Positions 1 through 64,000 of a stretch of DNA of 64,000 bases are shown here, piece by piece. Numbering within the stretch: the first letter of the stretch is position 1; every line of letters begins with the position of its first letter. Below the pieces are notes generated by a model. The model worked only from the letters and a program-made list of their open reading frames with translations. It was not told the origin of the DNA and did no database searches. The position numbers were made by a program, and so were the translations under genes. Source of the stretch: a virus; the IMG/VR virus record IMGVR_UViG_3300021963_009201, positions 32,001 to 96,000 of that record. One strand, 5' to 3'.

Positions 1-1
1 T

Positions 2-109
2 CCATCTGTAGAACTAGAGATATCCTTTGGTATTGAAGAAGAAGCGGAAAGCGTCCCATCTGAAGATTTAACTGCGCTAAAACTTCAACAAGCTTTATAC
101 GGCGGCTAA
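2..109 (+). CDS. 3' end of upstream gene (partial, acidic C-terminus ...EEEAESVPSEDLTALKLQQALYGG*); possibly a tail assembly chaperone
   Basis: Open frame from position 2 to TAA at 107-109; the stop overlaps the AAGGAG SD of the next gene. Function guessed only from its position upstream of the tape-measure-like gene. Confidence 0.5.
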   Translation, partial: PSVELEISFGIEEEAESVPSEDLTALKLQQALYGG

Positions 110-119
110 GGAGTAGCCC

Positions 120-3100
120 GTGATTAGAGATCAGGGCCCGATATACAACTTAGGATACGGTGTCAACAGTAGGAGCCTCCCAAGATGGGAGGGCTCTGAA
201 GAAGAACAACGTGGCGCCAACCCAAATTCGGGCGTAATCTCAAAGATGTTGAACAAAAACCCTGCCATGAAGTTTGTCGCGGCGAGTGCTGCGACAATGC
301 TTGTGGGAGCGGTCGCAACCAGTGTTGTTCGTGGTAGTGGTGTAAAATTATTCTCTAAATTAGAAGATATCAATAAGCCTTGGGCTTCACAGATGATATC
401 GGACATGAAGAGCGTCAGGGAGCAGTTGGACGCGTTCCAGGGCGTTACTAGGTCCTATGGCCAGGGTGATCCATTGCCTGGTCAGCTTTATGGTCGCAAG
501 ATCCTTGATAATGGATCAACAGCGATAGATACTGGCGAAGTTAATAAGACAAGTTCTTATTTTATAACAAGGGACGAAAGGTTAAAGGCCCTTCGAACCG
601 GCAGGACGCCACCTGCGGCCTGGAGCATGGCCGATGAGATACAATCGAGATTGGTTGCATCTGCGCGCAGAATGCCTTATGAACTTCCGGCATTTTATCT
701 AGCGCACAAGACTGTCGTCAACCCACTAATGGGTGGAGAGCAGGACCCAAAAAAGAAAGTTAACTGGTTTAATCCATTAGATGTGGTTTCTGACTTCTTT
801 GTCGAAAGCGCTAAGATGGCCACAACAATGATGTTGCCATTTGAGGCTGGAACTGCAGCTTCTAAGCAGGGTTGGCGCAGGTTTATGACTTACGGCGATG
901 ATCTCGCCCAGCCAACGGCATCTCAACAAACGTTTAGGACCGGCGTGCTTTCTATGAAGGCGCTACTCGGGCAGGTTGGTGCGGATGCTGTTGATGTAAC
1001 TAATAAAGTACTAAACTTTTCATCAAGGTCGACTGGCGCACTTTCGGCTGGCCTCAATGCTGCGGCTGGCACAGAAAAAGGCTTAGTACAGTACTTTCAT
1101 AGCATTAGGCATGGTACCACCGATTGGGCCCAGTTATCTGCCGTTCAGAAGGCCAAGAATCTTGTCACAAACGCTTCCCTTATGGATGCAGCACCCGGGC
1201 CATTCAAGGGCTTCACAACGGGATTAAGGGCCGCTGACCAAGAGTACAAGAAAATACTAGCCTCACAGGAAGCTTATAAGCAGTTTCTTTCACTTGGGCC
1301 TAGAGGCTTTGACAGTGTTGCCGGAAATCCGGTTACTGCTGCGAGAAAAAACTTTTTTGCTAAAAAATTAGAAACATTAGGAGTACTTCAAACCTCATCA
1401 AATCCGTATGGCTCCATGAAGGAAGCACTATCTGAGCATCTTTCTAAGACTAGCCATGGTATGCAGAGTACCGTGCGGGAGTGGGGGTTGTTTAAGCACG
1501 GTCGCCCCGCGCTAACACCTAGCGCAAATACCGGAATCAAGAACGGAACATTCTACAAGAATGCGATTGATGGTGAATATACGCGACTACTTAAGAGTAG
1601 ACTTATGCGTGGCCCTGGTGGTTTGGATCAAAAGTCTGCAGATGCGTTTGCTGCAAGCTTCAGGGTGGCAAGTCCGAAATCTGGGGCTGTAGATGACGCA
1701 TTAAGTTTGACACAAAGAATTAAACCTCACGGTAAGGGTGAACTTGGCGGAAATACTGAAGATGAATTTTTTGATAATCTTTTAAAACATCTGCGCAATA
1801 GATTACCGGAAGGCCAAGTAGGCCCATCGGCCAGGCAGTTAAAAGACGCTATTGCAAAAACTGATGCTACGTTTATGGATCAAGGCGTCCGCAAAATACT
1901 TGATGCAAAAGTCGGTGCACAGTTTAAGGCAATAGAGGACCAGATTCTGCCAAATATTGCCAAGGGTCAATTGAAGAGATTGCCTACTCCTTACGACTCC
2001 TTTAACCATTCGTACTTAAGTCCAGACGAAATTGCGTTTATGCAAAAAAACGTTGCAAGGTTGACAGGTTTAAACCTTGTCGCTCAGAATGGTCAACCAA
2101 TTTCGCATGATCTTGTAATTAGTCATCTCAGAAGTGCCAAGCTTGACCCTGAAAATATGTCAGTATTAAAGGGTATTCTTATAGATAAGAAGGTCATTAG
2201 CAAACCGTGGCAGCGGGATGGCAGAAATATATTTGGGCTTAAAAGACTTACTCTTGATAAGTCTGTAGAAAAAGGTATATTTAGAAATGGCCAATATGAT
2301 GAGTCTGATGCAAGAGACATAATCTCACGTATAGCTGCGGGAGACCCGCTTGCCGGTGCGGGGCAGTATGGTCTGCGCGGTGCCTGGGAGTCACAAACTG
2401 GGCAGGTACTTGACTTAAGCATTATTAAGCGTGGTATTACCAGGGCCGTAAATACGTTTGCTTCCGATTATCACATACCATTACTTAAGTTTAATCCGCT
2501 ACAAATGGCAAATTGGGTCGGTTCGCAAGAGATGCGGGATAAGGCTATGTTCCAGTTTATACCTGGGATGTCGAATCAGCCATTCTTGCGTGGGGCAAAA
2601 GAGACTGACGATTTTTACCTTTGGATGAAATCTGGACATAGGGGGTCTAAGGGTAAAGTATTCTCGATGTCGACCGGTAACGGTCAGCCGTTAATAAACG
2701 AACTTCAGGGGACATATAAGCCAAACTCAGCGACTAGGGGCGTAGTTGCAAAGCATGCTAGGTACGCTATAAAAGATGAGGGTTTCTCTCCAAACGGTAC
2801 TGGTCCAAATTCGACTATGGGAAGAATTAAAAAATTCTTTGATGTGTCAGAAGACGCCCAGGATTCGATATTTGGATATTTCTCTAGAGCTAGGAATAGA
2901 AGGTTTGATTTAAATAATAGGCAAACTTTCGCAAGACTATTGAGCGATGGGCAAATACCGGCGAAAGGCGGGGGAAGCTTAACACTTCAGCAAGCGATGC
3001 AGGACTCGGTGGCTTTCGAGGGCGCGGCAAAAGGCTTCATCGCAGAAATGGGTGCAGCTAATCTTTCTGACGATGTAGTAAATGCACTGAAAAACGCACG

Positions 3101-6100
3101 GACTGCTGCAGGTGAAGAATTCGCATTTACGAAAGCTTTGTCTTATGATGTAAGGGGGGGAGGTGCACAATTCCTTCCGGACGAGGTTGTATCCTTAACT
3201 TCGCTTAAGTCTTCAGGTCAACTAGAAGAATTTGGTCAGTTAATTTCTTCTGGCGACAAAGCATTGATGGGCTCATTAACTCAGGAGCAAAGACGCGTAC
3301 TCCAGTCCGCAAAGTCTGCGTACATAGATAGGTACTTAAAGAACGCCTATGGTCCCGGATACTGGGATAAAGTAGTAGGTAAAGGGACTAGCAGTAGGCT
3401 GGATGCGTATAAGAGGGATTTAGCCAAATACTTAACAGTTAGGCAAAATACCTTAAATAACCAAGAGTTTGGCGAACAACTCCCAGAGCTTTTGACTCAA
3501 ATACAAAGACTAAAAGGCACGGGTGCCTTTAATGCCTCACAAGCCACAGAGGCTAGGGCTGCACTCATGTCTATCCAGTATGACCTAACTGCTGCAAGCA
3601 CTTATGCTCGGAGTAACACGACCTACCAAAACCTTCGGGGCGCAATTGACAGGTTTGTTGCGGACGCACCAGTTTTGGGTACTCAAAGAGTTTTGCAAGA
3701 AATATCTTCAGGAAAACTTGGCACTTCGGGGGGCTTGCTTGGTAGGGTTCAGCCAATACTGCGTTCGCGGCTCGGCGCTTCTTCTTACGACTACGATGGA
3801 ATTGTTTTTAACCCATTTGCTAGTGATACTCTCCTTACCCCAACATTTTCTTCTACATTTTTACCATCACAAGGCGGCAATCCCTTTCGGGCATTAAAGA
3901 GCGTATCTGGAGTTAGTACTTATTCTGATCCGCAATCTTTTTCTGGCGCATCAGTTATACAGTCCCATTTAATTAGCCGCTTAAACAAACCATTTAGCGC
4001 TTTAGGGATAGGTGTAGACCCAACTGCCAATTATAAAGGCGCTTTAGACCTATACGCCCGTGGGCTTGTCGGCAAGAGGGTGTTGCCTATTGTTGCTGGT
4101 GGTACAGCCCTACTTACAGCTGATAGGACTATAGGCGGTTACGCAAATGGTAAGGACCAGTATGGGGATAGGGTTTATAGTCCGTTCTTCTTGGGTAAGG
4201 CGGCAGACGCGTATGTTGGTATGGGGTCTATTTTTGCGGGTATCACACCTGGCGGCGAAACTTCCGAAGATTATAAAAAGCGGATGGAGACTGGCGAGGT
4301 GCCAATCCGCGCTGGTCGCTGGTGGGCATTGGGAAATACCCCATTCAAAGGCGGAAGGATTCAGTATTATAGGCCGAACTGGTATAGGAGACTAAAGTCT
4401 GGATATACCTATACGGACCAAACATACGGCACTCCGATGGAGAGGGCTCTATACGGTTACGACTTCTCTCCGCTTCGTGCCATTGATCCGTACAGGTTCG
4501 AGCGTAAGCACTACTATGATCGCCCATATCCAGAAACTGGAGAATACTTTACTGGACCTTGGGGTCCGCTTACCTCCGCATTAAATATGACGGTGGGCAA
4601 AGTCTTAAAGCCTACCAAAATGATGCATGAGCAAGAAGTTGCTACTGGCTTAGCAAAATATGCACCAGTAGGTGATGCGGGCGCATACATACCACCAACC
4701 ACACAGTTTGCTTTAAATTCGGTTGGGTCTGGTTCCGGCTTTAGCTACGGTGGCACCACAATGGGTAGCACTACGGTTGGCGTAGGTGGGGCTAGAATAA
4801 CTGGATTTTCGTCAACAGTAAAAACCAATGCTCCAACAACTGGTTCAACGGGCGGCTCTGTGGGGTTGACTAGATCTTTCAACGCCCGACTCCAACAGGC
4901 GGGGCAATATTCACTATCTACAGGATCTGTTCAAGCAGCGCAAATGGTTGCAAACATAAACCAGCAATATGCGCAAGCAGCTTACTCCCCCGCTTATGGA
5001 ACCGTCAAACAAGAGGGGTTAATGGACCCAAGGATTATTGCAGGGGCACCACCCATTAGTCGCTCATCGCTGAAATTCCAGTCTTCTCAGCTAGCTTACG
5101 AAGCTCAAGAGTTGGCGGGTATTTATGGTTTTGCGTTCGGAGGTATACGTAGAGAATTAGGTCTTGGGACTCAAGATTACTCGCCAGATAGACCGGTCCT
5201 AGCGAGCGCGGGCAAAGCTTATGGGTCAACTAGGGCTTTCTGGGACCTTAATATAGGTGGTGTCGGAGATTTCCCTCTACCTATTGAAGGGAATATGTCT
5301 AACCTAGAGTTTTCGGAAATTGCACGAAGATTCATACCCAAAGAAAGAAAAGATGTTCAATACGTAAATCCTATTAAGAATGATATGGGAATTATGTATC
5401 CATGGTTGCCTGGAAGTGACTACTTTATAAATTTCAAAGAAGGCGATCCATACACCCACGTTCCTGAGGGCGAAATGCGGTTACCAGGTAAAGGTTATGA
5501 AAGATTTCATCGATTGAATTCTGACGCAACCGGTAAGTATGGCTTGGTTGACCAGTTTAAAGTCCTTGGTGATGTTGCACCATGGTCTCAAGAGTACCGG
5601 GAGCTTGATTCTGTTTTAGATAAAATGAATCTTGGTTCTAGGCAGCGCGAGATTATTCAGACTACTCGTGAACAAGTTGAAGCTAAAAAAGTAACCAATG
5701 AATTTACGCCGTATAAACACACTTACAATAATGACCCCACTGATAGCTTATTGAAAAATGTGGTAGGGCGGGTAAAAGAAAAAATTGAGCACTCGGATAC
5801 TTATTTTAATACGAAGTTCCTCCAAAAAAGGACAGCAGTAGAAGATTGGGAAAGAGATAACGTTTATGGCGCAACATTCCCGGAGTGGCAAAACCCGATA
5901 GACGATTTCTTGCAACCAATGATGAATAAGTCGACGCAGAGAGGACCGTTCCTTGCGGCAACAACGATGGGATTTGTTGGTTCGCTTTTTGGTAAAGGAC
6001 CTAAAGCTAAGGCTATTGGCGCATTTATTGGTGGTAGCGCAGGCTTTGCCGCAGGGTCCTATGGTAAAGCTTATGAAGCTATTACCGGTCGGCAGTTTAT

Positions 6101-6758
6101 GCCCGCAAGCCGTAAAAAAGAAATAGCCTTGGATGAATATACTGATATTTTGACATATGTTAAGAACATGCATTTGTCTGCTGCGGCCGAATCATCTGGG
6201 AATCAAGATTTAGCTGCGCAATTCATGAATGAAGCTAAACAAACAATGTATGGCGCAGATATATATCAAGGTAATCTTTCTCAGATAGCGCAAGCAATAC
6301 CAAAAAGGAAAAGGGAGCATTTTAAAGCAATGTTGGCTGCTCCTGTCGAAGAGCGTAAGCGAATACTTGATACTTCCGGAAGATTGGAACGCAGAATTTA
6401 TCAGGCCGCATGGGGAATGCCCGTAGAGAAGAGGCCAGACTTGGAAGAGTATTTCTCCGAAAGGGAACTACCTGAAGCTGGCTGGGAAGGATACAACCCT
6501 TCAACCTCCATGGATCAAATTAAAGTAAAGATTGGTCAAAGCATGGGTTTGGATTTATCAGAAATGGGTTACTATCCACAACAGATTAAGGAAGCTAATT
6601 TAGTTAATGCTTCCTACCCATCCTTCCGTTCCAACACCACAGGGACTGCTCAGAGGTTGCGTGAATTGATGAGAGCGCAAAATATTCAAGGGGATGTTAT
6701 TCCCGTGTTGACACCTTACGCCGGAGATCGGATTGAGTTACAGGCAGGGTTGAGGTAA
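120..6758 (+). CDS. Tape-measure-like / ejected virion protein (2212 aa)
   Basis: GTG start with AGGAG SD at 109-113. Very long, Gly/Ala-rich and largely helical-looking, with hydrophobic segments (LPIVAGGTALL; FLAATTMGFVGSLFG...IGAFIGGSAGFAAG). Heads the tail/baseplate operon. Confidence 0.6.
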   Translation: MIRDQGPIYNLGYGVNSRSLPRWEGSEEEQRGANPNSGVISKMLNKNPAMKFVAASAATMLVGAVATSVVRGSGVKLFSKLEDINKPWASQMISDMKSVREQLDAFQGVTRSYGQGDPLPGQLYGRKILDNGSTAIDTGEVNKTSSYFITRDERLKALRTGRTPPAAWSMADEIQSRLVASARRMPYELPAFYLAHKTVVNPLMGGEQDPKKKVNWFNPLDVVSDFFVESAKMATTMMLPFEAGTAASKQGWRRFMTYGDDLAQPTASQQTFRTGVLSMKALLGQVGADAVDVTNKVLNFSSRSTGALSAGLNAAAGTEKGLVQYFHSIRHGTTDWAQLSAVQKAKNLVTNASLMDAAPGPFKGFTTGLRAADQEYKKILASQEAYKQFLSLGPRGFDSVAGNPVTAARKNFFAKKLETLGVLQTSSNPYGSMKEALSEHLSKTSHGMQSTVREWGLFKHGRPALTPSANTGIKNGTFYKNAIDGEYTRLLKSRLMRGPGGLDQKSADAFAASFRVASPKSGAVDDALSLTQRIKPHGKGELGGNTEDEFFDNLLKHLRNRLPEGQVGPSARQLKDAIAKTDATFMDQGVRKILDAKVGAQFKAIEDQILPNIAKGQLKRLPTPYDSFNHSYLSPDEIAFMQKNVARLTGLNLVAQNGQPISHDLVISHLRSAKLDPENMSVLKGILIDKKVISKPWQRDGRNIFGLKRLTLDKSVEKGIFRNGQYDESDARDIISRIAAGDPLAGAGQYGLRGAWESQTGQVLDLSIIKRGITRAVNTFASDYHIPLLKFNPLQMANWVGSQEMRDKAMFQFIPGMSNQPFLRGAKETDDFYLWMKSGHRGSKGKVFSMSTGNGQPLINELQGTYKPNSATRGVVAKHARYAIKDEGFSPNGTGPNSTMGRIKKFFDVSEDAQDSIFGYFSRARNRRFDLNNRQTFARLLSDGQIPAKGGGSLTLQQAMQDSVAFEGAAKGFIAEMGAANLSDDVVNALKNARTAAGEEFAFTKALSYDVRGGGAQFLPDEVVSLTSLKSSGQLEEFGQLISSGDKALMGSLTQEQRRVLQSAKSAYIDRYLKNAYGPGYWDKVVGKGTSSRLDAYKRDLAKYLTVRQNTLNNQEFGEQLPELLTQIQRLKGTGAFNASQATEARAALMSIQYDLTAASTYARSNTTYQNLRGAIDRFVADAPVLGTQRVLQEISSGKLGTSGGLLGRVQPILRSRLGASSYDYDGIVFNPFASDTLLTPTFSSTFLPSQGGNPFRALKSVSGVSTYSDPQSFSGASVIQSHLISRLNKPFSALGIGVDPTANYKGALDLYARGLVGKRVLPIVAGGTALLTADRTIGGYANGKDQYGDRVYSPFFLGKAADAYVGMGSIFAGITPGGETSEDYKKRMETGEVPIRAGRWWALGNTPFKGGRIQYYRPNWYRRLKSGYTYTDQTYGTPMERALYGYDFSPLRAIDPYRFERKHYYDRPYPETGEYFTGPWGPLTSALNMTVGKVLKPTKMMHEQEVATGLAKYAPVGDAGAYIPPTTQFALNSVGSGSGFSYGGTTMGSTTVGVGGARITGFSSTVKTNAPTTGSTGGSVGLTRSFNARLQQAGQYSLSTGSVQAAQMVANINQQYAQAAYSPAYGTVKQEGLMDPRIIAGAPPISRSSLKFQSSQLAYEAQELAGIYGFAFGGIRRELGLGTQDYSPDRPVLASAGKAYGSTRAFWDLNIGGVGDFPLPIEGNMSNLEFSEIARRFIPKERKDVQYVNPIKNDMGIMYPWLPGSDYFINFKEGDPYTHVPEGEMRLPGKGYERFHRLNSDATGKYGLVDQFKVLGDVAPWSQEYRELDSVLDKMNLGSRQREIIQTTREQVEAKKVTNEFTPYKHTYNNDPTDSLLKNVVGRVKEKIEHSDTYFNTKFLQKRTAVEDWERDNVYGATFPEWQNPIDDFLQPMMNKSTQRGPFLAATTMGFVGSLFGKGPKAKAIGAFIGGSAGFAAGSYGKAYEAITGRQFMPASRKKEIALDEYTDILTYVKNMHLSAAAESSGNQDLAAQFMNEAKQTMYGADIYQGNLSQIAQAIPKRKREHFKAMLAAPVEERKRILDTSGRLERRIYQAAWGMPVEKRPDLEEYFSERELPEAGWEGYNPSTSMDQIKVKIGQSMGLDLSEMGYYPQQIKEANLVNASYPSFRSNTTGTAQRLRELMRAQNIQGDVIPVLTPYAGDRIELQAGLR

Positions 6759-9700
6759 TGGTAGATTATAGCGATTTTGACCCAAGGATTTTACGTCAGA
6801 CACTATCTAAGATTAGTCAAAAGTATCCAACTTTTCAGTTCGATTTTCAAAACAATGTACCAACTATTCGTGTTGGTTCTGAAACTTATAATACCCCAGC
6901 GGAAGCGCTTGAGTATATTAAAAAAATTAATTTAACCCAATATGACGTATTTGACTCAACAATACCAAGCTATCTTAAGTCGGGGCAAGGTGCAAATAAT
7001 TTCTTAATGCTAGAGGAGTTATCTGAAACACTTGGCGTGCGCATAGAGCGCTTAGGCATGAAGTCGGCAAGCGTTAAGCAGATTGAAGCTATTAATGAAG
7101 TCTTTTCTACCGGAATGGATAGAGAAGGGCTTTTCTACGCAAAGAACGATAATGTTACAGGTTTAATATTTCATCAAAATGGTAAAAAATTAAAATTAAA
7201 TGAAATCCTAGATTTACTAGAAAACAAAGGTATCCATTTTGATGTTAGCCAAAAAACTTTTAAGCGTTTACGATTCTTGGGTAATGATTATAAGTTTAGT
7301 GCTTCTGGCCTAGATTTAAACGCTTACTTTTTTGAAGCCGCAAAGACGCAACGTGGCATGGATTTAATGAACAAGGCTGGTTATACTTTTTCTGATGGCG
7401 GATACAAGGTAGCTTCAAGTAGGCGTATAGGAGATATGAGCAACCTTGTCGGGAACGTAAGTGCCGAGTATTCTGGTCTGCCATCTGAAATGTCTATCAA
7501 AACGCAAAAAAATGTCTTAAAAGCATATAAGGAGTTAAACCTTGGCGGTGCCTTAAACACTATTCAAGATATATCGTCCTTAAGCGATTCAGACGTAACT
7601 AGGTATATGCTTCAATTAAGTAGTGATGAGATATTAGAGTCAGGTAAGTACATTGATTCGCTAAATATGGTGAGGCGCGCATTCGACGGCGCAGTTTACG
7701 CTAGGTCAAGCTTGGCTGGCAAGGTTGCTGAGCAGGCTATGCAAAGAGCCGCAAAAATGACTCAAGATATGAGTGACGACATCAAATCGGGCCGTCTGAT
7801 AGAAGGTAGTGTTGAGCACAAGTCGGCACTAAGAAAAATTGCTGCAACAAAAAGAAGTGCCGCAGAACTTGACCCAATAGTGAAGCATGGTGGTGTCTTC
7901 AATGTGAGGATAATGGGCTTCAATGACGTAAGTGCGGAAGATGAATTTGTAAATGCGATTTTTGGAGAAAATGTATCAAAAAAAGGCTTCTCGGGCCAGG
8001 TTAAAGGTAATGTTTACTTTGAGCCAGATAAACAGTTTGAAGAAGCGCTTATGTCACAGATGAAGGGTTACAACCAAGATCTTGTTGAGTATAGGGGTAA
8101 GCTTTACTCGATGGACGAAATGATAGCTACCCATAAAAACCTTGGTTTAGGGACAGTTATTACGGACGCCGGTATGTCAGGTCGGAATAGAAAACTTGTA
8201 CTAGATGAAATAGAACGCAAAGGTGGGACGGTTCTAAGTCCACGCTCAATAGATGTTGTCACCTCTAAGGAGGCTAGAACAGTAGAGGTTGGTTTCAGGC
8301 AGGGTAGCGCAATGGCCAACAGGGGCGCAGCTCTATCGATGGAGGTGCAAGCTTCTGGCACTAAAGTTTTTTCTGAAGCCCAGTCATTTTTTGCCGATTT
8401 TGAACTTTATGATATGGACGCAATACGTAGAACTAACATGCAATACGTCCAAAAGCAAATTGATTATGTTAAGACTGATAAGATATTAGACGACTATGCA
8501 AGATTTAGGACTACAGGGGAAAGCTCCGGTATACTTCGGCAGCTAGTAGATCAAGCTGACGGCATCCCTGGCGAAGCTAGTACTGTTAGGGCACAACAGT
8601 TATTGGACATGCTTGATCAGGGTATAGCGCCGTCGAAAAATCCGCTTTTTGCACAAATGTATACAAGTGCGGTTAATGAGTTTAATCCTCGTAAAGATAT
8701 GTTCCATCTTCTAATGCCAAACGTTTACCAGGCGCAATTCACTAATGAGCTTGGAAGGTCGTCTCAGGTAACGCGTGGTAGTATTTCTTATAAGAAAAAT
8801 CTTGGTTTCATACTTAACGATTTAGATTATGATAAATATTACAATGCATTTGGCGGTCCTGACTTTGACGATTTGCTCAGATCTCATCTAAAATGGGATC
8901 GTGGATCAGATTCTTTAATTGCAATAATGAAAAGAACGCCAAGTGCCTTAGGTGAAATAGGTGTTTTTAGCGTAGATCAAAATGATCAATTAATGGATGA
9001 GGTACTCAAGAATGCTGCTGAAGTAGACGATGCGATAAAGGGTCACATCGATAGCGTAAAATTGCTTGATGCTAAAATAAATATTAAAAGCTCTTTACAA
9101 GCAAGCGCTAATTCGGCGACTGGTGTAACTGGCGCAAATGCAATGCAAAACTTAAAAAGTTTATCAGCAGTTTCTGACATTGTTGCTAGCCCAGAAGTTG
9201 ACGCGCAAAGACTCGCTTCAATTATGGATGAAATAGATACTTTGGGCAGCCCAACAGATGATTCACTTCGCTATATTAACGATGCAATTGATTCCTTGGG
9301 AATAGGTGGTCAAACAGTTGAGGACCTAGAAGCAGAAAAAGCATTGTTACGTGGTGGTACAAGAAAAGATATTTTAAGAGATTATTTCGAGCGAACACAT
9401 AGCGCTATGGAATCTTCTGAAATAAATAAGATAAGGAATAGGAGTTTAGCTTTATCTGATGAAGCTTTGCAGGGAATAGCTAAATATGGTTCTGTTGATG
9501 AGCTGCTGGCAAATAGAATGTCTAGAATGAGCAACCAATTGATCACCGGTATTGGTGATGATTTTGGTTCCTTAACAGATGAGTCGATTGAGGCTCTTAC
9601 TAAAAGTTTTGGTGTTCTTGGCGAATATTCGAATCTCCGTATGGTCTTAGACTCCATGAAGCGAGTAAGTGACGAATTAGGTAACGCGCCAAATTTCGGT

Positions 9701-11083
9701 GATGACGCCATAAAAATATTAAGACAAGAAGATGTAATTGATGCTTTAACTAAAGAAGGCGGGGCACTCGCGGAGGAGATTCGCGGCATTAATGACAATA
9801 TTGTAAGCTTTATATCGGATTACTTACTGCAAGGCGGGAAGATAGATAAGTTTGTTATAGACAATGAATTTGGGGAAAAGACAAGACTTAGTAAAGAGCA
9901 TGTAAATAGGATTAATCAAAAACTTATACAAAGTGGCAGAACTTTAGACGAGTTTACTGTGGAGGGTCCGCTCACGCAACGCGCACAAGCCGCATCAAGG
10001 ATTATGGAAGATATTGGAGATCAATATCGGATGATGAGGAGAGACATAGGTTTAGTTGATGGTTTAAAAAATCAACTTTTTGATTTAGATATAGAACGCG
10101 AAGCTGACGAGTTGATGACAATCGCTCGTGAAACTTACAAGGTTGATGACATTAGTTTCAGGTCAGCTTCGGCCTTAAATGACGCTATGGACTTGTTCGG
10201 TGAAATCCCAGATTTTAACGAAGTTTCAGATAGGGTCGGAAGAGCTCAAACTGAGTTTTTTAGGACCTTTACAGAAAGGTACGGGACAAGGTTAGATGAT
10301 GAAACTTTAGAGATTTCTGAACGCGGCCAAAAAGTGCTTGGTTCAATGATAAAGAGGCATAGCCTAACACCTTTAGGTGAGGGTTCTGGTAGTCTTTTTG
10401 GCGGCAATCTTAGTGGCGTTTTTAATAGCACACTACAATGGTATGACAATCTTGGTAGGGGAAATGTAGCAGGGGTTTCGGGCCAGCTAACGGTAGACAA
10501 TAAACTTGGTGCGATGCTAGAGGAAATTGATTCATACGATCGCCCGCAAGCTGTTTCAGAAGCAATTGATGCTGCAACCGGAGATATAGGTTCGGGACAG
10601 AGATCATTGATCAGATCCCGCGCTGCACGCAGGGCTTCAGAAGGTGTTTCGGATTTTGCTTCAAACACTAAAACAAAACTTCCTAAGATTTTAAGCCAGG
10701 AAGGATTAAACCTATTTAAGAATCAAACTTTCAAGAGGGGTGCGATAGCACTTGGTGGGTTGATGACATTTTCTGCTATATATAGGAAAATGAAAGACAG
10801 GACCCCCGAAGACATGCAGGGCCCACCAATGCTCCCCGGTGGCTCTTTTTATGACAATAATGCTGGCATGTACAGTCAGCAAATAATTAATAGTCCACAA
10901 AACAACCAAGGTGGCGGTACTACATATAAGATAAGGGCTTCAGGTAGTTTTGACGTAGATGCTTTATCTGGCGATATGGAAAACTTAACGGGTGCTCAAG
11001 TAAGGTCTAATAAATACGAGTCTCGCGGCTATCAGAATAAAAGCTCTAATATCGAACGTGTTATAAACGATTCTTTTAGGTGA
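6758..11083 (+). CDS. Putative divergent single-subunit two-barrel (double-psi beta-barrel) RNA polymerase, YonO/cellular-RdRP-like, possibly virion-packaged (1441 aa)
   Basis: Colinear motifs: AFDG (D310), FNVR...VKG (R384, K416), GGPDFDD (D702/D704/D705), KRTP (R726), LGEYSN (954-959), VIDALTK (993-999). Coupled to the previous gene by a TAATG overlap. Motif comparison by eye only. Confidence 0.55.
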   Translation: MVDYSDFDPRILRQTLSKISQKYPTFQFDFQNNVPTIRVGSETYNTPAEALEYIKKINLTQYDVFDSTIPSYLKSGQGANNFLMLEELSETLGVRIERLGMKSASVKQIEAINEVFSTGMDREGLFYAKNDNVTGLIFHQNGKKLKLNEILDLLENKGIHFDVSQKTFKRLRFLGNDYKFSASGLDLNAYFFEAAKTQRGMDLMNKAGYTFSDGGYKVASSRRIGDMSNLVGNVSAEYSGLPSEMSIKTQKNVLKAYKELNLGGALNTIQDISSLSDSDVTRYMLQLSSDEILESGKYIDSLNMVRRAFDGAVYARSSLAGKVAEQAMQRAAKMTQDMSDDIKSGRLIEGSVEHKSALRKIAATKRSAAELDPIVKHGGVFNVRIMGFNDVSAEDEFVNAIFGENVSKKGFSGQVKGNVYFEPDKQFEEALMSQMKGYNQDLVEYRGKLYSMDEMIATHKNLGLGTVITDAGMSGRNRKLVLDEIERKGGTVLSPRSIDVVTSKEARTVEVGFRQGSAMANRGAALSMEVQASGTKVFSEAQSFFADFELYDMDAIRRTNMQYVQKQIDYVKTDKILDDYARFRTTGESSGILRQLVDQADGIPGEASTVRAQQLLDMLDQGIAPSKNPLFAQMYTSAVNEFNPRKDMFHLLMPNVYQAQFTNELGRSSQVTRGSISYKKNLGFILNDLDYDKYYNAFGGPDFDDLLRSHLKWDRGSDSLIAIMKRTPSALGEIGVFSVDQNDQLMDEVLKNAAEVDDAIKGHIDSVKLLDAKINIKSSLQASANSATGVTGANAMQNLKSLSAVSDIVASPEVDAQRLASIMDEIDTLGSPTDDSLRYINDAIDSLGIGGQTVEDLEAEKALLRGGTRKDILRDYFERTHSAMESSEINKIRNRSLALSDEALQGIAKYGSVDELLANRMSRMSNQLITGIGDDFGSLTDESIEALTKSFGVLGEYSNLRMVLDSMKRVSDELGNAPNFGDDAIKILRQEDVIDALTKEGGALAEEIRGINDNIVSFISDYLLQGGKIDKFVIDNEFGEKTRLSKEHVNRINQKLIQSGRTLDEFTVEGPLTQRAQAASRIMEDIGDQYRMMRRDIGLVDGLKNQLFDLDIEREADELMTIARETYKVDDISFRSASALNDAMDLFGEIPDFNEVSDRVGRAQTEFFRTFTERYGTRLDDETLEISERGQKVLGSMIKRHSLTPLGEGSGSLFGGNLSGVFNSTLQWYDNLGRGNVAGVSGQLTVDNKLGAMLEEIDSYDRPQAVSEAIDAATGDIGSGQRSLIRSRAARRASEGVSDFASNTKTKLPKILSQEGLNLFKNQTFKRGAIALGGLMTFSAIYRKMKDRTPEDMQGPPMLPGGSFYDNNAGMYSQQIINSPQNNQGGGTTYKIRASGSFDVDALSGDMENLTGAQVRSNKYESRGYQNKSSNIERVINDSFR

Positions 11084-11087
11084 TATA

Positions 11088-11525
11088 ATGTTACAGAACC
11101 AATTAAATAAATATAAAAACGCAGTCGGTAAACCAAATGTTGGTTCAAAAATTTTTTCAAATGAACTTCCAAGGGTCCAGGAAATGTCGCGAAATTCTGC
11201 TAATTCTGGCTCTGTTAGGAATTTTGCTATCACTAAACAAAATAGCGCCCAGATTTCGGAAAGTATTATGGCTAGCCGTGGGCCTATGTCTAATGGCTCT
11301 GCTGCAGGGTTTAAGGGTGGAAAATCTGCACACTTAGAGATAAACGGCGGGGGTTACAGTGGCGCTAGTAGAAGGTTTCATTCGGTTGGGGGGATAGATT
11401 CGGTTGGAACTGGAATTATTCCTGCTAAAAAGATGAGAAAAGCAGTTACTAGAGATGTAGGTCGACTTTCCGAGACCTCTATGTCTAGGATGTCGAAGTT
11501 AAAAGTCTTAAATAGATTGGTGTAA
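11088..11525 (+). CDS. Small basic S/G/R/K-rich hypothetical protein (145 aa)
   Basis: ORF exactly fills the gap between two large genes; low complexity and basic, likely disordered. Confidence 0.7.
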   Translation: MLQNQLNKYKNAVGKPNVGSKIFSNELPRVQEMSRNSANSGSVRNFAITKQNSAQISESIMASRGPMSNGSAAGFKGGKSAHLEINGGGYSGASRRFHSVGGIDSVGTGIIPAKKMRKAVTRDVGRLSETSMSRMSKLKVLNRLV

Positions 11526-11526
11526 A

Positions 11527-14500
11527 TTGTCTGAATACAGTGCTGAAGATGTAATTGATGTCCTGATTATTGCGTTTGAATTTCCTCCTAGTGACGTTTA
11601 TGGGCCTATGGAGCGATACCTGCTTTCTATAGGTAAGGTGTGGATTCAGAGTGAGGATCCAATTGGCGCATCTATTAAGCTTACAGAAACCCAGGCGCTT
11701 AATGCTGTAAAGCATTTCTTAAAGAATAGAGAAGTAGTAGCAGGTGGAACCTCGGATGGTTCAGACTACGATAGTTCCTTACCTTACGACGAAGAAGTGG
11801 TAAAGAAAGCCTTAAGCGAGGCTAACAGGACTTCTCTAAGTGGACAAAGTTCAGATTCAATTAAACGAATTATACAAAATTTAGATGATTTATTTGGCTT
11901 TGGTGTTATTCTGAGGGAGAAAGAATCAATTGAAGGCATAGTATCTTTCCTACAGAGTCCTGAAGGAATAGGAAATTTTTCAAAACTTTCATATGACGCA
12001 AGGGTTGCCCTCAACAACTTACTGAGCTTAAGAGATAATGGAGATTTCCATTCGAAAAGACTTTATAACTTGGCGCTTTCTGTTCTACCCCAGCTTAATA
12101 GGCTTTTAGATTCTTATGTTGATCTTCAAAAAAAGGAAGAGCAGTACGTAAAAGATAATGGCGTAGATCCGACTACACTATTCGCCAACTCTTTTATGTC
12201 GGTTTTCAGTGAAAAACCGTTGCAGATGGCGCTTTTTTATAAGGAAAATACTCAAAGAAGAATTAGTGAAGCATTTGCGCAACAATTCCAAAGGCCAAAC
12301 AATGATCCGCAGCCCGTACAGCCTTGGGAAATGAGAATTGGCGGGTCAAAGTTTTTCGTGCCACCAATTGATGTGAAAGTTTCCCAATTTTTTAAAACTG
12401 GCAGCTTAACGGGTGGAGCTATACGTCAAGCTTCATCACCAAAGTTTAATTCGGGCCACAGCGAAACCGCCATACAAACAACTATCTATTTCCCTAGTTT
12501 AGAGTCAATATGGGGAATTATAACGAGTGAAGAAAAACCAGAAGTATTTTTAAATTTTGATGACATTAATAAAACGAGCGATAAAGATGTAGACTATTTC
12601 CTTTCATCGTTAAGGGGCTTAATAGCTCAATTTAAATATGCGCCATTCCTTCCTGTCCGGAATCAATACTTAAATCAAGCATGGGGGATTACTGGCGTTA
12701 CGCTCAACAGTATGACTATATCTACTGTAGAAAATTATCCTTTCTGTGTTGCTGTAACGCTTAATATGATGAAGTTTAACCATAAAGTTTACCTTCCAAT
12801 GGTTGAAGATTTTAATCAGGCGGTCCACTGGGGCAGGTTTAGGCAGTACATGGGCAGGGCCGCTATGGCAATGCAAAATTCTTATAATCTAGGATTTTTA
12901 ACTGAGAGTTTGTTTGGCGACATTTGGGATAAAATTCCTTTTATAAATAGAGACAAACCAAAACCAGATCAAGATACCTTTGATACATCGGACGTATCTT
13001 TTTCTAGGCCAACGAAAGAAGGTTGGGCAAAAGATCCTACTAGAATTAAGTTCTACTACCCGTCAAAAACACCAATGGAGATTTTTGCACCAGATGACTC
13101 TATGTTTAGGCAAGAGCGGGAAGATGAAACTGTTGGTAGTTCTGATTACGAAAGAGATAAATCCGCATGGGAGTTGCTCCTTGGTAAGCTAGGTATTGAC
13201 GTTGACGTATACCCAGAAAGCGTTTATGACAACGTAAAAAACTACTCTCAAAGATTTACAACTTACCAAAACGAATGGACATACCTGGGCCAGTATCTAA
13301 AGTTTAATAGTCTCGTTGTCTTAAATATGACTCAGGATAAATTAATCAAATACCTGAACGAAAGAATATCTACCTTAGAAAAAGAGGGTACGATTAAAAA
13401 TGACGCAGACAAAAATAATTATACTTCAGCAATCGTGCAACGTTGGTACGATTTTATGTTCGGTGGATTTAAAGACACTGTATTCTATAGGAAGCTTTTA
13501 GAAAATACCCAATACAGAAATGGCAGTTTTACCATTAACGAGTGGGACGTCCCGATGGAAGAAATGGCGTTTGACGCTAAAAGCGTTTTCGTACAAGGTA
13601 TCTCTGTATCGCTTTCTAATAACTTTGCGAAACACCAAGTACAACTCCAGGATGAGCCTACTTATCAACATATTGGCGGCGGTGATAATAGAGTCGATAT
13701 ATCAATGATCGTTGTAGGTGAAGATAATCTTATCAGAATTCGCAGGATGTTTGATAAAATTGGTGGACTAGCAAGGCTAGAGCACGCCCACGGTGTGCTT
13801 GGTTTCCTTGGTGTTAAAAATGAACTAACCGCACTTGCCGGTATGAAGTATCTAATGCCGCTGACTTATGAGGTTGACACTATACCTGGTTACCCACGCG
13901 TATATAATGTTAGGTTGTCTTTTATAGACTTTGACATTTTTCAGCAGAAAAGAGAAAAACTCTCTTCTGATCTCCAGGTTGGGCTCAAAGACCTTTTTGG
14001 TAAGCGCAACCCATTCCTCAGGGTAAAGCAAGTCTGGAGCAGGTTTAACGCCTATCCGGATTTCCCTCTTACAATTAGGGACGAAAAAGACGACAAAGTT
14101 ATTGGGACGATTGATCCAGATTTTTATTTCCGGGCTTTTACTACATTTGATGATGATTTAACGTATTGGGGGAGTCTTCCAAAAGGTGAAGAAAGCCCGA
14201 TTGCATCAATGAACTCTGATGGAACTTTTCAGATTAACCCAAAGAAGGATGATGTAACTGCAAAATTAGCACAAGCTTCAGGAGAGGTAAAAACTGAACA
14301 GTATACGGTTAACAAGAAAAATACTGTATCGACCTACCCATTAGAACTGTACTTTAATATGCTAACTACTGGTGACGGTCAGGATACGAGTGCAATCGTT
14401 AAGTTAGCAAACGCTGGTGAGCTTATAGTTGGGACCCAACAGCAAAACGAAGACCCTAAGTTCCCAACTACAGGGAAACCAGTAAAGATGACAGAAGACA

Positions 14501-17500
14501 CCGCTGTCGCTACACAAACTGAACCATCAATTGCTGGGTTAACGCCTGGAGCGCAGATACAAAACCCTTACGCTAATGCTACAAATGACCCCTCCACTCA
14601 ATATGAGTTAATCATGAATGACGCAAAGTACCGCGACATTAACGGTAGGATGATTAGGGCATTCCCAACCTACATGTTGTGGCTCATAGATGAGGGCGGC
14701 AGGTTTGGCGGTGTAAAGTTGTTTGATAATTTTTATGGTCTTCAATCAGTTGTTGATTTTTCCATTAATCGTTCTGAGGATGTGCTTGGCGATACGCTCG
14801 TGCTTCGATTGTCAAATCTTTATTCAAAATTGTCGACACAATATAAGGGCTTTGTTAAGAGGCAGGATGGAACTGAAAATATTGTTTTAGATGACGATAA
14901 TGGAAATACAATAGAATCAGTCGCAGATATTCCTGAGTATTTAATACAAACTCAAGAGAATATTAACAGCGGTATGGACGATACCTATATCGTTGAATTA
15001 GACAGCATCAGATTGAAGCCTGGGGTTCGTGTACATATGCGTATGGGTTACGGCGCTAACCCAAATTCTCTAGAGACTGTTTTTAATGGTGTAATAACAC
15101 AGGTTCAGGCTGGGGATATTGTAGAGGTTATTGCACAATCAGACGCGATCGAATTAAGTCAGTATATCAACACGACCAACAAGAAGGGTCACTCCGGTGA
15201 CATCGATGGGGCAATTGGTACGGGTTTTTGGCTTTCTGAGCCAAGGGACCTTATGGTTCGACTACTGTCTATGGGTTCATCTCGCTTCAAAGAGGGTTTT
15301 GCTCATGCTACTCGTGGGCAGATTTTCTCTGAAAGCAGATTTGGTATTCGTCATTTTGGAACAATTCTTTATGAAGCATTAACGCCAAACGAAAAAGAAA
15401 GGCACGACAAAAGGTATCAAGCAGTCACAAGCAGACTTCAGGCTGTTGCGGGGTCTGATAGCGTATCTAAAGTTCTTGGGGCATCTGCTGGTACCATCTA
15501 CGACACGACGGCGAGTGATAATGAGGATAGTAAAAACAGTTTAATAGGCGGAAGTTTCAGCGGGTTCTTAGGGCAAGGTGCTGTGCGGACTAGCACCGAT
15601 GAAAGCGGGAAGGTAAGCATGCCACTACTTGGCCTTATGCAGAGTATGTGGACTAATTTCTTTACAAAAAGAGATTTTGAAATTTATAAAAGGAATATTT
15701 ATCCAGGCAACGGAACTGGTGTAGCCCAGTATCTCGGTGGGGATCTATTGGATTCTGGCCCAGTTTTACTTGAGGCTGCAGGTAGCCAGGCCGCAACTGA
15801 CACTTTCTTTAACAAGGATGCTAAGAGCATTTTCAGTCAGTTTAAGAGTGGGGAGCCAGGAAAAGACTCAAGGGATCAAGTTATCCAAAACACTATACTA
15901 AACCTTTCGCTTAGTGGTGAACGAATTGAGGATCAAGTGAGTCCGCAGAATAACGCGGCGCCAAGTAATTCTGATCCCAATGCGCCAGCAAATCAGGGTG
16001 CAAGTGGTCGCGACCCTTCTAGCGTTACGGCCGCTACCTTGCTTCTAGGGTCTGTTGGGGAAGCCGTCTTGATGAAAAGGGGCGCGCTAAAAAACAATCC
16101 ACTTTTACAGGCTCTTGGACTGATACAAGGTGGGGAAGCAGACTCTGACTTAAATGGTTTTGATGAGGTATCCTTTAGGGCCCAAACCTACATGAAGACT
16201 GTTTGGGATATGTTTAAGTTATGTGCGGCACTACTTCCCAACTACATCGTAGCGGTCCGGCCTTTCGAGGATAGGTCAACGGTCTTTTACGGTAAACCTC
16301 ATTGGCTGTATACCTCCGGAGTGATACCGCTTTCTACAGGTGTGCCGAAGGACGATGATAAGGTAAAACCAGAAGGGCCAGACGCAGAGCTAGAGAGAAT
16401 AATGAGGGAAGCAACAAATCTTGCTAATCCTTTGGCGGATTTAGAAAACCAAATGAAGTTTGTTAAGGATATTTCTTCATCAAATCCATTCACAAGTTTT
16501 ACTGGAACTCAAGCACCAGGGACAACTAATACTCCTGATTCATCCAGCGAAGTCATGACGCTTCCACTGGAGTCGGGCGGTGCAAAAATTCCAATTAGGT
16601 CCGGTAAAGTTGTAATGGGCAAACATTTAGAAGGTTATAACTATAATGCACCAGAATCGAACCTAAGCGATGCGATAAGTCGTATGACCATTTCGGAAAA
16701 AGCAGAAATAGTTACCGAGTACGCTACAGCGCAAAAGGATGAACTGGCAAAAAATAGTTCAAGAGATCCATTAACTGGGGAATTTTCGCAAGAGTACATA
16801 AGAAGAATGAATGCCCTTGACGAAATTCTAAAGAATGCAATTGACGAAGAAGAAGAGAAAATTGACGACTTCATTAAAGATCCAGTCAATTCTGGGATAA
16901 GAGGAAGATTTTTATCGGATGCTAGTTCAGTACATATAGAGCTACCCCAACTGCCAGACGTCCACAAATATGCAAATTTTAGAGCTGGAAGTTTATTCGT
17001 CGGTTTTGAAAATGGCACCCCACAAATCACCCCTGAAGGTGAACAGTGGTATATAAGAATGCGTTGGCCTTACATAAATTGGCAAGATTACCTTAAAAGG
17101 CAATGGGAAAGCCCCGAATCTGGTACTGGCGATCCAAGTAAATATTGGGGTAAAAAAGTTGCAGTATCTTTACCTGATTCTGGCAAGGTGGTCGTATGCT
17201 ACGCCATAGATGGCGGTCCTATGGATCCGGCTTTTAGGGCTGAAGTTTCTCCAGATGTTTATTACGCTTTAGATTTAGCAGGATATCCACAGAAAGATTG
17301 CTATTTTGGTTTTGTAGATGACAATGTAAGACTTGGTCCGGTTGGTGGGTCGTTAAGCACAGAGACTGGACGTAGACTTGATGTGTCAAGTATACCAGTT
17401 CCAACAAGAGCAATAGTTGATGGCAGGTCTTACGAAACAATAGTTGACCCTGATCAGGCTTTTGAACGACTAACATCGGACACTAATGCAGAAACACTTT

Positions 17501-20500
17501 TTGGTGAGCAATACTACTTTATAAATTCATTCTTGTATGGCTGGCTTGCTGGTGGCGGAAATAATAACCCTAGGGCGTCAGGCTATTACGGGAACTTCGA
17601 CGATGCAAACAAGGAAAACGACGCCCAGTTTGCCGATAAGTATATCTCCCTTTTAGATAACGGAATAAAAGGTAGTATAAGGGCTGACGATAATGCTATT
17701 GGTGCCTTTGATATTGTTGGCGAAATAGCGAGGCGAATTTACGATGTGGACTACAATGAGCGTAGACTTGAACTATTGAAAGATTCGGACATAGCCAGTA
17801 ATTACCTTCGTGATACTGGCTTAACTTTCGACAAGCTAGTAGAAAAAGCCAATGCCAATTACGAAGCATTCAACAACGCCCGAAAATTTTATGGAGATTA
17901 TAAAGGGGATACTGAAACGACCGCAGAAGAAATTTGGGATATATTCAGAAAACAATGGCATATCAGAACTGATAAGGAATATCTAGAGGTTAAGGAAGCG
18001 GCAATTGAATTTATTAACCAAATCGGCTTACCTATAAATGATCCAAATAATGCTTTAGGTTTTGACGAAAATTGGTATGATGGTTCTACATCGGGTCAAG
18101 GTTTTGATAGCAGCGCTGAAAGTGAAGCTGTTGACAAGGTTATATTTAGCACTAATATGACAAAGATTGTTAATAATTTTAAAATGCTTATGTGGCGTCT
18201 CCCCTACGCCAGGGCTTGGCTAGTTATTACTACGGGAAGAACGCCAGATACTGGTGAGTTACTTGCCGCTAGTGTTGGGGCTTCAGTCGTTACCCTCAAC
18301 CCAGTTCCAGCAGTTGCTGCGTTAGCTACTGATGCTTTAGATGATAATCCTTTTGACTTTAAAAATAGTGATATTACAAAGCTATGGAGATGGTATTTAG
18401 GGCTTAATGCAGATGGGTATAAGAAAAACGATACTGCTGTTTCTGCGTTAATAAATGCGGCAGCATTAGATAATGAAAATAGCTTTAATGGTTTTAGTTC
18501 ACAGATTAATCTTTCCCCAGATGCAAAAACCGGCGCAAGTATATTTGCAAATGAAGCTTTAGTTGGTAGATTTATCGAGGCCTTAAAACACTACAAGAGG
18601 GTCGGTCTTAAGGGTAATGGAGCTCAGCAGGCAATTGAGAGAATTGGTCAAGTTTGGAACCAAACAATAGGAGCATTCTTTACATTAGTTAGTAGCGCAT
18701 TAAGCGGAGTTGTGGCAACATTCAGACTATCCCTAATGCAGATGGGCTATGGCATGGGAATGCTTGGAGCTATGCAACAGCAAGCTAATATCTTAAATCG
18801 TGCTTTAAATGACTCTATTTATTATAGTCTCGGCGAACCTGGTTCTGCGATATGGCTTGCGGACAATCCATTCACTAGAGAGTATGGGGAACCGGTTATT
18901 GAGATTAGGGAGCCATTCCAAAGATTCCATTACATTAATTCTTTTCAAGATATTATTGATAATGGGATTCAAGAAAAACTTGATAATATACCAACTGTGG
19001 TCACAGCTAGTTCGGATGGCAAGTACCCTGTTACGGTTTATTTCGATAAGGGAACTTCTCCCGAGAAGCAGTTTGAAGTGGGAATTGAGACAGGACTTTT
19101 TTGGGACAATGCAAGAGGCAGTGGTTTTTTCGGTTTCCTGCATCCTCTCTTGCACCCGTTTGAAACAATGCGCGGTTTAGCTAAAAGCGCAAGCGGCTCA
19201 TCTGACGAAATCCTTTCGAGAAGAGTTGGGCTATCGTATCTCAAAGAATCCCTAAAAGACATTTATGGAGGCGAAGTTGTAATCATTGGTAGGGCCGATA
19301 TACGTCCGCACGACCTTGTGTACCTCGCCGATACGTACGAGCGGATGTACGGAATATTCGAGGTAGAGGCTGTTACACACCATTTTACTAGCGACATGGG
19401 TTTTGTGACAGCAATTACACCAAACGCTGTTGTTACAGTAAATGACCCTGCGCGCTGGGTGTACCAATCCTGGATCTGGGGTCTTTTTGGGGTGCAGAAT
19501 ACAAGGAATCATGTAAGGCACCTTCTCTCGGTAACGGCCGATAGGTCTTCAAGAGTTTACAACGATGTTCTTGCTTTCGTAGACAGTAATGGGGAAGTTG
19601 ACATGAGCGGCTTCGCCGAATCGATTGAGGACACAATCCGCGGTAGTGTCCAGTTTACTGGTGGAAATTCTGGGCTAGTAAAAGATATAGCTTCTCATGC
19701 CGCCGCAGGCTACGCGGTTCCTAGTGGTTCTTCTTACAGTATAGCTCCAGATAGTTGGGAGCAAAGCGCCCAAAATATAGGAAGCCTTTTTTCAAGTCCG
19801 GGAGCAACTTTTGCGTCTTGGATTCCCGGAGTGAATAAGTTGCTTGACGTAGCTTGGGAGGGTTGGACATGGGTTAGGGATAATCTCCTTGACCAGCATG
19901 GGTGCTATATACAGTATTTAAGCAAAGATGGGCAACCAATGGATGCAGGCCTCAGTTTCAATCAGGGTGTCGCGGTTGGTCATCATCACTCGATTAATTT
20001 ATTACCTGGAATACTTGGGGTTGAAGTTGACACGACCGAAAATGGTCATAGGCGTATTACAATTAACGACCTTATGGGTTCACTTGGTTGGAGTGAGTTA
20101 GAGATATCCAGTATTCAGCGGCAGGTTAGCTGGTGGAACAATTATTGGAATGCGCGCGTGCTAGATTATGCTGGCAAGGGACCAGACCCTGTTACTCTTA
20201 CTCGCCCTAATGCCTATTTAGCAAAGGTTATAGCTATGAGTACCGACGATGATGACGGTAATGGCATAGTCGACGGCGATACGTTCTCTTGCCAAAAGCT
20301 AGACGCCGATGGCAACCTAACTGGGTCTACATTTAAGATTCGTTTAGCGGGTATTGATACTGCAGAGCTTGATTTCAAGCAAGATATCCAGAGAAATGAT
20401 TCGTCGCAAAAAGCCTATATTGCACGGCAATTTTTGGAGAAACGTTTGATTACGGATCAAGTAGCAAATGGCCTTGAGCCAATTGTCGCAGTTAGGGAGT

Positions 20501-20817
20501 CTATTGGTGCGGGTGTGGATGGAAGATTTGGTTCTAAGGATAAGTACGGCCGAACGCTTGCTGTCGTATTTCATAATGGTGATTACGACAAATTGGCATC
20601 AAGCGCCGAAAAAGAAAGGCAGAGAAGAGATTCTCTACTAAGAAACGCTTCTTCGTGGCCTTTGATTCCCTGGGATTCATTTACCGCAGATGGTAGGACT
20701 TACACTGTTAATTGGGAAATAGTTGTTTCTGGATTAGCTTATACAGATATGGGCGGAGTTAAGGCTGGGGACCCTGACGCTAGGTATAGTTCGGGAAACT
20801 TTACTGGGGGTAATTGA
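11527..20817 (+). CDS. Multidomain distal-tail/baseplate hub protein with RlpA-like DPBB domain and C-terminal staphylococcal-nuclease (SNase) domain (3096 aa)
   Basis: TTG start. Hub-like segments TVFNGVITQV...VEVIAQS and GEVVIIGRADIRPHDLVYL...FEVEAVTHHF. RlpA-like segment YIRMRWPY...KVVVCYAIDGGP...EVSP (~17041-17320). SNase motifs DGDT, RLAGIDTAE, DKYGR (~20212-20750). Confidence 0.7.
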   Translation: MSEYSAEDVIDVLIIAFEFPPSDVYGPMERYLLSIGKVWIQSEDPIGASIKLTETQALNAVKHFLKNREVVAGGTSDGSDYDSSLPYDEEVVKKALSEANRTSLSGQSSDSIKRIIQNLDDLFGFGVILREKESIEGIVSFLQSPEGIGNFSKLSYDARVALNNLLSLRDNGDFHSKRLYNLALSVLPQLNRLLDSYVDLQKKEEQYVKDNGVDPTTLFANSFMSVFSEKPLQMALFYKENTQRRISEAFAQQFQRPNNDPQPVQPWEMRIGGSKFFVPPIDVKVSQFFKTGSLTGGAIRQASSPKFNSGHSETAIQTTIYFPSLESIWGIITSEEKPEVFLNFDDINKTSDKDVDYFLSSLRGLIAQFKYAPFLPVRNQYLNQAWGITGVTLNSMTISTVENYPFCVAVTLNMMKFNHKVYLPMVEDFNQAVHWGRFRQYMGRAAMAMQNSYNLGFLTESLFGDIWDKIPFINRDKPKPDQDTFDTSDVSFSRPTKEGWAKDPTRIKFYYPSKTPMEIFAPDDSMFRQEREDETVGSSDYERDKSAWELLLGKLGIDVDVYPESVYDNVKNYSQRFTTYQNEWTYLGQYLKFNSLVVLNMTQDKLIKYLNERISTLEKEGTIKNDADKNNYTSAIVQRWYDFMFGGFKDTVFYRKLLENTQYRNGSFTINEWDVPMEEMAFDAKSVFVQGISVSLSNNFAKHQVQLQDEPTYQHIGGGDNRVDISMIVVGEDNLIRIRRMFDKIGGLARLEHAHGVLGFLGVKNELTALAGMKYLMPLTYEVDTIPGYPRVYNVRLSFIDFDIFQQKREKLSSDLQVGLKDLFGKRNPFLRVKQVWSRFNAYPDFPLTIRDEKDDKVIGTIDPDFYFRAFTTFDDDLTYWGSLPKGEESPIASMNSDGTFQINPKKDDVTAKLAQASGEVKTEQYTVNKKNTVSTYPLELYFNMLTTGDGQDTSAIVKLANAGELIVGTQQQNEDPKFPTTGKPVKMTEDTAVATQTEPSIAGLTPGAQIQNPYANATNDPSTQYELIMNDAKYRDINGRMIRAFPTYMLWLIDEGGRFGGVKLFDNFYGLQSVVDFSINRSEDVLGDTLVLRLSNLYSKLSTQYKGFVKRQDGTENIVLDDDNGNTIESVADIPEYLIQTQENINSGMDDTYIVELDSIRLKPGVRVHMRMGYGANPNSLETVFNGVITQVQAGDIVEVIAQSDAIELSQYINTTNKKGHSGDIDGAIGTGFWLSEPRDLMVRLLSMGSSRFKEGFAHATRGQIFSESRFGIRHFGTILYEALTPNEKERHDKRYQAVTSRLQAVAGSDSVSKVLGASAGTIYDTTASDNEDSKNSLIGGSFSGFLGQGAVRTSTDESGKVSMPLLGLMQSMWTNFFTKRDFEIYKRNIYPGNGTGVAQYLGGDLLDSGPVLLEAAGSQAATDTFFNKDAKSIFSQFKSGEPGKDSRDQVIQNTILNLSLSGERIEDQVSPQNNAAPSNSDPNAPANQGASGRDPSSVTAATLLLGSVGEAVLMKRGALKNNPLLQALGLIQGGEADSDLNGFDEVSFRAQTYMKTVWDMFKLCAALLPNYIVAVRPFEDRSTVFYGKPHWLYTSGVIPLSTGVPKDDDKVKPEGPDAELERIMREATNLANPLADLENQMKFVKDISSSNPFTSFTGTQAPGTTNTPDSSSEVMTLPLESGGAKIPIRSGKVVMGKHLEGYNYNAPESNLSDAISRMTISEKAEIVTEYATAQKDELAKNSSRDPLTGEFSQEYIRRMNALDEILKNAIDEEEEKIDDFIKDPVNSGIRGRFLSDASSVHIELPQLPDVHKYANFRAGSLFVGFENGTPQITPEGEQWYIRMRWPYINWQDYLKRQWESPESGTGDPSKYWGKKVAVSLPDSGKVVVCYAIDGGPMDPAFRAEVSPDVYYALDLAGYPQKDCYFGFVDDNVRLGPVGGSLSTETGRRLDVSSIPVPTRAIVDGRSYETIVDPDQAFERLTSDTNAETLFGEQYYFINSFLYGWLAGGGNNNPRASGYYGNFDDANKENDAQFADKYISLLDNGIKGSIRADDNAIGAFDIVGEIARRIYDVDYNERRLELLKDSDIASNYLRDTGLTFDKLVEKANANYEAFNNARKFYGDYKGDTETTAEEIWDIFRKQWHIRTDKEYLEVKEAAIEFINQIGLPINDPNNALGFDENWYDGSTSGQGFDSSAESEAVDKVIFSTNMTKIVNNFKMLMWRLPYARAWLVITTGRTPDTGELLAASVGASVVTLNPVPAVAALATDALDDNPFDFKNSDITKLWRWYLGLNADGYKKNDTAVSALINAAALDNENSFNGFSSQINLSPDAKTGASIFANEALVGRFIEALKHYKRVGLKGNGAQQAIERIGQVWNQTIGAFFTLVSSALSGVVATFRLSLMQMGYGMGMLGAMQQQANILNRALNDSIYYSLGEPGSAIWLADNPFTREYGEPVIEIREPFQRFHYINSFQDIIDNGIQEKLDNIPTVVTASSDGKYPVTVYFDKGTSPEKQFEVGIETGLFWDNARGSGFFGFLHPLLHPFETMRGLAKSASGSSDEILSRRVGLSYLKESLKDIYGGEVVIIGRADIRPHDLVYLADTYERMYGIFEVEAVTHHFTSDMGFVTAITPNAVVTVNDPARWVYQSWIWGLFGVQNTRNHVRHLLSVTADRSSRVYNDVLAFVDSNGEVDMSGFAESIEDTIRGSVQFTGGNSGLVKDIASHAAAGYAVPSGSSYSIAPDSWEQSAQNIGSLFSSPGATFASWIPGVNKLLDVAWEGWTWVRDNLLDQHGCYIQYLSKDGQPMDAGLSFNQGVAVGHHHSINLLPGILGVEVDTTENGHRRITINDLMGSLGWSELEISSIQRQVSWWNNYWNARVLDYAGKGPDPVTLTRPNAYLAKVIAMSTDDDDGNGIVDGDTFSCQKLDADGNLTGSTFKIRLAGIDTAELDFKQDIQRNDSSQKAYIARQFLEKRLITDQVANGLEPIVAVRESIGAGVDGRFGSKDKYGRTLAVVFHNGDYDKLASSAEKERQRRDSLLRNASSWPLIPWDSFTADGRTYTVNWEIVVSGLAYTDMGGVKAGDPDARYSSGNFTGGN

Positions 20818-21728
20818 TGGCCCACTTTGATTTTTCTTTAAATGATTTCACTAATGAGAAAAATATCTCTAATGCCGTAATTAATAAGTCAAAAAATTAC
20901 ACACCAAATGGACAGGCTAAAGCGATAAAAACATCTTTTTCTCAACTTCCCTTAGACAAGCAAAGGCCTTTAACAACTACTAACGTTTCAGATATGCTCC
21001 AGGGCACAACGGTCTATAAGCCAATGGGTTTGATATACAATTCCTTTAATGATGTTTTGTCTAGGGATATACAGCTGGCAAGGAATGTGAAAGTTGGCGA
21101 TAGGTTGCTGTCTATGGATAAAGCCCATACAGGGCTGTTGCCTTACGATTCGAATAAGAGGGACGCTTCAATAGATATAGCTTCTAGCGTAAATGCCTTG
21201 ACAACCAGTGCGGGGTCAACTGGAACACCAGCAGCCGCAGACAATGGAACCACAACTTCTGCGGGAGGCCAAGGCTCTGGCCCCGGAACCGAGATATTTG
21301 TCCCGCCCGCTGGTAAATCGTGGCCTAAGGGCACACTTTCTATCGACGACGTTGCTAAACTAGTCATTGAAGTTGGAATTTCTGAAGACGCCCAAGCTGT
21401 ATTGGTAGCCATTTCTCATCGAGAGTCTAGCTTTAGGACTGGAGCCTATAATCCTGTTGGACTAGATAATTCTTGGGGTCTATGGCAGATTAATACTATT
21501 GACGGGGCAAGCCCGCAGTATCGACGTTATGACCTAACCGATCCTTATACAAATGCAAGAGTTATGGCTATCATGTCCGGTAGTGGGGCCAATCTGCATC
21601 CCTGGTATACCCAGCACGATGGCAGCAATGAACCTGGCTACAGTAGCGCATATAGTGTTCAAGACTTTTTGCCAGAAGCTATTGCCGCAGTTCAGAGGGT
21701 TAAGGCGCAGGGTTATAGGGCTGGGTAG
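20817..21728 (+). CDS. Lytic transglycosylase (SLT/lysozyme-like) with shared N-terminal MAHF domain (303 aa from ATG 20817)
   Basis: AISHRESS (catalytic Glu), GLWQIN, LTDPYTNAR...PW. ATG 20817 overlaps the upstream TGA and matches the paralog starts. Confidence 0.85.
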   Translation: MAHFDFSLNDFTNEKNISNAVINKSKNYTPNGQAKAIKTSFSQLPLDKQRPLTTTNVSDMLQGTTVYKPMGLIYNSFNDVLSRDIQLARNVKVGDRLLSMDKAHTGLLPYDSNKRDASIDIASSVNALTTSAGSTGTPAAADNGTTTSAGGQGSGPGTEIFVPPAGKSWPKGTLSIDDVAKLVIEVGISEDAQAVLVAISHRESSFRTGAYNPVGLDNSWGLWQINTIDGASPQYRRYDLTDPYTNARVMAIMSGSGANLHPWYTQHDGSNEPGYSSAYSVQDFLPEAIAAVQRVKAQGYRAG

Positions 21729-21759
21729 TCCAAATTGATACACAACCTGTTAATAACTA

Positions 21760-21767
21760 TTACTATA
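21760..21767 (+). promoter_or_regulatory. TTACTATA motif, candidate phage-specific promoter
   Basis: Intergenic; the same octamer occurs in the gaps at 23729 and 47760. Confidence 0.55.
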
Positions 21768-21850
21768 TCCAGTAGGGATTAGATGAATAAAGTAAAGAAC
21801 GTCAATATAAAAATTATTACATTTTCTTACTAAGATTGGCATAGAGACTG

Positions 21851-22855
21851 ATGGCCCACTTTGATTTTTCTTTAAATGATTTTACTAATGGGAAAAATAT
21901 TTCTAATGCTATTATTGGAGGAACTAAGAGTTACACGCCAACCGGAGAGGCAAAATGGTTGAGGACTACGTATTCCATGGTAGACGCAAAAGCTCAACAG
22001 TCTTTAACAACCGCGTCTGTTTCGGATATACTTCAGGGAAATTTGCTACTTAAACCTGTTGCCCTTAATTATACGCAGTTTAATGAAGTTACTTCTAGTA
22101 TATCGAAAGTCGCTAATACTACTAAAGTTCAAGATAAGGTTGGAGCGCTTGGTTATAGGAAATACCTTGCTGGATTCGACACGGTCGGCGCCGTAAATAG
22201 TCTTATTAATCTTAATATTAATACTACAACATCGCCTAATAGTATTACGCCAACATCTCCAAGCCCAACTGGTGCATCAAGTATCCGCCCTATTGCGGGC
22301 GGTTACTACCTAATTAACCACCCACCTGCAAGTCCGCAATTCCACGAAAGTAGGAATAACGGCCTTAGTGGCGGTGTGGTTTTGCACACCACCGAAGGTG
22401 GCGGAGGTTATCAGTCGGCGGAAGCAACGGCAGCCTTTATATCGCGCAGATCAGACCCTGGATCGTACCATTGCATAGTGGATTCCGAACCAAATACGGC
22501 TGTCTATATGATGCCAGACAATTATACAGCCTTTGGTGTAGCTACTCCCGGATTTAATAGTAGGTGCTGGAATATCGCAATAGCGGCAAATTCTGCAGAT
22601 TTGAACCCAAGTAGCCCAGAAACATTAACCGAAATCGACAATATGGGTAGAGAAATTGTTGCGTTCTGGGCTAGGAATAGTATAGACCCAACACAGGGTG
22701 TCAGGTTTGTCGGGAATGGAGTTAAAGATGGGCCAGGTCTTGCACATCACGGGGATGTTCAGCCGGGAGACAGGTCAGACGCATGGGCTCGCCGAGAAGA
22801 TAGGGAGCTTTTTGATGCTTTATTATTGCAGGCTATAGCTCGCCATGCTATTTAG
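21851..22855 (+). CDS. Amidase_2-type N-acetylmuramoyl-L-alanine amidase with shared N-terminal MAHF domain (334 aa)
   Basis: VVLHTTEG, GSYHCIVD, HHGDV...RSD Zn-amidase motifs. Confidence 0.8.
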   Translation: MAHFDFSLNDFTNGKNISNAIIGGTKSYTPTGEAKWLRTTYSMVDAKAQQSLTTASVSDILQGNLLLKPVALNYTQFNEVTSSISKVANTTKVQDKVGALGYRKYLAGFDTVGAVNSLINLNINTTTSPNSITPTSPSPTGASSIRPIAGGYYLINHPPASPQFHESRNNGLSGGVVLHTTEGGGGYQSAEATAAFISRRSDPGSYHCIVDSEPNTAVYMMPDNYTAFGVATPGFNSRCWNIAIAANSADLNPSSPETLTEIDNMGREIVAFWARNSIDPTQGVRFVGNGVKDGPGLAHHGDVQPGDRSDAWARREDRELFDALLLQAIARHAI

Positions 22856-22868
22856 GTAGGTTGATATA

Positions 22869-23702
22869 ATGGCACACTTTAATTTTAGTTTAAAAGATTT
22901 TGCCAACGGTAAGAATATTAGTAATTCTATTATCGATAATCAAAAAAACTATACTCCAAGCGGTGAAGCTAAATGGTTGAGTACTACCTACTCAAAAACC
23001 CCGGTCAAAGCTAACACTTCAATGACTACAGCAAATATCTCCGATATATTACAGGGGCAACTCTTGTATAAGGATCCTGGATTAGTTGCTACTCAGTTTA
23101 ATGAAGTTTTATCTTCAGATATGGCAAAATTGCTCAGCGCCAGTGTGGACGGTAAAAATACTTACATTACCAAACCTATGGCACAGTTAGTTGGATACGA
23201 TATACCGGCACAGTCCGATATTGGTTCTATTATCGTGAACAATATAGGTACGGCCTCAGCAGGGACTAATGCATCGAGATCTCCTGCTACTGGCGCCCCA
23301 AATACTGGAGGTGGTCAGACGGGGGTACCGACCCCAATTCCAGAAAGTGGTACTGCGGTAGAATTCGCCCTTTCTCGTATAGGTTGCAGGTATGTTTGGG
23401 CGGCAGAAGGTCCCGATACTTTTGACTGCTCGGGTTTAGTAACTTGGTCTTATAGGAAGGTCGGGATAAATCTGCCCCATTACAGCGGTGCCCAATACAA
23501 TATAACCCAAAGGATAACTGAAGAGCAGCTTCAGTCGGGAGACCTGATTTTCTGGGGGGGGAATGGAAGTGAGCATTGTTCCATCTATATTGGGAACAAT
23601 GAGATGGTTCACGCTTTTGATGGCGTGCAAAAAACGCTTTTTATATTTTCTTATGGATACTGGTGGAAAAAGCCGTCTGGATATGGTCGAGTTGTAAGAT
23701 AG
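22869..23702 (+). CDS. NlpC/P60 peptidoglycan endopeptidase with shared N-terminal MAHF domain (277 aa)
   Basis: YVWAAEGPDTFDCSGL, GDLIFW, EHCSIYIG, MVHA; Cys-His-His triad intact. Confidence 0.92.
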   Translation: MAHFNFSLKDFANGKNISNSIIDNQKNYTPSGEAKWLSTTYSKTPVKANTSMTTANISDILQGQLLYKDPGLVATQFNEVLSSDMAKLLSASVDGKNTYITKPMAQLVGYDIPAQSDIGSIIVNNIGTASAGTNASRSPATGAPNTGGGQTGVPTPIPESGTAVEFALSRIGCRYVWAAEGPDTFDCSGLVTWSYRKVGINLPHYSGAQYNITQRITEEQLQSGDLIFWGGNGSEHCSIYIGNNEMVHAFDGVQKTLFIFSYGYWWKKPSGYGRVVR

Positions 23703-23728
23703 TTTATTCGGATAATACAATTACAACT

Positions 23729-23736
23729 TTACTATA
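23729..23736 (+). promoter_or_regulatory. TTACTATA motif, candidate phage-specific promoter
   Basis: Intergenic, 23 nt upstream of the ATG at 23760, with a GGAG SD in between. Confidence 0.55.
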
Positions 23737-23759
23737 AGTAAGAGCCTAGTGGAGAAGTT

Positions 23760-24137
23760 ATGAATATCGCGAACAATCCAAAATTTAACCAATATATAGA
23801 TTCCAAAATTCAAACTTCTGATGAAACAAGGAATATAGATAGGTTCGGTGTTGTTTTATCGTACAATGGCGTGACTAATACGGCTACTGTATTGATGTCT
23901 TCGCCTAGTACTGAATCGGCTGGCGATATAATAGAAAATGTACCGTGCCCTGTGTTGATGGGTATACAGATGGCAGCCCCAGAGCCAGGCCGTCCGTGTT
24001 GGGTTTGCTTTAAAGGTAATCGCGGAGAAAAGTATCCAATGATCAGCCATTTTTTTAACCATGATTTTGAAAAGTACGACTACCAAAGGCACACGGCAGC
24101 TTCTACTGGTATCCCCTTCTATATGTTGAGTATGTGA
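23760..24137 (+). CDS. Baseplate spike N-terminal OB-fold-like protein (gp5/gpV N-domain-like) (125 aa)
   Basis: RFGVVLSYN...ATVLM...IENVPCP...PEPGRPCWVCFKG pattern resembles spike OB domains; position between hub and wedge genes. Confidence 0.55.
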   Translation: MNIANNPKFNQYIDSKIQTSDETRNIDRFGVVLSYNGVTNTATVLMSSPSTESAGDIIENVPCPVLMGIQMAAPEPGRPCWVCFKGNRGEKYPMISHFFNHDFEKYDYQRHTAASTGIPFYMLSM

Positions 24138-24490
24138 TGACTACATTTAATCGGCCTAATGAGGCTTTATTTCAGAAAAGTAAATATAGCCCTACCGAAG
24201 TTGGTATAACACACCAAGCAGTACCAGCATATATACGACTTTGTGATAATGGCGATATAGAAATCATGGCTGGTGAGGGGATAGGGCTTGTCTTGCATGC
24301 AGCTAATAAAAGTGTCACTATCATAGCCGATAGTATTAAGATGATGACGAAAGAGGACGGTTTAAGGTGGAATGATCACCACTTCAACCCAAATGGCTCA
24401 GAATGGACAGAGCCTGCCCTTCTCAAAAAAGATTTACAGCAAATGCGCGGAGTGTTTGACGGTATTGAAGATTACATTGGCGGCCAATGA
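24134..24490 (+). CDS. Baseplate spike-associated beta-rich protein (118 aa)
   Basis: Short alternating beta-strand pattern (YIRLCDNGDIEIMAGEGIGLVLH...VTIIADSIKM); 4-nt overlap with both neighbours. Confidence 0.45.
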   Translation: MMTTFNRPNEALFQKSKYSPTEVGITHQAVPAYIRLCDNGDIEIMAGEGIGLVLHAANKSVTIIADSIKMMTKEDGLRWNDHHFNPNGSEWTEPALLKKDLQQMRGVFDGIEDYIGGQ

Positions 24491-24870
24491 TGGACCTTTA
24501 TTTTTCTGAATCTGGTGATCTAAAACTGTCCCCAACTAGAGATTTAGCCCTTACCGACACCGGGTGGAGAGAGAAGGCACAAACCGCATACATGATAGTT
24601 CAGACTGAGCCGGGCGATTTTACGCTTTATCCAAGGTTTGGGGCAAATTTGTCGGAACTTTATGGAATGCCACAATCTGCAGAAACTGGCGAGTACGGTA
24701 AAAAAATTATCGAAGATGCTTTAACTAGATACAACTCGTTTAAAAATTCGGAAATTAATGTGGTGGCAATTCCAACTGGTCCACAAACTATAAGATTTGA
24801 CATTTATATTATTAATGGTTCTAAAAAACAAATGACTATCTCTGTCGAGCAAAAACTAGGATTGACATAA
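24487..24870 (+). CDS. Baseplate wedge protein, gp25/gpW-like (127 aa)
   Basis: DLYFSESGDL..., TEPGDFTLYPRFGANLSEL motif, directly upstream of the J-like gene. Confidence 0.75.
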   Translation: MMDLYFSESGDLKLSPTRDLALTDTGWREKAQTAYMIVQTEPGDFTLYPRFGANLSELYGMPQSAETGEYGKKIIEDALTRYNSFKNSEINVVAIPTGPQTIRFDIYIINGSKKQMTISVEQKLGLT

Positions 24871-24871
24871 A

Positions 24872-26014
24872 ATGGCTGTTTATTTTAAAAAAACAAGAGA
24901 TCAAATTTTACAAGAAGCTTTAGCAAAAATAAAAGATAGGACATTAATAAGTGCAACAAATCCAGGTTCGGTAACAAGGGCAATTACCGAAGCTATAACA
25001 ACAGAGCTTGGTGATTTCTACGATATCTTGGACGCAAATATAAGTCAGTCTCTTATATCGACCGCCTCTGGTCGGGCCTTGGATAGCCTTGGGTCTATTT
25101 ATGATATAAAAAGAAAAACTCTTAGTGATATAGCAAAAGCTGATCAAAGAATTGGATCATTTTATTTCTATGTCGAAAATACTCATGAGTCACCAATTAT
25201 TATCCCATCAGGTACAAAAGTGTTTACTAGTTCCGTAGGTTATGTTGGTAGGCAACTTGCTTTTTCTACAGATTATGAGGTAACTATTCCGGTTGGGTCA
25301 CTGCGTGCGTATGTTTCTATAACTCCTCTTTTTTCTGATAATATTTTTACAGCTCCTAAAGGGACCTTGATATCTAACGATTACATAAGTCCGACAAATA
25401 CGCTGGTTAAGTGCACAAACCCGAAACAGATCGCGGCATCAGATGCTTATGAGACTGACGCGGACTACCGTGCAAGAATCATTAAGGGTATTAGGGTGGC
25501 ATCTTCCGGGACAATTGAAGCTGTCAGGTTCGCCGGACTGAACGTTGAGGGTGTAAGAGATATTAAAATACGTCAATCCCCATATGGCCTGGGCTCTTTT
25601 GAGGTTATGGTTGTTTCAGAGCAGGAGAATATAGCTGCAACAGTAACCCGACAAGTTAGAACTGTGATAGAGAATGTAAGGCCTGTTGGTGTTACTATGT
25701 TCGTTAGGTCTCCTGTCCTCAGACCTCTAGACATGAGCGTCTCAGTTATGAGTAACGTTGTTAATTCGCCTGAATACGCTAATTTACGTGACCGAATTAG
25801 GATAGCAATTACAAGATATTTGAATACACTAATGCCTGGTGATACTATAGTCTACAATAAGATGATACAGGAAATGATGGATTCATCTGGTATAATAAAA
25901 GATATTCAAGTTTTGAGATATGCGCCAAATGGCGTTGATTCTATAAGGAGAAATTACACTCCTAAAGAATATGAGCAAGTAGTTCCAGGTAATATTCAGG
26001 TTTCAATATCCTAA
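24872..26014 (+). CDS. Baseplate J-like wedge protein (380 aa)
   Basis: TNPGSVTRAI, ASGRALDSLG, IIIPSGTKV, YETDADYRARI, GTIEAV, ENVRPVGV: typical baseplate J motifs. Confidence 0.9.
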   Translation: MAVYFKKTRDQILQEALAKIKDRTLISATNPGSVTRAITEAITTELGDFYDILDANISQSLISTASGRALDSLGSIYDIKRKTLSDIAKADQRIGSFYFYVENTHESPIIIPSGTKVFTSSVGYVGRQLAFSTDYEVTIPVGSLRAYVSITPLFSDNIFTAPKGTLISNDYISPTNTLVKCTNPKQIAASDAYETDADYRARIIKGIRVASSGTIEAVRFAGLNVEGVRDIKIRQSPYGLGSFEVMVVSEQENIAATVTRQVRTVIENVRPVGVTMFVRSPVLRPLDMSVSVMSNVVNSPEYANLRDRIRIAITRYLNTLMPGDTIVYNKMIQEMMDSSGIIKDIQVLRYAPNGVDSIRRNYTPKEYEQVVPGNIQVSIS

Positions 26015-26028
26015 GGATGGTTTTGTAA

Positions 26029-27210
26029 GTGAGAGTTTGCGCAGGGCCGGACTGTACCGACGAGTTCGAACCGGTAGTTCATAACCAAAAGTATTGTGGT
26101 CCAGTATGTAAAAGGGCCGCAGAAAATGCGGCAAAAAGAAAAGCTTTTACCGAAGATGTGGCACAGGCAGTAGTTAAGAGTGTCGCACCTGCATACATTG
26201 AACTAGATGATGAAGAGGAAAGAATTGATTTCCTTCAGAAAGAAGTATTGAGGCTATCAAGATTAGCAGATAAAAGAAAATCAGCTAAAAATGAAATTGT
26301 CGACGTAACATACCAGGCAGCGTTTGATGCATTTTCAGATTTTCAACTACCATCAATATCTAAACCCTCATATCGCAAATCTGGTCCAGGCGACGAAGAG
26401 GTTGCGGTAGCAGTCTGTGCTGACTGGCAGCTCGGAAAGGTTACTCCTAGTTATAATTCCGAAGTATGTAGGGAAAGGATTGAGCTTTTTGGCGACAAGA
26501 TACTTTCTATTACAGAAATGCAGAGGGCAGATCACCCGGTAAAAGATATTCACCTTTGGTTCCTTGGGGATATAGTTGAGGGTGAAGAGATTTTTGCTGG
26601 ACAAAGCCATTTATTAGATTCTGGCATATATAGGCAGGTGGGCGTTAACGGTCCAGAAATTATATCAGATCTAATCCTTAAGCTACTGACCGGTTTTGAG
26701 AATGTTCATGTTGTAGGCGTTATAGGTAACCATGGATCTATAGGTGGGCGTGGCCGAAGAGATTATAACGGCGAAACAAATATGGATCGCCTACTCTATA
26801 AGATAGTTCAGTATATCTTTAAGGATGAAAAAAGAGTAACGTTTAACATACCCGATGGTCATGGTGAAAGACATTTTTATGCAATTGACTCAATTGGCGA
26901 GTATGAAACACTCCTAATTCATGGCGACCAATTCCCTCCGCCAACCACAACGCACGCATATTACAAGAAAGTAATGGGCTGGAAAGACGGTGCAATACCA
27001 GAAAGTTTCCAAGATGTTTACATGGGGCATTACCACCAAAATGCTAAGATGACACTCGGCAACACTATTTTACGGGTATCTGGTTCACCAGAAAGCTATA
27101 ACACATATGCTCAGGAAGTTCTTGCTGCAATGGGTAGGCCGTCACAAAATTTGCAATTCATACACCCAATTAACGGTGTAACAGGTGAGTATACTGTTTG
27201 GCTAGACTGA
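26029..27210 (+). CDS. Calcineurin-like metallophosphoesterase with N-terminal Cys4 zinc finger and coiled coil (393 aa)
   Basis: CAGPDC...YCGPVC at the N-terminus; DWQLG, GDIVEG, GNHG, HGD and GHYH motifs. Confidence 0.85.
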   Translation: MRVCAGPDCTDEFEPVVHNQKYCGPVCKRAAENAAKRKAFTEDVAQAVVKSVAPAYIELDDEEERIDFLQKEVLRLSRLADKRKSAKNEIVDVTYQAAFDAFSDFQLPSISKPSYRKSGPGDEEVAVAVCADWQLGKVTPSYNSEVCRERIELFGDKILSITEMQRADHPVKDIHLWFLGDIVEGEEIFAGQSHLLDSGIYRQVGVNGPEIISDLILKLLTGFENVHVVGVIGNHGSIGGRGRRDYNGETNMDRLLYKIVQYIFKDEKRVTFNIPDGHGERHFYAIDSIGEYETLLIHGDQFPPPTTTHAYYKKVMGWKDGAIPESFQDVYMGHYHQNAKMTLGNTILRVSGSPESYNTYAQEVLAAMGRPSQNLQFIHPINGVTGEYTVWLD

Positions 27211-27220
27211 TAAGGGTTGG

Positions 27221-30200
27221 ATGAAAACTTATTTTTTACGACTAAAAAATAGTGATTTTACGCTTGTTGATAACCAATTGGTTACGGGTGTTATCGACCT
27301 GTACGACAACACTAATTCGGCGATGGCGACACCATCTTATGTTAATTATGTTACCGAAAGGACCACTTATGGAACTGACCTTTTGGGCGACAATACTTGG
27401 ACTGGTTTTAACGTAATAGATGATTCTTCTAGCCCATCTATAGTGACAGAATCAGGCTATGTTAAAGATGGTAGGTTTGTTGATACTACAGCTAAAATTG
27501 ATATATCAACTTGGGAAATTAATTTTATTAATACGCCTTTTGACATCAGTCCTTATCTTACATTTTACTATAACGATGTTTCAACATTAAATTTCCCTGA
27601 CGAGTGGCTATCTACTGATCGCGCCGGCAGGAACGATGGGTTATATTTACCGGATAGCCCAAGATACTGTAAGCTTGTATTAGATCTAGAATCTCAGTCT
27701 GACACTTCTTCGGTAGATTTTAATTTATTTATTAGGGTAAGAATTGGCAAGCCTGTAATAGCTCCACTCTACGATAGAACTCGTGGGATTTTGCGGAAAT
27801 TTCCTGAATGGATGGAATTACGGAATGATTCCGTAACCCAGGCAACACCTAGCCTTGCTACACCAAACACTATCGCTGGTTCATTTATTAATGCATTAGC
27901 AGGCGAATGGTTAGAGGATATATCTCGCGATTTAAGCTATATCCAAATTCAAAAGTTTATTGAGGAAGCGGATATCACTCAGCTTGCCTGGGCATATATA
28001 TGCAATGGCGTCCCAGACACTTTTGCAAGCGTTTCTGGTGATGGTGTAATGCTTTCTCGCGTCGCAACCGCAGAGGATTTTGTTGAGTTACTAGAAAGCG
28101 ATGATGCATTTTTCTGGGATGAAGACAGTAGTATAGTCTACACCCGAAAAGTTTATACGACCCTACAAATCGATGACTCAATTTATGCCCAGAATATTAC
28201 CCATATATGGAATTGGTTTGACGAGCACGGGCTAACTGTAGACCTAGAGCGCCATAAGGGTGAATCAAATGATTCTTTTAAGAAGAGAATCTTAGATGTA
28301 TACAAGAACAAGCCAGGCGTAGGTATTGAGTCGTTCAAGCTAGCCTTAAGGCGAGAGCTGAACTTGTGGCTATACGAGGGCGCAACGCCGGATTCATCCT
28401 ATGTTGGTGCAACACCCGAAGTCCTAGAAATTAGAGATATATTCGATCACACCGATTATGTAGGTTATGACGGGCTTCCTACTGATAAACTTAAGTATTT
28501 AATTTCGTATCTTTCGGATAAGTATCCAACAACATGGGGTTATTTCAGGTGGAATGAAGCTTATTGGGACATTGATGGGGAAAATTCAAAAGGTTTTACC
28601 TATATCCCAGGTAAATACGACGCAAATTTGTCGCCAGAAAATAGTTTATATTCTGGCGTGGGCGATGATTTAGACCTTTATATTCATAAACCGGATTATT
28701 TAACTGGCCCACAAAGTTTCAGTATTAGCGCAACTGCACGTGGTTTTGAAAAAAGTTCTATTACAGATTATTCCCCCATTAACCTCGATATAGAGATATA
28801 CGGAACTGCAGAAAAAAACGCCTACGTTAAGCAGGGTGTTGACACGTGGATTAACGCAAAAGCAACATCGTCGAGTGGTCGTGTTTACAGGGCAAATACC
28901 CTGATTGATATAGACCCAGAAACCCTACCATATAGCGGAAGTACACCAAACACTTATAGCGCATCTAGAAGACTGCCTATAGCTGATTACGAAAAGTTGA
29001 TACCTCAGCTTAATTGGTTTGATATTGAGCTTGAGCGGAGTATTGGTACATACATTAAGAGCCTGCAAATAAAGATAGCAGATATTACTGGCGATTATGT
29101 TTTTCAAATGCCAAGAGGATCAGTTTACAATTCTGAAAATCCATCTTTTGTTGTCGGTAATCAAATAACGCTTTATGCAGGTGACGCCTATATTTTTGGT
29201 ACAATTAAAGAAATATCTCAAACCTCTAATGTATATAACGACGAAATTGATTGGTTTGACTATTTAACAGTAACTAATACCACTAGCTACGGCAACATAA
29301 CTAGGCAAGATTGGACGATACCGAATTTACTTTACCTAGTAAACGAAGAAGCGACACCATCATTCCTTTTGGATTCGTTGGAAGTTGGTTTTGGAAAATA
29401 CAATCTAATACCTAACGATGTTATACAGAGTAATGAATCTGTTATTTTTTCTACTGTAACAACTGGCGCCACGCCAGTTACTCTCTATTATGGGGTTTAT
29501 GGTTTTGGCAGTGGAACAATATCTTCAGCGACTCCTGCAATTTCTATTGATCAAGAAATAGTTCTACATAGAACTTACTCCACTATTCATGGAACAGTTT
29601 ATTATGTGGATACTAATGTTTCCGGCGCAGCTCCTAATTCCTTAATTGAGGAAGCAAAGGGTATTGCTACAGAAAATGGCTTCGATGAATATATATTAGT
29701 CGAGATCTCTACCCTTACCGATGGGTGGCAGGAGACTGATGGCTGGGAAATATGGCTAGGCGGGTATTATGGGTTGAGTGATTATCCGACAGATAATTTT
29801 TCCCTATACCTTAATGACAATGTAGAATCAGCAACGCCAACGGACTATATATCATCTATCGCTGCAACACCGGGGACTATCTTGTCGTCCGATTTGCAAG
29901 GCAACCCTGAAGTTTTTGTTTCTTCTCAGGAGTTTACCGAAATAAATGATTATAGGTGGTATTCTGACAAGTTTAAATATAGTGTCACTTTAAACCGCGG
30001 GGATGCCCCCGCTAATCAATCTAGCTGGGTTATACCAACTCCAGATATCTTTTGGGATCCGTATATATCCACTCCATCTACAAAAGATATATTTATAGAA
30101 CTTATTACCTCTGACGATGAAGGAAATTTTGGGGCTTTTACAGTTGATTCGTTAGGTAATGAGATTTTTATACCTAAAGAAAATATATTAGTAAATGGAA

Positions 30201-33085
30201 CTAGTAACTGGGTAGATAAAAGCAGCCTATCACTAAATAGCGCATACTCAATCGGGGATACTGGACCAAGTGGTGGGATCATATTCTTAACACCCAATAC
30301 GCCAGGTAACACTACTGGTAGATATTTTGAGGCGGCACCAGTTTCGTCTGAGACAATTGCCTTACCCCCAGCGTTAGGGGGTGGAAGTGTAAATACGGTT
30401 GAATGGGCTCAGTCTGCCTTTTATGGTGAGTTGGTAGACGGCGCAAACTTAATAGATTTGTCGTCTGGACTTCAAAATACTGTAGATATTGTTGCTCAAG
30501 GTAATACAGAATTTTCCGCCGCCCAGTATTGTTACGGTACGACTATAGGTGGCAATTCAGATTGGTATCTACCATCTTTGGGAGAAATGCAATTTGTTTT
30601 AGATAACATTCTTTCTGGCGATCTTAGCGGAAAGACTTATTGGACTTCAACTCAGTACAGTGCCACAGAGGCGTATAGTATTCACTCCGTAAATGGTCAG
30701 CAGACGGGACTCAAAGACGAAAACAATTATGTTCGTCCAATCCGTAGTTTTGAACTTGTAACTCCGCAATACACGGAGGAAAGTGGATACGTACATGTCA
30801 TCGATTATTCTACCGACACTATAGAAATATCGTTAGATTTAACAGGTTTAACAAATTACCCAACTCAACGCGTTATTTATTCATCTTTTGAGGAAACAAT
30901 ACCGGATGTTGCTTCTGGGGTGGTGGATGAAAATGGGCCGTGGGTTAATGGGATAAAGCCAAGAAAAAACTCTGATAACTACAATTTTAAAACTTTAGAA
31001 TTTTCTAGGTCAGATTTTGGAATACCAAATGACGAAAACCACATAGTTACGTGGATTGGGGTAAGTTCTAGTAATGATTTAGTTGTTGTGTGGACCGACA
31101 ACAATACAGTTAAACCGGCTTTTGACGTCGCCTGGAAAAATAATAGTTCTTTTGCCCCTAATAGCATTATTGAATCGGGCAGCGGTTCTTACACTTACTC
31201 TAGTTTTACCGTAAGGGCAAAATTAAAGGTAGACGTAAATGTCCAATGGAACCCAAAAATGCATAGCGGTTGGTTTTTTGATGCAGGACGTGAATACTAT
31301 TCGTATGCCGACCCCATTGAAGAAATAGCGTCACCAGGCTTAGACGGTGCGACATTAAATAGTTTCTACGCTAGAAGTGTTGTGCGCCAGGGTGCGCCAG
31401 TAATCGCAAAAGCCTTAAGTGCTACTCCAGTTGATTTAAGGAGAGTTTCATTCTTTGATGACGATATTAACTTAACGCTTAAAAATAGGCAATATTTGTA
31501 CGGGAATGATAGTGACACTCTGTATCTGGCTTACGACGACGTTTACGATGCAACCGTTTCTGACGTAACTTCAGGAACTGTTTTGGGTACTAATTACTCA
31601 ACTTCTACTAATCAAATCAACATTGGTACAACGTCTTCTAAAGAAAATATTTACGAAATTCAATATAAGTTGAAAAACTCTTATTATGTAGATAATGAGT
31701 CTATTAGTCCGAACGGAAATTTGGTTTCTAAATTTGTGTTTGATAGCACACCTTCGGATGCAACCCCATATAGTATTACCTACGAAAATTCAATTAGAGA
31801 CAGCTCGACACCCATAGATATTCCATTAAACCCAAATTATACAAGTATTGAAGAAGGGTTTATCTTTTTAAGCTTCAATGAATATGAGGCTTCAACACCT
31901 ATTGTAAGAGTTAGTCCCGGAACGTTAGTTGCTGACGGTGAAGATTATGCGTTAGTGACTATTCATTCGGTAGATGTGAATGGCAACCCTAAACCAAATC
32001 AGCAATATATAGTAGACACTAGTTTTGGTTTTTTTGAAGAATCAGAAACAAATTACGCAGTAGTTGTGACCGATAATGATGGATTCGCTTTTTTGACTCT
32101 TATATCTGAATATGGCGCAGATACTGAAACTGCAAATATAAACATCTCTAAGATAGTAGCAGACGGCTTAATTACTACTATTGATTTAACAGATATTACG
32201 GATTTATCAGAAGGTTTGCCTTCTGGGATCGAGCCAGCAGACTTTAGTATCGCAGCCGCAGAAGATCCTGCTGGAATAGATGGAGTAGACATATCTGGTG
32301 TTGGGGAAGTCATTGCGCAGTTGCAGTTTAACATTCAACCCAAATTTACTGAATCTTACCGACTTTATGCTACGGTAGACCCTAGCGCTATCCCGTCAGA
32401 TGGATTGAGTAGCACTAGCGTTTACGGCAAGGTGATAGATGCCGATGGTAACCCAGTCCCATATGCGTACGTATCCTACAAAAAGGGTAGATCCATTTAC
32501 GAACTGTTTACGAATACAAACGCAACCCCTGACGTAGGACCTAGTGCATCACCATCGGCTACTCCTATTTGGCCAAATTCTGGCAGGGTGCTTGCAAATT
32601 CCGTTGGCGTTTTCCAAATTGGGCCATTCACTTCTGCTACCCCGGGAGATTCTGGTTACTGGTTTGTCTCGGCAGAGACGTATTCTGCCAGCCCATCTGG
32701 CTTGATTGGGGATTGGGAGGCGACTGGAGATGTTGTTTTCTGGCAGGAATACCCAGCGAAACAAAATGCTGTTGTTTCCTCTAATTTGTCTATACCGGTA
32801 CCAACAAATCAGGATGGAAGATATTATATCTGGACCGATGAAAACGGCATCGTTAGGTATGGTTTACCTGTACCGCCGCCTGCAACGGTTAATGCATTTC
32901 CCACAACTTTTGACGAAGCAACCCCTACAGCTGGCGCAACTCCTGTTACTAATATATGGAGTCCTCCAAGATGGTATGCAATTAACCGTTACGAGCAGTA
33001 TCAACGTGGAATTCTAGGTGATGATTTTTATGTATATAGGATTTCAAATAGTCCAAATGTTCATCCAGATTATAGGGAATTTTAA
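27221..33085 (+). CDS. Baseplate gpI-like wedge/fibre protein with inserted DUF1566 (C-type-lectin-like) domain and invasin-type Ig-like domains (1954 aa)
   Basis: HIWNWFDEHGL...LERHKGESNDSFKKRILD (gpI-like). IGDTGPSGG...WYLPSLGEM...YWTST...YVRPIRSF (30245-30750). Two Ig-like repeats VSPGTLVADG...VDVNGNPKP and VDPSAIPSDG...IDADGNPVP. 17 Ala-Thr-Pro motifs. Confidence 0.65.
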   Translation: MKTYFLRLKNSDFTLVDNQLVTGVIDLYDNTNSAMATPSYVNYVTERTTYGTDLLGDNTWTGFNVIDDSSSPSIVTESGYVKDGRFVDTTAKIDISTWEINFINTPFDISPYLTFYYNDVSTLNFPDEWLSTDRAGRNDGLYLPDSPRYCKLVLDLESQSDTSSVDFNLFIRVRIGKPVIAPLYDRTRGILRKFPEWMELRNDSVTQATPSLATPNTIAGSFINALAGEWLEDISRDLSYIQIQKFIEEADITQLAWAYICNGVPDTFASVSGDGVMLSRVATAEDFVELLESDDAFFWDEDSSIVYTRKVYTTLQIDDSIYAQNITHIWNWFDEHGLTVDLERHKGESNDSFKKRILDVYKNKPGVGIESFKLALRRELNLWLYEGATPDSSYVGATPEVLEIRDIFDHTDYVGYDGLPTDKLKYLISYLSDKYPTTWGYFRWNEAYWDIDGENSKGFTYIPGKYDANLSPENSLYSGVGDDLDLYIHKPDYLTGPQSFSISATARGFEKSSITDYSPINLDIEIYGTAEKNAYVKQGVDTWINAKATSSSGRVYRANTLIDIDPETLPYSGSTPNTYSASRRLPIADYEKLIPQLNWFDIELERSIGTYIKSLQIKIADITGDYVFQMPRGSVYNSENPSFVVGNQITLYAGDAYIFGTIKEISQTSNVYNDEIDWFDYLTVTNTTSYGNITRQDWTIPNLLYLVNEEATPSFLLDSLEVGFGKYNLIPNDVIQSNESVIFSTVTTGATPVTLYYGVYGFGSGTISSATPAISIDQEIVLHRTYSTIHGTVYYVDTNVSGAAPNSLIEEAKGIATENGFDEYILVEISTLTDGWQETDGWEIWLGGYYGLSDYPTDNFSLYLNDNVESATPTDYISSIAATPGTILSSDLQGNPEVFVSSQEFTEINDYRWYSDKFKYSVTLNRGDAPANQSSWVIPTPDIFWDPYISTPSTKDIFIELITSDDEGNFGAFTVDSLGNEIFIPKENILVNGTSNWVDKSSLSLNSAYSIGDTGPSGGIIFLTPNTPGNTTGRYFEAAPVSSETIALPPALGGGSVNTVEWAQSAFYGELVDGANLIDLSSGLQNTVDIVAQGNTEFSAAQYCYGTTIGGNSDWYLPSLGEMQFVLDNILSGDLSGKTYWTSTQYSATEAYSIHSVNGQQTGLKDENNYVRPIRSFELVTPQYTEESGYVHVIDYSTDTIEISLDLTGLTNYPTQRVIYSSFEETIPDVASGVVDENGPWVNGIKPRKNSDNYNFKTLEFSRSDFGIPNDENHIVTWIGVSSSNDLVVVWTDNNTVKPAFDVAWKNNSSFAPNSIIESGSGSYTYSSFTVRAKLKVDVNVQWNPKMHSGWFFDAGREYYSYADPIEEIASPGLDGATLNSFYARSVVRQGAPVIAKALSATPVDLRRVSFFDDDINLTLKNRQYLYGNDSDTLYLAYDDVYDATVSDVTSGTVLGTNYSTSTNQINIGTTSSKENIYEIQYKLKNSYYVDNESISPNGNLVSKFVFDSTPSDATPYSITYENSIRDSSTPIDIPLNPNYTSIEEGFIFLSFNEYEASTPIVRVSPGTLVADGEDYALVTIHSVDVNGNPKPNQQYIVDTSFGFFEESETNYAVVVTDNDGFAFLTLISEYGADTETANINISKIVADGLITTIDLTDITDLSEGLPSGIEPADFSIAAAEDPAGIDGVDISGVGEVIAQLQFNIQPKFTESYRLYATVDPSAIPSDGLSSTSVYGKVIDADGNPVPYAYVSYKKGRSIYELFTNTNATPDVGPSASPSATPIWPNSGRVLANSVGVFQIGPFTSATPGDSGYWFVSAETYSASPSGLIGDWEATGDVVFWQEYPAKQNAVVSSNLSIPVPTNQDGRYYIWTDENGIVRYGLPVPPPATVNAFPTTFDEATPTAGATPVTNIWSPPRWYAINRYEQYQRGILGDDFYVYRISNSPNVHPDYREF

Positions 33086-36000
33086 TGGAACGTTTTGAAA
33101 ATATCACTTCCTCAGGTAATGAGAAGGCGATTCGAAGAGGTAAGAAAGTTCCAGACGGGGATATCAATCTTGCCTGGGCAAAATCTCCACAACTTTCTCC
33201 CGACAATAGTATGATTATTGTTGATACTTCTTCGACAATTGCCGAAAATATAAATTCTTCGGAATATCGCTCAGGTTTTATGTATGCAAATCACTTAGGT
33301 ATACTCCAAGATGAGTTTGGTAATGAAGTCATTTTTGATGAGTATCCTGCTATAGCGGACGAATTTACAGTCGAAGAAAATTATGATATCTCTAGTGATA
33401 ATGAGTTTATCAAAAGTCATGTTCTAGCTTTTCGCCATATAAGTAGATATTTCCACGTAGACCAAGAAAGCTTGGTTATGGATGACGAGCCCCTGACAAT
33501 TGATAGGGATACAATCATCGTCGAAGATGAAAATGGTAGAGAATATCTGGGTAAAGATGGTAAAAAAAGGTATAAAATTCGGTTAGTCAAGTCCGATGAT
33601 TACCTAGAGACCGATACGGCAATTGGGGTCTACAGGGTATGGGTATACGTCGATACTGATCTAAATGAAAGCTTGTACCTTAGGTATAACAAGGTTGAGC
33701 TTTCCGCTAATGGAAGATCTATTAAAAATCAACTTGTTAGTTATAGAGAGACTTTAAATCCTCAGCCATATTTTAACTACGTCCCGGAAGAATCTGACGT
33801 CGCTGATTTTGCGGCTAATGACAGAAAAATATATACTACAAAAACAACTTCGGAAAAAGAACAGATTATTGGAGTCCCCAAATCTAGTAGCGAAGGTAGC
33901 AAAGTTTACGTACCAAAAAAGGCAATCAGCGACCCTAGGGTTTTCCAACCTTTTAGGTGGCGTGTTGTTGCAAACTTTAACGAAAGGTACACCGTAGACC
34001 CTACGAACACGCAAAAAGTGATAAGGGCGGGAATTCTAAGTAGGGATATCCGGTACCCAAGGACCATATCGGCATTTGAAAATCAGGGTAGCGGAGTTAA
34101 GTATAATTATTTAAATCCTGCGACAAAATTTCCGTACATCTTCTATAATTTGCAAAATTCAGAATATAATCCAACCGGTGCAGAAATAGTTAACCCAATT
34201 TCCGAAAAAAGAGGTTATACTATTGTCGAAGATTTAGACCCTGCGATACAAAGCCCGTCAGATTTCACCGCTACCAATAGTAACGATACTTATAATTGGT
34301 TGTCAAATATGACGGTACCCTTAAAAAAGGTTTTAGGGAATGACGCAAAAGAGTATGCAGGGTATTGGATTGTTAATTTTGATACCGTTACGGAAGATGA
34401 ATTAAAAGAATTTGATGTTCTTGTTTTAGATGTTGAGTCCTTTTCTCTAGACCTGTCAACAGCATTGCCTAAAATTATGAGATTTGCCAGAGATTTTGGT
34501 GGTTCAATCTACATACCCCTTAATGGTAAATGGGACATTTTAGGGTTAGGGTTAAGATTAACTAAGCCTGTCCATCCTTATACCGGTAAGGTGAAGATGG
34601 AGCCCGGTACGTTTAGGACTGCAGTTATAGAAGAGAGCGACTACTTTGGTCTTGGAGATACTATTGTGTCATCCAGTAGTACGGATGAATTGTTCAATGG
34701 TCAAGGTGAGTACGGTGGTTGGGATTTTGAGTCTACAGCTTATTCATCTGTTTCGCCTTTTAAGTTTCACCCATCAGCACTATACGCTAAAGATAAAAGT
34801 TACGTTCAGTATTTTTGGGAAAACTCAGATCCAAAACCAACAGAAAATGACCTAAATTATTGGAAGCCACTTTTCTCCTGTCGCAGATTTGACGTAGTAA
34901 ATCAAAAGGCTGGAGATTCAACCCTTTATCCATTGACCGTAATTAAACGCTTTGCTTCTGGCGGCTCAATAATAGTCGATGCACAAAATATTATAGGTGA
35001 ATGCAATAGCTTAGTAGATTCAGTAAATATATCCCCAAGAAGACTACAAATACCCAATTATTTTAGCCAAATTAATTCGGGGAGGTTTGAAGGTTCTTAT
35101 AAGTTCGGTTGGAACTGGATTTTATCGGCAGTATCTCAAAGGCCACTTAATTCTTCTGATCAAGAAAATTATTCTTCAACATGGTCTTTTGAGTCTGACT
35201 GGAAACCTTCTTGGGTAATTAAAGGTGAAGTCTTAAAGGACCCAGAGAAGCTTAAGTACTCTTTTAATTATGAATCAAAAGATTTATCAAATCTGGCACA
35301 AAAGGCGTGGAGACGAAAACTTGCAATAAACTACAATGATAATCAGGGTCCTGTTTTTAAGACATTAAAGCAAATTATTGATGGTCAAATAGTTAAAGAG
35401 CTTGGGCAAGAATACCTAGCTAGGGTTGCACTATCTCCAAGAACTTATGTCCTGGAAACTACGAACGCTAACGTTAGCGTACCATCAACTTTGGATGGAG
35501 ATATGTTCCCGTATGCTTGGACTGAAAGTTATTCTCCTGAATTTATTATTCCCGAAGGTTTTGGTCCACACGTAGTTAAAGATGAACCTATGATGGCGCA
35601 GTATGCTGCAGGTCAATACGTAGATGTGACTTATCCCCCGCAACGCTTTGCGGTCAAGGTGAAAGCAGATTTCGAGGATAGTTCACAATCTACAGTTAGG
35701 CAAGTGACGACAATCCTAGCCAGGTATAGAGGTAAAGAAGTCTTAAAGAATGGGCAAATGTACAGCCATGTATCTAAGGCGCGAACCTGGACTGAACACG
35801 GTTCTAATCAAATTTTGTTTAATCGATTTTCTAAAAATTGGGGTGGACCTAGGCCTAATTCTATCTTATCTAGGAACGAGCTATTACTCGGTAATATGAA
35901 CTCATATCCCTACGCAGGTATAGTTGGTAACTATCGTATTGGTGATTCGGGTGAGGTTGTAAGGTATATACAGTATTCTTTAAATAGACTCCACGATATT

Positions 36001-39000
36001 GTAACATCGTTACTGACTAAGGGTATTAATGGCCCTACGCCGATAGGGATGAATCGATCCGAAGGGTACAATGAAGCTATGGCCTGGGCCTTAAAGTATA
36101 GGCGCCCATCAGGTCCGCTAAATCAAAACGGGATTTACGATCAAGCAACGGCCGATGCTGTTAGTGCATTAAAAGTTCTGGCAAATACAAGATACAAAGA
36201 CGGTATAGCCGATTCTGAATTCTTTGCAGTTCTTGGAAGTCAAATTCAGTTCTGGGGTATTACGACTGAAGCCAGTCAGAACACGAATAATGACGCGGGC
36301 TTTGCAACTAACCCATATACCTATTTGCGTTACACAAGTGAACCTAATAAGTATATGAATTTGCGGAGTGTTTCAGATTCATCTGTCCTATATAATTATG
36401 CGCAAATTTCTAATTCTAGAGAAAACTCAGATCGCATATCAGATATAATACTTATTCAGTACCCAAAAGTTTATAATTTTCAGTATGTCTCAATAGTTCC
36501 CTACCTACTTGGGGAGGGTAATGTTAATGTAGATTTTGTTGATATTAGGTTATCAAGAATTGATACTACAAGATTTACCGGCGATATGAATAATAAGGCT
36601 TGGCAGTATTATGAAATAGAAGAGCAGCCAGCTCCCGGGTTAGGTTGGACTCCCGACCTGCCAAGGATACTTTGGGCACAAACGCCAGGCGTACTGAATG
36701 AATCAGGCTTTAATTATACATCTTATGCTGTTTTAGAGTTCTTTAGTCAAGAAAATACACGACAGTACATCAAGATAATCCAAAGAGCCCTTCAGGTTAA
36801 TCCTGACGGAACCTTTGGTGCGAGCACTGCAGACGCTGCGCTAAGGTGGAAAACAAATAGGGCCTACAAGTGGGGGATCCCAATAGATAACACCTGGGGG
36901 CTTATATCTTCAGTGGAAAACATCCAAAAGTTACTTCATGTAACAGTTGATGGTTATTATGGTCCAGAAACAGAACGGGCAGTTATGGCCTGGCAAGCTA
37001 ATTGGGGCGGGGAAATACCAATAGATGGTTTCTGGGGGCCAATTACGCAAAAAGTTACGGATGAATTTTTCCAATATCTCGGTGGCTTACCTACTGTTAG
37101 AAGAATCAAGAAGCATTTACCAGAACCATATTTTGTATGGCCGCAGGATATACTCAGAGGTTACAGTAGCGCAAATGCATTAGTGAAAAATATTAATCGA
37201 TCAGGTTCAAGCGGCTCAAAAATAGACATACAAATACCCCAAAGTTCCAGGGCATTTGGTAATACGATTATTGTGGGCATATCATCTAGATCCAAGATTG
37301 CTTCTGGCAGTAATCAAGTTCAACTTGGCATCTCTGATATAACCGGCTACGGAAATGATACCGTTGGGTTCAACACTATATACGGGGGTGATGCAGTAAT
37401 AGACTATGAAGGCGTAGTTACCAAAACTTTCGATATTGTAGGCGACAGGGGTCCAATACAGCTGCAGCACGACTATAAGTCGACGGGTGCGCCAGGTTAC
37501 TTAACTGATGTAGAGTGGGGGATTGACCCGATTACCGAAGTTTCGTCAACTATCTTCCCTGGGTTTAATCCTTCCGAGGTTAGCCTATACAGAGTGGAAA
37601 GTAGTAACCCCAACGTTGAGGCTTTCATCTCAAAGGATGGAAAACTTTACCTAAGGACAGATGAAGTCATTAACAATAGTGAATCAAAATACAGTGAAGG
37701 ACAATGGCTTCCGTGTCCTCCCGATACACCTATGGATAAGGGAGAAATGGTAGCCTTTTCTTCTCGTACATCAACCTCTACAGTGATTGTAAATCCTTCG
37801 CAAAACCCCATTTACGCAATGGATGAGAATGGGAAAATGTTCCCCGGTGTGCAAACTGGCTTTGTTAGTAAGGCTGAAGGCATAAAGTTGCTTTGTGATT
37901 CTCAAGGTAGGCCAGTCGGGTTCCCCCAAGTCCCTTCCGGCGTTGGTCCCGAAGAAGCTCAAAGACACTATACGAGATTTAACCTCGATTTTTTTGTCTC
38001 GTCTACTTTTGTTCGTGTTGGTTTTTATGATAAAAAGCAAAAAGAATTCATTATTAACTCAGATGAATCCTCGATGAGTTATATTGAATATATTAATCGA
38101 GGCCCGGAGAATGTTTATATTGGCGTTGTTGCCGAGACAGAATCTATAGAGACTAAAAACTACCCGACAGTTGAAAACGGTTTTGGTCAAATACCATTTA
38201 AGTACGCAATGCCAGTTTATGGGATAACCGCAAAAAGCGCATCAAAAATAGGCATCGAACGAATTGACTCTAACTTGGGCATTTCCGATATATGGGGCAT
38301 CCCAATAAGGGCTGGTTCATTCAGCAGGGTTGTAAACGTGCCGTCAAATTCTGTGCTACCGATTTCTGGTTGGGTTTCTGAGTATCAGGGTAAAAACGTT
38401 AAAGCGTTTTATTCAGTTCCTGAGGCAAGTAAAATGGGATGGTCATCAGTATACGGTAGGCCATATATTGATGTTAAATCGGAAAATCCGACTGTTATAT
38501 CAACGGACGTGATACGTGTTAAGCAGGCTCCTATAGCTATGTTTGTTGAGCCAACACAGATTCCTTCTAATTCTGACCCCATTAAGCCAAGGTTTACTGT
38601 TTGGACGAGAAGCACCGCATATGACGAGTGGGTGCAAATATCGATGTCAGATATTGTCGACTACAATAGCTCAAATGGAACAATATATCTGAAAACTCCC
38701 TTGGCTGAAGAAGACCCAAATCTTGTAAAAGTTGACTATACATGCTTATCAAGAGTTTACGTCGCTAAAAAAATTAATGGTCAAAATGTTAATTTAAACC
38801 CTTATGTAAAATCTAGGCCAGAACTTATAGGTGTGCCGATTTACGTCTACATACTCCCAGCCTATGTTGTTAACGGTGACGGAGAGATTATTCCTGATTC
38901 GATTAATGAAGCAACCCTAAACATTGCAACGGATAATTCTATTCTAAACCAATTTAGTTCAACATATAATCCCCTAGCCCTTCATATAGGAACGGTTTTT

Positions 39001-39309
39001 GTTTCTACTGCAGCAAAAATGCAAGATATTACATTAATAGACACTAGGCGCAGAGGCGGGGGGCTTACGGAGACAAATAGCCTTTCTAAGTTTGAGTTAG
39101 AGAATCCAGAAATAGATTCATACTGGGATGTTAGTGCCTCATCTATGGCGAGCGTACAGTCGGGTGGTTTTGTTGTGATAAGGCTACCCAAAATGTTAAA
39201 ATTAGTATTCCCAGATACTAAAGACATAGAAGATATTATACGACGTAATATCTCTGCAGGTGTTGATTTTATGATCGAAGACCTAGAAGGGCGCCCGTGG
39301 GATGAATAG
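33085..39309 (+). CDS. Large virion/baseplate protein with peptidoglycan-binding (PG_binding_1-like) repeats (2074 aa)
   Basis: GDSGEVVRYIQ; IKIIQRAL..PDGTFGASTADA; VENIQKLL..VDGYYGPETERAVMAWQ..IDGFWGPIT. C-terminal DTRRRGGGL...YWD segment. Confidence 0.65.
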   Translation: MERFENITSSGNEKAIRRGKKVPDGDINLAWAKSPQLSPDNSMIIVDTSSTIAENINSSEYRSGFMYANHLGILQDEFGNEVIFDEYPAIADEFTVEENYDISSDNEFIKSHVLAFRHISRYFHVDQESLVMDDEPLTIDRDTIIVEDENGREYLGKDGKKRYKIRLVKSDDYLETDTAIGVYRVWVYVDTDLNESLYLRYNKVELSANGRSIKNQLVSYRETLNPQPYFNYVPEESDVADFAANDRKIYTTKTTSEKEQIIGVPKSSSEGSKVYVPKKAISDPRVFQPFRWRVVANFNERYTVDPTNTQKVIRAGILSRDIRYPRTISAFENQGSGVKYNYLNPATKFPYIFYNLQNSEYNPTGAEIVNPISEKRGYTIVEDLDPAIQSPSDFTATNSNDTYNWLSNMTVPLKKVLGNDAKEYAGYWIVNFDTVTEDELKEFDVLVLDVESFSLDLSTALPKIMRFARDFGGSIYIPLNGKWDILGLGLRLTKPVHPYTGKVKMEPGTFRTAVIEESDYFGLGDTIVSSSSTDELFNGQGEYGGWDFESTAYSSVSPFKFHPSALYAKDKSYVQYFWENSDPKPTENDLNYWKPLFSCRRFDVVNQKAGDSTLYPLTVIKRFASGGSIIVDAQNIIGECNSLVDSVNISPRRLQIPNYFSQINSGRFEGSYKFGWNWILSAVSQRPLNSSDQENYSSTWSFESDWKPSWVIKGEVLKDPEKLKYSFNYESKDLSNLAQKAWRRKLAINYNDNQGPVFKTLKQIIDGQIVKELGQEYLARVALSPRTYVLETTNANVSVPSTLDGDMFPYAWTESYSPEFIIPEGFGPHVVKDEPMMAQYAAGQYVDVTYPPQRFAVKVKADFEDSSQSTVRQVTTILARYRGKEVLKNGQMYSHVSKARTWTEHGSNQILFNRFSKNWGGPRPNSILSRNELLLGNMNSYPYAGIVGNYRIGDSGEVVRYIQYSLNRLHDIVTSLLTKGINGPTPIGMNRSEGYNEAMAWALKYRRPSGPLNQNGIYDQATADAVSALKVLANTRYKDGIADSEFFAVLGSQIQFWGITTEASQNTNNDAGFATNPYTYLRYTSEPNKYMNLRSVSDSSVLYNYAQISNSRENSDRISDIILIQYPKVYNFQYVSIVPYLLGEGNVNVDFVDIRLSRIDTTRFTGDMNNKAWQYYEIEEQPAPGLGWTPDLPRILWAQTPGVLNESGFNYTSYAVLEFFSQENTRQYIKIIQRALQVNPDGTFGASTADAALRWKTNRAYKWGIPIDNTWGLISSVENIQKLLHVTVDGYYGPETERAVMAWQANWGGEIPIDGFWGPITQKVTDEFFQYLGGLPTVRRIKKHLPEPYFVWPQDILRGYSSANALVKNINRSGSSGSKIDIQIPQSSRAFGNTIIVGISSRSKIASGSNQVQLGISDITGYGNDTVGFNTIYGGDAVIDYEGVVTKTFDIVGDRGPIQLQHDYKSTGAPGYLTDVEWGIDPITEVSSTIFPGFNPSEVSLYRVESSNPNVEAFISKDGKLYLRTDEVINNSESKYSEGQWLPCPPDTPMDKGEMVAFSSRTSTSTVIVNPSQNPIYAMDENGKMFPGVQTGFVSKAEGIKLLCDSQGRPVGFPQVPSGVGPEEAQRHYTRFNLDFFVSSTFVRVGFYDKKQKEFIINSDESSMSYIEYINRGPENVYIGVVAETESIETKNYPTVENGFGQIPFKYAMPVYGITAKSASKIGIERIDSNLGISDIWGIPIRAGSFSRVVNVPSNSVLPISGWVSEYQGKNVKAFYSVPEASKMGWSSVYGRPYIDVKSENPTVISTDVIRVKQAPIAMFVEPTQIPSNSDPIKPRFTVWTRSTAYDEWVQISMSDIVDYNSSNGTIYLKTPLAEEDPNLVKVDYTCLSRVYVAKKINGQNVNLNPYVKSRPELIGVPIYVYILPAYVVNGDGEIIPDSINEATLNIATDNSILNQFSSTYNPLALHIGTVFVSTAAKMQDITLIDTRRRGGGLTETNSLSKFELENPEIDSYWDVSASSMASVQSGGFVVIRLPKMLKLVFPDTKDIEDIIRRNISAGVDFMIEDLEGRPWDE

Positions 39310-42130
39310 ATACATCAATGATGCGATAGCCCTTAGGGGCACATCTACAATAGAGAGTGCGCCTTTCATGCTGCAGGCAGCTAAGGTAAACAAGGTCACT
39401 CTTGACGACCTTGTTGCTAGGCTTAATGATAATTCTATGTTTACTAATGCTGTCTTGGCGCTAGTTGATATGGGCAATATAGCCTCAGGGGTAACTTTAA
39501 GGAATGCATTGTCTGATGTGTATTCTCGGTTTGACGATATGTTTGATACAGCTAATTCGGTTTCCTTGATATTTGACAACAACGCGATGCTTCTTTCTTC
39601 GGAGATTAAAAGGCTTGAGTCTGAGTTGACATCATTGCAAAAATCGGTAGATAATTATTCATTTTTACTTTCTGACTCTAATGCATACGATTCAGTTTTT
39701 GTTGATGATTTTAGCGATACTGTGAACTTTGCGGAATTTGATTTTTCTATATTTCAATTTTTGACCGATAGATCTGGCATAAATTTTCAGCCATCAGAGC
39801 GCGCCCAGGTACTCACGGATGAAGGAGTTCTTGCTATGTCTCCTTCCACAAATATAGATTACCAGTCAACTGCTAAGATTTGGGCTTCGAATTGTGCGAG
39901 AATGTTTTTCCCGTCAAATAAAAATAATGCTATTGACAACATTACGGAATATGACAACTTAATGGGGTGGAGGTCTGTTGTCGAATCATCGTCTATAATC
40001 AATAGCCCTTTGGTATACTTTGAAAATTTGAATGAACCTAACTCGCTTCTTGGTGCGCAGTTTATAATCGAAGTGTCAGTTACTGAAGAAAAACCAATTG
40101 ACACGCTAGTTATAGATCCATTTACGGACTACCCATTTGAATTGGTGCAGGTGATTGGTTTTACAAGCGCTTCGGATAGTGAGGGTAAAAAGCTGCTACT
40201 TAAGCCCTTAACAATCGACGTTACAAAAAATATATTCTTTGAAAAAAATTCATATCAAAGATTTCATTTATATTTAAACCAAAAAATCTACACCAGAAAA
40301 GCTAATTCCACTTACAAGCCCGAAGCCGCGGCCGAGAATAGGTCCGCCCAGCTGCTGGAGGCGCAAGGTCGGCAGTCTGATGTAACGGTATCTTTAGGTG
40401 AAGGGGTTATCGATCTTCAACCTTACTGGAGAAAAGTGCTAGAGAATTTAGGCGAATCATTAGGTCAGCGTGATTCAGAATTGTTAAAATCTGGTCTTCC
40501 ATCGTATTGGAGTCTTTCTTCTGGTTTTGTTAACTTAGAATTAGAGGAAAGAGAGAATGGAGATTTACTCAATCGTTCGGTTAAGTTGGAAAGCGTTAAC
40601 GATTCGTATCTCCAGAATATGATGACACGATTTTTTGGAACACAAAATGGTGGAATTGGTTCATACTTTAGGTCACTCATAGAAAGATCGCATGGCGGAA
40701 ACCCTCAGTTAAATCCGCAGTTTAACTCAAACAATGTGTCGATGTTAAGACTATCACCGTATAGTAGGGTCGGTGATGATGAGTCTATTTTTAATGTTCC
40801 GATTAGTGATACCTCAAAGAATTACTATACGGAAATTTCCGAATCAGACGTAAGTTCAAGTGATTCATGGTCCGCTAAAGCAGATTGGCAGTCTTGGCCC
40901 GGCGGCGTAGTTGGTGGTACGATAGATGGGAACATAACGAACCGTAGGGTTTGGAGTGAGTCTCGCGGCGTTTGGTTGGAGGGGCCATCAGATAGCTTCT
41001 CGGCAGATACTTTATACCCTGGTGGCGGAGGTTATATCAGAGATGCGGCTAGTGCTGAAATATTGGATGCAATAGACCCAGATGACACGCCAAGTCCTGG
41101 CGGTACTGATCTTTATATTCCGACATTAAAATATAATGAAGCTTTTTACGCACCAAGATCTCCTTATACCTACAAATATGTGCTAGGCATAAGAAGTATG
41201 AAGCTCAAGCTATCTGGCCACAAGCAGAGGTCTATTTATGTTAGTAGGATTATTGGTACTCCTGGAGACATTTCGGCCCTGAAGTTAAAAGAATCTTCCG
41301 ATAATTTCCTATATAAAGACAATCTAGACACGGAATCATTAACGTCTGTTGAGTATTCAGTAACTAATCAGCCAGACATATGGAAAGAAGAAAGTTGGAC
41401 GCCGATACTGCCGGTTGATAAGGGTATAGTAAGGGGAGAAAGGTTGTTCCCAGACTCCAATGGTGTTTCTGTTTTTCGTTTCCCAGTATCTGATGGAACA
41501 GTTTCATTTTTTAAAAACGGAAAAGTTTTTGATGCGATCAAGCTTGGCGCAAATCTACTTAGAAGGCCTGGCAATAGTACCGTTTATGGGATTAACTTTC
41601 CTTTAACCGCATATTCATCAACCGATATTTTAACCTGCGATTATGTACCAAGCGGCGATAATCATGTAATAAGTTTTGATAATTTTTCTAATAAAGTTAA
41701 CTTGTCTACGTCTTATGCTGACGAAGATGGCCCTGGCCAAGCCTTCATTGGGAATTCTAATATTGAATATCAACTTCAATATAGTCCTTACGTGGACTAC
41801 GATAGTGTTAAGGCGCGTGGCTCGGAGTATGTACCAATATCGATTATTTTTCAAGATGGGTCCACTCCGTCAAACTTGACTAATTATTTGAGCAAGGAAA
41901 AAGTTTTATTAGATTCCTCAAGTCTTCAGTATTCATTCCTACAATCTGGGAATGTTATTATTTTTAATAAACCCGTAACACAAAAATTTAGGGTTTATTA
42001 TAGTTATTTTCCAAGCAATTTTCGCGTAAGGGTAATTCTCCGAAGCAATTACATTGAGCCAATCAGCCCTAAGGTGGACTATTACCAGGTAAAAACTCAA
42101 ACAAGAAAACCTGACGCAAAAAGGGATTAG
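39302..42130 (+). CDS. Structural protein, paralog family (coiled coil + beta-sandwich) (942 aa)
   Basis: Shares blocks with the three other large members downstream (YVLGIRSM; FRVRVILR...SPKVDYYQVK). Confidence 0.6.
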   Translation: MNRYINDAIALRGTSTIESAPFMLQAAKVNKVTLDDLVARLNDNSMFTNAVLALVDMGNIASGVTLRNALSDVYSRFDDMFDTANSVSLIFDNNAMLLSSEIKRLESELTSLQKSVDNYSFLLSDSNAYDSVFVDDFSDTVNFAEFDFSIFQFLTDRSGINFQPSERAQVLTDEGVLAMSPSTNIDYQSTAKIWASNCARMFFPSNKNNAIDNITEYDNLMGWRSVVESSSIINSPLVYFENLNEPNSLLGAQFIIEVSVTEEKPIDTLVIDPFTDYPFELVQVIGFTSASDSEGKKLLLKPLTIDVTKNIFFEKNSYQRFHLYLNQKIYTRKANSTYKPEAAAENRSAQLLEAQGRQSDVTVSLGEGVIDLQPYWRKVLENLGESLGQRDSELLKSGLPSYWSLSSGFVNLELEERENGDLLNRSVKLESVNDSYLQNMMTRFFGTQNGGIGSYFRSLIERSHGGNPQLNPQFNSNNVSMLRLSPYSRVGDDESIFNVPISDTSKNYYTEISESDVSSSDSWSAKADWQSWPGGVVGGTIDGNITNRRVWSESRGVWLEGPSDSFSADTLYPGGGGYIRDAASAEILDAIDPDDTPSPGGTDLYIPTLKYNEAFYAPRSPYTYKYVLGIRSMKLKLSGHKQRSIYVSRIIGTPGDISALKLKESSDNFLYKDNLDTESLTSVEYSVTNQPDIWKEESWTPILPVDKGIVRGERLFPDSNGVSVFRFPVSDGTVSFFKNGKVFDAIKLGANLLRRPGNSTVYGINFPLTAYSSTDILTCDYVPSGDNHVISFDNFSNKVNLSTSYADEDGPGQAFIGNSNIEYQLQYSPYVDYDSVKARGSEYVPISIIFQDGSTPSNLTNYLSKEKVLLDSSSLQYSFLQSGNVIIFNKPVTQKFRVYYSYFPSNFRVRVILRSNYIEPISPKVDYYQVKTQTRKPDAKRD

Positions 42131-42131
42131 C

Positions 42132-44024
42132 ATGACACAATTGTTACCATCTACAGAATATGAATCAAAGGCTATAGCTCTTATTATGGATATGAGATCA
42201 TTAATCTCAGAATCTAGCAAAGACAAGATTAATCCTAGGGTAATTGAGTCCAAATTTCGTGATATTCAAACTCGTTTTTCCGAAATAATTGGAAAACCAA
42301 TGACCCAATATGAACCTTTCGTCAAAGGAGAGCCGGCTAGGTCTGACAAGGTTAATAGGTTTTTAAGTTCGCTCCAAAAAGATATAAATATTTTAGAAGA
42401 GCAAGTTGAATTAATGAGAGCCTCTGCTGTCCACATTCACAATAATATGAAAACGCAACTAGAGCAGGCTAAGTTCGAAAATGAACAAGCTTTAAATAAA
42501 TTAAAAACTTTACAGTTATACACTAGTGCGCAAAATAACGAGATTACTATTTTTGGAGATTATTTAAATAGCGATAATTTAATTGACTACACAATAGTAG
42601 ACCCTGTTCGAAAAACAGTTTTAGAAAAACCGGGTCAGATTACACTTAGTAAAGTAAACTCAGTAAATAAAGACATAATGAATAGCGCCTCAGTAAAAAT
42701 CCTTTCAAATTCAAACGGCATACCTGGCCGACTAGTAGAGGTGCAAGAGGTTAATCCTAAGATAGAGCAACCGGGGGTAGCATACCCTGCGGTTATTGAT
42801 ACGAATGCATTATACAGGTTTACCGCTCAAAAAAACCCAATGAATAACCTTGACAATATCTTCGATGGTTCTCCAGTGACTTGGTTTGAATACGAAAAAA
42901 ACTTAGTTGAAGAGCCAGATAGGGTTAAAGCTTTAAATTTTGGTTTTAAGTATAAGTTTTCCGATTCTAATATTAATAAGCAAGAATCTAATTCTGTTGA
43001 TTTTGGCCTATCAAAAAATGAATTACTAGATTGGGCTGATGGTCCGTCTGGAGGTTCGTTAAAGTTGGAATTAGAATTCGATTTAAAGTCAATAAAAAAT
43101 ATCAATAAGATTGATTACACGCCTTTTGATCTAGAGGGAAACAAAAATCATCCAACCTTAATTAGGAGGGTTGAAATATCTACAGACAAGAATAGCTGGG
43201 AAACAATTTATCCTCTTAATGTGATAGTTACTTCTAGCGTAAACCTCCCAAGTATAGATGTAGGCGGAGACATTTCTATTAGGAATGCTACTTGGGCTCT
43301 AGATAATAAGGGAGTTCGTTACATACGTTTTTCTATTGAGCAATCAAAACCTATTGACGCAAAAATTGGTCACGTATATTACAAGACTCGACTCAGGACA
43401 CTAAGGGAAATTGAGCCAAATAGTGATCCACCAAAGGTTATAGAGAAGATAATTGGAGGCGAACGCGTAGAAGGGCCTATTCCTACCACTTCAAACCCAA
43501 CAAAGTATTATGATCCATCTTTTTCTATAGTTGAAGATACGAGTGGCGCAAACAATATTTATTCGTCTTTGGTGAAAAATGTAGAAATTTTTAAAGGTAA
43601 AAGATGGGCTATAGGTATTAGGGATATATCTATAGGTCAATCAGAGTATTCTTCATTTAGCGAAATTATTACTAAACCTTTTAAGATTAATGGGGTGATT
43701 GATAGGGTTTCTTTGGAGGCTAGTAGCTATATACCCCCTTCTTTCCCCTCGGATGTTTTATGGATTAAATATTTTGTAAGTCCTGATGATGGTTTATCTT
43801 GGCAGCAAATTTCTAGAGTACAAGATGATTATATTGGTGTCCCAGAAATTATAGCTTATAATGACAAAATCCCTTCAGAGTTTAGGGAGGCTAATGTCGG
43901 TTACTATAATACTAGAAACCCAGTTGGGAGTATTAGGCTTAAGGTTCAAATCAGTAGACCATCAGACAAAGCTTACCTAACACCCGCATTGTATTGGTAT
44001 AAGTTAAAGGTGAAAAGACGCTAA
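42132..44024 (+). CDS. Structural protein, paralog family with F5/8-type-C-like beta-sandwich (630 aa)
   Basis: SDKVNRFLSSLQKDINIL; NIFDGSPVTW; WAIGIRDISI; TPALYWYKLKVK. Confidence 0.6.
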   Translation: MTQLLPSTEYESKAIALIMDMRSLISESSKDKINPRVIESKFRDIQTRFSEIIGKPMTQYEPFVKGEPARSDKVNRFLSSLQKDINILEEQVELMRASAVHIHNNMKTQLEQAKFENEQALNKLKTLQLYTSAQNNEITIFGDYLNSDNLIDYTIVDPVRKTVLEKPGQITLSKVNSVNKDIMNSASVKILSNSNGIPGRLVEVQEVNPKIEQPGVAYPAVIDTNALYRFTAQKNPMNNLDNIFDGSPVTWFEYEKNLVEEPDRVKALNFGFKYKFSDSNINKQESNSVDFGLSKNELLDWADGPSGGSLKLELEFDLKSIKNINKIDYTPFDLEGNKNHPTLIRRVEISTDKNSWETIYPLNVIVTSSVNLPSIDVGGDISIRNATWALDNKGVRYIRFSIEQSKPIDAKIGHVYYKTRLRTLREIEPNSDPPKVIEKIIGGERVEGPIPTTSNPTKYYDPSFSIVEDTSGANNIYSSLVKNVEIFKGKRWAIGIRDISIGQSEYSSFSEIITKPFKINGVIDRVSLEASSYIPPSFPSDVLWIKYFVSPDDGLSWQQISRVQDDYIGVPEIIAYNDKIPSEFREANVGYYNTRNPVGSIRLKVQISRPSDKAYLTPALYWYKLKVKRR

Positions 44025-46159
44025 TGAGCTTAAGTAACATTCAATATCAAAGAGTATTAGACAGTATTACGAGATATTATTACTCGTTAGGAAAATTTCC
44101 TTCTGAAGAACAGTTAAAGACTGACCTATCTAAGTACTTTTCCAGATACAGCTTAGGTTCTCCCGTTGGTTTTACGAACGGCATTTTTGCCGATGGTTTA
44201 AGGGCTTCTGCAGATGATATGAATGACGCTGTTTGTAAAACAATATCAAACTTAGACATATTGTACGAGACTATACAAGAGCAACTTAGTCAGTCTATGA
44301 CGTTGAACACGTATTTAAGTGCAAATTTAGAAAAATTAAAAATTAAGAGAAGAGCAATAGTCGCAAAAATAGATGAATTTCTTTTCTCAAATGCAAATAC
44401 AGATGGATATTTTTACAGTTTTGCGGATACTTTTGATAATTTAAACTATACAGATTTATCTTTGACAAGCGCATTTGTAGACATCATAAACGGTTCTGTT
44501 ACGTTACCAGTAAACAGCGATGCTACGGAGATTTTACCAGGAACAGCAATTGCAACAACTCAATTTGAGTTCTTTTTAGGCGAAAATTCAGTTCAAACTG
44601 GTATAGAGCGTTCGCCTTTTTCTTCGTGTCTGGATGGTCTTAGCAATACATACTGGTCTACAGAGATACTATCTGATTCCCTAGTTGATGCTACGTGCAG
44701 GGTCACTATGACGATGCCAAACTCTGCTGTGTCTGAAGTAGAGTTTTTCCCTTACGGCACATCACCTGTTCAAGTCCTACTCGAAACTAACGGTATTAGT
44801 GGGTATAGGGTCTTTGGTTCGTCCATTCAGGAAGGTTCAAGTAGAATGGTCTTTTCCGACAAGCTTGTTTATGCCTCTGCTCTGAGATTTACAATAAAGA
44901 AGAAGAAACCAGATTATACTCTAGAAACAGAAAGTGGCACAAAGTACGTTTATATATTTGGCGCAAAAGATATTAATATCATAAGGAAAGATTATGTAGA
45001 TGAAGCTACATGGGTTAGCCGGCCAATATCTATATCGAATGACCTAAGTTTAGACCATGTTCTAGATGCTGTTTCGCTCAAAGTGGATGAAAATGTATTA
45101 GATAACACTTTTATAAATTACTACGTATCTCTCGATAAGGGTATTTCTAGTCCATCTATGGGTGATTTTGATTGGAAGAAAATAACACCAATGACAGAAT
45201 CAGTCCTAACACCAGATATGACCGTAGGCTTTAACGGCGCTGCTACATCTGTTAGGTTTATAAGAAGATCGCCAACTGCAAATAATCTTCAATTATTACC
45301 CGAAGATTCGTTAAATCCAGACTCGCGAATTAGAAACCCCTTCACAAAAGATGGTATTGATCTCTGGAGGATTGCTGACTTAGGAACAGAGGATCCAATT
45401 CGATCTACCCTATCTCTTGAGGAGGGGGTTAACTGCCTCAGGGTTTATCACGTAGACTATCAAGCAGGCGCATTGAGTCTATCTTTTTGGGCGCCATATG
45501 TCAATGGGTCTAAAGAATCGGAACAAATTTTCTCTAGAATAGATACTAGTAACAACTTCTTTTGGGGCGGAGATATAGGGGAGAATTACAAGAGCGTTTA
45601 TATGGAGACTTTAATTTTCTCTGATTCTGATCAAAATATAGGTCTGAAAAAATTTTCAAAGTTGGATGCAAATTCTCGACTTTGGGACGTACATGTGCAT
45701 GTAAACGGAAGTAAGGTCGCTGAGTTGCCGGTAGGCGTTAATGAAATTAATATACCTTGGAGATTTTCTAAAGGTTTGAACCATATTGCCCTTACGTTGA
45801 CGATACCAAGGGCAACTCAGTCTAGGTATCCAAATGAGGGGTCTATAGAGTTGATGGAGGCAGAGTCGTTGTACTCTTACGGTTCCGTGAAGCTTGCTAA
45901 CTGGTCTTATGTAGATATATTTCAGTTACTAAATAATGCGGGGGAAGATTCTAATATATTTAGCATATACAAAGATGGTGAAAGAACCCAAATTGTTTCT
46001 AGGAAAAAACCTTCAAATAATTATAGGCTTTCCTATTCAACAGCTACTACACAGTCTAATGCGTCAATTAGGGTCCGAGCAGATCTTGGGCGCGCTTTAG
46101 CAAACTCATCTGTTTCACCATCTATTGATCTTTATCGGGTTAGGTTTAGGTATTCATAA
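44024..46159 (+). CDS. Structural protein, paralog family with F5/8-type-C-like beta-sandwich (711 aa)
   Basis: SADDMNDAVCKTISNLDIL; CLDGLSNTYW; YIFGAKDINI; SPSIDLYRVRFR. Confidence 0.6.
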   Translation: MSLSNIQYQRVLDSITRYYYSLGKFPSEEQLKTDLSKYFSRYSLGSPVGFTNGIFADGLRASADDMNDAVCKTISNLDILYETIQEQLSQSMTLNTYLSANLEKLKIKRRAIVAKIDEFLFSNANTDGYFYSFADTFDNLNYTDLSLTSAFVDIINGSVTLPVNSDATEILPGTAIATTQFEFFLGENSVQTGIERSPFSSCLDGLSNTYWSTEILSDSLVDATCRVTMTMPNSAVSEVEFFPYGTSPVQVLLETNGISGYRVFGSSIQEGSSRMVFSDKLVYASALRFTIKKKKPDYTLETESGTKYVYIFGAKDINIIRKDYVDEATWVSRPISISNDLSLDHVLDAVSLKVDENVLDNTFINYYVSLDKGISSPSMGDFDWKKITPMTESVLTPDMTVGFNGAATSVRFIRRSPTANNLQLLPEDSLNPDSRIRNPFTKDGIDLWRIADLGTEDPIRSTLSLEEGVNCLRVYHVDYQAGALSLSFWAPYVNGSKESEQIFSRIDTSNNFFWGGDIGENYKSVYMETLIFSDSDQNIGLKKFSKLDANSRLWDVHVHVNGSKVAELPVGVNEINIPWRFSKGLNHIALTLTIPRATQSRYPNEGSIELMEAESLYSYGSVKLANWSYVDIFQLLNNAGEDSNIFSIYKDGERTQIVSRKKPSNNYRLSYSTATTQSNASIRVRADLGRALANSSVSPSIDLYRVRFRYS

Positions 46160-46491
46160 TGGCCATCTTTTATCAGGAAATAGATAGGAAGAAGTGGTTT
46201 TACGAGCCGGCTTCTAGCAGGTCTAGGCAGAGGTATCGTGGAGCGCGAGAAAGCTATAAGGTAAATTTAGAGATATCTTCATTTCTTTTTGACATAAATA
46301 ATATTAATAAAAAAATGAATAATTTAGTACAGACATCTTTACGACATGCAGCGTATATTGCGCGTGGGGTAGAGCTAGATCCGGTAAGCTACGCAGACAC
46401 ATTTACGGCACTAATAGGCTTCCTAGATATGTCATCTCAGGTTGAAGATTTAAAGAACAGGATTATCGAAATGGAGCGCAAGCATGTCTGA
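46159..46491 (+). CDS. Small structural protein carrying only the N-terminal coiled-coil motif of the family (110 aa)
   Basis: RYRGARESYKVNLEISSFLFDINNI aligns by eye with QYMGPTTSDNYNERVERAYKDLVML of the next gene. Confidence 0.55.
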   Translation: MAIFYQEIDRKKWFYEPASSRSRQRYRGARESYKVNLEISSFLFDINNINKKMNNLVQTSLRHAAYIARGVELDPVSYADTFTALIGFLDMSSQVEDLKNRIIEMERKHV

Positions 46492-47752
46492 ATCACTACA
46501 CTCTCGTATGGAGCACGCTCAGTATATGGGGCCAACCACGAGTGACAACTATAACGAAAGAGTTGAAAGAGCCTATAAGGACCTTGTAATGCTCTTGAAT
46601 AAAGTTGGCTTGGCCGATGAGGATGCAAACAATAGGTTTTCAAATCTTGTAAAAAATCATTTTTCTTTAATGAAAACTATGACAGATTTACAGTCACGCT
46701 TAACTGCGCTAGAGGATATCACAATATCTTCCCAACCGTATAAGTTGATTACATTTTTTAATAATTTTTATGACGATACAGATAACTTTAATGATACCGA
46801 GTTTGAAATATCAAGTTCACAAAAGTGTTCGATAGACAGTCGTCATGGTGTCATGACGTTACCTAAGATTTTTTCTAGTTCATCGTCGAAAATAGGCTAT
46901 AAGGACTCTTACGGTAATTTTGTTTTACCAGCTTCATTCGAAGCTTCTGCGTCTGGCATAACCAGTACGGCTGATTCCACATCTTCTTTAATATCTTCTT
47001 CAAATTTAAACAATAGTGTTATTGACGAACCGGGGAAGGTATGGGAAAGAAATGTAATTGTAAATTCGCCGAATGAAAATGGTGCTGAAGTTAATTTTTA
47101 TGCGCGAATTCCAACCGACATATCACCGAACGTAAATGCCAATGCCATTGTAATACACCCCTACCCAATGATGGGCGTCGAGCTTTTGGGGGTTTTCACT
47201 AGTTCGCAAGAGATGATTAACCTCAACTCTAACGACTCTTATTGGCCGGTTAACGCAGATAATTATTACCAGGACAATTTGGACGCAGTTGGGTGGATAG
47301 CCCCTGGTTCATGGACTGGTGACAGCATAGCTTCGTGTGGTCCAAAGATTTTTCATTTTGACCCAAAAAAAGTTAATGCAGTTAGGATTAGGTTAAAGCA
47401 AAGTGATTATTTTTTTGAAAGTGATAAATTTATATATTCTTATGGTTTGTCATTCTTTGATTTAAGGTATGATAAGTTTTTGTCAACAGGTAAAATTATC
47501 TTAAGAATGGACGCACCAACTGGCCAGACTATAAGCTCTATAGATAACGTAACGCCAAGCATTTTTAATGTTTCGGAAGCAGAACTGCCGTATGTTTTCT
47601 CTTATAGGGTTATATGGGAAACGGCAACATCAGGCGTTTATAGTCTTGATCCTGTGGCTTTTTCCGATAAAGTATGGATTGAGGTGCAGCTTGACGAGAC
47701 TATCGGGAAAGGTACTCCATCTCTTTCTGGTTTGAAAGTAGAATACAGTTAG
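46484..47752 (+). CDS. Structural protein, paralog family (422 aa)
   Basis: GPTTSDNYNERVE; HGVMTLP; VIDEPGKVW; YSYGLSFFDL; GTPSLSGLKVEY. Confidence 0.6.
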   Translation: MSESLHSRMEHAQYMGPTTSDNYNERVERAYKDLVMLLNKVGLADEDANNRFSNLVKNHFSLMKTMTDLQSRLTALEDITISSQPYKLITFFNNFYDDTDNFNDTEFEISSSQKCSIDSRHGVMTLPKIFSSSSSKIGYKDSYGNFVLPASFEASASGITSTADSTSSLISSSNLNNSVIDEPGKVWERNVIVNSPNENGAEVNFYARIPTDISPNVNANAIVIHPYPMMGVELLGVFTSSQEMINLNSNDSYWPVNADNYYQDNLDAVGWIAPGSWTGDSIASCGPKIFHFDPKKVNAVRIRLKQSDYFFESDKFIYSYGLSFFDLRYDKFLSTGKIILRMDAPTGQTISSIDNVTPSIFNVSEAELPYVFSYRVIWETATSGVYSLDPVAFSDKVWIEVQLDETIGKGTPSLSGLKVEYS

Positions 47753-47759
47753 TTAATCA

Positions 47760-47767
47760 TTACTATA
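47760..47767 (+). promoter_or_regulatory. TTACTATA motif, candidate phage-specific promoter
   Basis: Intergenic, immediately upstream of a structured leader. Confidence 0.55.
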
Positions 47768-47866
47768 GGTTTGGAGGGTGCGGAATCCCAGAGTGCAGTT
47801 GCTCCTTAGGATCCTATAGTTACTACCGCATCCTCCTTTAAATTCTAGCACTACAGGAGACGCAAA
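47768..47866 (+). ncRNA. Candidate structured cis-regulatory 5' leader (switch-like)
   Basis: 11-bp stem GGAGGGTGCGG (47773-83) / CCGCATCCTCC (47826-36) with one G-U pair. The 3' arm contains CTCCT (47833-37), complementary to the AGGAG SD (47855-59). Confidence 0.4.
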
Positions 47867-48475
47867 ATGGCTTTATACTACGCAGGGCCAAGACCAGTAC
47901 TTAAGGGTCGCAATAGCAATAATATGGTAAACCCATATAAAGGCACAGCTGGCACCTACTCTTTTTACCCGCTTTATAGCACAGATCACGTACTTGATGG
48001 TGCGCCAAAAACGAATTACACACCAGGCTCCGGGGAGCATCCTCATGGCTTGAATCTTAGCCGCGTATACACGGGGCTAGAAAATGCCATTCAGCCACTC
48101 AAGTCGGCTGGTGATGGGGCCAGAATTGACGGTATGCGATTCCGTCCATTCGAAAGTAAAGGCGCTGCAGGTACAGTCGTCTTTGATGACTCCTTTGGTC
48201 ATATTACGAGAGAAACTGACTACTCATACAACCGTCGTTATGAGCATATCTACAAGTTCCAGAGACTGTCTGATCCAGGCCATGCTATAAGGTTTACCGA
48301 TGAAGACGGCGCTGCCGATTCTTTTGGTGCCTTTGCCCCATACGAGTACAAGGGTCCTGGCGATGGTGCTATTGGAACATCTTATGGTCAGACAGTGCCT
48401 GCAGGCTACGATAACGAGTATGGTCGAAATCGCGTAAACGAATGGCGTGGAGTTCCTTCAGCGCGAGCTCTTTGA
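47867..48475 (+). CDS. Gly/Tyr/Pro-rich hypothetical protein (202 aa)
   Basis: Strong AGGAG SD and its own upstream motif; imperfect internal repeats PYKG / PFESKG / PYEYKG. Confidence 0.75.
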   Translation: MALYYAGPRPVLKGRNSNNMVNPYKGTAGTYSFYPLYSTDHVLDGAPKTNYTPGSGEHPHGLNLSRVYTGLENAIQPLKSAGDGARIDGMRFRPFESKGAAGTVVFDDSFGHITRETDYSYNRRYEHIYKFQRLSDPGHAIRFTDEDGAADSFGAFAPYEYKGPGDGAIGTSYGQTVPAGYDNEYGRNRVNEWRGVPSARAL

Positions 48476-48477
48476 TG

Positions 48478-48486
48478 TGATATAAT
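48478..48486 (+). promoter_or_regulatory. Extended -10 promoter TG-A-TATAAT, probably giving a leaderless mRNA
   Basis: TATAAT at 48481-86, exactly 6 nt before the ATG at 48493; no SD. Confidence 0.65.
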
Positions 48487-48492
48487 TAGTGC

Positions 48493-48765
48493 ATGGAAAG
48501 AGAAACTTTACCAGCAGAAATTGCATGGTTGGGTCTTGTTGGGTACGTGTCTGTAGTCGATAGCTACTTATTGGCTACAGGCAAGGCCCCTATGACAGAC
48601 GCCTGGAGAAAAGCTTTAAAGCACCCATTAAACAGATGGGTCATAATATTGGCTTGGATTTTTACTACTAAGCACCTTTTCTTTGGAAACATCTTTCCTA
48701 AAGTGGATCCGTTTCGCGCTTTAGTTGTTATGGCTAGGGCGCTCAACAAGATTATAGGAGGATAA
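48493..48765 (+). CDS. Small membrane protein, holin-associated (90 aa)
   Basis: Two hydrophobic segments; HP...HL...P..DP pattern recalls small actinophage membrane proteins. Confidence 0.55.
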   Translation: MERETLPAEIAWLGLVGYVSVVDSYLLATGKAPMTDAWRKALKHPLNRWVIILAWIFTTKHLFFGNIFPKVDPFRALVVMARALNKIIGG

Positions 48766-48766
48766 T

Positions 48767-49081
48767 ATGACAATAGATGTAAATTTATTGCAAATCCTAG
48801 TATCAATGATCCTTCCGCTTGTGGTTGGGATCGTCGTTAAGCAGGTTGCCCATCCGGCAGTAAGGTCAGTTACTTTAGCCTTCCTTTCGGCTGTGACAGC
48901 AATTGCTGCGACAGGTCTAGGTAATAATGGGGAGATTGGTACAGCAACCATTGCTGAAGCTGTTGTTAGCTTCATTATAGCTGTCGGCACTTACTACGGT
49001 TTGTGGAAGCCAACTGGAATAGCAGACAATGTAAACAATACTACAAAAAACTTTGGAATTACTTTAACAAAACAGCCTTAA
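48767..49081 (+). CDS. Holin (104 aa)
   Basis: Three hydrophobic helices and the YYGLWKPTG motif seen in actinophage holins; GGAGG SD. Confidence 0.7.
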   Translation: MTIDVNLLQILVSMILPLVVGIVVKQVAHPAVRSVTLAFLSAVTAIAATGLGNNGEIGTATIAEAVVSFIIAVGTYYGLWKPTGIADNVNNTTKNFGITLTKQP

Positions 49082-49084
49082 TAC

Positions 49085-49114
49085 TTGAGACTAATGTGTC
49101 TTAAATGGTAGTAT
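49085..49114 (+). promoter_or_regulatory. Sigma70/SigA-type promoter TTGAGA-N18-TAGTAT (with TG extension) overlapped by an imperfect inverted repeat
   Basis: TTGAGA at 49085-90, TG at 49106-07, TAGTAT at 49109-14; TTGAGAC-N6-GTCTTAA palindrome at 49085-49104. Confidence 0.45.
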
Positions 49115-49145
49115 AACTTATATGTTGTTGCTTTGATTCTCGTAA

Positions 49146-49184
49146 AAATTACGGTCCTATCCTTTGTGGATAGGGCCGTAATTT
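49146..49184. terminator. Strong, probably bidirectional intrinsic terminator separating the structural and replication modules
   Basis: 17-bp stem AAATTACGGTCCTATCC / GGATAGGGCCGTAATTT (one G-U pair), 5-nt loop, A-rich 5' and T-rich 3' flanks. Confidence 0.85.
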
Positions 49185-49206
49185 ATTCTAGGCAAGAATT
49201 TTGATA

Positions 49207-49215
49207 TGTTATAAT
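49207..49215 (+). promoter_or_regulatory. Extended -10 promoter TG-T-TATAAT for the nucleotide-metabolism operon
   Basis: Perfect TATAAT at 49210-15 with TG at 49207-08, just after the terminator and 28 nt before GTG 49244. Confidence 0.7.
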
Positions 49216-49243
49216 AAGTTTTAACAAAGATATAAGGGTAACC

Positions 49244-49927
49244 GTGCAGGTTGAATCAGAAAAGCAAAATATAACAAAAGAAATCGCCGTTAAATACTTA
49301 AACCTGTATGTCGGCGATTCAGATTGGTCTAAACATATTGATACTCTATGGGCGAGGCTTTCTAAAAAGCATGATGAAACGCAAGCAAAAATTCTCTTGA
49401 AGAAAACTATCGCCTGCGCTACGATGCTGCCGGTTTACGATAGGACCAAGATTCCGGATAATCCCGAAAATCTGCTATTTTGGTGTCCAACATATCAGCA
49501 GTTTAGCGAAAAAGACTGGACAGAAATTTTCCTTGATATCGTTAATAAAGATGAGCAAATAGAAAGTTGGCGTCTAGAGTGCCAAAGGCTTGGTGTCGTA
49601 TACCCCATAGTTTATGCTCCATGGCCAAGGCAAGCTTTCAATTGGTTATTTAAGGCGGCGGAAGAATCTGGTCAGGTAACCGATGAAAATAGGGAGCAAG
49701 TTGAGAAAAGGTTTGAAAGACTAGTATTAACGTATGGTGGACTAGTAATTTGTCACATCTTTCAAAAAGAAGAGTATAAAATTAAGAAAAAAGTTCTTAA
49801 TTGGAGAACAGGTTATTTTTTTGAGAGATTAATATTTGACATTTACACAATAGATCAAGTCTTAAAGATTAAAAAGCAAGAATTATTAAAAACAAACAAA
49901 ACACTAGTAAAACAAATTCAGAATTAG
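49244..49927 (+). CDS. Hypothetical protein (227 aa)
   Basis: GTG start with AAGGG SD; first gene after the promoter; no motif recognised. Confidence 0.75.
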   Translation: MQVESEKQNITKEIAVKYLNLYVGDSDWSKHIDTLWARLSKKHDETQAKILLKKTIACATMLPVYDRTKIPDNPENLLFWCPTYQQFSEKDWTEIFLDIVNKDEQIESWRLECQRLGVVYPIVYAPWPRQAFNWLFKAAEESGQVTDENREQVEKRFERLVLTYGGLVICHIFQKEEYKIKKKVLNWRTGYFFERLIFDIYTIDQVLKIKKQELLKTNKTLVKQIQN

Positions 49928-49939
49928 GAGACTGCAATT

Positions 49940-51964
49940 ATGCCTGACGAGGTTTCATACCTTTCGTTTAGCCTTCCGGAAGATTTTATAAAAGGCTACA
50001 AAAAAAGAGACGTACCATGGGGCTTCCCAATTGGTGCAGGGAATTCGCTTGGTGAGTTAACCTTCCTCACTAAGTACAGCCGACGAAAAGAAGATGGCGG
50101 AAAAGAACGATGGTGGGAAACTTGCAAGAGAGTTATCGAGGGTATGTTCTCTATACAAAAAGATTGGTGTAAGACTAATCGTTTACCCTGGAATGAGCGC
50201 AAAGCTCAGAACACAGCCCAAGATGCTTATGAAAGACTCTTTATTGGGAAGTGGACACCACCAGGTCGTGGACTATGGATGATGGGCACAAAGTTTGTTC
50301 ATGAGCAAAAAAACTCAGCCGCTCTACAGAACTGTAGTTTCCTGTCAACTGAGGGCATATCTCCAAGGTCGGTCCAAGACGCTGTGTGGCCATTCGTGAG
50401 GCTTATGGAGATGTCTATGCTTGGTGTTGGGGTTGGTTTCGATACTAAGGGGGCTGGCAAATTAGAGATTCATGAACCACTTAGTGATGTTAAGACTTTT
50501 GCGATACCAGATTCGCGCGAAGGTTGGTGTGAATCGGTGTCGGTTCTTTTGGAGTCCTACTTCTTTGCAAGTAGGCATACAGTTGAGTTTGATTATAGTC
50601 AAATTAGGCCATCGGGTGAACCAATTGGAGGATTTGGTGGCGTTGCTGCTGGTCCTGGTCCACTTATTGATCTTCATATTTCTTTAAAGAAACAGTTCGA
50701 AAATCGCAAGGGTCAAAGGATCACTTCTACTGACATAGTTGATATACAGAATAAGATAGGCAAATGCGTTGTTGCGGGTAACGTAAGGCGATCAGCAGAA
50801 ATAGCTCTCGGAGAATTTGGTGATCAAGAATTTCTTGATCTTAAAAACTGGGAGATAAACCCGGAACGCATGGGCGCAAACGGTTGGGGTCATACCTCTA
50901 ACAATTCAATAATCGCTAATGTAGGTCAAGATTTTTCGCATATTGCAAGCCTTATCGCGGAAAATGGTGAGCCCGGAATAGTATGGCTAGACTTATGTCG
51001 CAAGTATGGTAGGTTGGTGGATGAGCCAAACAATAAGGACTGGAGGGCTGCAGGCACTAACCCATGTAGTGAACAGACGCTAGAGTCAGGCGAATGTTGC
51101 ACCCTAGTGGAAAACTTTATCTCAAGGCATGATACATTGGAAGACTTTCATAAAACGCTAAAGATATCCTACCTTTATGCAAAGTCAGTTACATTGCTTC
51201 CTACGCATTGGCCCGAAACTAATGCGATTATGCAGAGAAACAGAAGAATAGGATGTTCCGTTTCTGGTCTTGCGCATTTCGCAGAGTCACGAGGCTGGAC
51301 AGATCTCCGTTCATGGTTAGATTCTGGATATGACTATATCCAAATGTTAGACAATAAATACTCTGAATGGTTAGGTTGCCGTTCCTCTATTAAGACTACT
51401 TCAATTAAGCCTTCGGGAACAGTCTCGTTACTGTTTGGCGTTACCCCGGGCGTCCATTGGCCGACGGCAGATGTTTATATACGCCGCATGAGGCTTGCAT
51501 CTAACGACCCGCTTATCGAGGCCTTAAGTGAGGCCGGATACCATACGGAGCCAGACGTTATGGATCCAAAGCATTCTGTTGTCGTGGAGATGCCTACAAA
51601 GGGGCCAGATGTTCGTACTGAACGTGAAGTCTCAATGTGGGAAAAAGCTCAGCTTGCTATTTTGGCGCAAAGGTATTGGGCAGATAATCAGGTATCTGTA
51701 ACTATTACTTTTAAGAGTGATGAAAAAGACCAAATCGGCCCATTGTTAAGCTCTATTGACGGTCAATTGAAGTCGGTATCAATGCTCCCACTATTAGAGG
51801 TGGGTGGCGCTTACGCACAAATGCCTTATGAAAAAATTGAAGAAGATGAATGGGATTCAAAGGTTAGGGGTGTTAAGCGCATTAATTGGACCGAATATTA
51901 TAAAGGCAAAGCGCTTGACGCAGAGGGCGAAAAGTTTTGCTCTAACGATACTTGCGAGATATAA
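49940..51964 (+). CDS. nrdJ: Class II (adenosylcobalamin-dependent) ribonucleotide reductase, monomeric RTPR type (674 aa)
   Basis: PPGRGLW, LQNCSF, GNVRRSAEI, TNPCSEQ, CCTLVE, IKPSGTVS, C-terminal CSNDTC; AGGAG SD. Confidence 0.95.
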   Translation: MPDEVSYLSFSLPEDFIKGYKKRDVPWGFPIGAGNSLGELTFLTKYSRRKEDGGKERWWETCKRVIEGMFSIQKDWCKTNRLPWNERKAQNTAQDAYERLFIGKWTPPGRGLWMMGTKFVHEQKNSAALQNCSFLSTEGISPRSVQDAVWPFVRLMEMSMLGVGVGFDTKGAGKLEIHEPLSDVKTFAIPDSREGWCESVSVLLESYFFASRHTVEFDYSQIRPSGEPIGGFGGVAAGPGPLIDLHISLKKQFENRKGQRITSTDIVDIQNKIGKCVVAGNVRRSAEIALGEFGDQEFLDLKNWEINPERMGANGWGHTSNNSIIANVGQDFSHIASLIAENGEPGIVWLDLCRKYGRLVDEPNNKDWRAAGTNPCSEQTLESGECCTLVENFISRHDTLEDFHKTLKISYLYAKSVTLLPTHWPETNAIMQRNRRIGCSVSGLAHFAESRGWTDLRSWLDSGYDYIQMLDNKYSEWLGCRSSIKTTSIKPSGTVSLLFGVTPGVHWPTADVYIRRMRLASNDPLIEALSEAGYHTEPDVMDPKHSVVVEMPTKGPDVRTEREVSMWEKAQLAILAQRYWADNQVSVTITFKSDEKDQIGPLLSSIDGQLKSVSMLPLLEVGGAYAQMPYEKIEEDEWDSKVRGVKRINWTEYYKGKALDAEGEKFCSNDTCEI

Positions 51965-51965
51965 T
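51957..51965 (+). promoter_or_regulatory. -10 element TATAAT, probably giving a leaderless mRNA
   Basis: TATAAT at 51960-65, 6 nt before the ATG at 51972. Confidence 0.55.
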
Positions 51966-51971
51966 TATACT

Positions 51972-52310
51972 ATGGGCGCAGAAGACGATTTTGATTCTAA
52001 ATTTGAAGAAATAATAAGTCAGGAAAATTTTGAAGAAGCTGATTTTCAAAAAATTGCAGTTTCTGAGATTTCGGATACCTTGGCTAGTATCAGTTTCTTG
52101 TGCGCCCAATTGTCTAATCTTCTGAACGAGTCTTTAAAGACGGCAGAGATAGAAATCAGTGCATCGTTTATGGAAATTCTAAAAGAAGTAAAAGATGCAT
52201 CAGAAAAATTTAATGAAGAAATTTTAATTGAAATAGAATTTGGCGATACTGATGAAGATAATGAAGATGAAGAAGAAGAAGAGTCAGACGATCGAGACGA
52301 ACCATGTTGA
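51972..52310 (+). CDS. Highly acidic hypothetical protein (112 aa)
   Basis: ATG 51972 preferred to the 51804 start, which would overlap nrdJ by 161 nt; E/D-rich with a DEDNEDEEEEESDDRDE tail. Confidence 0.7.
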   Translation: MGAEDDFDSKFEEIISQENFEEADFQKIAVSEISDTLASISFLCAQLSNLLNESLKTAEIEISASFMEILKEVKDASEKFNEEILIEIEFGDTDEDNEDEEEEESDDRDEPC

Positions 52311-52995
52311 TCTATTAAGCAATGGTTATGTCCGATTGGTCGATAGTATGGGCTCCGACTTGTCGGTAGTAAATGCGGCAAGGGCATCATATGCTAAAGA
52401 GAGTTTTGAGATAGATGAAAATGATAAGAGGCTTATCAGGTTCTTAGCTAGAGAAGGGCATTGGTCTCCCTTTAGGCATGCATTTCTTACTTTTGAGTTT
52501 AAGGCCCCGTTAATGGTCGCTAGGCAGCATTGGAAGTATGTTGTAGGTTCGGATCACACGATGGACTCATGGAATGAGTCTAGCAGGAGATATATTACGA
52601 GTGATCCTGATTTTTATATACCTGGAGTAGAGCAGTGGCGTTTAGCTCCGGAAAATTCTAAGCAGGGATCTGGAGATTTTATCGACTCGGAATCAGGTCT
52701 CATGTTGACATCTAAATTGTTAGAGACCATAGACTACTGCATGGCTAATTATGAGATGGCACTAAATGACATTAATATAGCCCCTGAACAAGCTAGGCTT
52801 TTCCTGCCCGCCTATGGTATGAATGTATTGTATCGTTGGTCTTGCAGTCTCCAATCTGTAGGTTTATTTTTGAAACAAAGACAGCATGATACGGCACAGC
52901 ATGAGATCAGTGTTTACGCAAACGCTGTTTATGATTTAGTCAAGCCAATTTTTCCGGTATCTATTGACTCTATTATGGAGTTTTATGATGCATGA
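52240..52995 (+). CDS. thyX: Flavin-dependent thymidylate synthase (true start uncertain, possibly ATG ~52261-52267)
   Basis: GYVRLVDSMGSDLSVVNAARAS, HWSPFRH, ARQHWKYVVG...SWNESSRRY, EQARLFLP. Confidence 0.95.
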   Translation: MAILMKIMKMKKKKSQTIETNHVDLLSNGYVRLVDSMGSDLSVVNAARASYAKESFEIDENDKRLIRFLAREGHWSPFRHAFLTFEFKAPLMVARQHWKYVVGSDHTMDSWNESSRRYITSDPDFYIPGVEQWRLAPENSKQGSGDFIDSESGLMLTSKLLETIDYCMANYEMALNDINIAPEQARLFLPAYGMNVLYRWSCSLQSVGLFLKQRQHDTAQHEISVYANAVYDLVKPIFPVSIDSIMEFYDA

Positions 52996-53158
52996 GTTAA
53001 TAGGGCTACTGCTCTACGCTTTCTTTGCTAGTTGGGCTATATTGATTGTGGTAAATCTAAAGGATTTGGCTATTACGAATTTAGCTCGGACTTTAGTTGC
53101 CTTAACCGCTTTTAGTCTTATGTATTTATCTGGAGTTTTTTTATATGTCTTTATTTAG
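52985..53158 (+). CDS. Small two-helix membrane protein (~57 aa)
   Basis: Two hydrophobic stretches; overlaps the thyX stop and the start of the next gene. Confidence 0.55.
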   Translation: MMHELIGLLLYAFFASWAILIVVNLKDLAITNLARTLVALTAFSLMYLSGVFLYVFI

Positions 53159-53615
53159 CCGTAAAGATTTACAGTTTTTAAAGCTGTGCACTGAGGGAGC
53201 CTTAATCTTTTCTACTTGCGGCAAAAAGCAGTATATGGCTATTTTAACCGATGAGGATTATATGGTTTTAGGTATGGGCTATAATGGTGGTCCGCCTAAG
53301 TCTCAGCATTGCGTTGATGGTGGTTGCGAAAGGTTTAGCCAAAATTCGCAGAATGGCTCTATATATGACAACTGCATAGCTGTTCACGCGGAGCAAAACG
53401 CACTTTTGCATTCGGATCACAGCTCTAAACCGACTAGGCTTTTCGTGAATGGTCCACCATGTTTCACGTGTGCTAAACTTATAGTGAATAGCAGTGTAAA
53501 AACAGTATTTTATATACGAGATGAAGACTATAAGGATTGGCCAAAAGTAGCAAGGTTTATGAAGTCTAATGGAGTAGAAGTATTGGGGTTTGCAAATGCC
53601 AGCACAAAAAATTAA
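53145..53615 (+). CDS. dCMP deaminase (ComEB-like) (156 aa)
   Basis: GYNG, HAEQNA and PCFTC Zn-deaminase motifs. Confidence 0.92.
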   Translation: MSLFSRKDLQFLKLCTEGALIFSTCGKKQYMAILTDEDYMVLGMGYNGGPPKSQHCVDGGCERFSQNSQNGSIYDNCIAVHAEQNALLHSDHSSKPTRLFVNGPPCFTCAKLIVNSSVKTVFYIRDEDYKDWPKVARFMKSNGVEVLGFANASTKN

Positions 53616-53844
53616 TTACCTAGTTTTGTACCCTCACGATGCCCAAGTGTATGGCTGTTCAAGTAAAGAGATAGCTCTGCAATCACCGCCACCTGAAGGT
53701 TTTTCTATTGATGAAAAAATGGTTTTTTTTATTAGTATGGAGCCAGAAAATGGTAATCTAGTTTGGTACAAGATACCAAAAAATGAAGTTGTAAACGCAG
53801 AAATAGTTTACCCAAAATCAATGCAAAAGAAAAAGAAAGAATAG
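53590..53844 (+). CDS. Hypothetical protein (~84 aa)
   Basis: Fits the operon tiling; no motif recognised. Confidence 0.6.
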   Translation: MQMPAQKINYLVLYPHDAQVYGCSSKEIALQSPPPEGFSIDEKMVFFISMEPENGNLVWYKIPKNEVVNAEIVYPKSMQKKKKE

Positions 53845-53845
53845 C

Positions 53846-54073
53846 ATGTCTGCACAAAAAATAAAGGTAAGTCTAGAACCGGGTCAGTCGTATGTTGTTG
53901 CTGATACGGTTATTTGGGAAGACTTGTCTTACACCATAAGGCAAATTGCCGATCAATGGGAAGATGGATCTGAAGAAAAATCACTCTGGTTAGAATATCT
54001 CAATTATTTTGAGTCACAGTATAAAGCTAATCTTCTGTCTGAGCGTTTCGAAGAAGAAGACGGTTGGAAATAG
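53846..54073 (+). CDS. Acidic hypothetical protein (75 aa)
   Basis: Fits the operon tiling; no motif recognised. Confidence 0.6.
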   Translation: MSAQKIKVSLEPGQSYVVADTVIWEDLSYTIRQIADQWEDGSEEKSLWLEYLNYFESQYKANLLSERFEEEDGWK

Positions 54074-54080
54074 GTGTTAA

Positions 54081-54908
54081 ATGATTGATCTTTGTGTAGT
54101 TTCTTACAATACAAAAGATAAGCTACAGAGATTGGTGGAAACCTTAGCCAGCGATTATAAGCCTGGACAGCTTAGTCTTTATGTGCTAGACAATAACTCT
54201 TCTGACGGAAGCGCTGAATACCTTGCGGATGTAGTAAGGCCTATGAACTGGCCAGGAGAAATTATTCTAAGCTCTTTTAATTATGGCTACGCTTTTGCTT
54301 GTAACCTTTTGGCTTCTCGTGGCAGTGGCAATATTGTTGGATTACTTAACGCTGACGTCTGGATGCGAACCCAAGATGTTGCGACAATTGAGAGTAGAAT
54401 GTACGAACTAGATGCGGAGGTCTACGGGCCAAAACAAAGAGACGAGTTTGGAAGAGTCACACATGCCGGAATATTTGGCACCAACTCTCAGCCCCAGCAT
54501 CGTGGCTGGAAGATACATGATCCAGCAGACAGACTTTTCCGCGATACCTTAGACGCTGTAACCGTATCGGGATCTGCATATTTTGTTAAAAAAACAGTTT
54601 GGGAAAACTTAACTTACGATCCTGAGTATATTAACCTGCTGGGCCACTTAGTTGGGACAGGATCTATACCTCTCTGGTCTGTTGCTTCTGACGGAGCTTT
54701 CCTCCCAACTCCACACTACTATGAAGAAACATGGTGTTCGTACTATGCTAGGCATAGAGGGCATAGAGTGGTGTATGATGGATACGTCTCAATAGGTCAT
54801 AGCTGGCATGCTTCCTCTGATGTTGGTGGAGAACCAGACTCGAAGTTTAAGGTTAGTCAATCTATCTTCAGGGAAGCATGTGACTTTATGGGGATAGACC
54901 ATGATTGA
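54081..54908 (+). CDS. GT2 glycosyltransferase (WbbL-like) (275 aa)
   Basis: VVSYN, LDNNSSDGS, NYGYA..CN, LLNAD, VSGS, YYEET motifs. Confidence 0.9.
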   Translation: MIDLCVVSYNTKDKLQRLVETLASDYKPGQLSLYVLDNNSSDGSAEYLADVVRPMNWPGEIILSSFNYGYAFACNLLASRGSGNIVGLLNADVWMRTQDVATIESRMYELDAEVYGPKQRDEFGRVTHAGIFGTNSQPQHRGWKIHDPADRLFRDTLDAVTVSGSAYFVKKTVWENLTYDPEYINLLGHLVGTGSIPLWSVASDGAFLPTPHYYEETWCSYYARHRGHRVVYDGYVSIGHSWHASSDVGGEPDSKFKVSQSIFREACDFMGIDHD

Positions 54909-55215
54909 TACGATTAGCTTACTCAACTCTTATTATAAGGTTGTCCAACAAAGAGGCATACTTCAGGATGTTAATAAAGAAATTAAGCGGCGAGACGAAA
55001 AATGGGGCGAACAAAAGCATGACCTTTCCGATTGGATGACTATTCTTGGGAGAGAGTTTGGAGAAGCCTGTAAAGAGGTAAGCGAAACAAAAATGGCAAA
55101 AGGGTTAACAGAAATGGCTCAAGCTATGGATAGACTTGACGGAGAATTGGTACAGGTAGTTGCCGTTTGTTTCTGTATCTTAGAAAAAATAAGGAATAAA
55201 AATGTTAATAGCTAA
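54901..55215 (+). CDS. MazG-like all-alpha nucleotide pyrophosphohydrolase (104 aa)
   Basis: RRDEKWGEQKH...WMTILGREFGE...ELVQVVAV matches the phage MazG-like subfamily pattern, with the first Glu of EExxE replaced by Arg. Confidence 0.7.
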   Translation: MIDTISLLNSYYKVVQQRGILQDVNKEIKRRDEKWGEQKHDLSDWMTILGREFGEACKEVSETKMAKGLTEMAQAMDRLDGELVQVVAVCFCILEKIRNKNVNS

Positions 55216-55897
55216 TATGGTAGGAAGAAATGAAGGCTCTAGGTACTTAGAAAATGTTTTACAACATTTAAGCAATATTGTAGACCTTATTGTCTTTACG
55301 GACGACTGCTCTGAAGATAATACGGTGGAAATAGCTTCGCACTACGCAAAAGTTTTTTCTACTAATAAACCTTTATTCTCTTCTAATGAAGGAGAATTAA
55401 GAAGCTTTGCGTGGTCAAATCTGTGCCAGTACGCTCAGTCTAATCGCGACTGGATTTTAGCTATTGATTGTGACGAAAAGCTTTGGTCTACAAGCCCAGA
55501 GTTTGATATGAACTCACTCCTCAATCAAGACAGGTTTGATGTTATTAATATAAAGTTTTTCCATATGTGGAATGAAACTCAGTATCGTGTGGACAAGTTG
55601 TGGGCACCAAATAACAGTTCAAGACTATTTAGATTTTATGATGGGGGCGTTTTTTCTGACAGGAAATTAGCATGCGGTTCTGAGCCTACGTATGTCAACG
55701 AGATGATTAGGCGTGGTAAATACTATAAGGATAGTTCACTTGTCATGCAGCATCTTGGGTATGTGCGCGACGAAGATAAAACCGCAAAATACGCAAGATA
55801 CATGGAACTAGACGGTGGGGATTTCCATCAAAAAAGCCATATCGAATCTATTATAGACCCAGAACCAACACTCTTGGACTGGAAAATCTATGCCTGA
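55202..55897 (+). CDS. GT2 glycosyltransferase (231 aa)
   Basis: RNE...L, FTDDCSEDNT, WILAIDCDE, HLGY. Confidence 0.88.
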   Translation: MLIANMVGRNEGSRYLENVLQHLSNIVDLIVFTDDCSEDNTVEIASHYAKVFSTNKPLFSSNEGELRSFAWSNLCQYAQSNRDWILAIDCDEKLWSTSPEFDMNSLLNQDRFDVINIKFFHMWNETQYRVDKLWAPNNSSRLFRFYDGGVFSDRKLACGSEPTYVNEMIRRGKYYKDSSLVMQHLGYVRDEDKTAKYARYMELDGGDFHQKSHIESIIDPEPTLLDWKIYA

Positions 55898-56567
55898 AGT
55901 TAGCGTTATATTGACCGTCTACAAATCGCAATGGCTAAAAGAGTGTATTGACTCCGTTTTGAATCAATCTTATGAAGATTGGGAATTAATCATCCTGGAA
56001 GACAACTCTCCTGATCCAAATGTTAAAGAGATACTAAAGACATATAGCTCTCACTCCCGGGTTAAGATATTCTATTCTAACATAAGCGAAGAGGATAGGT
56101 ACAAGACCGCCCGCTACGCAACACTGATTAACTATGGCGTTAGACAGATGTCTAGTGGTAAGTATATAACCTACTTAAATGATGACGACTTCTATTATCC
56201 AGATAGACTCCAGAAGATGGTCGATAAGCTTTATGAAGAAAATGTTTATATAGTTTACGGAAATCAACAAGTAGTCGATGCAAGTGGGAATAATGCTGGC
56301 GTTAGAGGGGTTCTTGGCGTTATTGATAATGCTTGGGATAAAGTAGACCACAATTCAGTCATGCATTACAGGTCAATCTTTGACGAAGTCGACGGGTGGG
56401 AAGATTCCGCTACTGTTTGGGGTGGGGCTGATTCTTATTTCTGGAGAAAGATGACAGAAGCTGGCTATTTATTCCACCCCATAGAAGGCGATCCGCTTGA
56501 TGCCAAGAGGTATCATGAAGATGCTGTTCAGTGGAAAATCAGTTATAATGTATTTTTCCCAGAATAA
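55890..56567 (+). CDS. GT2 glycosyltransferase (SpsA-like) (225 aa)
   Basis: VSVILTVY, CIDSVLNQSYEDWELIILEDNS, YITYLNDDDFYYPDRL. Confidence 0.92.
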   Translation: MPEVSVILTVYKSQWLKECIDSVLNQSYEDWELIILEDNSPDPNVKEILKTYSSHSRVKIFYSNISEEDRYKTARYATLINYGVRQMSSGKYITYLNDDDFYYPDRLQKMVDKLYEENVYIVYGNQQVVDASGNNAGVRGVLGVIDNAWDKVDHNSVMHYRSIFDEVDGWEDSATVWGGADSYFWRKMTEAGYLFHPIEGDPLDAKRYHEDAVQWKISYNVFFPE

Positions 56568-56578
56568 AAGGAGCCTCA

Positions 56579-57211
56579 GTGAAGGAAGACGAGTACTGGA
56601 AAAAGGAAGCAGTTTTAAAAGATTTATTATTTGACTCCAACCTTCCTTTGACGGACATAGCTCACCAGCTTTATATGACAAGGCCTGAGCTGAACACATT
56701 ACTGAAAAAAACTGGCTTATCATGGGTAAAGAGAAATAACAGAAAACTTTCCCGGGGCCACTCCGCACTGACCCAAATTATGCAGAGGATCCTGCCAAAC
56801 GAAGAGATAGTCAATGAATTCCATATCGGCGAAAGACTTCGCTTAGATATATACTGTCCCTCCTATAATCTTGCAGCCGAGTATCATGGTAGGCAGCATT
56901 TTTTTTACTCTAGCCATTTTCATCAGGATATGGATGCCTTTCATGAGTCGGTAGAGCGTGACCGGAGAAAAGAAGAATTATGCCGTGAATCTGGAATAGC
57001 TCTTGTTGTTTTCCGTTTTTCTGATAAGATGGACGAAGAAGCAGTATTCCGAAGGATGTTGGAGGCAATAAAGTCTACTCCAAAAGTTGAAACCATCAAA
57101 AGTAAAAGAACCTATAAGGGCAATCATTACTATGAGAAGGTTAAAAAGCAAAATAAAGACTACCGAAAAGCAAAGTACAGAGAGTTAAAGAGAAAAAATG
57201 GATCTAAGTGA
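56579..57211 (+). CDS. HTH + Vsr/DUF559-like endonuclease (210 aa)
   Basis: HTH LPLTDIAHQLYMTRPELNTLL; LRLDIYCP...AAEYHGRQHF...DRRKEELC...GIALV. Confidence 0.7.
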   Translation: MKEDEYWKKEAVLKDLLFDSNLPLTDIAHQLYMTRPELNTLLKKTGLSWVKRNNRKLSRGHSALTQIMQRILPNEEIVNEFHIGERLRLDIYCPSYNLAAEYHGRQHFFYSSHFHQDMDAFHESVERDRRKEELCRESGIALVVFRFSDKMDEEAVFRRMLEAIKSTPKVETIKSKRTYKGNHYYEKVKKQNKDYRKAKYRELKRKNGSK

Positions 57212-58655
57212 AGAGCTTGCGTACCCTTTAGAGTATCAAGTTTTTGCCCTTGCTATGAAAGAGCCAGGGGCTATAAGTTACTTTGTTGAGCATCTGCAGG
57301 ATGAGGCGGTCGGACTGTTAAGTGGCGATACAGGGCTGTATGAGCTCTATATTGCATTCAAGGATTTTCATACGAAAACCAACCTTGACCCAGTAGACCC
57401 TATAGCTTTTAGGGCATGGCTAGAATCGGAGTCCGATATATGGGATGCACTTGGCGGCATTGCTGGAGTAAATTTACTTATAGAATCTATATTGACTATA
57501 GAGCTATCTAATGTAGAATCTATAACTAAGATACTCAAACATCGGGCCAATAAACGTAGGCAAAAAAATCTTTTTCAAGATCTTCAGTTCCTTTTGAATA
57601 AAAAAGGCAATAAAACAGAAGAAGAAATAGATAAGATAAATACATTAACAGAACAAATTAGGTCTCTAGAAGGAGACCTAGATTACGACCCACTAGACCG
57701 GGTGACTACGGCGCCCGATATAGCATCGCGTGCGTCGATGTTGATGGAAGTTCCAGACTTTTTGCCCACCCCATTTAAAATGTACAATAAAGCCCTAGGG
57801 TATACAGAGGATGGTGGATATTTCCGAGGTGCTGTACATGCGATAGTCGCAATGTCTGGTTTTGGTAAGTCCACGTTTGCTAAAACATTAGTCAACTATT
57901 GGGTCGATCAAGGCTATAGTGCTTTATACATAAACTTTGAAGAAGCACAAACCCACTGGGAGCGAGTACTGATGAGTCAAATACTAGACGAAAACGTATA
58001 CGCTAACGCCGATCATTGGGATGAAGAAGAAAGAAAAGAACGTATTGCTAGGTTTACTGAAAAAATGAACGAATGGGGCGATAGGTTTATGGTACGCCAT
58101 GATCCTGATAGCTCATATTTTGACGACCTAGAATTGTGGCTCAAAGACATCATGGGCCATAATGAGCGAATGCCTGACGTAGTTGTCATCGACACTTTGC
58201 AGTCAATGTATACGAAGGGCGGTGGCGGAGCTAGGTGGCAGGAGTTTGAAAGGATGATGGTAAGGCTAGAGCGCCTGGCTAAAGCTATGAATGCGGTTTT
58301 TATAGTTACAAGTCAGCAAAACAGTAATGCCATTAAAGAAAAGCGTGATGTAATTGAGCAATCTGATATTGGCGGATCTTTAGCTATCATCCAGAAATCA
58401 TCTGTAGTTACTTTTATTACCCAGAAAAAATTGATAAGCAACGACGATTCAGAGGACGATTATCTGATGCAATTACAAATACCTAAGAATAGGATAACCG
58501 GTTCAACATTTAATTATGATCCGCCGTTAGTTAGGTACGATGACAACAGTAAATCTTATAAGGATTTCGAAATGAACTTTAACGATATGCCAAATTATGA
58601 TGCCTCCGGGGTTTTGGCTACGGAGATTTTTGGCCTTGGTGACATACATGCCTGA
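57198..58655 (+). CDS. dnaB: DnaB-like (SF4) replicative helicase (485 aa)
   Basis: Walker A SGFGKST, INFEE, Walker B VVVIDTLQ, TSQQN, KNR arginine finger. Confidence 0.88.
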   Translation: MDLSEELAYPLEYQVFALAMKEPGAISYFVEHLQDEAVGLLSGDTGLYELYIAFKDFHTKTNLDPVDPIAFRAWLESESDIWDALGGIAGVNLLIESILTIELSNVESITKILKHRANKRRQKNLFQDLQFLLNKKGNKTEEEIDKINTLTEQIRSLEGDLDYDPLDRVTTAPDIASRASMLMEVPDFLPTPFKMYNKALGYTEDGGYFRGAVHAIVAMSGFGKSTFAKTLVNYWVDQGYSALYINFEEAQTHWERVLMSQILDENVYANADHWDEEERKERIARFTEKMNEWGDRFMVRHDPDSSYFDDLELWLKDIMGHNERMPDVVVIDTLQSMYTKGGGGARWQEFERMMVRLERLAKAMNAVFIVTSQQNSNAIKEKRDVIEQSDIGGSLAIIQKSSVVTFITQKKLISNDDSEDDYLMQLQIPKNRITGSTFNYDPPLVRYDDNSKSYKDFEMNFNDMPNYDASGVLATEIFGLGDIHA

Positions 58656-59454
58656 ATTTGAGTTATTTGAATTAGACGCAAATTCTATTAAAGATTTTCA
58701 AACATGTGCCTTACTGTACAGGTATAGACATGTAGATAAAATGTACGAGTCTATTGGGTCACGTGATTTAATGTCAATCAAATATGAAAACACGCTTAAA
58801 AAACTTATTGCATTTTTCTTCTATAAGAAACAAGGAGGTATTGTTCCTTCTGTTTCTGCACTATTAAATAGGTGGGAGAAACTATGGTTCCCAAAGGATA
58901 TGTCGGCATACGATATAGCTGTCGAAAAGCATGAGTCACTTTGGGGTAATGTTTCTAGTATGAACACAAAAGCTGTAAGCTGTATAATGAAGTTTTATGA
59001 AGATTTCTCTTTAGATAATAGGGACCCAATCGTTATTAACGAGGGCTTCACTACGGCACTGGATAGAGAGATTAGATTAAATGGAGTTTTCGATGTAGTT
59101 CTTAGGGATCCTAAGACTCGCGACATATCGGTAATCAAATGGCTGTCTAGTCCAAAACGCGCCAATCTAAGCGGTCTTTCTATTGACTTCTCTATCCTCA
59201 GGTATGCTTTTGAAACAAAGAATAAAAACTTAAAAGGCCTTGTTAATTATTATGCGTACGACATTGGCTCGGATAAGAATGAATTTATCCAGATTGACGT
59301 AAAAGATGAAGATATTAACAACCTAAAATACTGGGCAAGGCAGGTAGATAAAACGGAAATATTTGCACCAAGACGCGGTTTGACGAGCTATTGCAAAAAA
59401 TGCCCGTTTGATGATCCCTGTAAAAAGTTCAGTATTACAAGCGAAATGATGTAA
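58648..59454 (+). CDS. Cas4/AddB-like PD-(D/E)XK-fold protein with 4 Cys; catalytic motif degenerate (268 aa)
   Basis: SIKDFQTC...GVFDVVL...VIKWLS...CKKCPFDDPC; ATG 58648 preferred. Confidence 0.7.
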   Translation: MPEFELFELDANSIKDFQTCALLYRYRHVDKMYESIGSRDLMSIKYENTLKKLIAFFFYKKQGGIVPSVSALLNRWEKLWFPKDMSAYDIAVEKHESLWGNVSSMNTKAVSCIMKFYEDFSLDNRDPIVINEGFTTALDREIRLNGVFDVVLRDPKTRDISVIKWLSSPKRANLSGLSIDFSILRYAFETKNKNLKGLVNYYAYDIGSDKNEFIQIDVKDEDINNLKYWARQVDKTEIFAPRRGLTSYCKKCPFDDPCKKFSITSEMM

Positions 59455-59455
59455 G

Positions 59456-59596
59456 ATGGCAAATATAGGTTGTATTTTTGACGAAGAAACATCTGGTAAG
59501 CTCATGAGCTTATTAAGCTATTCAAAAAAAGATGTAAATGAGTTTTTGTCAGAGGCTATTAAATTAATGTACAAGGTAATTCACGGTAATGAGTGA
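59456..59596 (+). CDS. Small ribbon-helix-helix-like DNA-binding protein (46 aa; not in ORF track)
   Basis: MANIGCIFDEETSGKLMSLLSYSKKDVNEFLSEAIKLMY: strand-helix-helix pattern; fills the gap exactly and overlaps the next start. Confidence 0.55.
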   Translation: MANIGCIFDEETSGKLMSLLSYSKKDVNEFLSEAIKLMYKVIHGNE

Positions 59597-60260
59597 AAAA
59601 AAAGATATCTTAAATAAAATTATCGAATCTTCTAATACATCATTGACAGATAAAGAAATTGAAGATTCTATATTAGAGCCACTTCTTGCGGAGATAGAGC
59701 TAATAAGAGATCATTCAATAAGTTCTTTTGTTAGGTCGATGCTGTTAAGGGCTGACGAGTTTTGGAAGATACCTGGAAGTTTTGCCAGCGTATACCATCC
59801 GCCGGATGAAGATAATGATTTTGGGAATATTCTACATACAAAAAGGGTAGTAAGGGCGGCACTCATAATGTGCGCTAATCTTGTTTATTCTAACACTGAG
59901 ACGGATATAGTCATAGCAGCGTGCCTCTTACATGACTTAACAAAGGGTGTTACAGCTGAAAACAGCAAATTTGATTACGATGAGTTCCACGCTTATACTA
60001 TAGATAATTTTTATAATAGCGTCAAAAGGCAAGATCTTTTGAATTCCGAAACTCAATCAACAGTTCTCCATCTAGATGATCAAACTGTTGGTAAAATCTT
60101 GAGATTGGTCCACTGCCACGAAGGTGTAGATTCGAAGATACCGGAGACAAGGCCATTGGTGGAAGAAGAAATGATCGTGGCAAATGCAAATTCTATCGCT
60201 TCTCGACTCCACTGGATTGTTGATGGAGATTCTATTATTATGGATAGATGGCTGCTATAA
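59589..60260 (+). CDS. HD-domain phosphohydrolase (223 aa)
   Basis: YHP...LHTKRV...LLHDLTK...HCHEG; distal Asp appears replaced (ANANSIASR). Confidence 0.8.
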   Translation: MSEKKDILNKIIESSNTSLTDKEIEDSILEPLLAEIELIRDHSISSFVRSMLLRADEFWKIPGSFASVYHPPDEDNDFGNILHTKRVVRAALIMCANLVYSNTETDIVIAACLLHDLTKGVTAENSKFDYDEFHAYTIDNFYNSVKRQDLLNSETQSTVLHLDDQTVGKILRLVHCHEGVDSKIPETRPLVEEEMIVANANSIASRLHWIVDGDSIIMDRWLL

Positions 60261-60439
60261 AGAGTAAAGAATGGTATTCCGGCATAACGTGCAAATGTTC
60301 CGGAAGAATTAATGCGTATAGCTTAACATATAATGAGAGTAGATCTTTTTATTATTTTAAGTGCAAAAAATGTGGAATTAATGGAAAATGGGTAGATCTA
60401 GCTAGAGGGTATTTTGAGTATAGAAAACATTCGTCTTGA
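60248..60439 (+). CDS. Small Cys-containing (zinc-ribbon-like) protein (63 aa)
   Basis: CKC...CKKC; fits the tiling. Confidence 0.45.
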   Translation: MAAIKSKEWYSGITCKCSGRINAYSLTYNESRSFYYFKCKKCGINGKWVDLARGYFEYRKHSS

Positions 60440-60590
60440 AAAAAGAAATTGGCTTATCAATAATTTCCAATTGATTTTTAACCAAGGAACATACTACCGT
60501 TCCCATAAGGATATGTTTCAATTGAAGAAATGTCACTTGTGGAATATAAGTGAAGAAGAAGGCACGGTAATCATTCATGAGGCTTCCTGA
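60414..60590 (+). CDS. Hypothetical protein (58 aa, TTG start; not in ORF track)
   Basis: LSIENIRLEKRNWLINN...HEAS*; GAGGG SD upstream; stop overlaps the primase start. Confidence 0.5.
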   Translation: MSIENIRLEKRNWLINNFQLIFNQGTYYRSHKDMFQLKKCHLWNISEEEGTVIIHEAS

Positions 60591-61779
60591 TTCTGGCGAT
60601 AAGTATACCAACCAGTGGAAGTACGTTGAGGTGGCACGCTACGTAGAGGGTCTAGGTAGGGTGATACGCGATAAGGTTGGCAATGATCCAGTCTTTTACG
60701 ATACCGCAAAAATTTGCGATTACGCAGATAAAAACAGTAATCGTGGAATTTACACTTCCGTCTTTCAGTACAATGAGCCATCGTTATCCGAGTCGGTAAG
60801 GCTTGGGTCTCTATACTTCGACTTAGATTCTGACAATTTGGATCATTCGCACGAAGAAGTTAAAAAGTTGTACTCTTTCTTTAGCGATTTTATGCCAGAA
60901 AACTCTATACGAGTATACTTTACGGGGTTTAAAGGCTTCCATGTCGAATTGGAAGCTTTGACTTTAGGGGTAACCCCTAGCAATTCATTGCACGAGATAT
61001 TTAGGTATATCGCTAACGACATAAAAGGACAACTCAGCCTGGAAACAGTAGACTTTGCCGTGTACGACCCTAGGCGTATGTGGCGACTTCCTGGATCTAT
61101 GCATCAAAAAACCGGCTTATTTAAAAATGATTTATCTTTTGATAAAGATTTAATATTTAGTGATATTAAAACAATCCAGTCTTTTTGTCGCACACGTCGC
61201 ATTTTTGAGTTTGAAGAGCAAAAATTTGACCTAAAATCCAACGAATGGTATAGGTCGTATATTTATAAAAGGGAAGAAGAAAAGCAGGAAAGCAAATATA
61301 CTCAGCAGTATTTGCTCGATCGGTTCAGGAAGCAGGGGACGTCAGTCCTTAAGACAGTTGAAGAAGATAAGATTTTTGATCCGCAAAGATTGTTTAAAAA
61401 CTGTCCTTCCATCATGCGTATTTGGGAAAAAGCAGAAAAAGAAAAGCATCTAGAGCACGAAGAAAGACTATTTTTATGTTCAATTTTAACGTATTCAGAT
61501 GATGCACTTTTTTACCTGCATGAAATACTAAAGAATTGTGGTGATTATAATTTCGAAAAATCCCAAGCACATATTGACGACTGGATTAAGAGGAGGGAAC
61601 TTGGGATCGGTGGCAGGCCATATACATGCGACCGCGCTAATTCTGTTGGGGTTGGTTGCGGGAACTGTGATTTAGATAAAAGAAAAAAATGGATTAAAGT
61701 CGGAGATTCGTATGTTGAAACAGACGAAGAGTCTTCGCCTTCACCAATACGCTTTGCGTATACAAGACTAAAGGATTAA
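60577..61779 (+). CDS. Archaeo-eukaryotic-type primase, PriS catalytic domain fused to a PriL-like Cys-rich C-terminal domain (400 aa)
   Basis: LYFDLD, FTGFKGFH, VYD..RMWRLPGSMH.KTG; C-terminal CPSI...HEERL...YTC...CGNC. Confidence 0.85.
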   Translation: MRLPDSGDKYTNQWKYVEVARYVEGLGRVIRDKVGNDPVFYDTAKICDYADKNSNRGIYTSVFQYNEPSLSESVRLGSLYFDLDSDNLDHSHEEVKKLYSFFSDFMPENSIRVYFTGFKGFHVELEALTLGVTPSNSLHEIFRYIANDIKGQLSLETVDFAVYDPRRMWRLPGSMHQKTGLFKNDLSFDKDLIFSDIKTIQSFCRTRRIFEFEEQKFDLKSNEWYRSYIYKREEEKQESKYTQQYLLDRFRKQGTSVLKTVEEDKIFDPQRLFKNCPSIMRIWEKAEKEKHLEHEERLFLCSILTYSDDALFYLHEILKNCGDYNFEKSQAHIDDWIKRRELGIGGRPYTCDRANSVGVGCGNCDLDKRKKWIKVGDSYVETDEESSPSPIRFAYTRLKD

Positions 61780-61781
61780 GA

Positions 61782-61994
61782 ATGGCAAACGATGAAGATT
61801 ATATACACGGTTTTTGCACAGACTGTAGAAATAAAATGTCTGATAGCTGGATGATGAATAACCCTTTTGCTCAGGGCGGTAAAGCGCCATCATGCCCAAT
61901 ATGCGGTGGGGTTGTTGCGGTCATGGATTCTCGGAAAGCTAAAAAGCAGATTAATAAAGCACAAAGAGATCGCGGCATACCGGTGGTAGACTGA
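61782..61994 (+). CDS. Small zinc-ribbon protein (70 aa)
   Basis: CTDC...CPIC. Confidence 0.7.
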   Translation: MANDEDYIHGFCTDCRNKMSDSWMMNNPFAQGGKAPSCPICGGVVAVMDSRKAKKQINKAQRDRGIPVVD

Positions 61995-62206
61995 TGCCTA
62001 AGTATGACTTTAGGTGTCCAAAATGTTCAAGGGTTGAAGAATTTGACTATACAGATCCTGGCGCTAAATGTGAATGTTCTGGCGAAGCAGTCGATATGAA
62101 AAGGGTATACGCATTTGGTGGCACCCTATTGAAGGGTTCCGGTTGGTATTCTGTGGACAAAAGAAGGACTGATGGTGGAACAATCGGAATTGAAGATCCA
62201 ACTTAA
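61994..62206 (+). CDS. FmdB-family zinc-ribbon protein (70 aa)
   Basis: MPKYDFRCPKC...CEC...MKRVY...KGSGWYSVD. Confidence 0.85.
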   Translation: MPKYDFRCPKCSRVEEFDYTDPGAKCECSGEAVDMKRVYAFGGTLLKGSGWYSVDKRRTDGGTIGIEDPT

Positions 62207-62218
62207 GAAAGAATTATA

Positions 62219-64000
62219 GTGAAAAACTGGTGCAATCTGCACGTACATACAACTTTCTCGATGCTAGATGGGCATGGGAAGGTAGATAACTATGCGGAGA
62301 GAGCCGCCGAGCTTGGTATGACTGCGCTCGCCCAAACTGACCATGGCAACATACATGGTTGGCTTGATTTCTATGACGCATGCAAAAAGGTTCACATTAA
62401 ACCAATACTTGGCCTAGAAGCTTACCAGGCAAGGAAGTCAAGGTTTGATCGCGACGAAGAAGAAAGGTCTGGTCCCGCACAGAACGAATGGGATCAACGA
62501 GGACCTTACCATTTGACTGTGCTAGCTAGTAATGCGTCTGGTTATAAAAACCTTATTAAGCTATCGTCCAGGGCCTATACGGAAGGGTTTTACGTTAAGC
62601 CTAGAATAGATCACCAATTAATATCTGAACATAGTGATGGACTCATAGTTCTCTCTGGCTGCCTGAATGGTGAAGTCCAACAGGCCCTTTTGCGTGGAGA
62701 TTACGATACTGCCATTAAGCACGCATCAACCATGCAAGATATTGTGGGTAAAGATAACTACTTTATAGAAATACAGGATCATGGTCTAGCTGAGCAGAAG
62801 AAGGTTAAGGAACAGACGTTAGAAATAGCGAAAAAGATTGGCGCTAAAGTTGTCGTCACTGGAGACTGCCATTACGTGAATAAGTCAGACGCACACTTTC
62901 ATGACGTCATGTTGTGTTCTGGCACTAAATCTTTTATAGATCAAGAAAATCGTTTTCGTTTTAGTGGCGATGAATTTTACTTAAAATCTTACCAAGAAAT
63001 GGAAGCTACCTTCAATTCAGAATGGCTAGATAATACGCTCTTGGTAGCCGAGATGGTAAACATCGACCTTAAGTTTGACGAATTCCATTTCCCCGAGTTC
63101 CCCGACGTGCCGGCAGGTGTCTCTGTCGAAGCATACTTAGAGGAATTGGTCTGGGAAGGGATAAAGAAAAGATACGGCGATCCAATACCTAGTGACGTTG
63201 TAGCGCGAACAACTCACGAACTTGGTGTTGTTGGTCGAATGGGTTTCCCCCATTACTTTCTGGTCGTTTCGGATATTGTTAGATGGGCAAAGAATAACGA
63301 CATTAGGGTCGGTTGGGGTAGGGGATCTGCCGCGGGATCGATTTTGTCGTATGCTTTGGAGATTACAAATTTAGATCCACTTAAATTTGGGCTTCTATTT
63401 GAAAGGTTCTTAGTAGAAGGCAGAAAGTCAATGCCTGATATTGATCTAGATTTTGACGACAGGCACAGAGATAAAGTAATTGAGTATGTAAGGTCAAGAT
63501 ATGGTAGAGACCATGTTGCACACATATGTACGTTCGGTACGGTTGGCGCACGAAGCGCTATACGCGACACTGCCAGGGTCTTGGGTTATGAGTATAAGGT
63601 CGGCGATGATATCGCTAAGCTAGTCCCGCCTGATGTACTTGGCGTATCTAAAACGCTAGACGAGGCGCTTGATTCTCCTGAGATGCGCAAAAAATATGAC
63701 TCAGATCCAGACGCTAAAGTCATTATAGATACAGCAAAAGGCATAGAGGGTATACATAGGCAAACGGGCATACATGCAGCAGGTGTGGTTATCTCTAAAA
63801 AGCCCTTAATTGAATATGTGCCAGTAATGCAGAAGGGCGAACAAGCGCCTGTTGTTACTCAATGGGACATGAATCGGGTGGAGCAAAATGGGCTTTTGAA
63901 AATTGATTTCCTAGGTTTACGGAATTTAGGTGTAGTTGATATGGCAGAAAAGCTTATTAATGAGCGCCACGGGATAGATGTCGACTGCTATAATCTCCCA
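62219..64000 (+). CDS. dnaE: DNA polymerase III alpha subunit (family C), 3'-truncated by the window edge; not in ORF track
   Basis: Manual translation from GTG 62219 is open to the end: HVHTTFSMLDG, TDHGN, GLE, GCL, DCHY (PHP ligands), GRGSAAGS, MPDIDLDFD, HAAGVVI, KIDFLGLRNL. Confidence 0.97.
   Translation, partial: MKNWCNLHVHTTFSMLDGHGKVDNYAERAAELGMTALAQTDHGNIHGWLDFYDACKKVHIKPILGLEAYQARKSRFDRDEEERSGPAQNEWDQRGPYHLTVLASNASGYKNLIKLSSRAYTEGFYVKPRIDHQLISEHSDGLIVLSGCLNGEVQQALLRGDYDTAIKHASTMQDIVGKDNYFIEIQDHGLAEQKKVKEQTLEIAKKIGAKVVVTGDCHYVNKSDAHFHDVMLCSGTKSFIDQENRFRFSGDEFYLKSYQEMEATFNSEWLDNTLLVAEMVNIDLKFDEFHFPEFPDVPAGVSVEAYLEELVWEGIKKRYGDPIPSDVVARTTHELGVVGRMGFPHYFLVVSDIVRWAKNNDIRVGWGRGSAAGSILSYALEITNLDPLKFGLLFERFLVEGRKSMPDIDLDFDDRHRDKVIEYVRSRYGRDHVAHICTFGTVGARSAIRDTARVLGYEYKVGDDIAKLVPPDVLGVSKTLDEALDSPEMRKKYDSDPDAKVIIDTAKGIEGIHRQTGIHAAGVVISKKPLIEYVPVMQKGEQAPVVTQWDMNRVEQNGLLKIDFLGLRNLGVVDMAEKLINERHGIDVDCYNLP

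Follow-up and report, generated by a model that had tools for sequence, protein, structure and literature searches.

The tail module of an uncultured ~190-kb phage of the large myophage type contains an open reading frame (ORF) that a preliminary description had read as a cryptic two-barrel RNA polymerase (RNAP), and the locus raises the question of whether a protein that departs from the canonical active site in both loop and motif order could be an active, virion-delivered enzyme. The window analyzed was a 64,000-nucleotide stretch of IMG/VR record IMGVR_UViG_3300021963_009201 (positions 32,001 to 96,000); its features are collected in Table 1. The stop codon of the upstream gene overlaps the start codon of the ORF, which lies between the tube/chaperone genes and the hub gene in a synteny that was fixed across homologous loci, and it was separate from the gene for the 2212-aa protein in all loci seen. 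The phage also encodes a sigma factor of its own, and a weak lead points to an Acidimicrobiia host. The ORF had no match in Pfam, PHROG, or PDB sequences (PDB searched with the single sequence and a profile), and no relevant Pfam (including RdRP PF05183 and YonO-like) or PHROG match was obtained for the ORF, four tail homologs, or two copies of an early paralog. Searches of INPHARED by tblastn with both paralogs (tail and early) gave nothing useful, nor did an ESM Atlas search with the tail ORF, which returned weak clusters resembling tape measure proteins (TMP); a literature search, with most subscription papers outside its reach, found no description of the polymerase family.

Table 1. Features of the polymerase locus (window coordinates, except for the early paralog, which is numbered on record G000).
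Feature	Position	Strand	Basis or remark
Upstream 2212-aa virion protein, 0305phi8-36 gp145 homolog, tape-measure region	120..6758	+	Homology, synteny
Single-chain two-barrel RNA polymerase-like protein, 1441 aa, probable virion copy	6758..11083	+	Predicted
K169-R170, duplex-binding helix, predicted counterpart of QDE-1 R671	7262..7267	+	Motif order; R in 44/44, K in 42/44
DPBB-B (beta-type barrel), residues ~186-532, helical inserts; D310-G311, N382-x-R384, K416-G417	7313..8353	+	
DPBB-A (beta'-type barrel), residues 654-740, six strands	8717..8977	+	DSSP, alignment end points
Catalytic loop GGPDFDD, G699-D705, DxDD in place of DxDxD	8852..8872	+	45/45
R726-x-P728...G732-E733, Pro-gate loop equivalent, after the Asp loop	8933..8956	+	45/45
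Bridge-helix-like segment, LGxYxN, N959	9614..9679	+	Conservation, model alignment to RDR2/QDE-1
Trigger-helix-like segment, E991 and invariant D995, putative counterpart of QDE-1 D1116	9725..9751	+	
C-terminal module, tail copy only: apolar helix, GPxLPGGxxY motif, small alpha/beta end	10709..11083	+	
145-aa ORF	11088..11525	+	Similar-sized small gene (121-149 aa) here in most homologous loci
3096-aa protein, hub position, matches phrog_20474	11527..20817	+	gp147-type slot (0305phi8-36), described as T4 gp27-like hub
Early paralog, 876 aa, with both oddities	G000 157657-160287	minus	Early and non-virion character both suggested by position

To assess conservation, a family of 45 tail-module proteins (~17–73% identity) was assembled, 38 of them by phmmer, independently of the motif scan, and 7 from DNA-motif scans; because these 7 were recovered through a DNA motif, they are circular for the scanned motif. 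The scans were mostly chance, with ~135 loci leading to the 7 new ones that passed the family HMM; a metagenome motif scan found no family member except one locus (L029), and alignment-seeded locus and protein searches brought no gain. All six motif blocks of the preliminary description were recovered, at D310, R384, K416, D702/D704/D705, R726-T-P728, L954-N959, and E991-D995, and they do not arise by chance. Active-site positions were invariant although overall identity was <20%: K416, G699, D702, D704, D705, R726, P728, E733, and D995 were present in 45/45 sequences, G311 and R170 in 44/44, E991 in 44/45, and R384 and N959 each in 42/45, with Asp or Glu at position 310 in 43 of 44 homologs. 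The two departures likewise held in every tail protein (45/45) and early paralog (23/23), such that all 68 sequences carried GGxDxDD, with RxP 22–28 residues after its first Asp; one family member reads DFDDD at the loop. The second lysine of DPBB-B (K767 in QDE-1) corresponds to Thr508 in the ORF, with Arg507 adjacent, and by eye is Lys in ~19 of the 45 tail copies, whereas in early paralogs it (K231) was invariant in the 13 aligned. The preliminary description did not include two further RdRP-type elements, the K169-R170 helix and the D/N-x-Q motif at residues 540–542, or the closest precedent, gp96 and gp64 of phage P23-45.

A 900-residue model of the ORF lacked the first DPBB-B strand, so a compact homolog (~20% identical to the ORF) was folded instead with AlphaFold (pLDDT 90). 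In Foldseek and VIA searches with the 900-residue model, helical hairpins dominated the matches, and none in the PDB had E<0.001; the sole long alignments of the ORF's own model were to RDR2 and QDE-1 (345–388 residues, Z 5.9–7.0), reaching model residue 799 and running through the bridge-helix-like segment, and the bridge and trigger helices after DPBB-A were present in this model. With the homolog model, the best five VIA matches were all single-chain two-barrel RNAPs, specifically ZmRDR2 (Z 9.6, rmsd 3.8, 326 aligned), QDE-1 (Z 9.3, rmsd 4.5, 357 aligned), P74-26 gp62 (Z 8.3), and gp96 (Z 8.0 and 7.7), with Z falling to 5.5 for the next match, an unrelated one; Foldseek matched RDR2 (E 2.7e-5), QDE-1 (7e-5), and gp64 (5.8e-4). 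The Z-scores are middling (≤10), and the best model comes from a homolog only ~20% identical. The conserved Asp cluster, singled out earlier as the catalytic site, aligned with the catalytic loops of QDE-1, RDR2, gp64, gp96, gp66, and Rpb1, loops of the DxDGD type among them. The models support the proposed fold, in which a single chain forms a beta-type DPBB followed by a beta'-type one.

Among known systems, QDE-1 and plant RDR2 (2J7N, 7Y7P, 7W84, 7EU1; PMC9508822) were the best structural matches (Z 9–10, 326–365 residues), and the ORF has counterparts of QDE-1 R671, D709, R738, and K743 (these four mapped by motif order), R962-x-P964, the Asp triad, and D1116, along with RdRP-like NxQ, LGxxxN, and trigger motifs. 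However, these are eukaryotic RNAi enzymes with DLDGD and with RxP 45 residues before the loop, the K767 counterpart is variable in the family, and Pfam RdRP does not match the ORF. P23-45 gp96 (8H2M/8H2N) and gp64 (8F72) have the same single-chain two-barrel fold (Z 7.7–8.7; PMC10770324), and the layout is shared as well: a tail-module copy and an early paralog on the opposite strand, an ancient duplication, and a clustered motif that precedes the early copy. In contrast, P23-45 is a siphovirus rather than a phage with a contractile tail, its gp96 forms part of a fusion with a 5002-aa TMP whereas the ORF is a separate gene without a Pfam domain or transmembrane helix, and gp96 and gp64 keep the canonical RxP...DxDGD and share no sequence similarity with the ORF. 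Phage phi14:2 gp66 (6VR4; 10.1101/2020.03.07.982082) is a virion-packaged single-chain RNAP, 360 residues of which align to the model, but it is a 2180-aa podovirus protein ejected from the head, keeps the DxDxD spacing, and matched weakly (Z 4.2–4.4). SPbeta YonO and 0305phi8-36 gp99 (canonical order, RSP 529, DTDGD 573) are also single-chain phage two-barrel RNAPs, but non-virion. With the clade of QDE-1, RDR2, YonO, gp66, and gp96, the ORF shares two predicted barrels, the DPBB-B acidic and basic residues, the helix Arg, and bridge and trigger helices; it departs from that clade in the DxDxD spacing and in RxP preceding the triad.

The early paralog was recovered by the core HMM (E 1.6e-21) and HHalign (99.5%) and keeps all motifs, including the second Lys, but lacks the tail module; since the DxDD loop is kept there, the loop does not represent decay. 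Tail and early copies co-occurred in 4/4 large records tested (G000, G001, G002, and G005) and fell on either side of one branch in a quick tree (SH-aLRT 99). Because this second copy is built alike, the phage probably injects the tail copy to switch on the early one. A conserved hairpin motif lies upstream of the early paralog (G000 160390, 160878, and 161283, minus strand) and may be the promoter of the tail enzyme. RNA-structure modules surround the motif, which may itself be such a module.

The C-terminal module is probably a virion-assembly tag. Its predicted complex with the upstream 2212-aa protein scored 0.41, against 0.00 for the best control (partner pLDDT 40–42; contact agreement between runs ≥40%), which weakly backs a contact between the two; passes at scores ≤0.60 comprised 7 of 80 solved pairs and 2 of 110 mismatched pairs. 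Comparison of the module with 0305phi8-36 gp146 gave E 0.24, which does not establish homology. The hydrophobic C-terminal helix noted earlier is present (residues 1328–1342); however, its hydrophobicity is moderate (Kyte-Doolittle 19-mer 0.86; family best 0.9–1.6), so that it is not a transmembrane helix, and a role as membrane anchor was ruled out.

On this evidence, the ORF probably encodes an active single-chain DNA-dependent two-barrel RNAP of the QDE-1/YonO/gp66/gp96 kind that is delivered with the virion and transcribes a pre-early block. In the scheme that we infer, which takes in activity, metal geometry, packaging, and injection as well as the strand threading treated below, the polymerase would be produced late, incorporated into the contractile tail by means of its C-terminal module, and brought in along with the DNA, whereupon it would transcribe the pre-early block, including the non-virion 876-aa paralog. 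By analogy, catalysis may follow the QDE-1 scheme: D702, D704, and D705 would coordinate Mg-A and Mg-B within a loop shorter by one Gly, D310 would help metal B, R170, R384, and K416 would bind phosphates, R726-x-P728 would read the 2'-OH and minor groove, its hairpin keeping its place in the barrel with a chain position now behind the loop, and D995 on the trigger helix would select ribose. Counting against this explanation, no precedent was found for DxDD in two-metal catalysis of this fold; every Asp of DxDxD is essential in QDE-1 (PMC9508822) and gp66 (10.1101/2020.03.07.982082), and the non-standard gp66 loop, DFDID, must refold for catalysis (10.1101/2020.03.07.982082).

The non-canonical loop, the weakly kept second Lys of the tail copies, and the acceptance of RNA templates by the nearest structures, QDE-1 and RDR2, would also suit an active virion nucleotidyl-transferase with changed chemistry that serves some purpose different from standard early transcription, for instance priming, the synthesis of short, non-templated, or RNA-templated products, or mainly DNA pull-in by transcription. 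This is unlikely, given that the ribose-selecting RxP and trigger Asp are invariant and that the early paralog has the same loop, an invariant second Lys, and a fit to the virion/non-virion transcription cascade known from P23-45 (PMC10770324). A polymerase relic that has lost catalysis and acts as a structural protein of the tail or as a tape measure is more doubtful still: the DxDxD motif is disrupted, tape measure was the assignment of this slot in 0305phi8-36, residues 745–950 and 1000–1300 are helical and poorly conserved, and the ESM Atlas leads were TMP-like, but core conservation across homologs of <20% identity is concentrated on active-site residues, and a non-structural paralog keeps the DxDD loop. 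An active late non-virion RNAP, as in SPbeta YonO, has a precedent in such enzymes, and location alone is no proof of packaging; it nonetheless seems very improbable. Translational coupling ties the gene into the late tail block, and its product would therefore come too late to drive expression of the block; the phage also encodes a sigma factor and a separate early paralog, and the C-terminal module is conserved on tail copies alone. The 0305phi8-36 phage shares the tail-module layout, and gp146 in the same slot is a virion protein confirmed by mass spectrometry, although it carries an exonuclease-like motif and is not this polymerase; the family HMM did not match gp146, and thus the slot argument is positional. 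By analogy, this slot and the early paralog favor a virion-delivered over a late enzyme.

The position of RxP had been taken to suggest a permuted barrel. Most homolog-model alignments ended at model residues 470–478, just past the loop's strand (partner end points: QDE-1 1019–1026, gp64 340, gp96 793, gp66 1377, Rpb1 502–516), leaving the RxP hairpin (model 476–496) outside, as expected if the hairpin had moved behind the loop; the exceptions, PolD and a single gp96 alignment (8h2n), continued as far as model residues 490–493. Exactly six strands were predicted in both models, with no room for b3-b4 ahead of the loop, and the whole Rpb1 barrel (344–502) aligned to only 74 model residues, with ~59 matched; in gp96, gp64, and gp99, RxP lies 38–44 aa before DxDGD. 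The models suggest a segment swap, b1 b2 b5 (helix) loop b6 b3 b4. A simple circular permutation was excluded by the short hairpin between the loop's strand and the RxP strand and by b1-b2 upstream, so that permutation stands in the form of a swap only. The RxP..GE of the family resembles RdRP RxP..GD. This resemblance, the strand count, and the short Rpb1 alignment leave little probability for an active virion RNAP with a barrel that is not re-threaded, in which the hairpin, either a new appendage or located across b6 from the proposed position, would have taken on the Pro-gate role by convergence, even though re-threading is based on alignment end points and DSSP and two alignments extend into the hairpin region.

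Taken furthest, the active, injected RNAP would belong to an undescribed, widespread lineage of active RNAPs with a DxDD metal site and a re-threaded catalytic barrel (a non-circular swap in which one psi crossover was lost), a barrel that is otherwise conserved from cellular RNAP to PolD, which arose by ancient duplication into a tail-injected and an early enzyme, the former starting at DNA-hairpin promoters (like N4 vRNAP) upstream of its own paralog; we advance this tentatively. The RxP-then-DxDxD barrel has been treated as invariant, to the point that a survey of viral two-barrel RNAPs was filtered on it by requiring RxP 20–100 residues before the Asp triad (PMC10770324); none of the family's motifs occurs in the supplements of that survey that were searched. 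The family departs from the filter in both respects and is also not detected by Pfam or PHROGs, so that an entire branch of phage transcription enzymes would have gone unnoticed. If these proteins are active, they show that an RNAP active site can accommodate both a re-threaded barrel and a shortened metal loop, with implications for the interconversion of DPBB, RIFT, and related barrels and for what the third Asp requires, and tail delivery of an RNAP with a virion/non-virion cascade would reach beyond a single siphovirus group to the large myophages.

The ORF at 6758–11083 codes for 1441 aa, and its translation places every motif block listed in the preliminary description at the residues assigned there. 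It had no match in Pfam, PHROG, or PDB sequences and no relative among GenBank phages; a phmmer search against 50% clusters recovered 35 related proteins of 1150–1550 aa, which together with close relatives and motif-scan loci made up a tail family of 45 sequences. Core positions K416, G699, D702, D704, D705, R726, P728, E733, and D995 were invariant, and R170 and G311 were present in 44/44 sequences; since the most distant members are <20% identical, conservation is concentrated on the motifs originally picked out. Two unnamed Caudovirales proteins in BFVD, A0A6J5M9G6 (1141 aa) and A0A6J5NTF7 (851 aa), matched by structure model (E ~1e-11) and are probably publicly deposited representatives of the tail and early families, and another family member was found in a Limnohabitans bin.

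A core HMM scan of ORFs in the whole phage record (G000; 190,033 bp) revealed a paralogue of 876 aa (E 1.6e-21) among small early-type genes, with all of the motifs (DxDD, the delayed RxP, and the second Lys among them), a CxxC-CxxC pair at its end, and no tail module. HHalign of the tail and early families gave 99.5%. Both copies lie on opposite strands in this phage, in a 210-kb contig binned as Iamiaceae, and in a complete 231-kb phage, which also encodes a third family member; a fourth bin contains both on separate contigs. In a quick tree, a single branch separates the tail cores from the early cores (SH-aLRT 99), so the odd active site is older than the duplication, and its retention in an early protein without a structural role argues against decay. 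Two tandem early polymerases ∼60–65% identical, each with its own hairpin motif, were observed in related phages (L157:421-6506, L158:4001-10035), and the 210-kb contig carrying both paralogues (L122/G001:C1), binned in an Iamiaceae (Acidimicrobiia) MAG, is a weak host lead.

For a model of residues 300–1199 (pLDDT 78.8), the sole long alignments were those to ZmRDR2, AtRDR2, and QDE-1 (345–388 residues; rmsd 4.5–4.8, Z 5.9–7.0), among short helical-hairpin noise. Because this model lacks the first beta-type barrel strand, residues 40–545 of P0034, a compact homologue, were folded instead (pLDDT 90.3, pTM 0.86). Its top five VIA matches among 48,161 chains were ZmRDR2 (Z 9.6), QDE-1 (9.3), P74-26 gp62 (8.3), and gp96 (8.0 and 7.7), with the next unrelated hit at Z 5.5; gp66 and PolD aligned long but weakly. 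Foldseek agreed (RDR2 at E 2.7e-5, then QDE-1 and gp64). The proposed likeness to two-barrel enzymes thus held up, and on these models the fold is almost certain.

The two departures from canonical motifs, GGxDxDD followed 22–28 residues on by RxP, recurred in all tail proteins (45/45) and all paralogues (23/23), unlike gp96 and gp64 of P23-45 and gp99 of 0305phi8-36, in which RxP lies 38–44 residues before DxDGD. Barrel DPBB-A has six strands in both models. Sequence-order alignments stop at P0034 model residues 470–478, just after the strand following the loop (matching QDE-1 1019–1026, gp64 340, gp96 793, gp66 1377, and Rpb1 502–516), and leave the RxP hairpin (476–496) unmatched, which places the loop at the catalytic position; 74 model residues, ∼59 of them matched, span the entire Rpb1 barrel, and two alignments, gp96 8h2n and PolD, extend into the hairpin region. 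The simplest reading of the models would be a strand order of b1 b2 b5 helix loop b6 b3 b4. In the DPBB, b2 neighbours b5, and b6 neighbours b3, each as an antiparallel pair; short hairpins can therefore make both of the new connections, and RxP can stay beside the aspartates though moved behind the loop in the chain. By motif order, the QDE-1 active-site residues (PMC9508822) R671, D709, R738, and K743 correspond to R170, D310, R384, and K416, R962-x-P964 to R726-x-P728, D1007/1009/1011 to D702/704/705, and D1116 to D995; the K767 position is Thr in the ORF and Lys in fewer than half of the tail copies. The 1441-aa protein is very likely catalytically active and, if so, DNA-dependent RNA synthesis is highly likely.

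Upstream of the ORF are a tail sheath gene, three tube-like genes, a chaperone-like pair, and a gene for a 2212-aa homologue of gp145, which is a virion protein in Bacillus phage 0305phi8-36; downstream, a small ORF is followed by genes for a 3096-aa protein in the hub position, for lysins, and for baseplate J. This order is conserved in four distant loci. In 0305phi8-36, gp146 occupies the equivalent slot; mass spectrometry identified it as a virion protein, and it was assigned as tape measure mainly from its length. It has an exonuclease-like motif in place of polymerase motifs and no homology to the polymerase family detectable by family HMM search, so the slot backs packaging by position only. 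The 1441-aa protein is very probably delivered in the virion; fold, activity, DNA-dependent synthesis, and delivery, which are correlated, are fairly likely to hold jointly. The hydrophobic helix described near the C-terminus is present and apolar but does not span a membrane; with GPxLPGGxxY it forms a module restricted to tail copies, likely a virion assembly tag. This module is weakly predicted to bind the upstream protein (0.41 vs. 0.00 for the best control; partner pLDDT 40–42). Residues 1–90 of model mcd6387e88b57, the N-terminal domain of P0034, weakly matched the folds of tail tube, Hcp, and baseplate proteins (Z 3.6–4.1, within noise), and this domain may possibly dock to the tail. 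DEDDh-like exonuclease motifs occupy the same slot at L005:19284-26897 (gp146) and L004:18768-22697 (Moorella phage MTATph1), which suggests a site for exchangeable injected enzymes. The 1049-aa exonuclease-domain protein is possibly further virion cargo, and host RNAP may use the phage sigma factor for late transcription.

Features of the window and of the whole phage record that contains it (G000)
Feature	Location	Strand	Evidence or remark
Tail polymerase-like ORF	window:6758-11083	+	
Hub-position giant with nuclease-like end	window:11527-20817		phrog_452 at residues 2912-3021, E 2e-4
Three lysins (SLT, amidase, NlpC/P60)	window:20814-23702		near-identical N-terminal segment in common
DNA-repair-type exonuclease gene	window:26029-27210		directly after baseplate J, within structural block
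Phage sigma factor	G000:C1:100570-101421	+	phrog_1740
Pistol ribozyme	G000:C1:151996-152072	-	Rfam RF02679, 59.7 bits
876-aa paralogue	G000:C1:157657-160287 (L147:11658-14288)	-	outside window; core HMM; 23 homologues
Hairpin motif, three copies	G000:C1:160390, 160878, 161283	-	upstream of paralogue and two neighbours
Exonuclease-domain protein, 1049 aa	G000:C1:175818-178967	+	near terminase; phrog_192, E 4e-08

Three copies of a ∼38-nt motif, comprising a 6-bp inverted repeat, an 8-nt loop, and an A/T-rich tail, sit in successive intergenic gaps up to the paralogue, and the rest of the genome has none (scores 55–60, vs. 15 for the next best and 8 for shuffled sequence). Four relatives also have the motif upstream of their paralogue copies. 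Two stem pairs show compensatory change, with 97% paired, and covariation exceeded 500/500 shuffles among sequences that are related to one another. The motif could be an RNA element, a hairpin promoter, or a dimer-binding site, and is treated here as a lead only. Many tRNA-like modules and a pistol ribozyme are found in this region. A short repeat resembling the ribozyme lies 487 nt from it, and intergenic gaps between small early genes (L147:15200-17000, L157, L158) contain repeated tRNA-arm-like and pseudoknot-like modules.

A literature search found no paper describing this polymerase family. A published survey of two-barrel RNAPs filtered on exactly the two motif features in which it departs (PMC10770324). 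In P23-45, gp96, fused to the TMP, transcribes pre-early genes, gp64 among them (PMC10770324), and the tail and early copies here share that arrangement. The pair would act like gp96/gp64, or like gp66, yet lacks the two motif features that define such enzymes.
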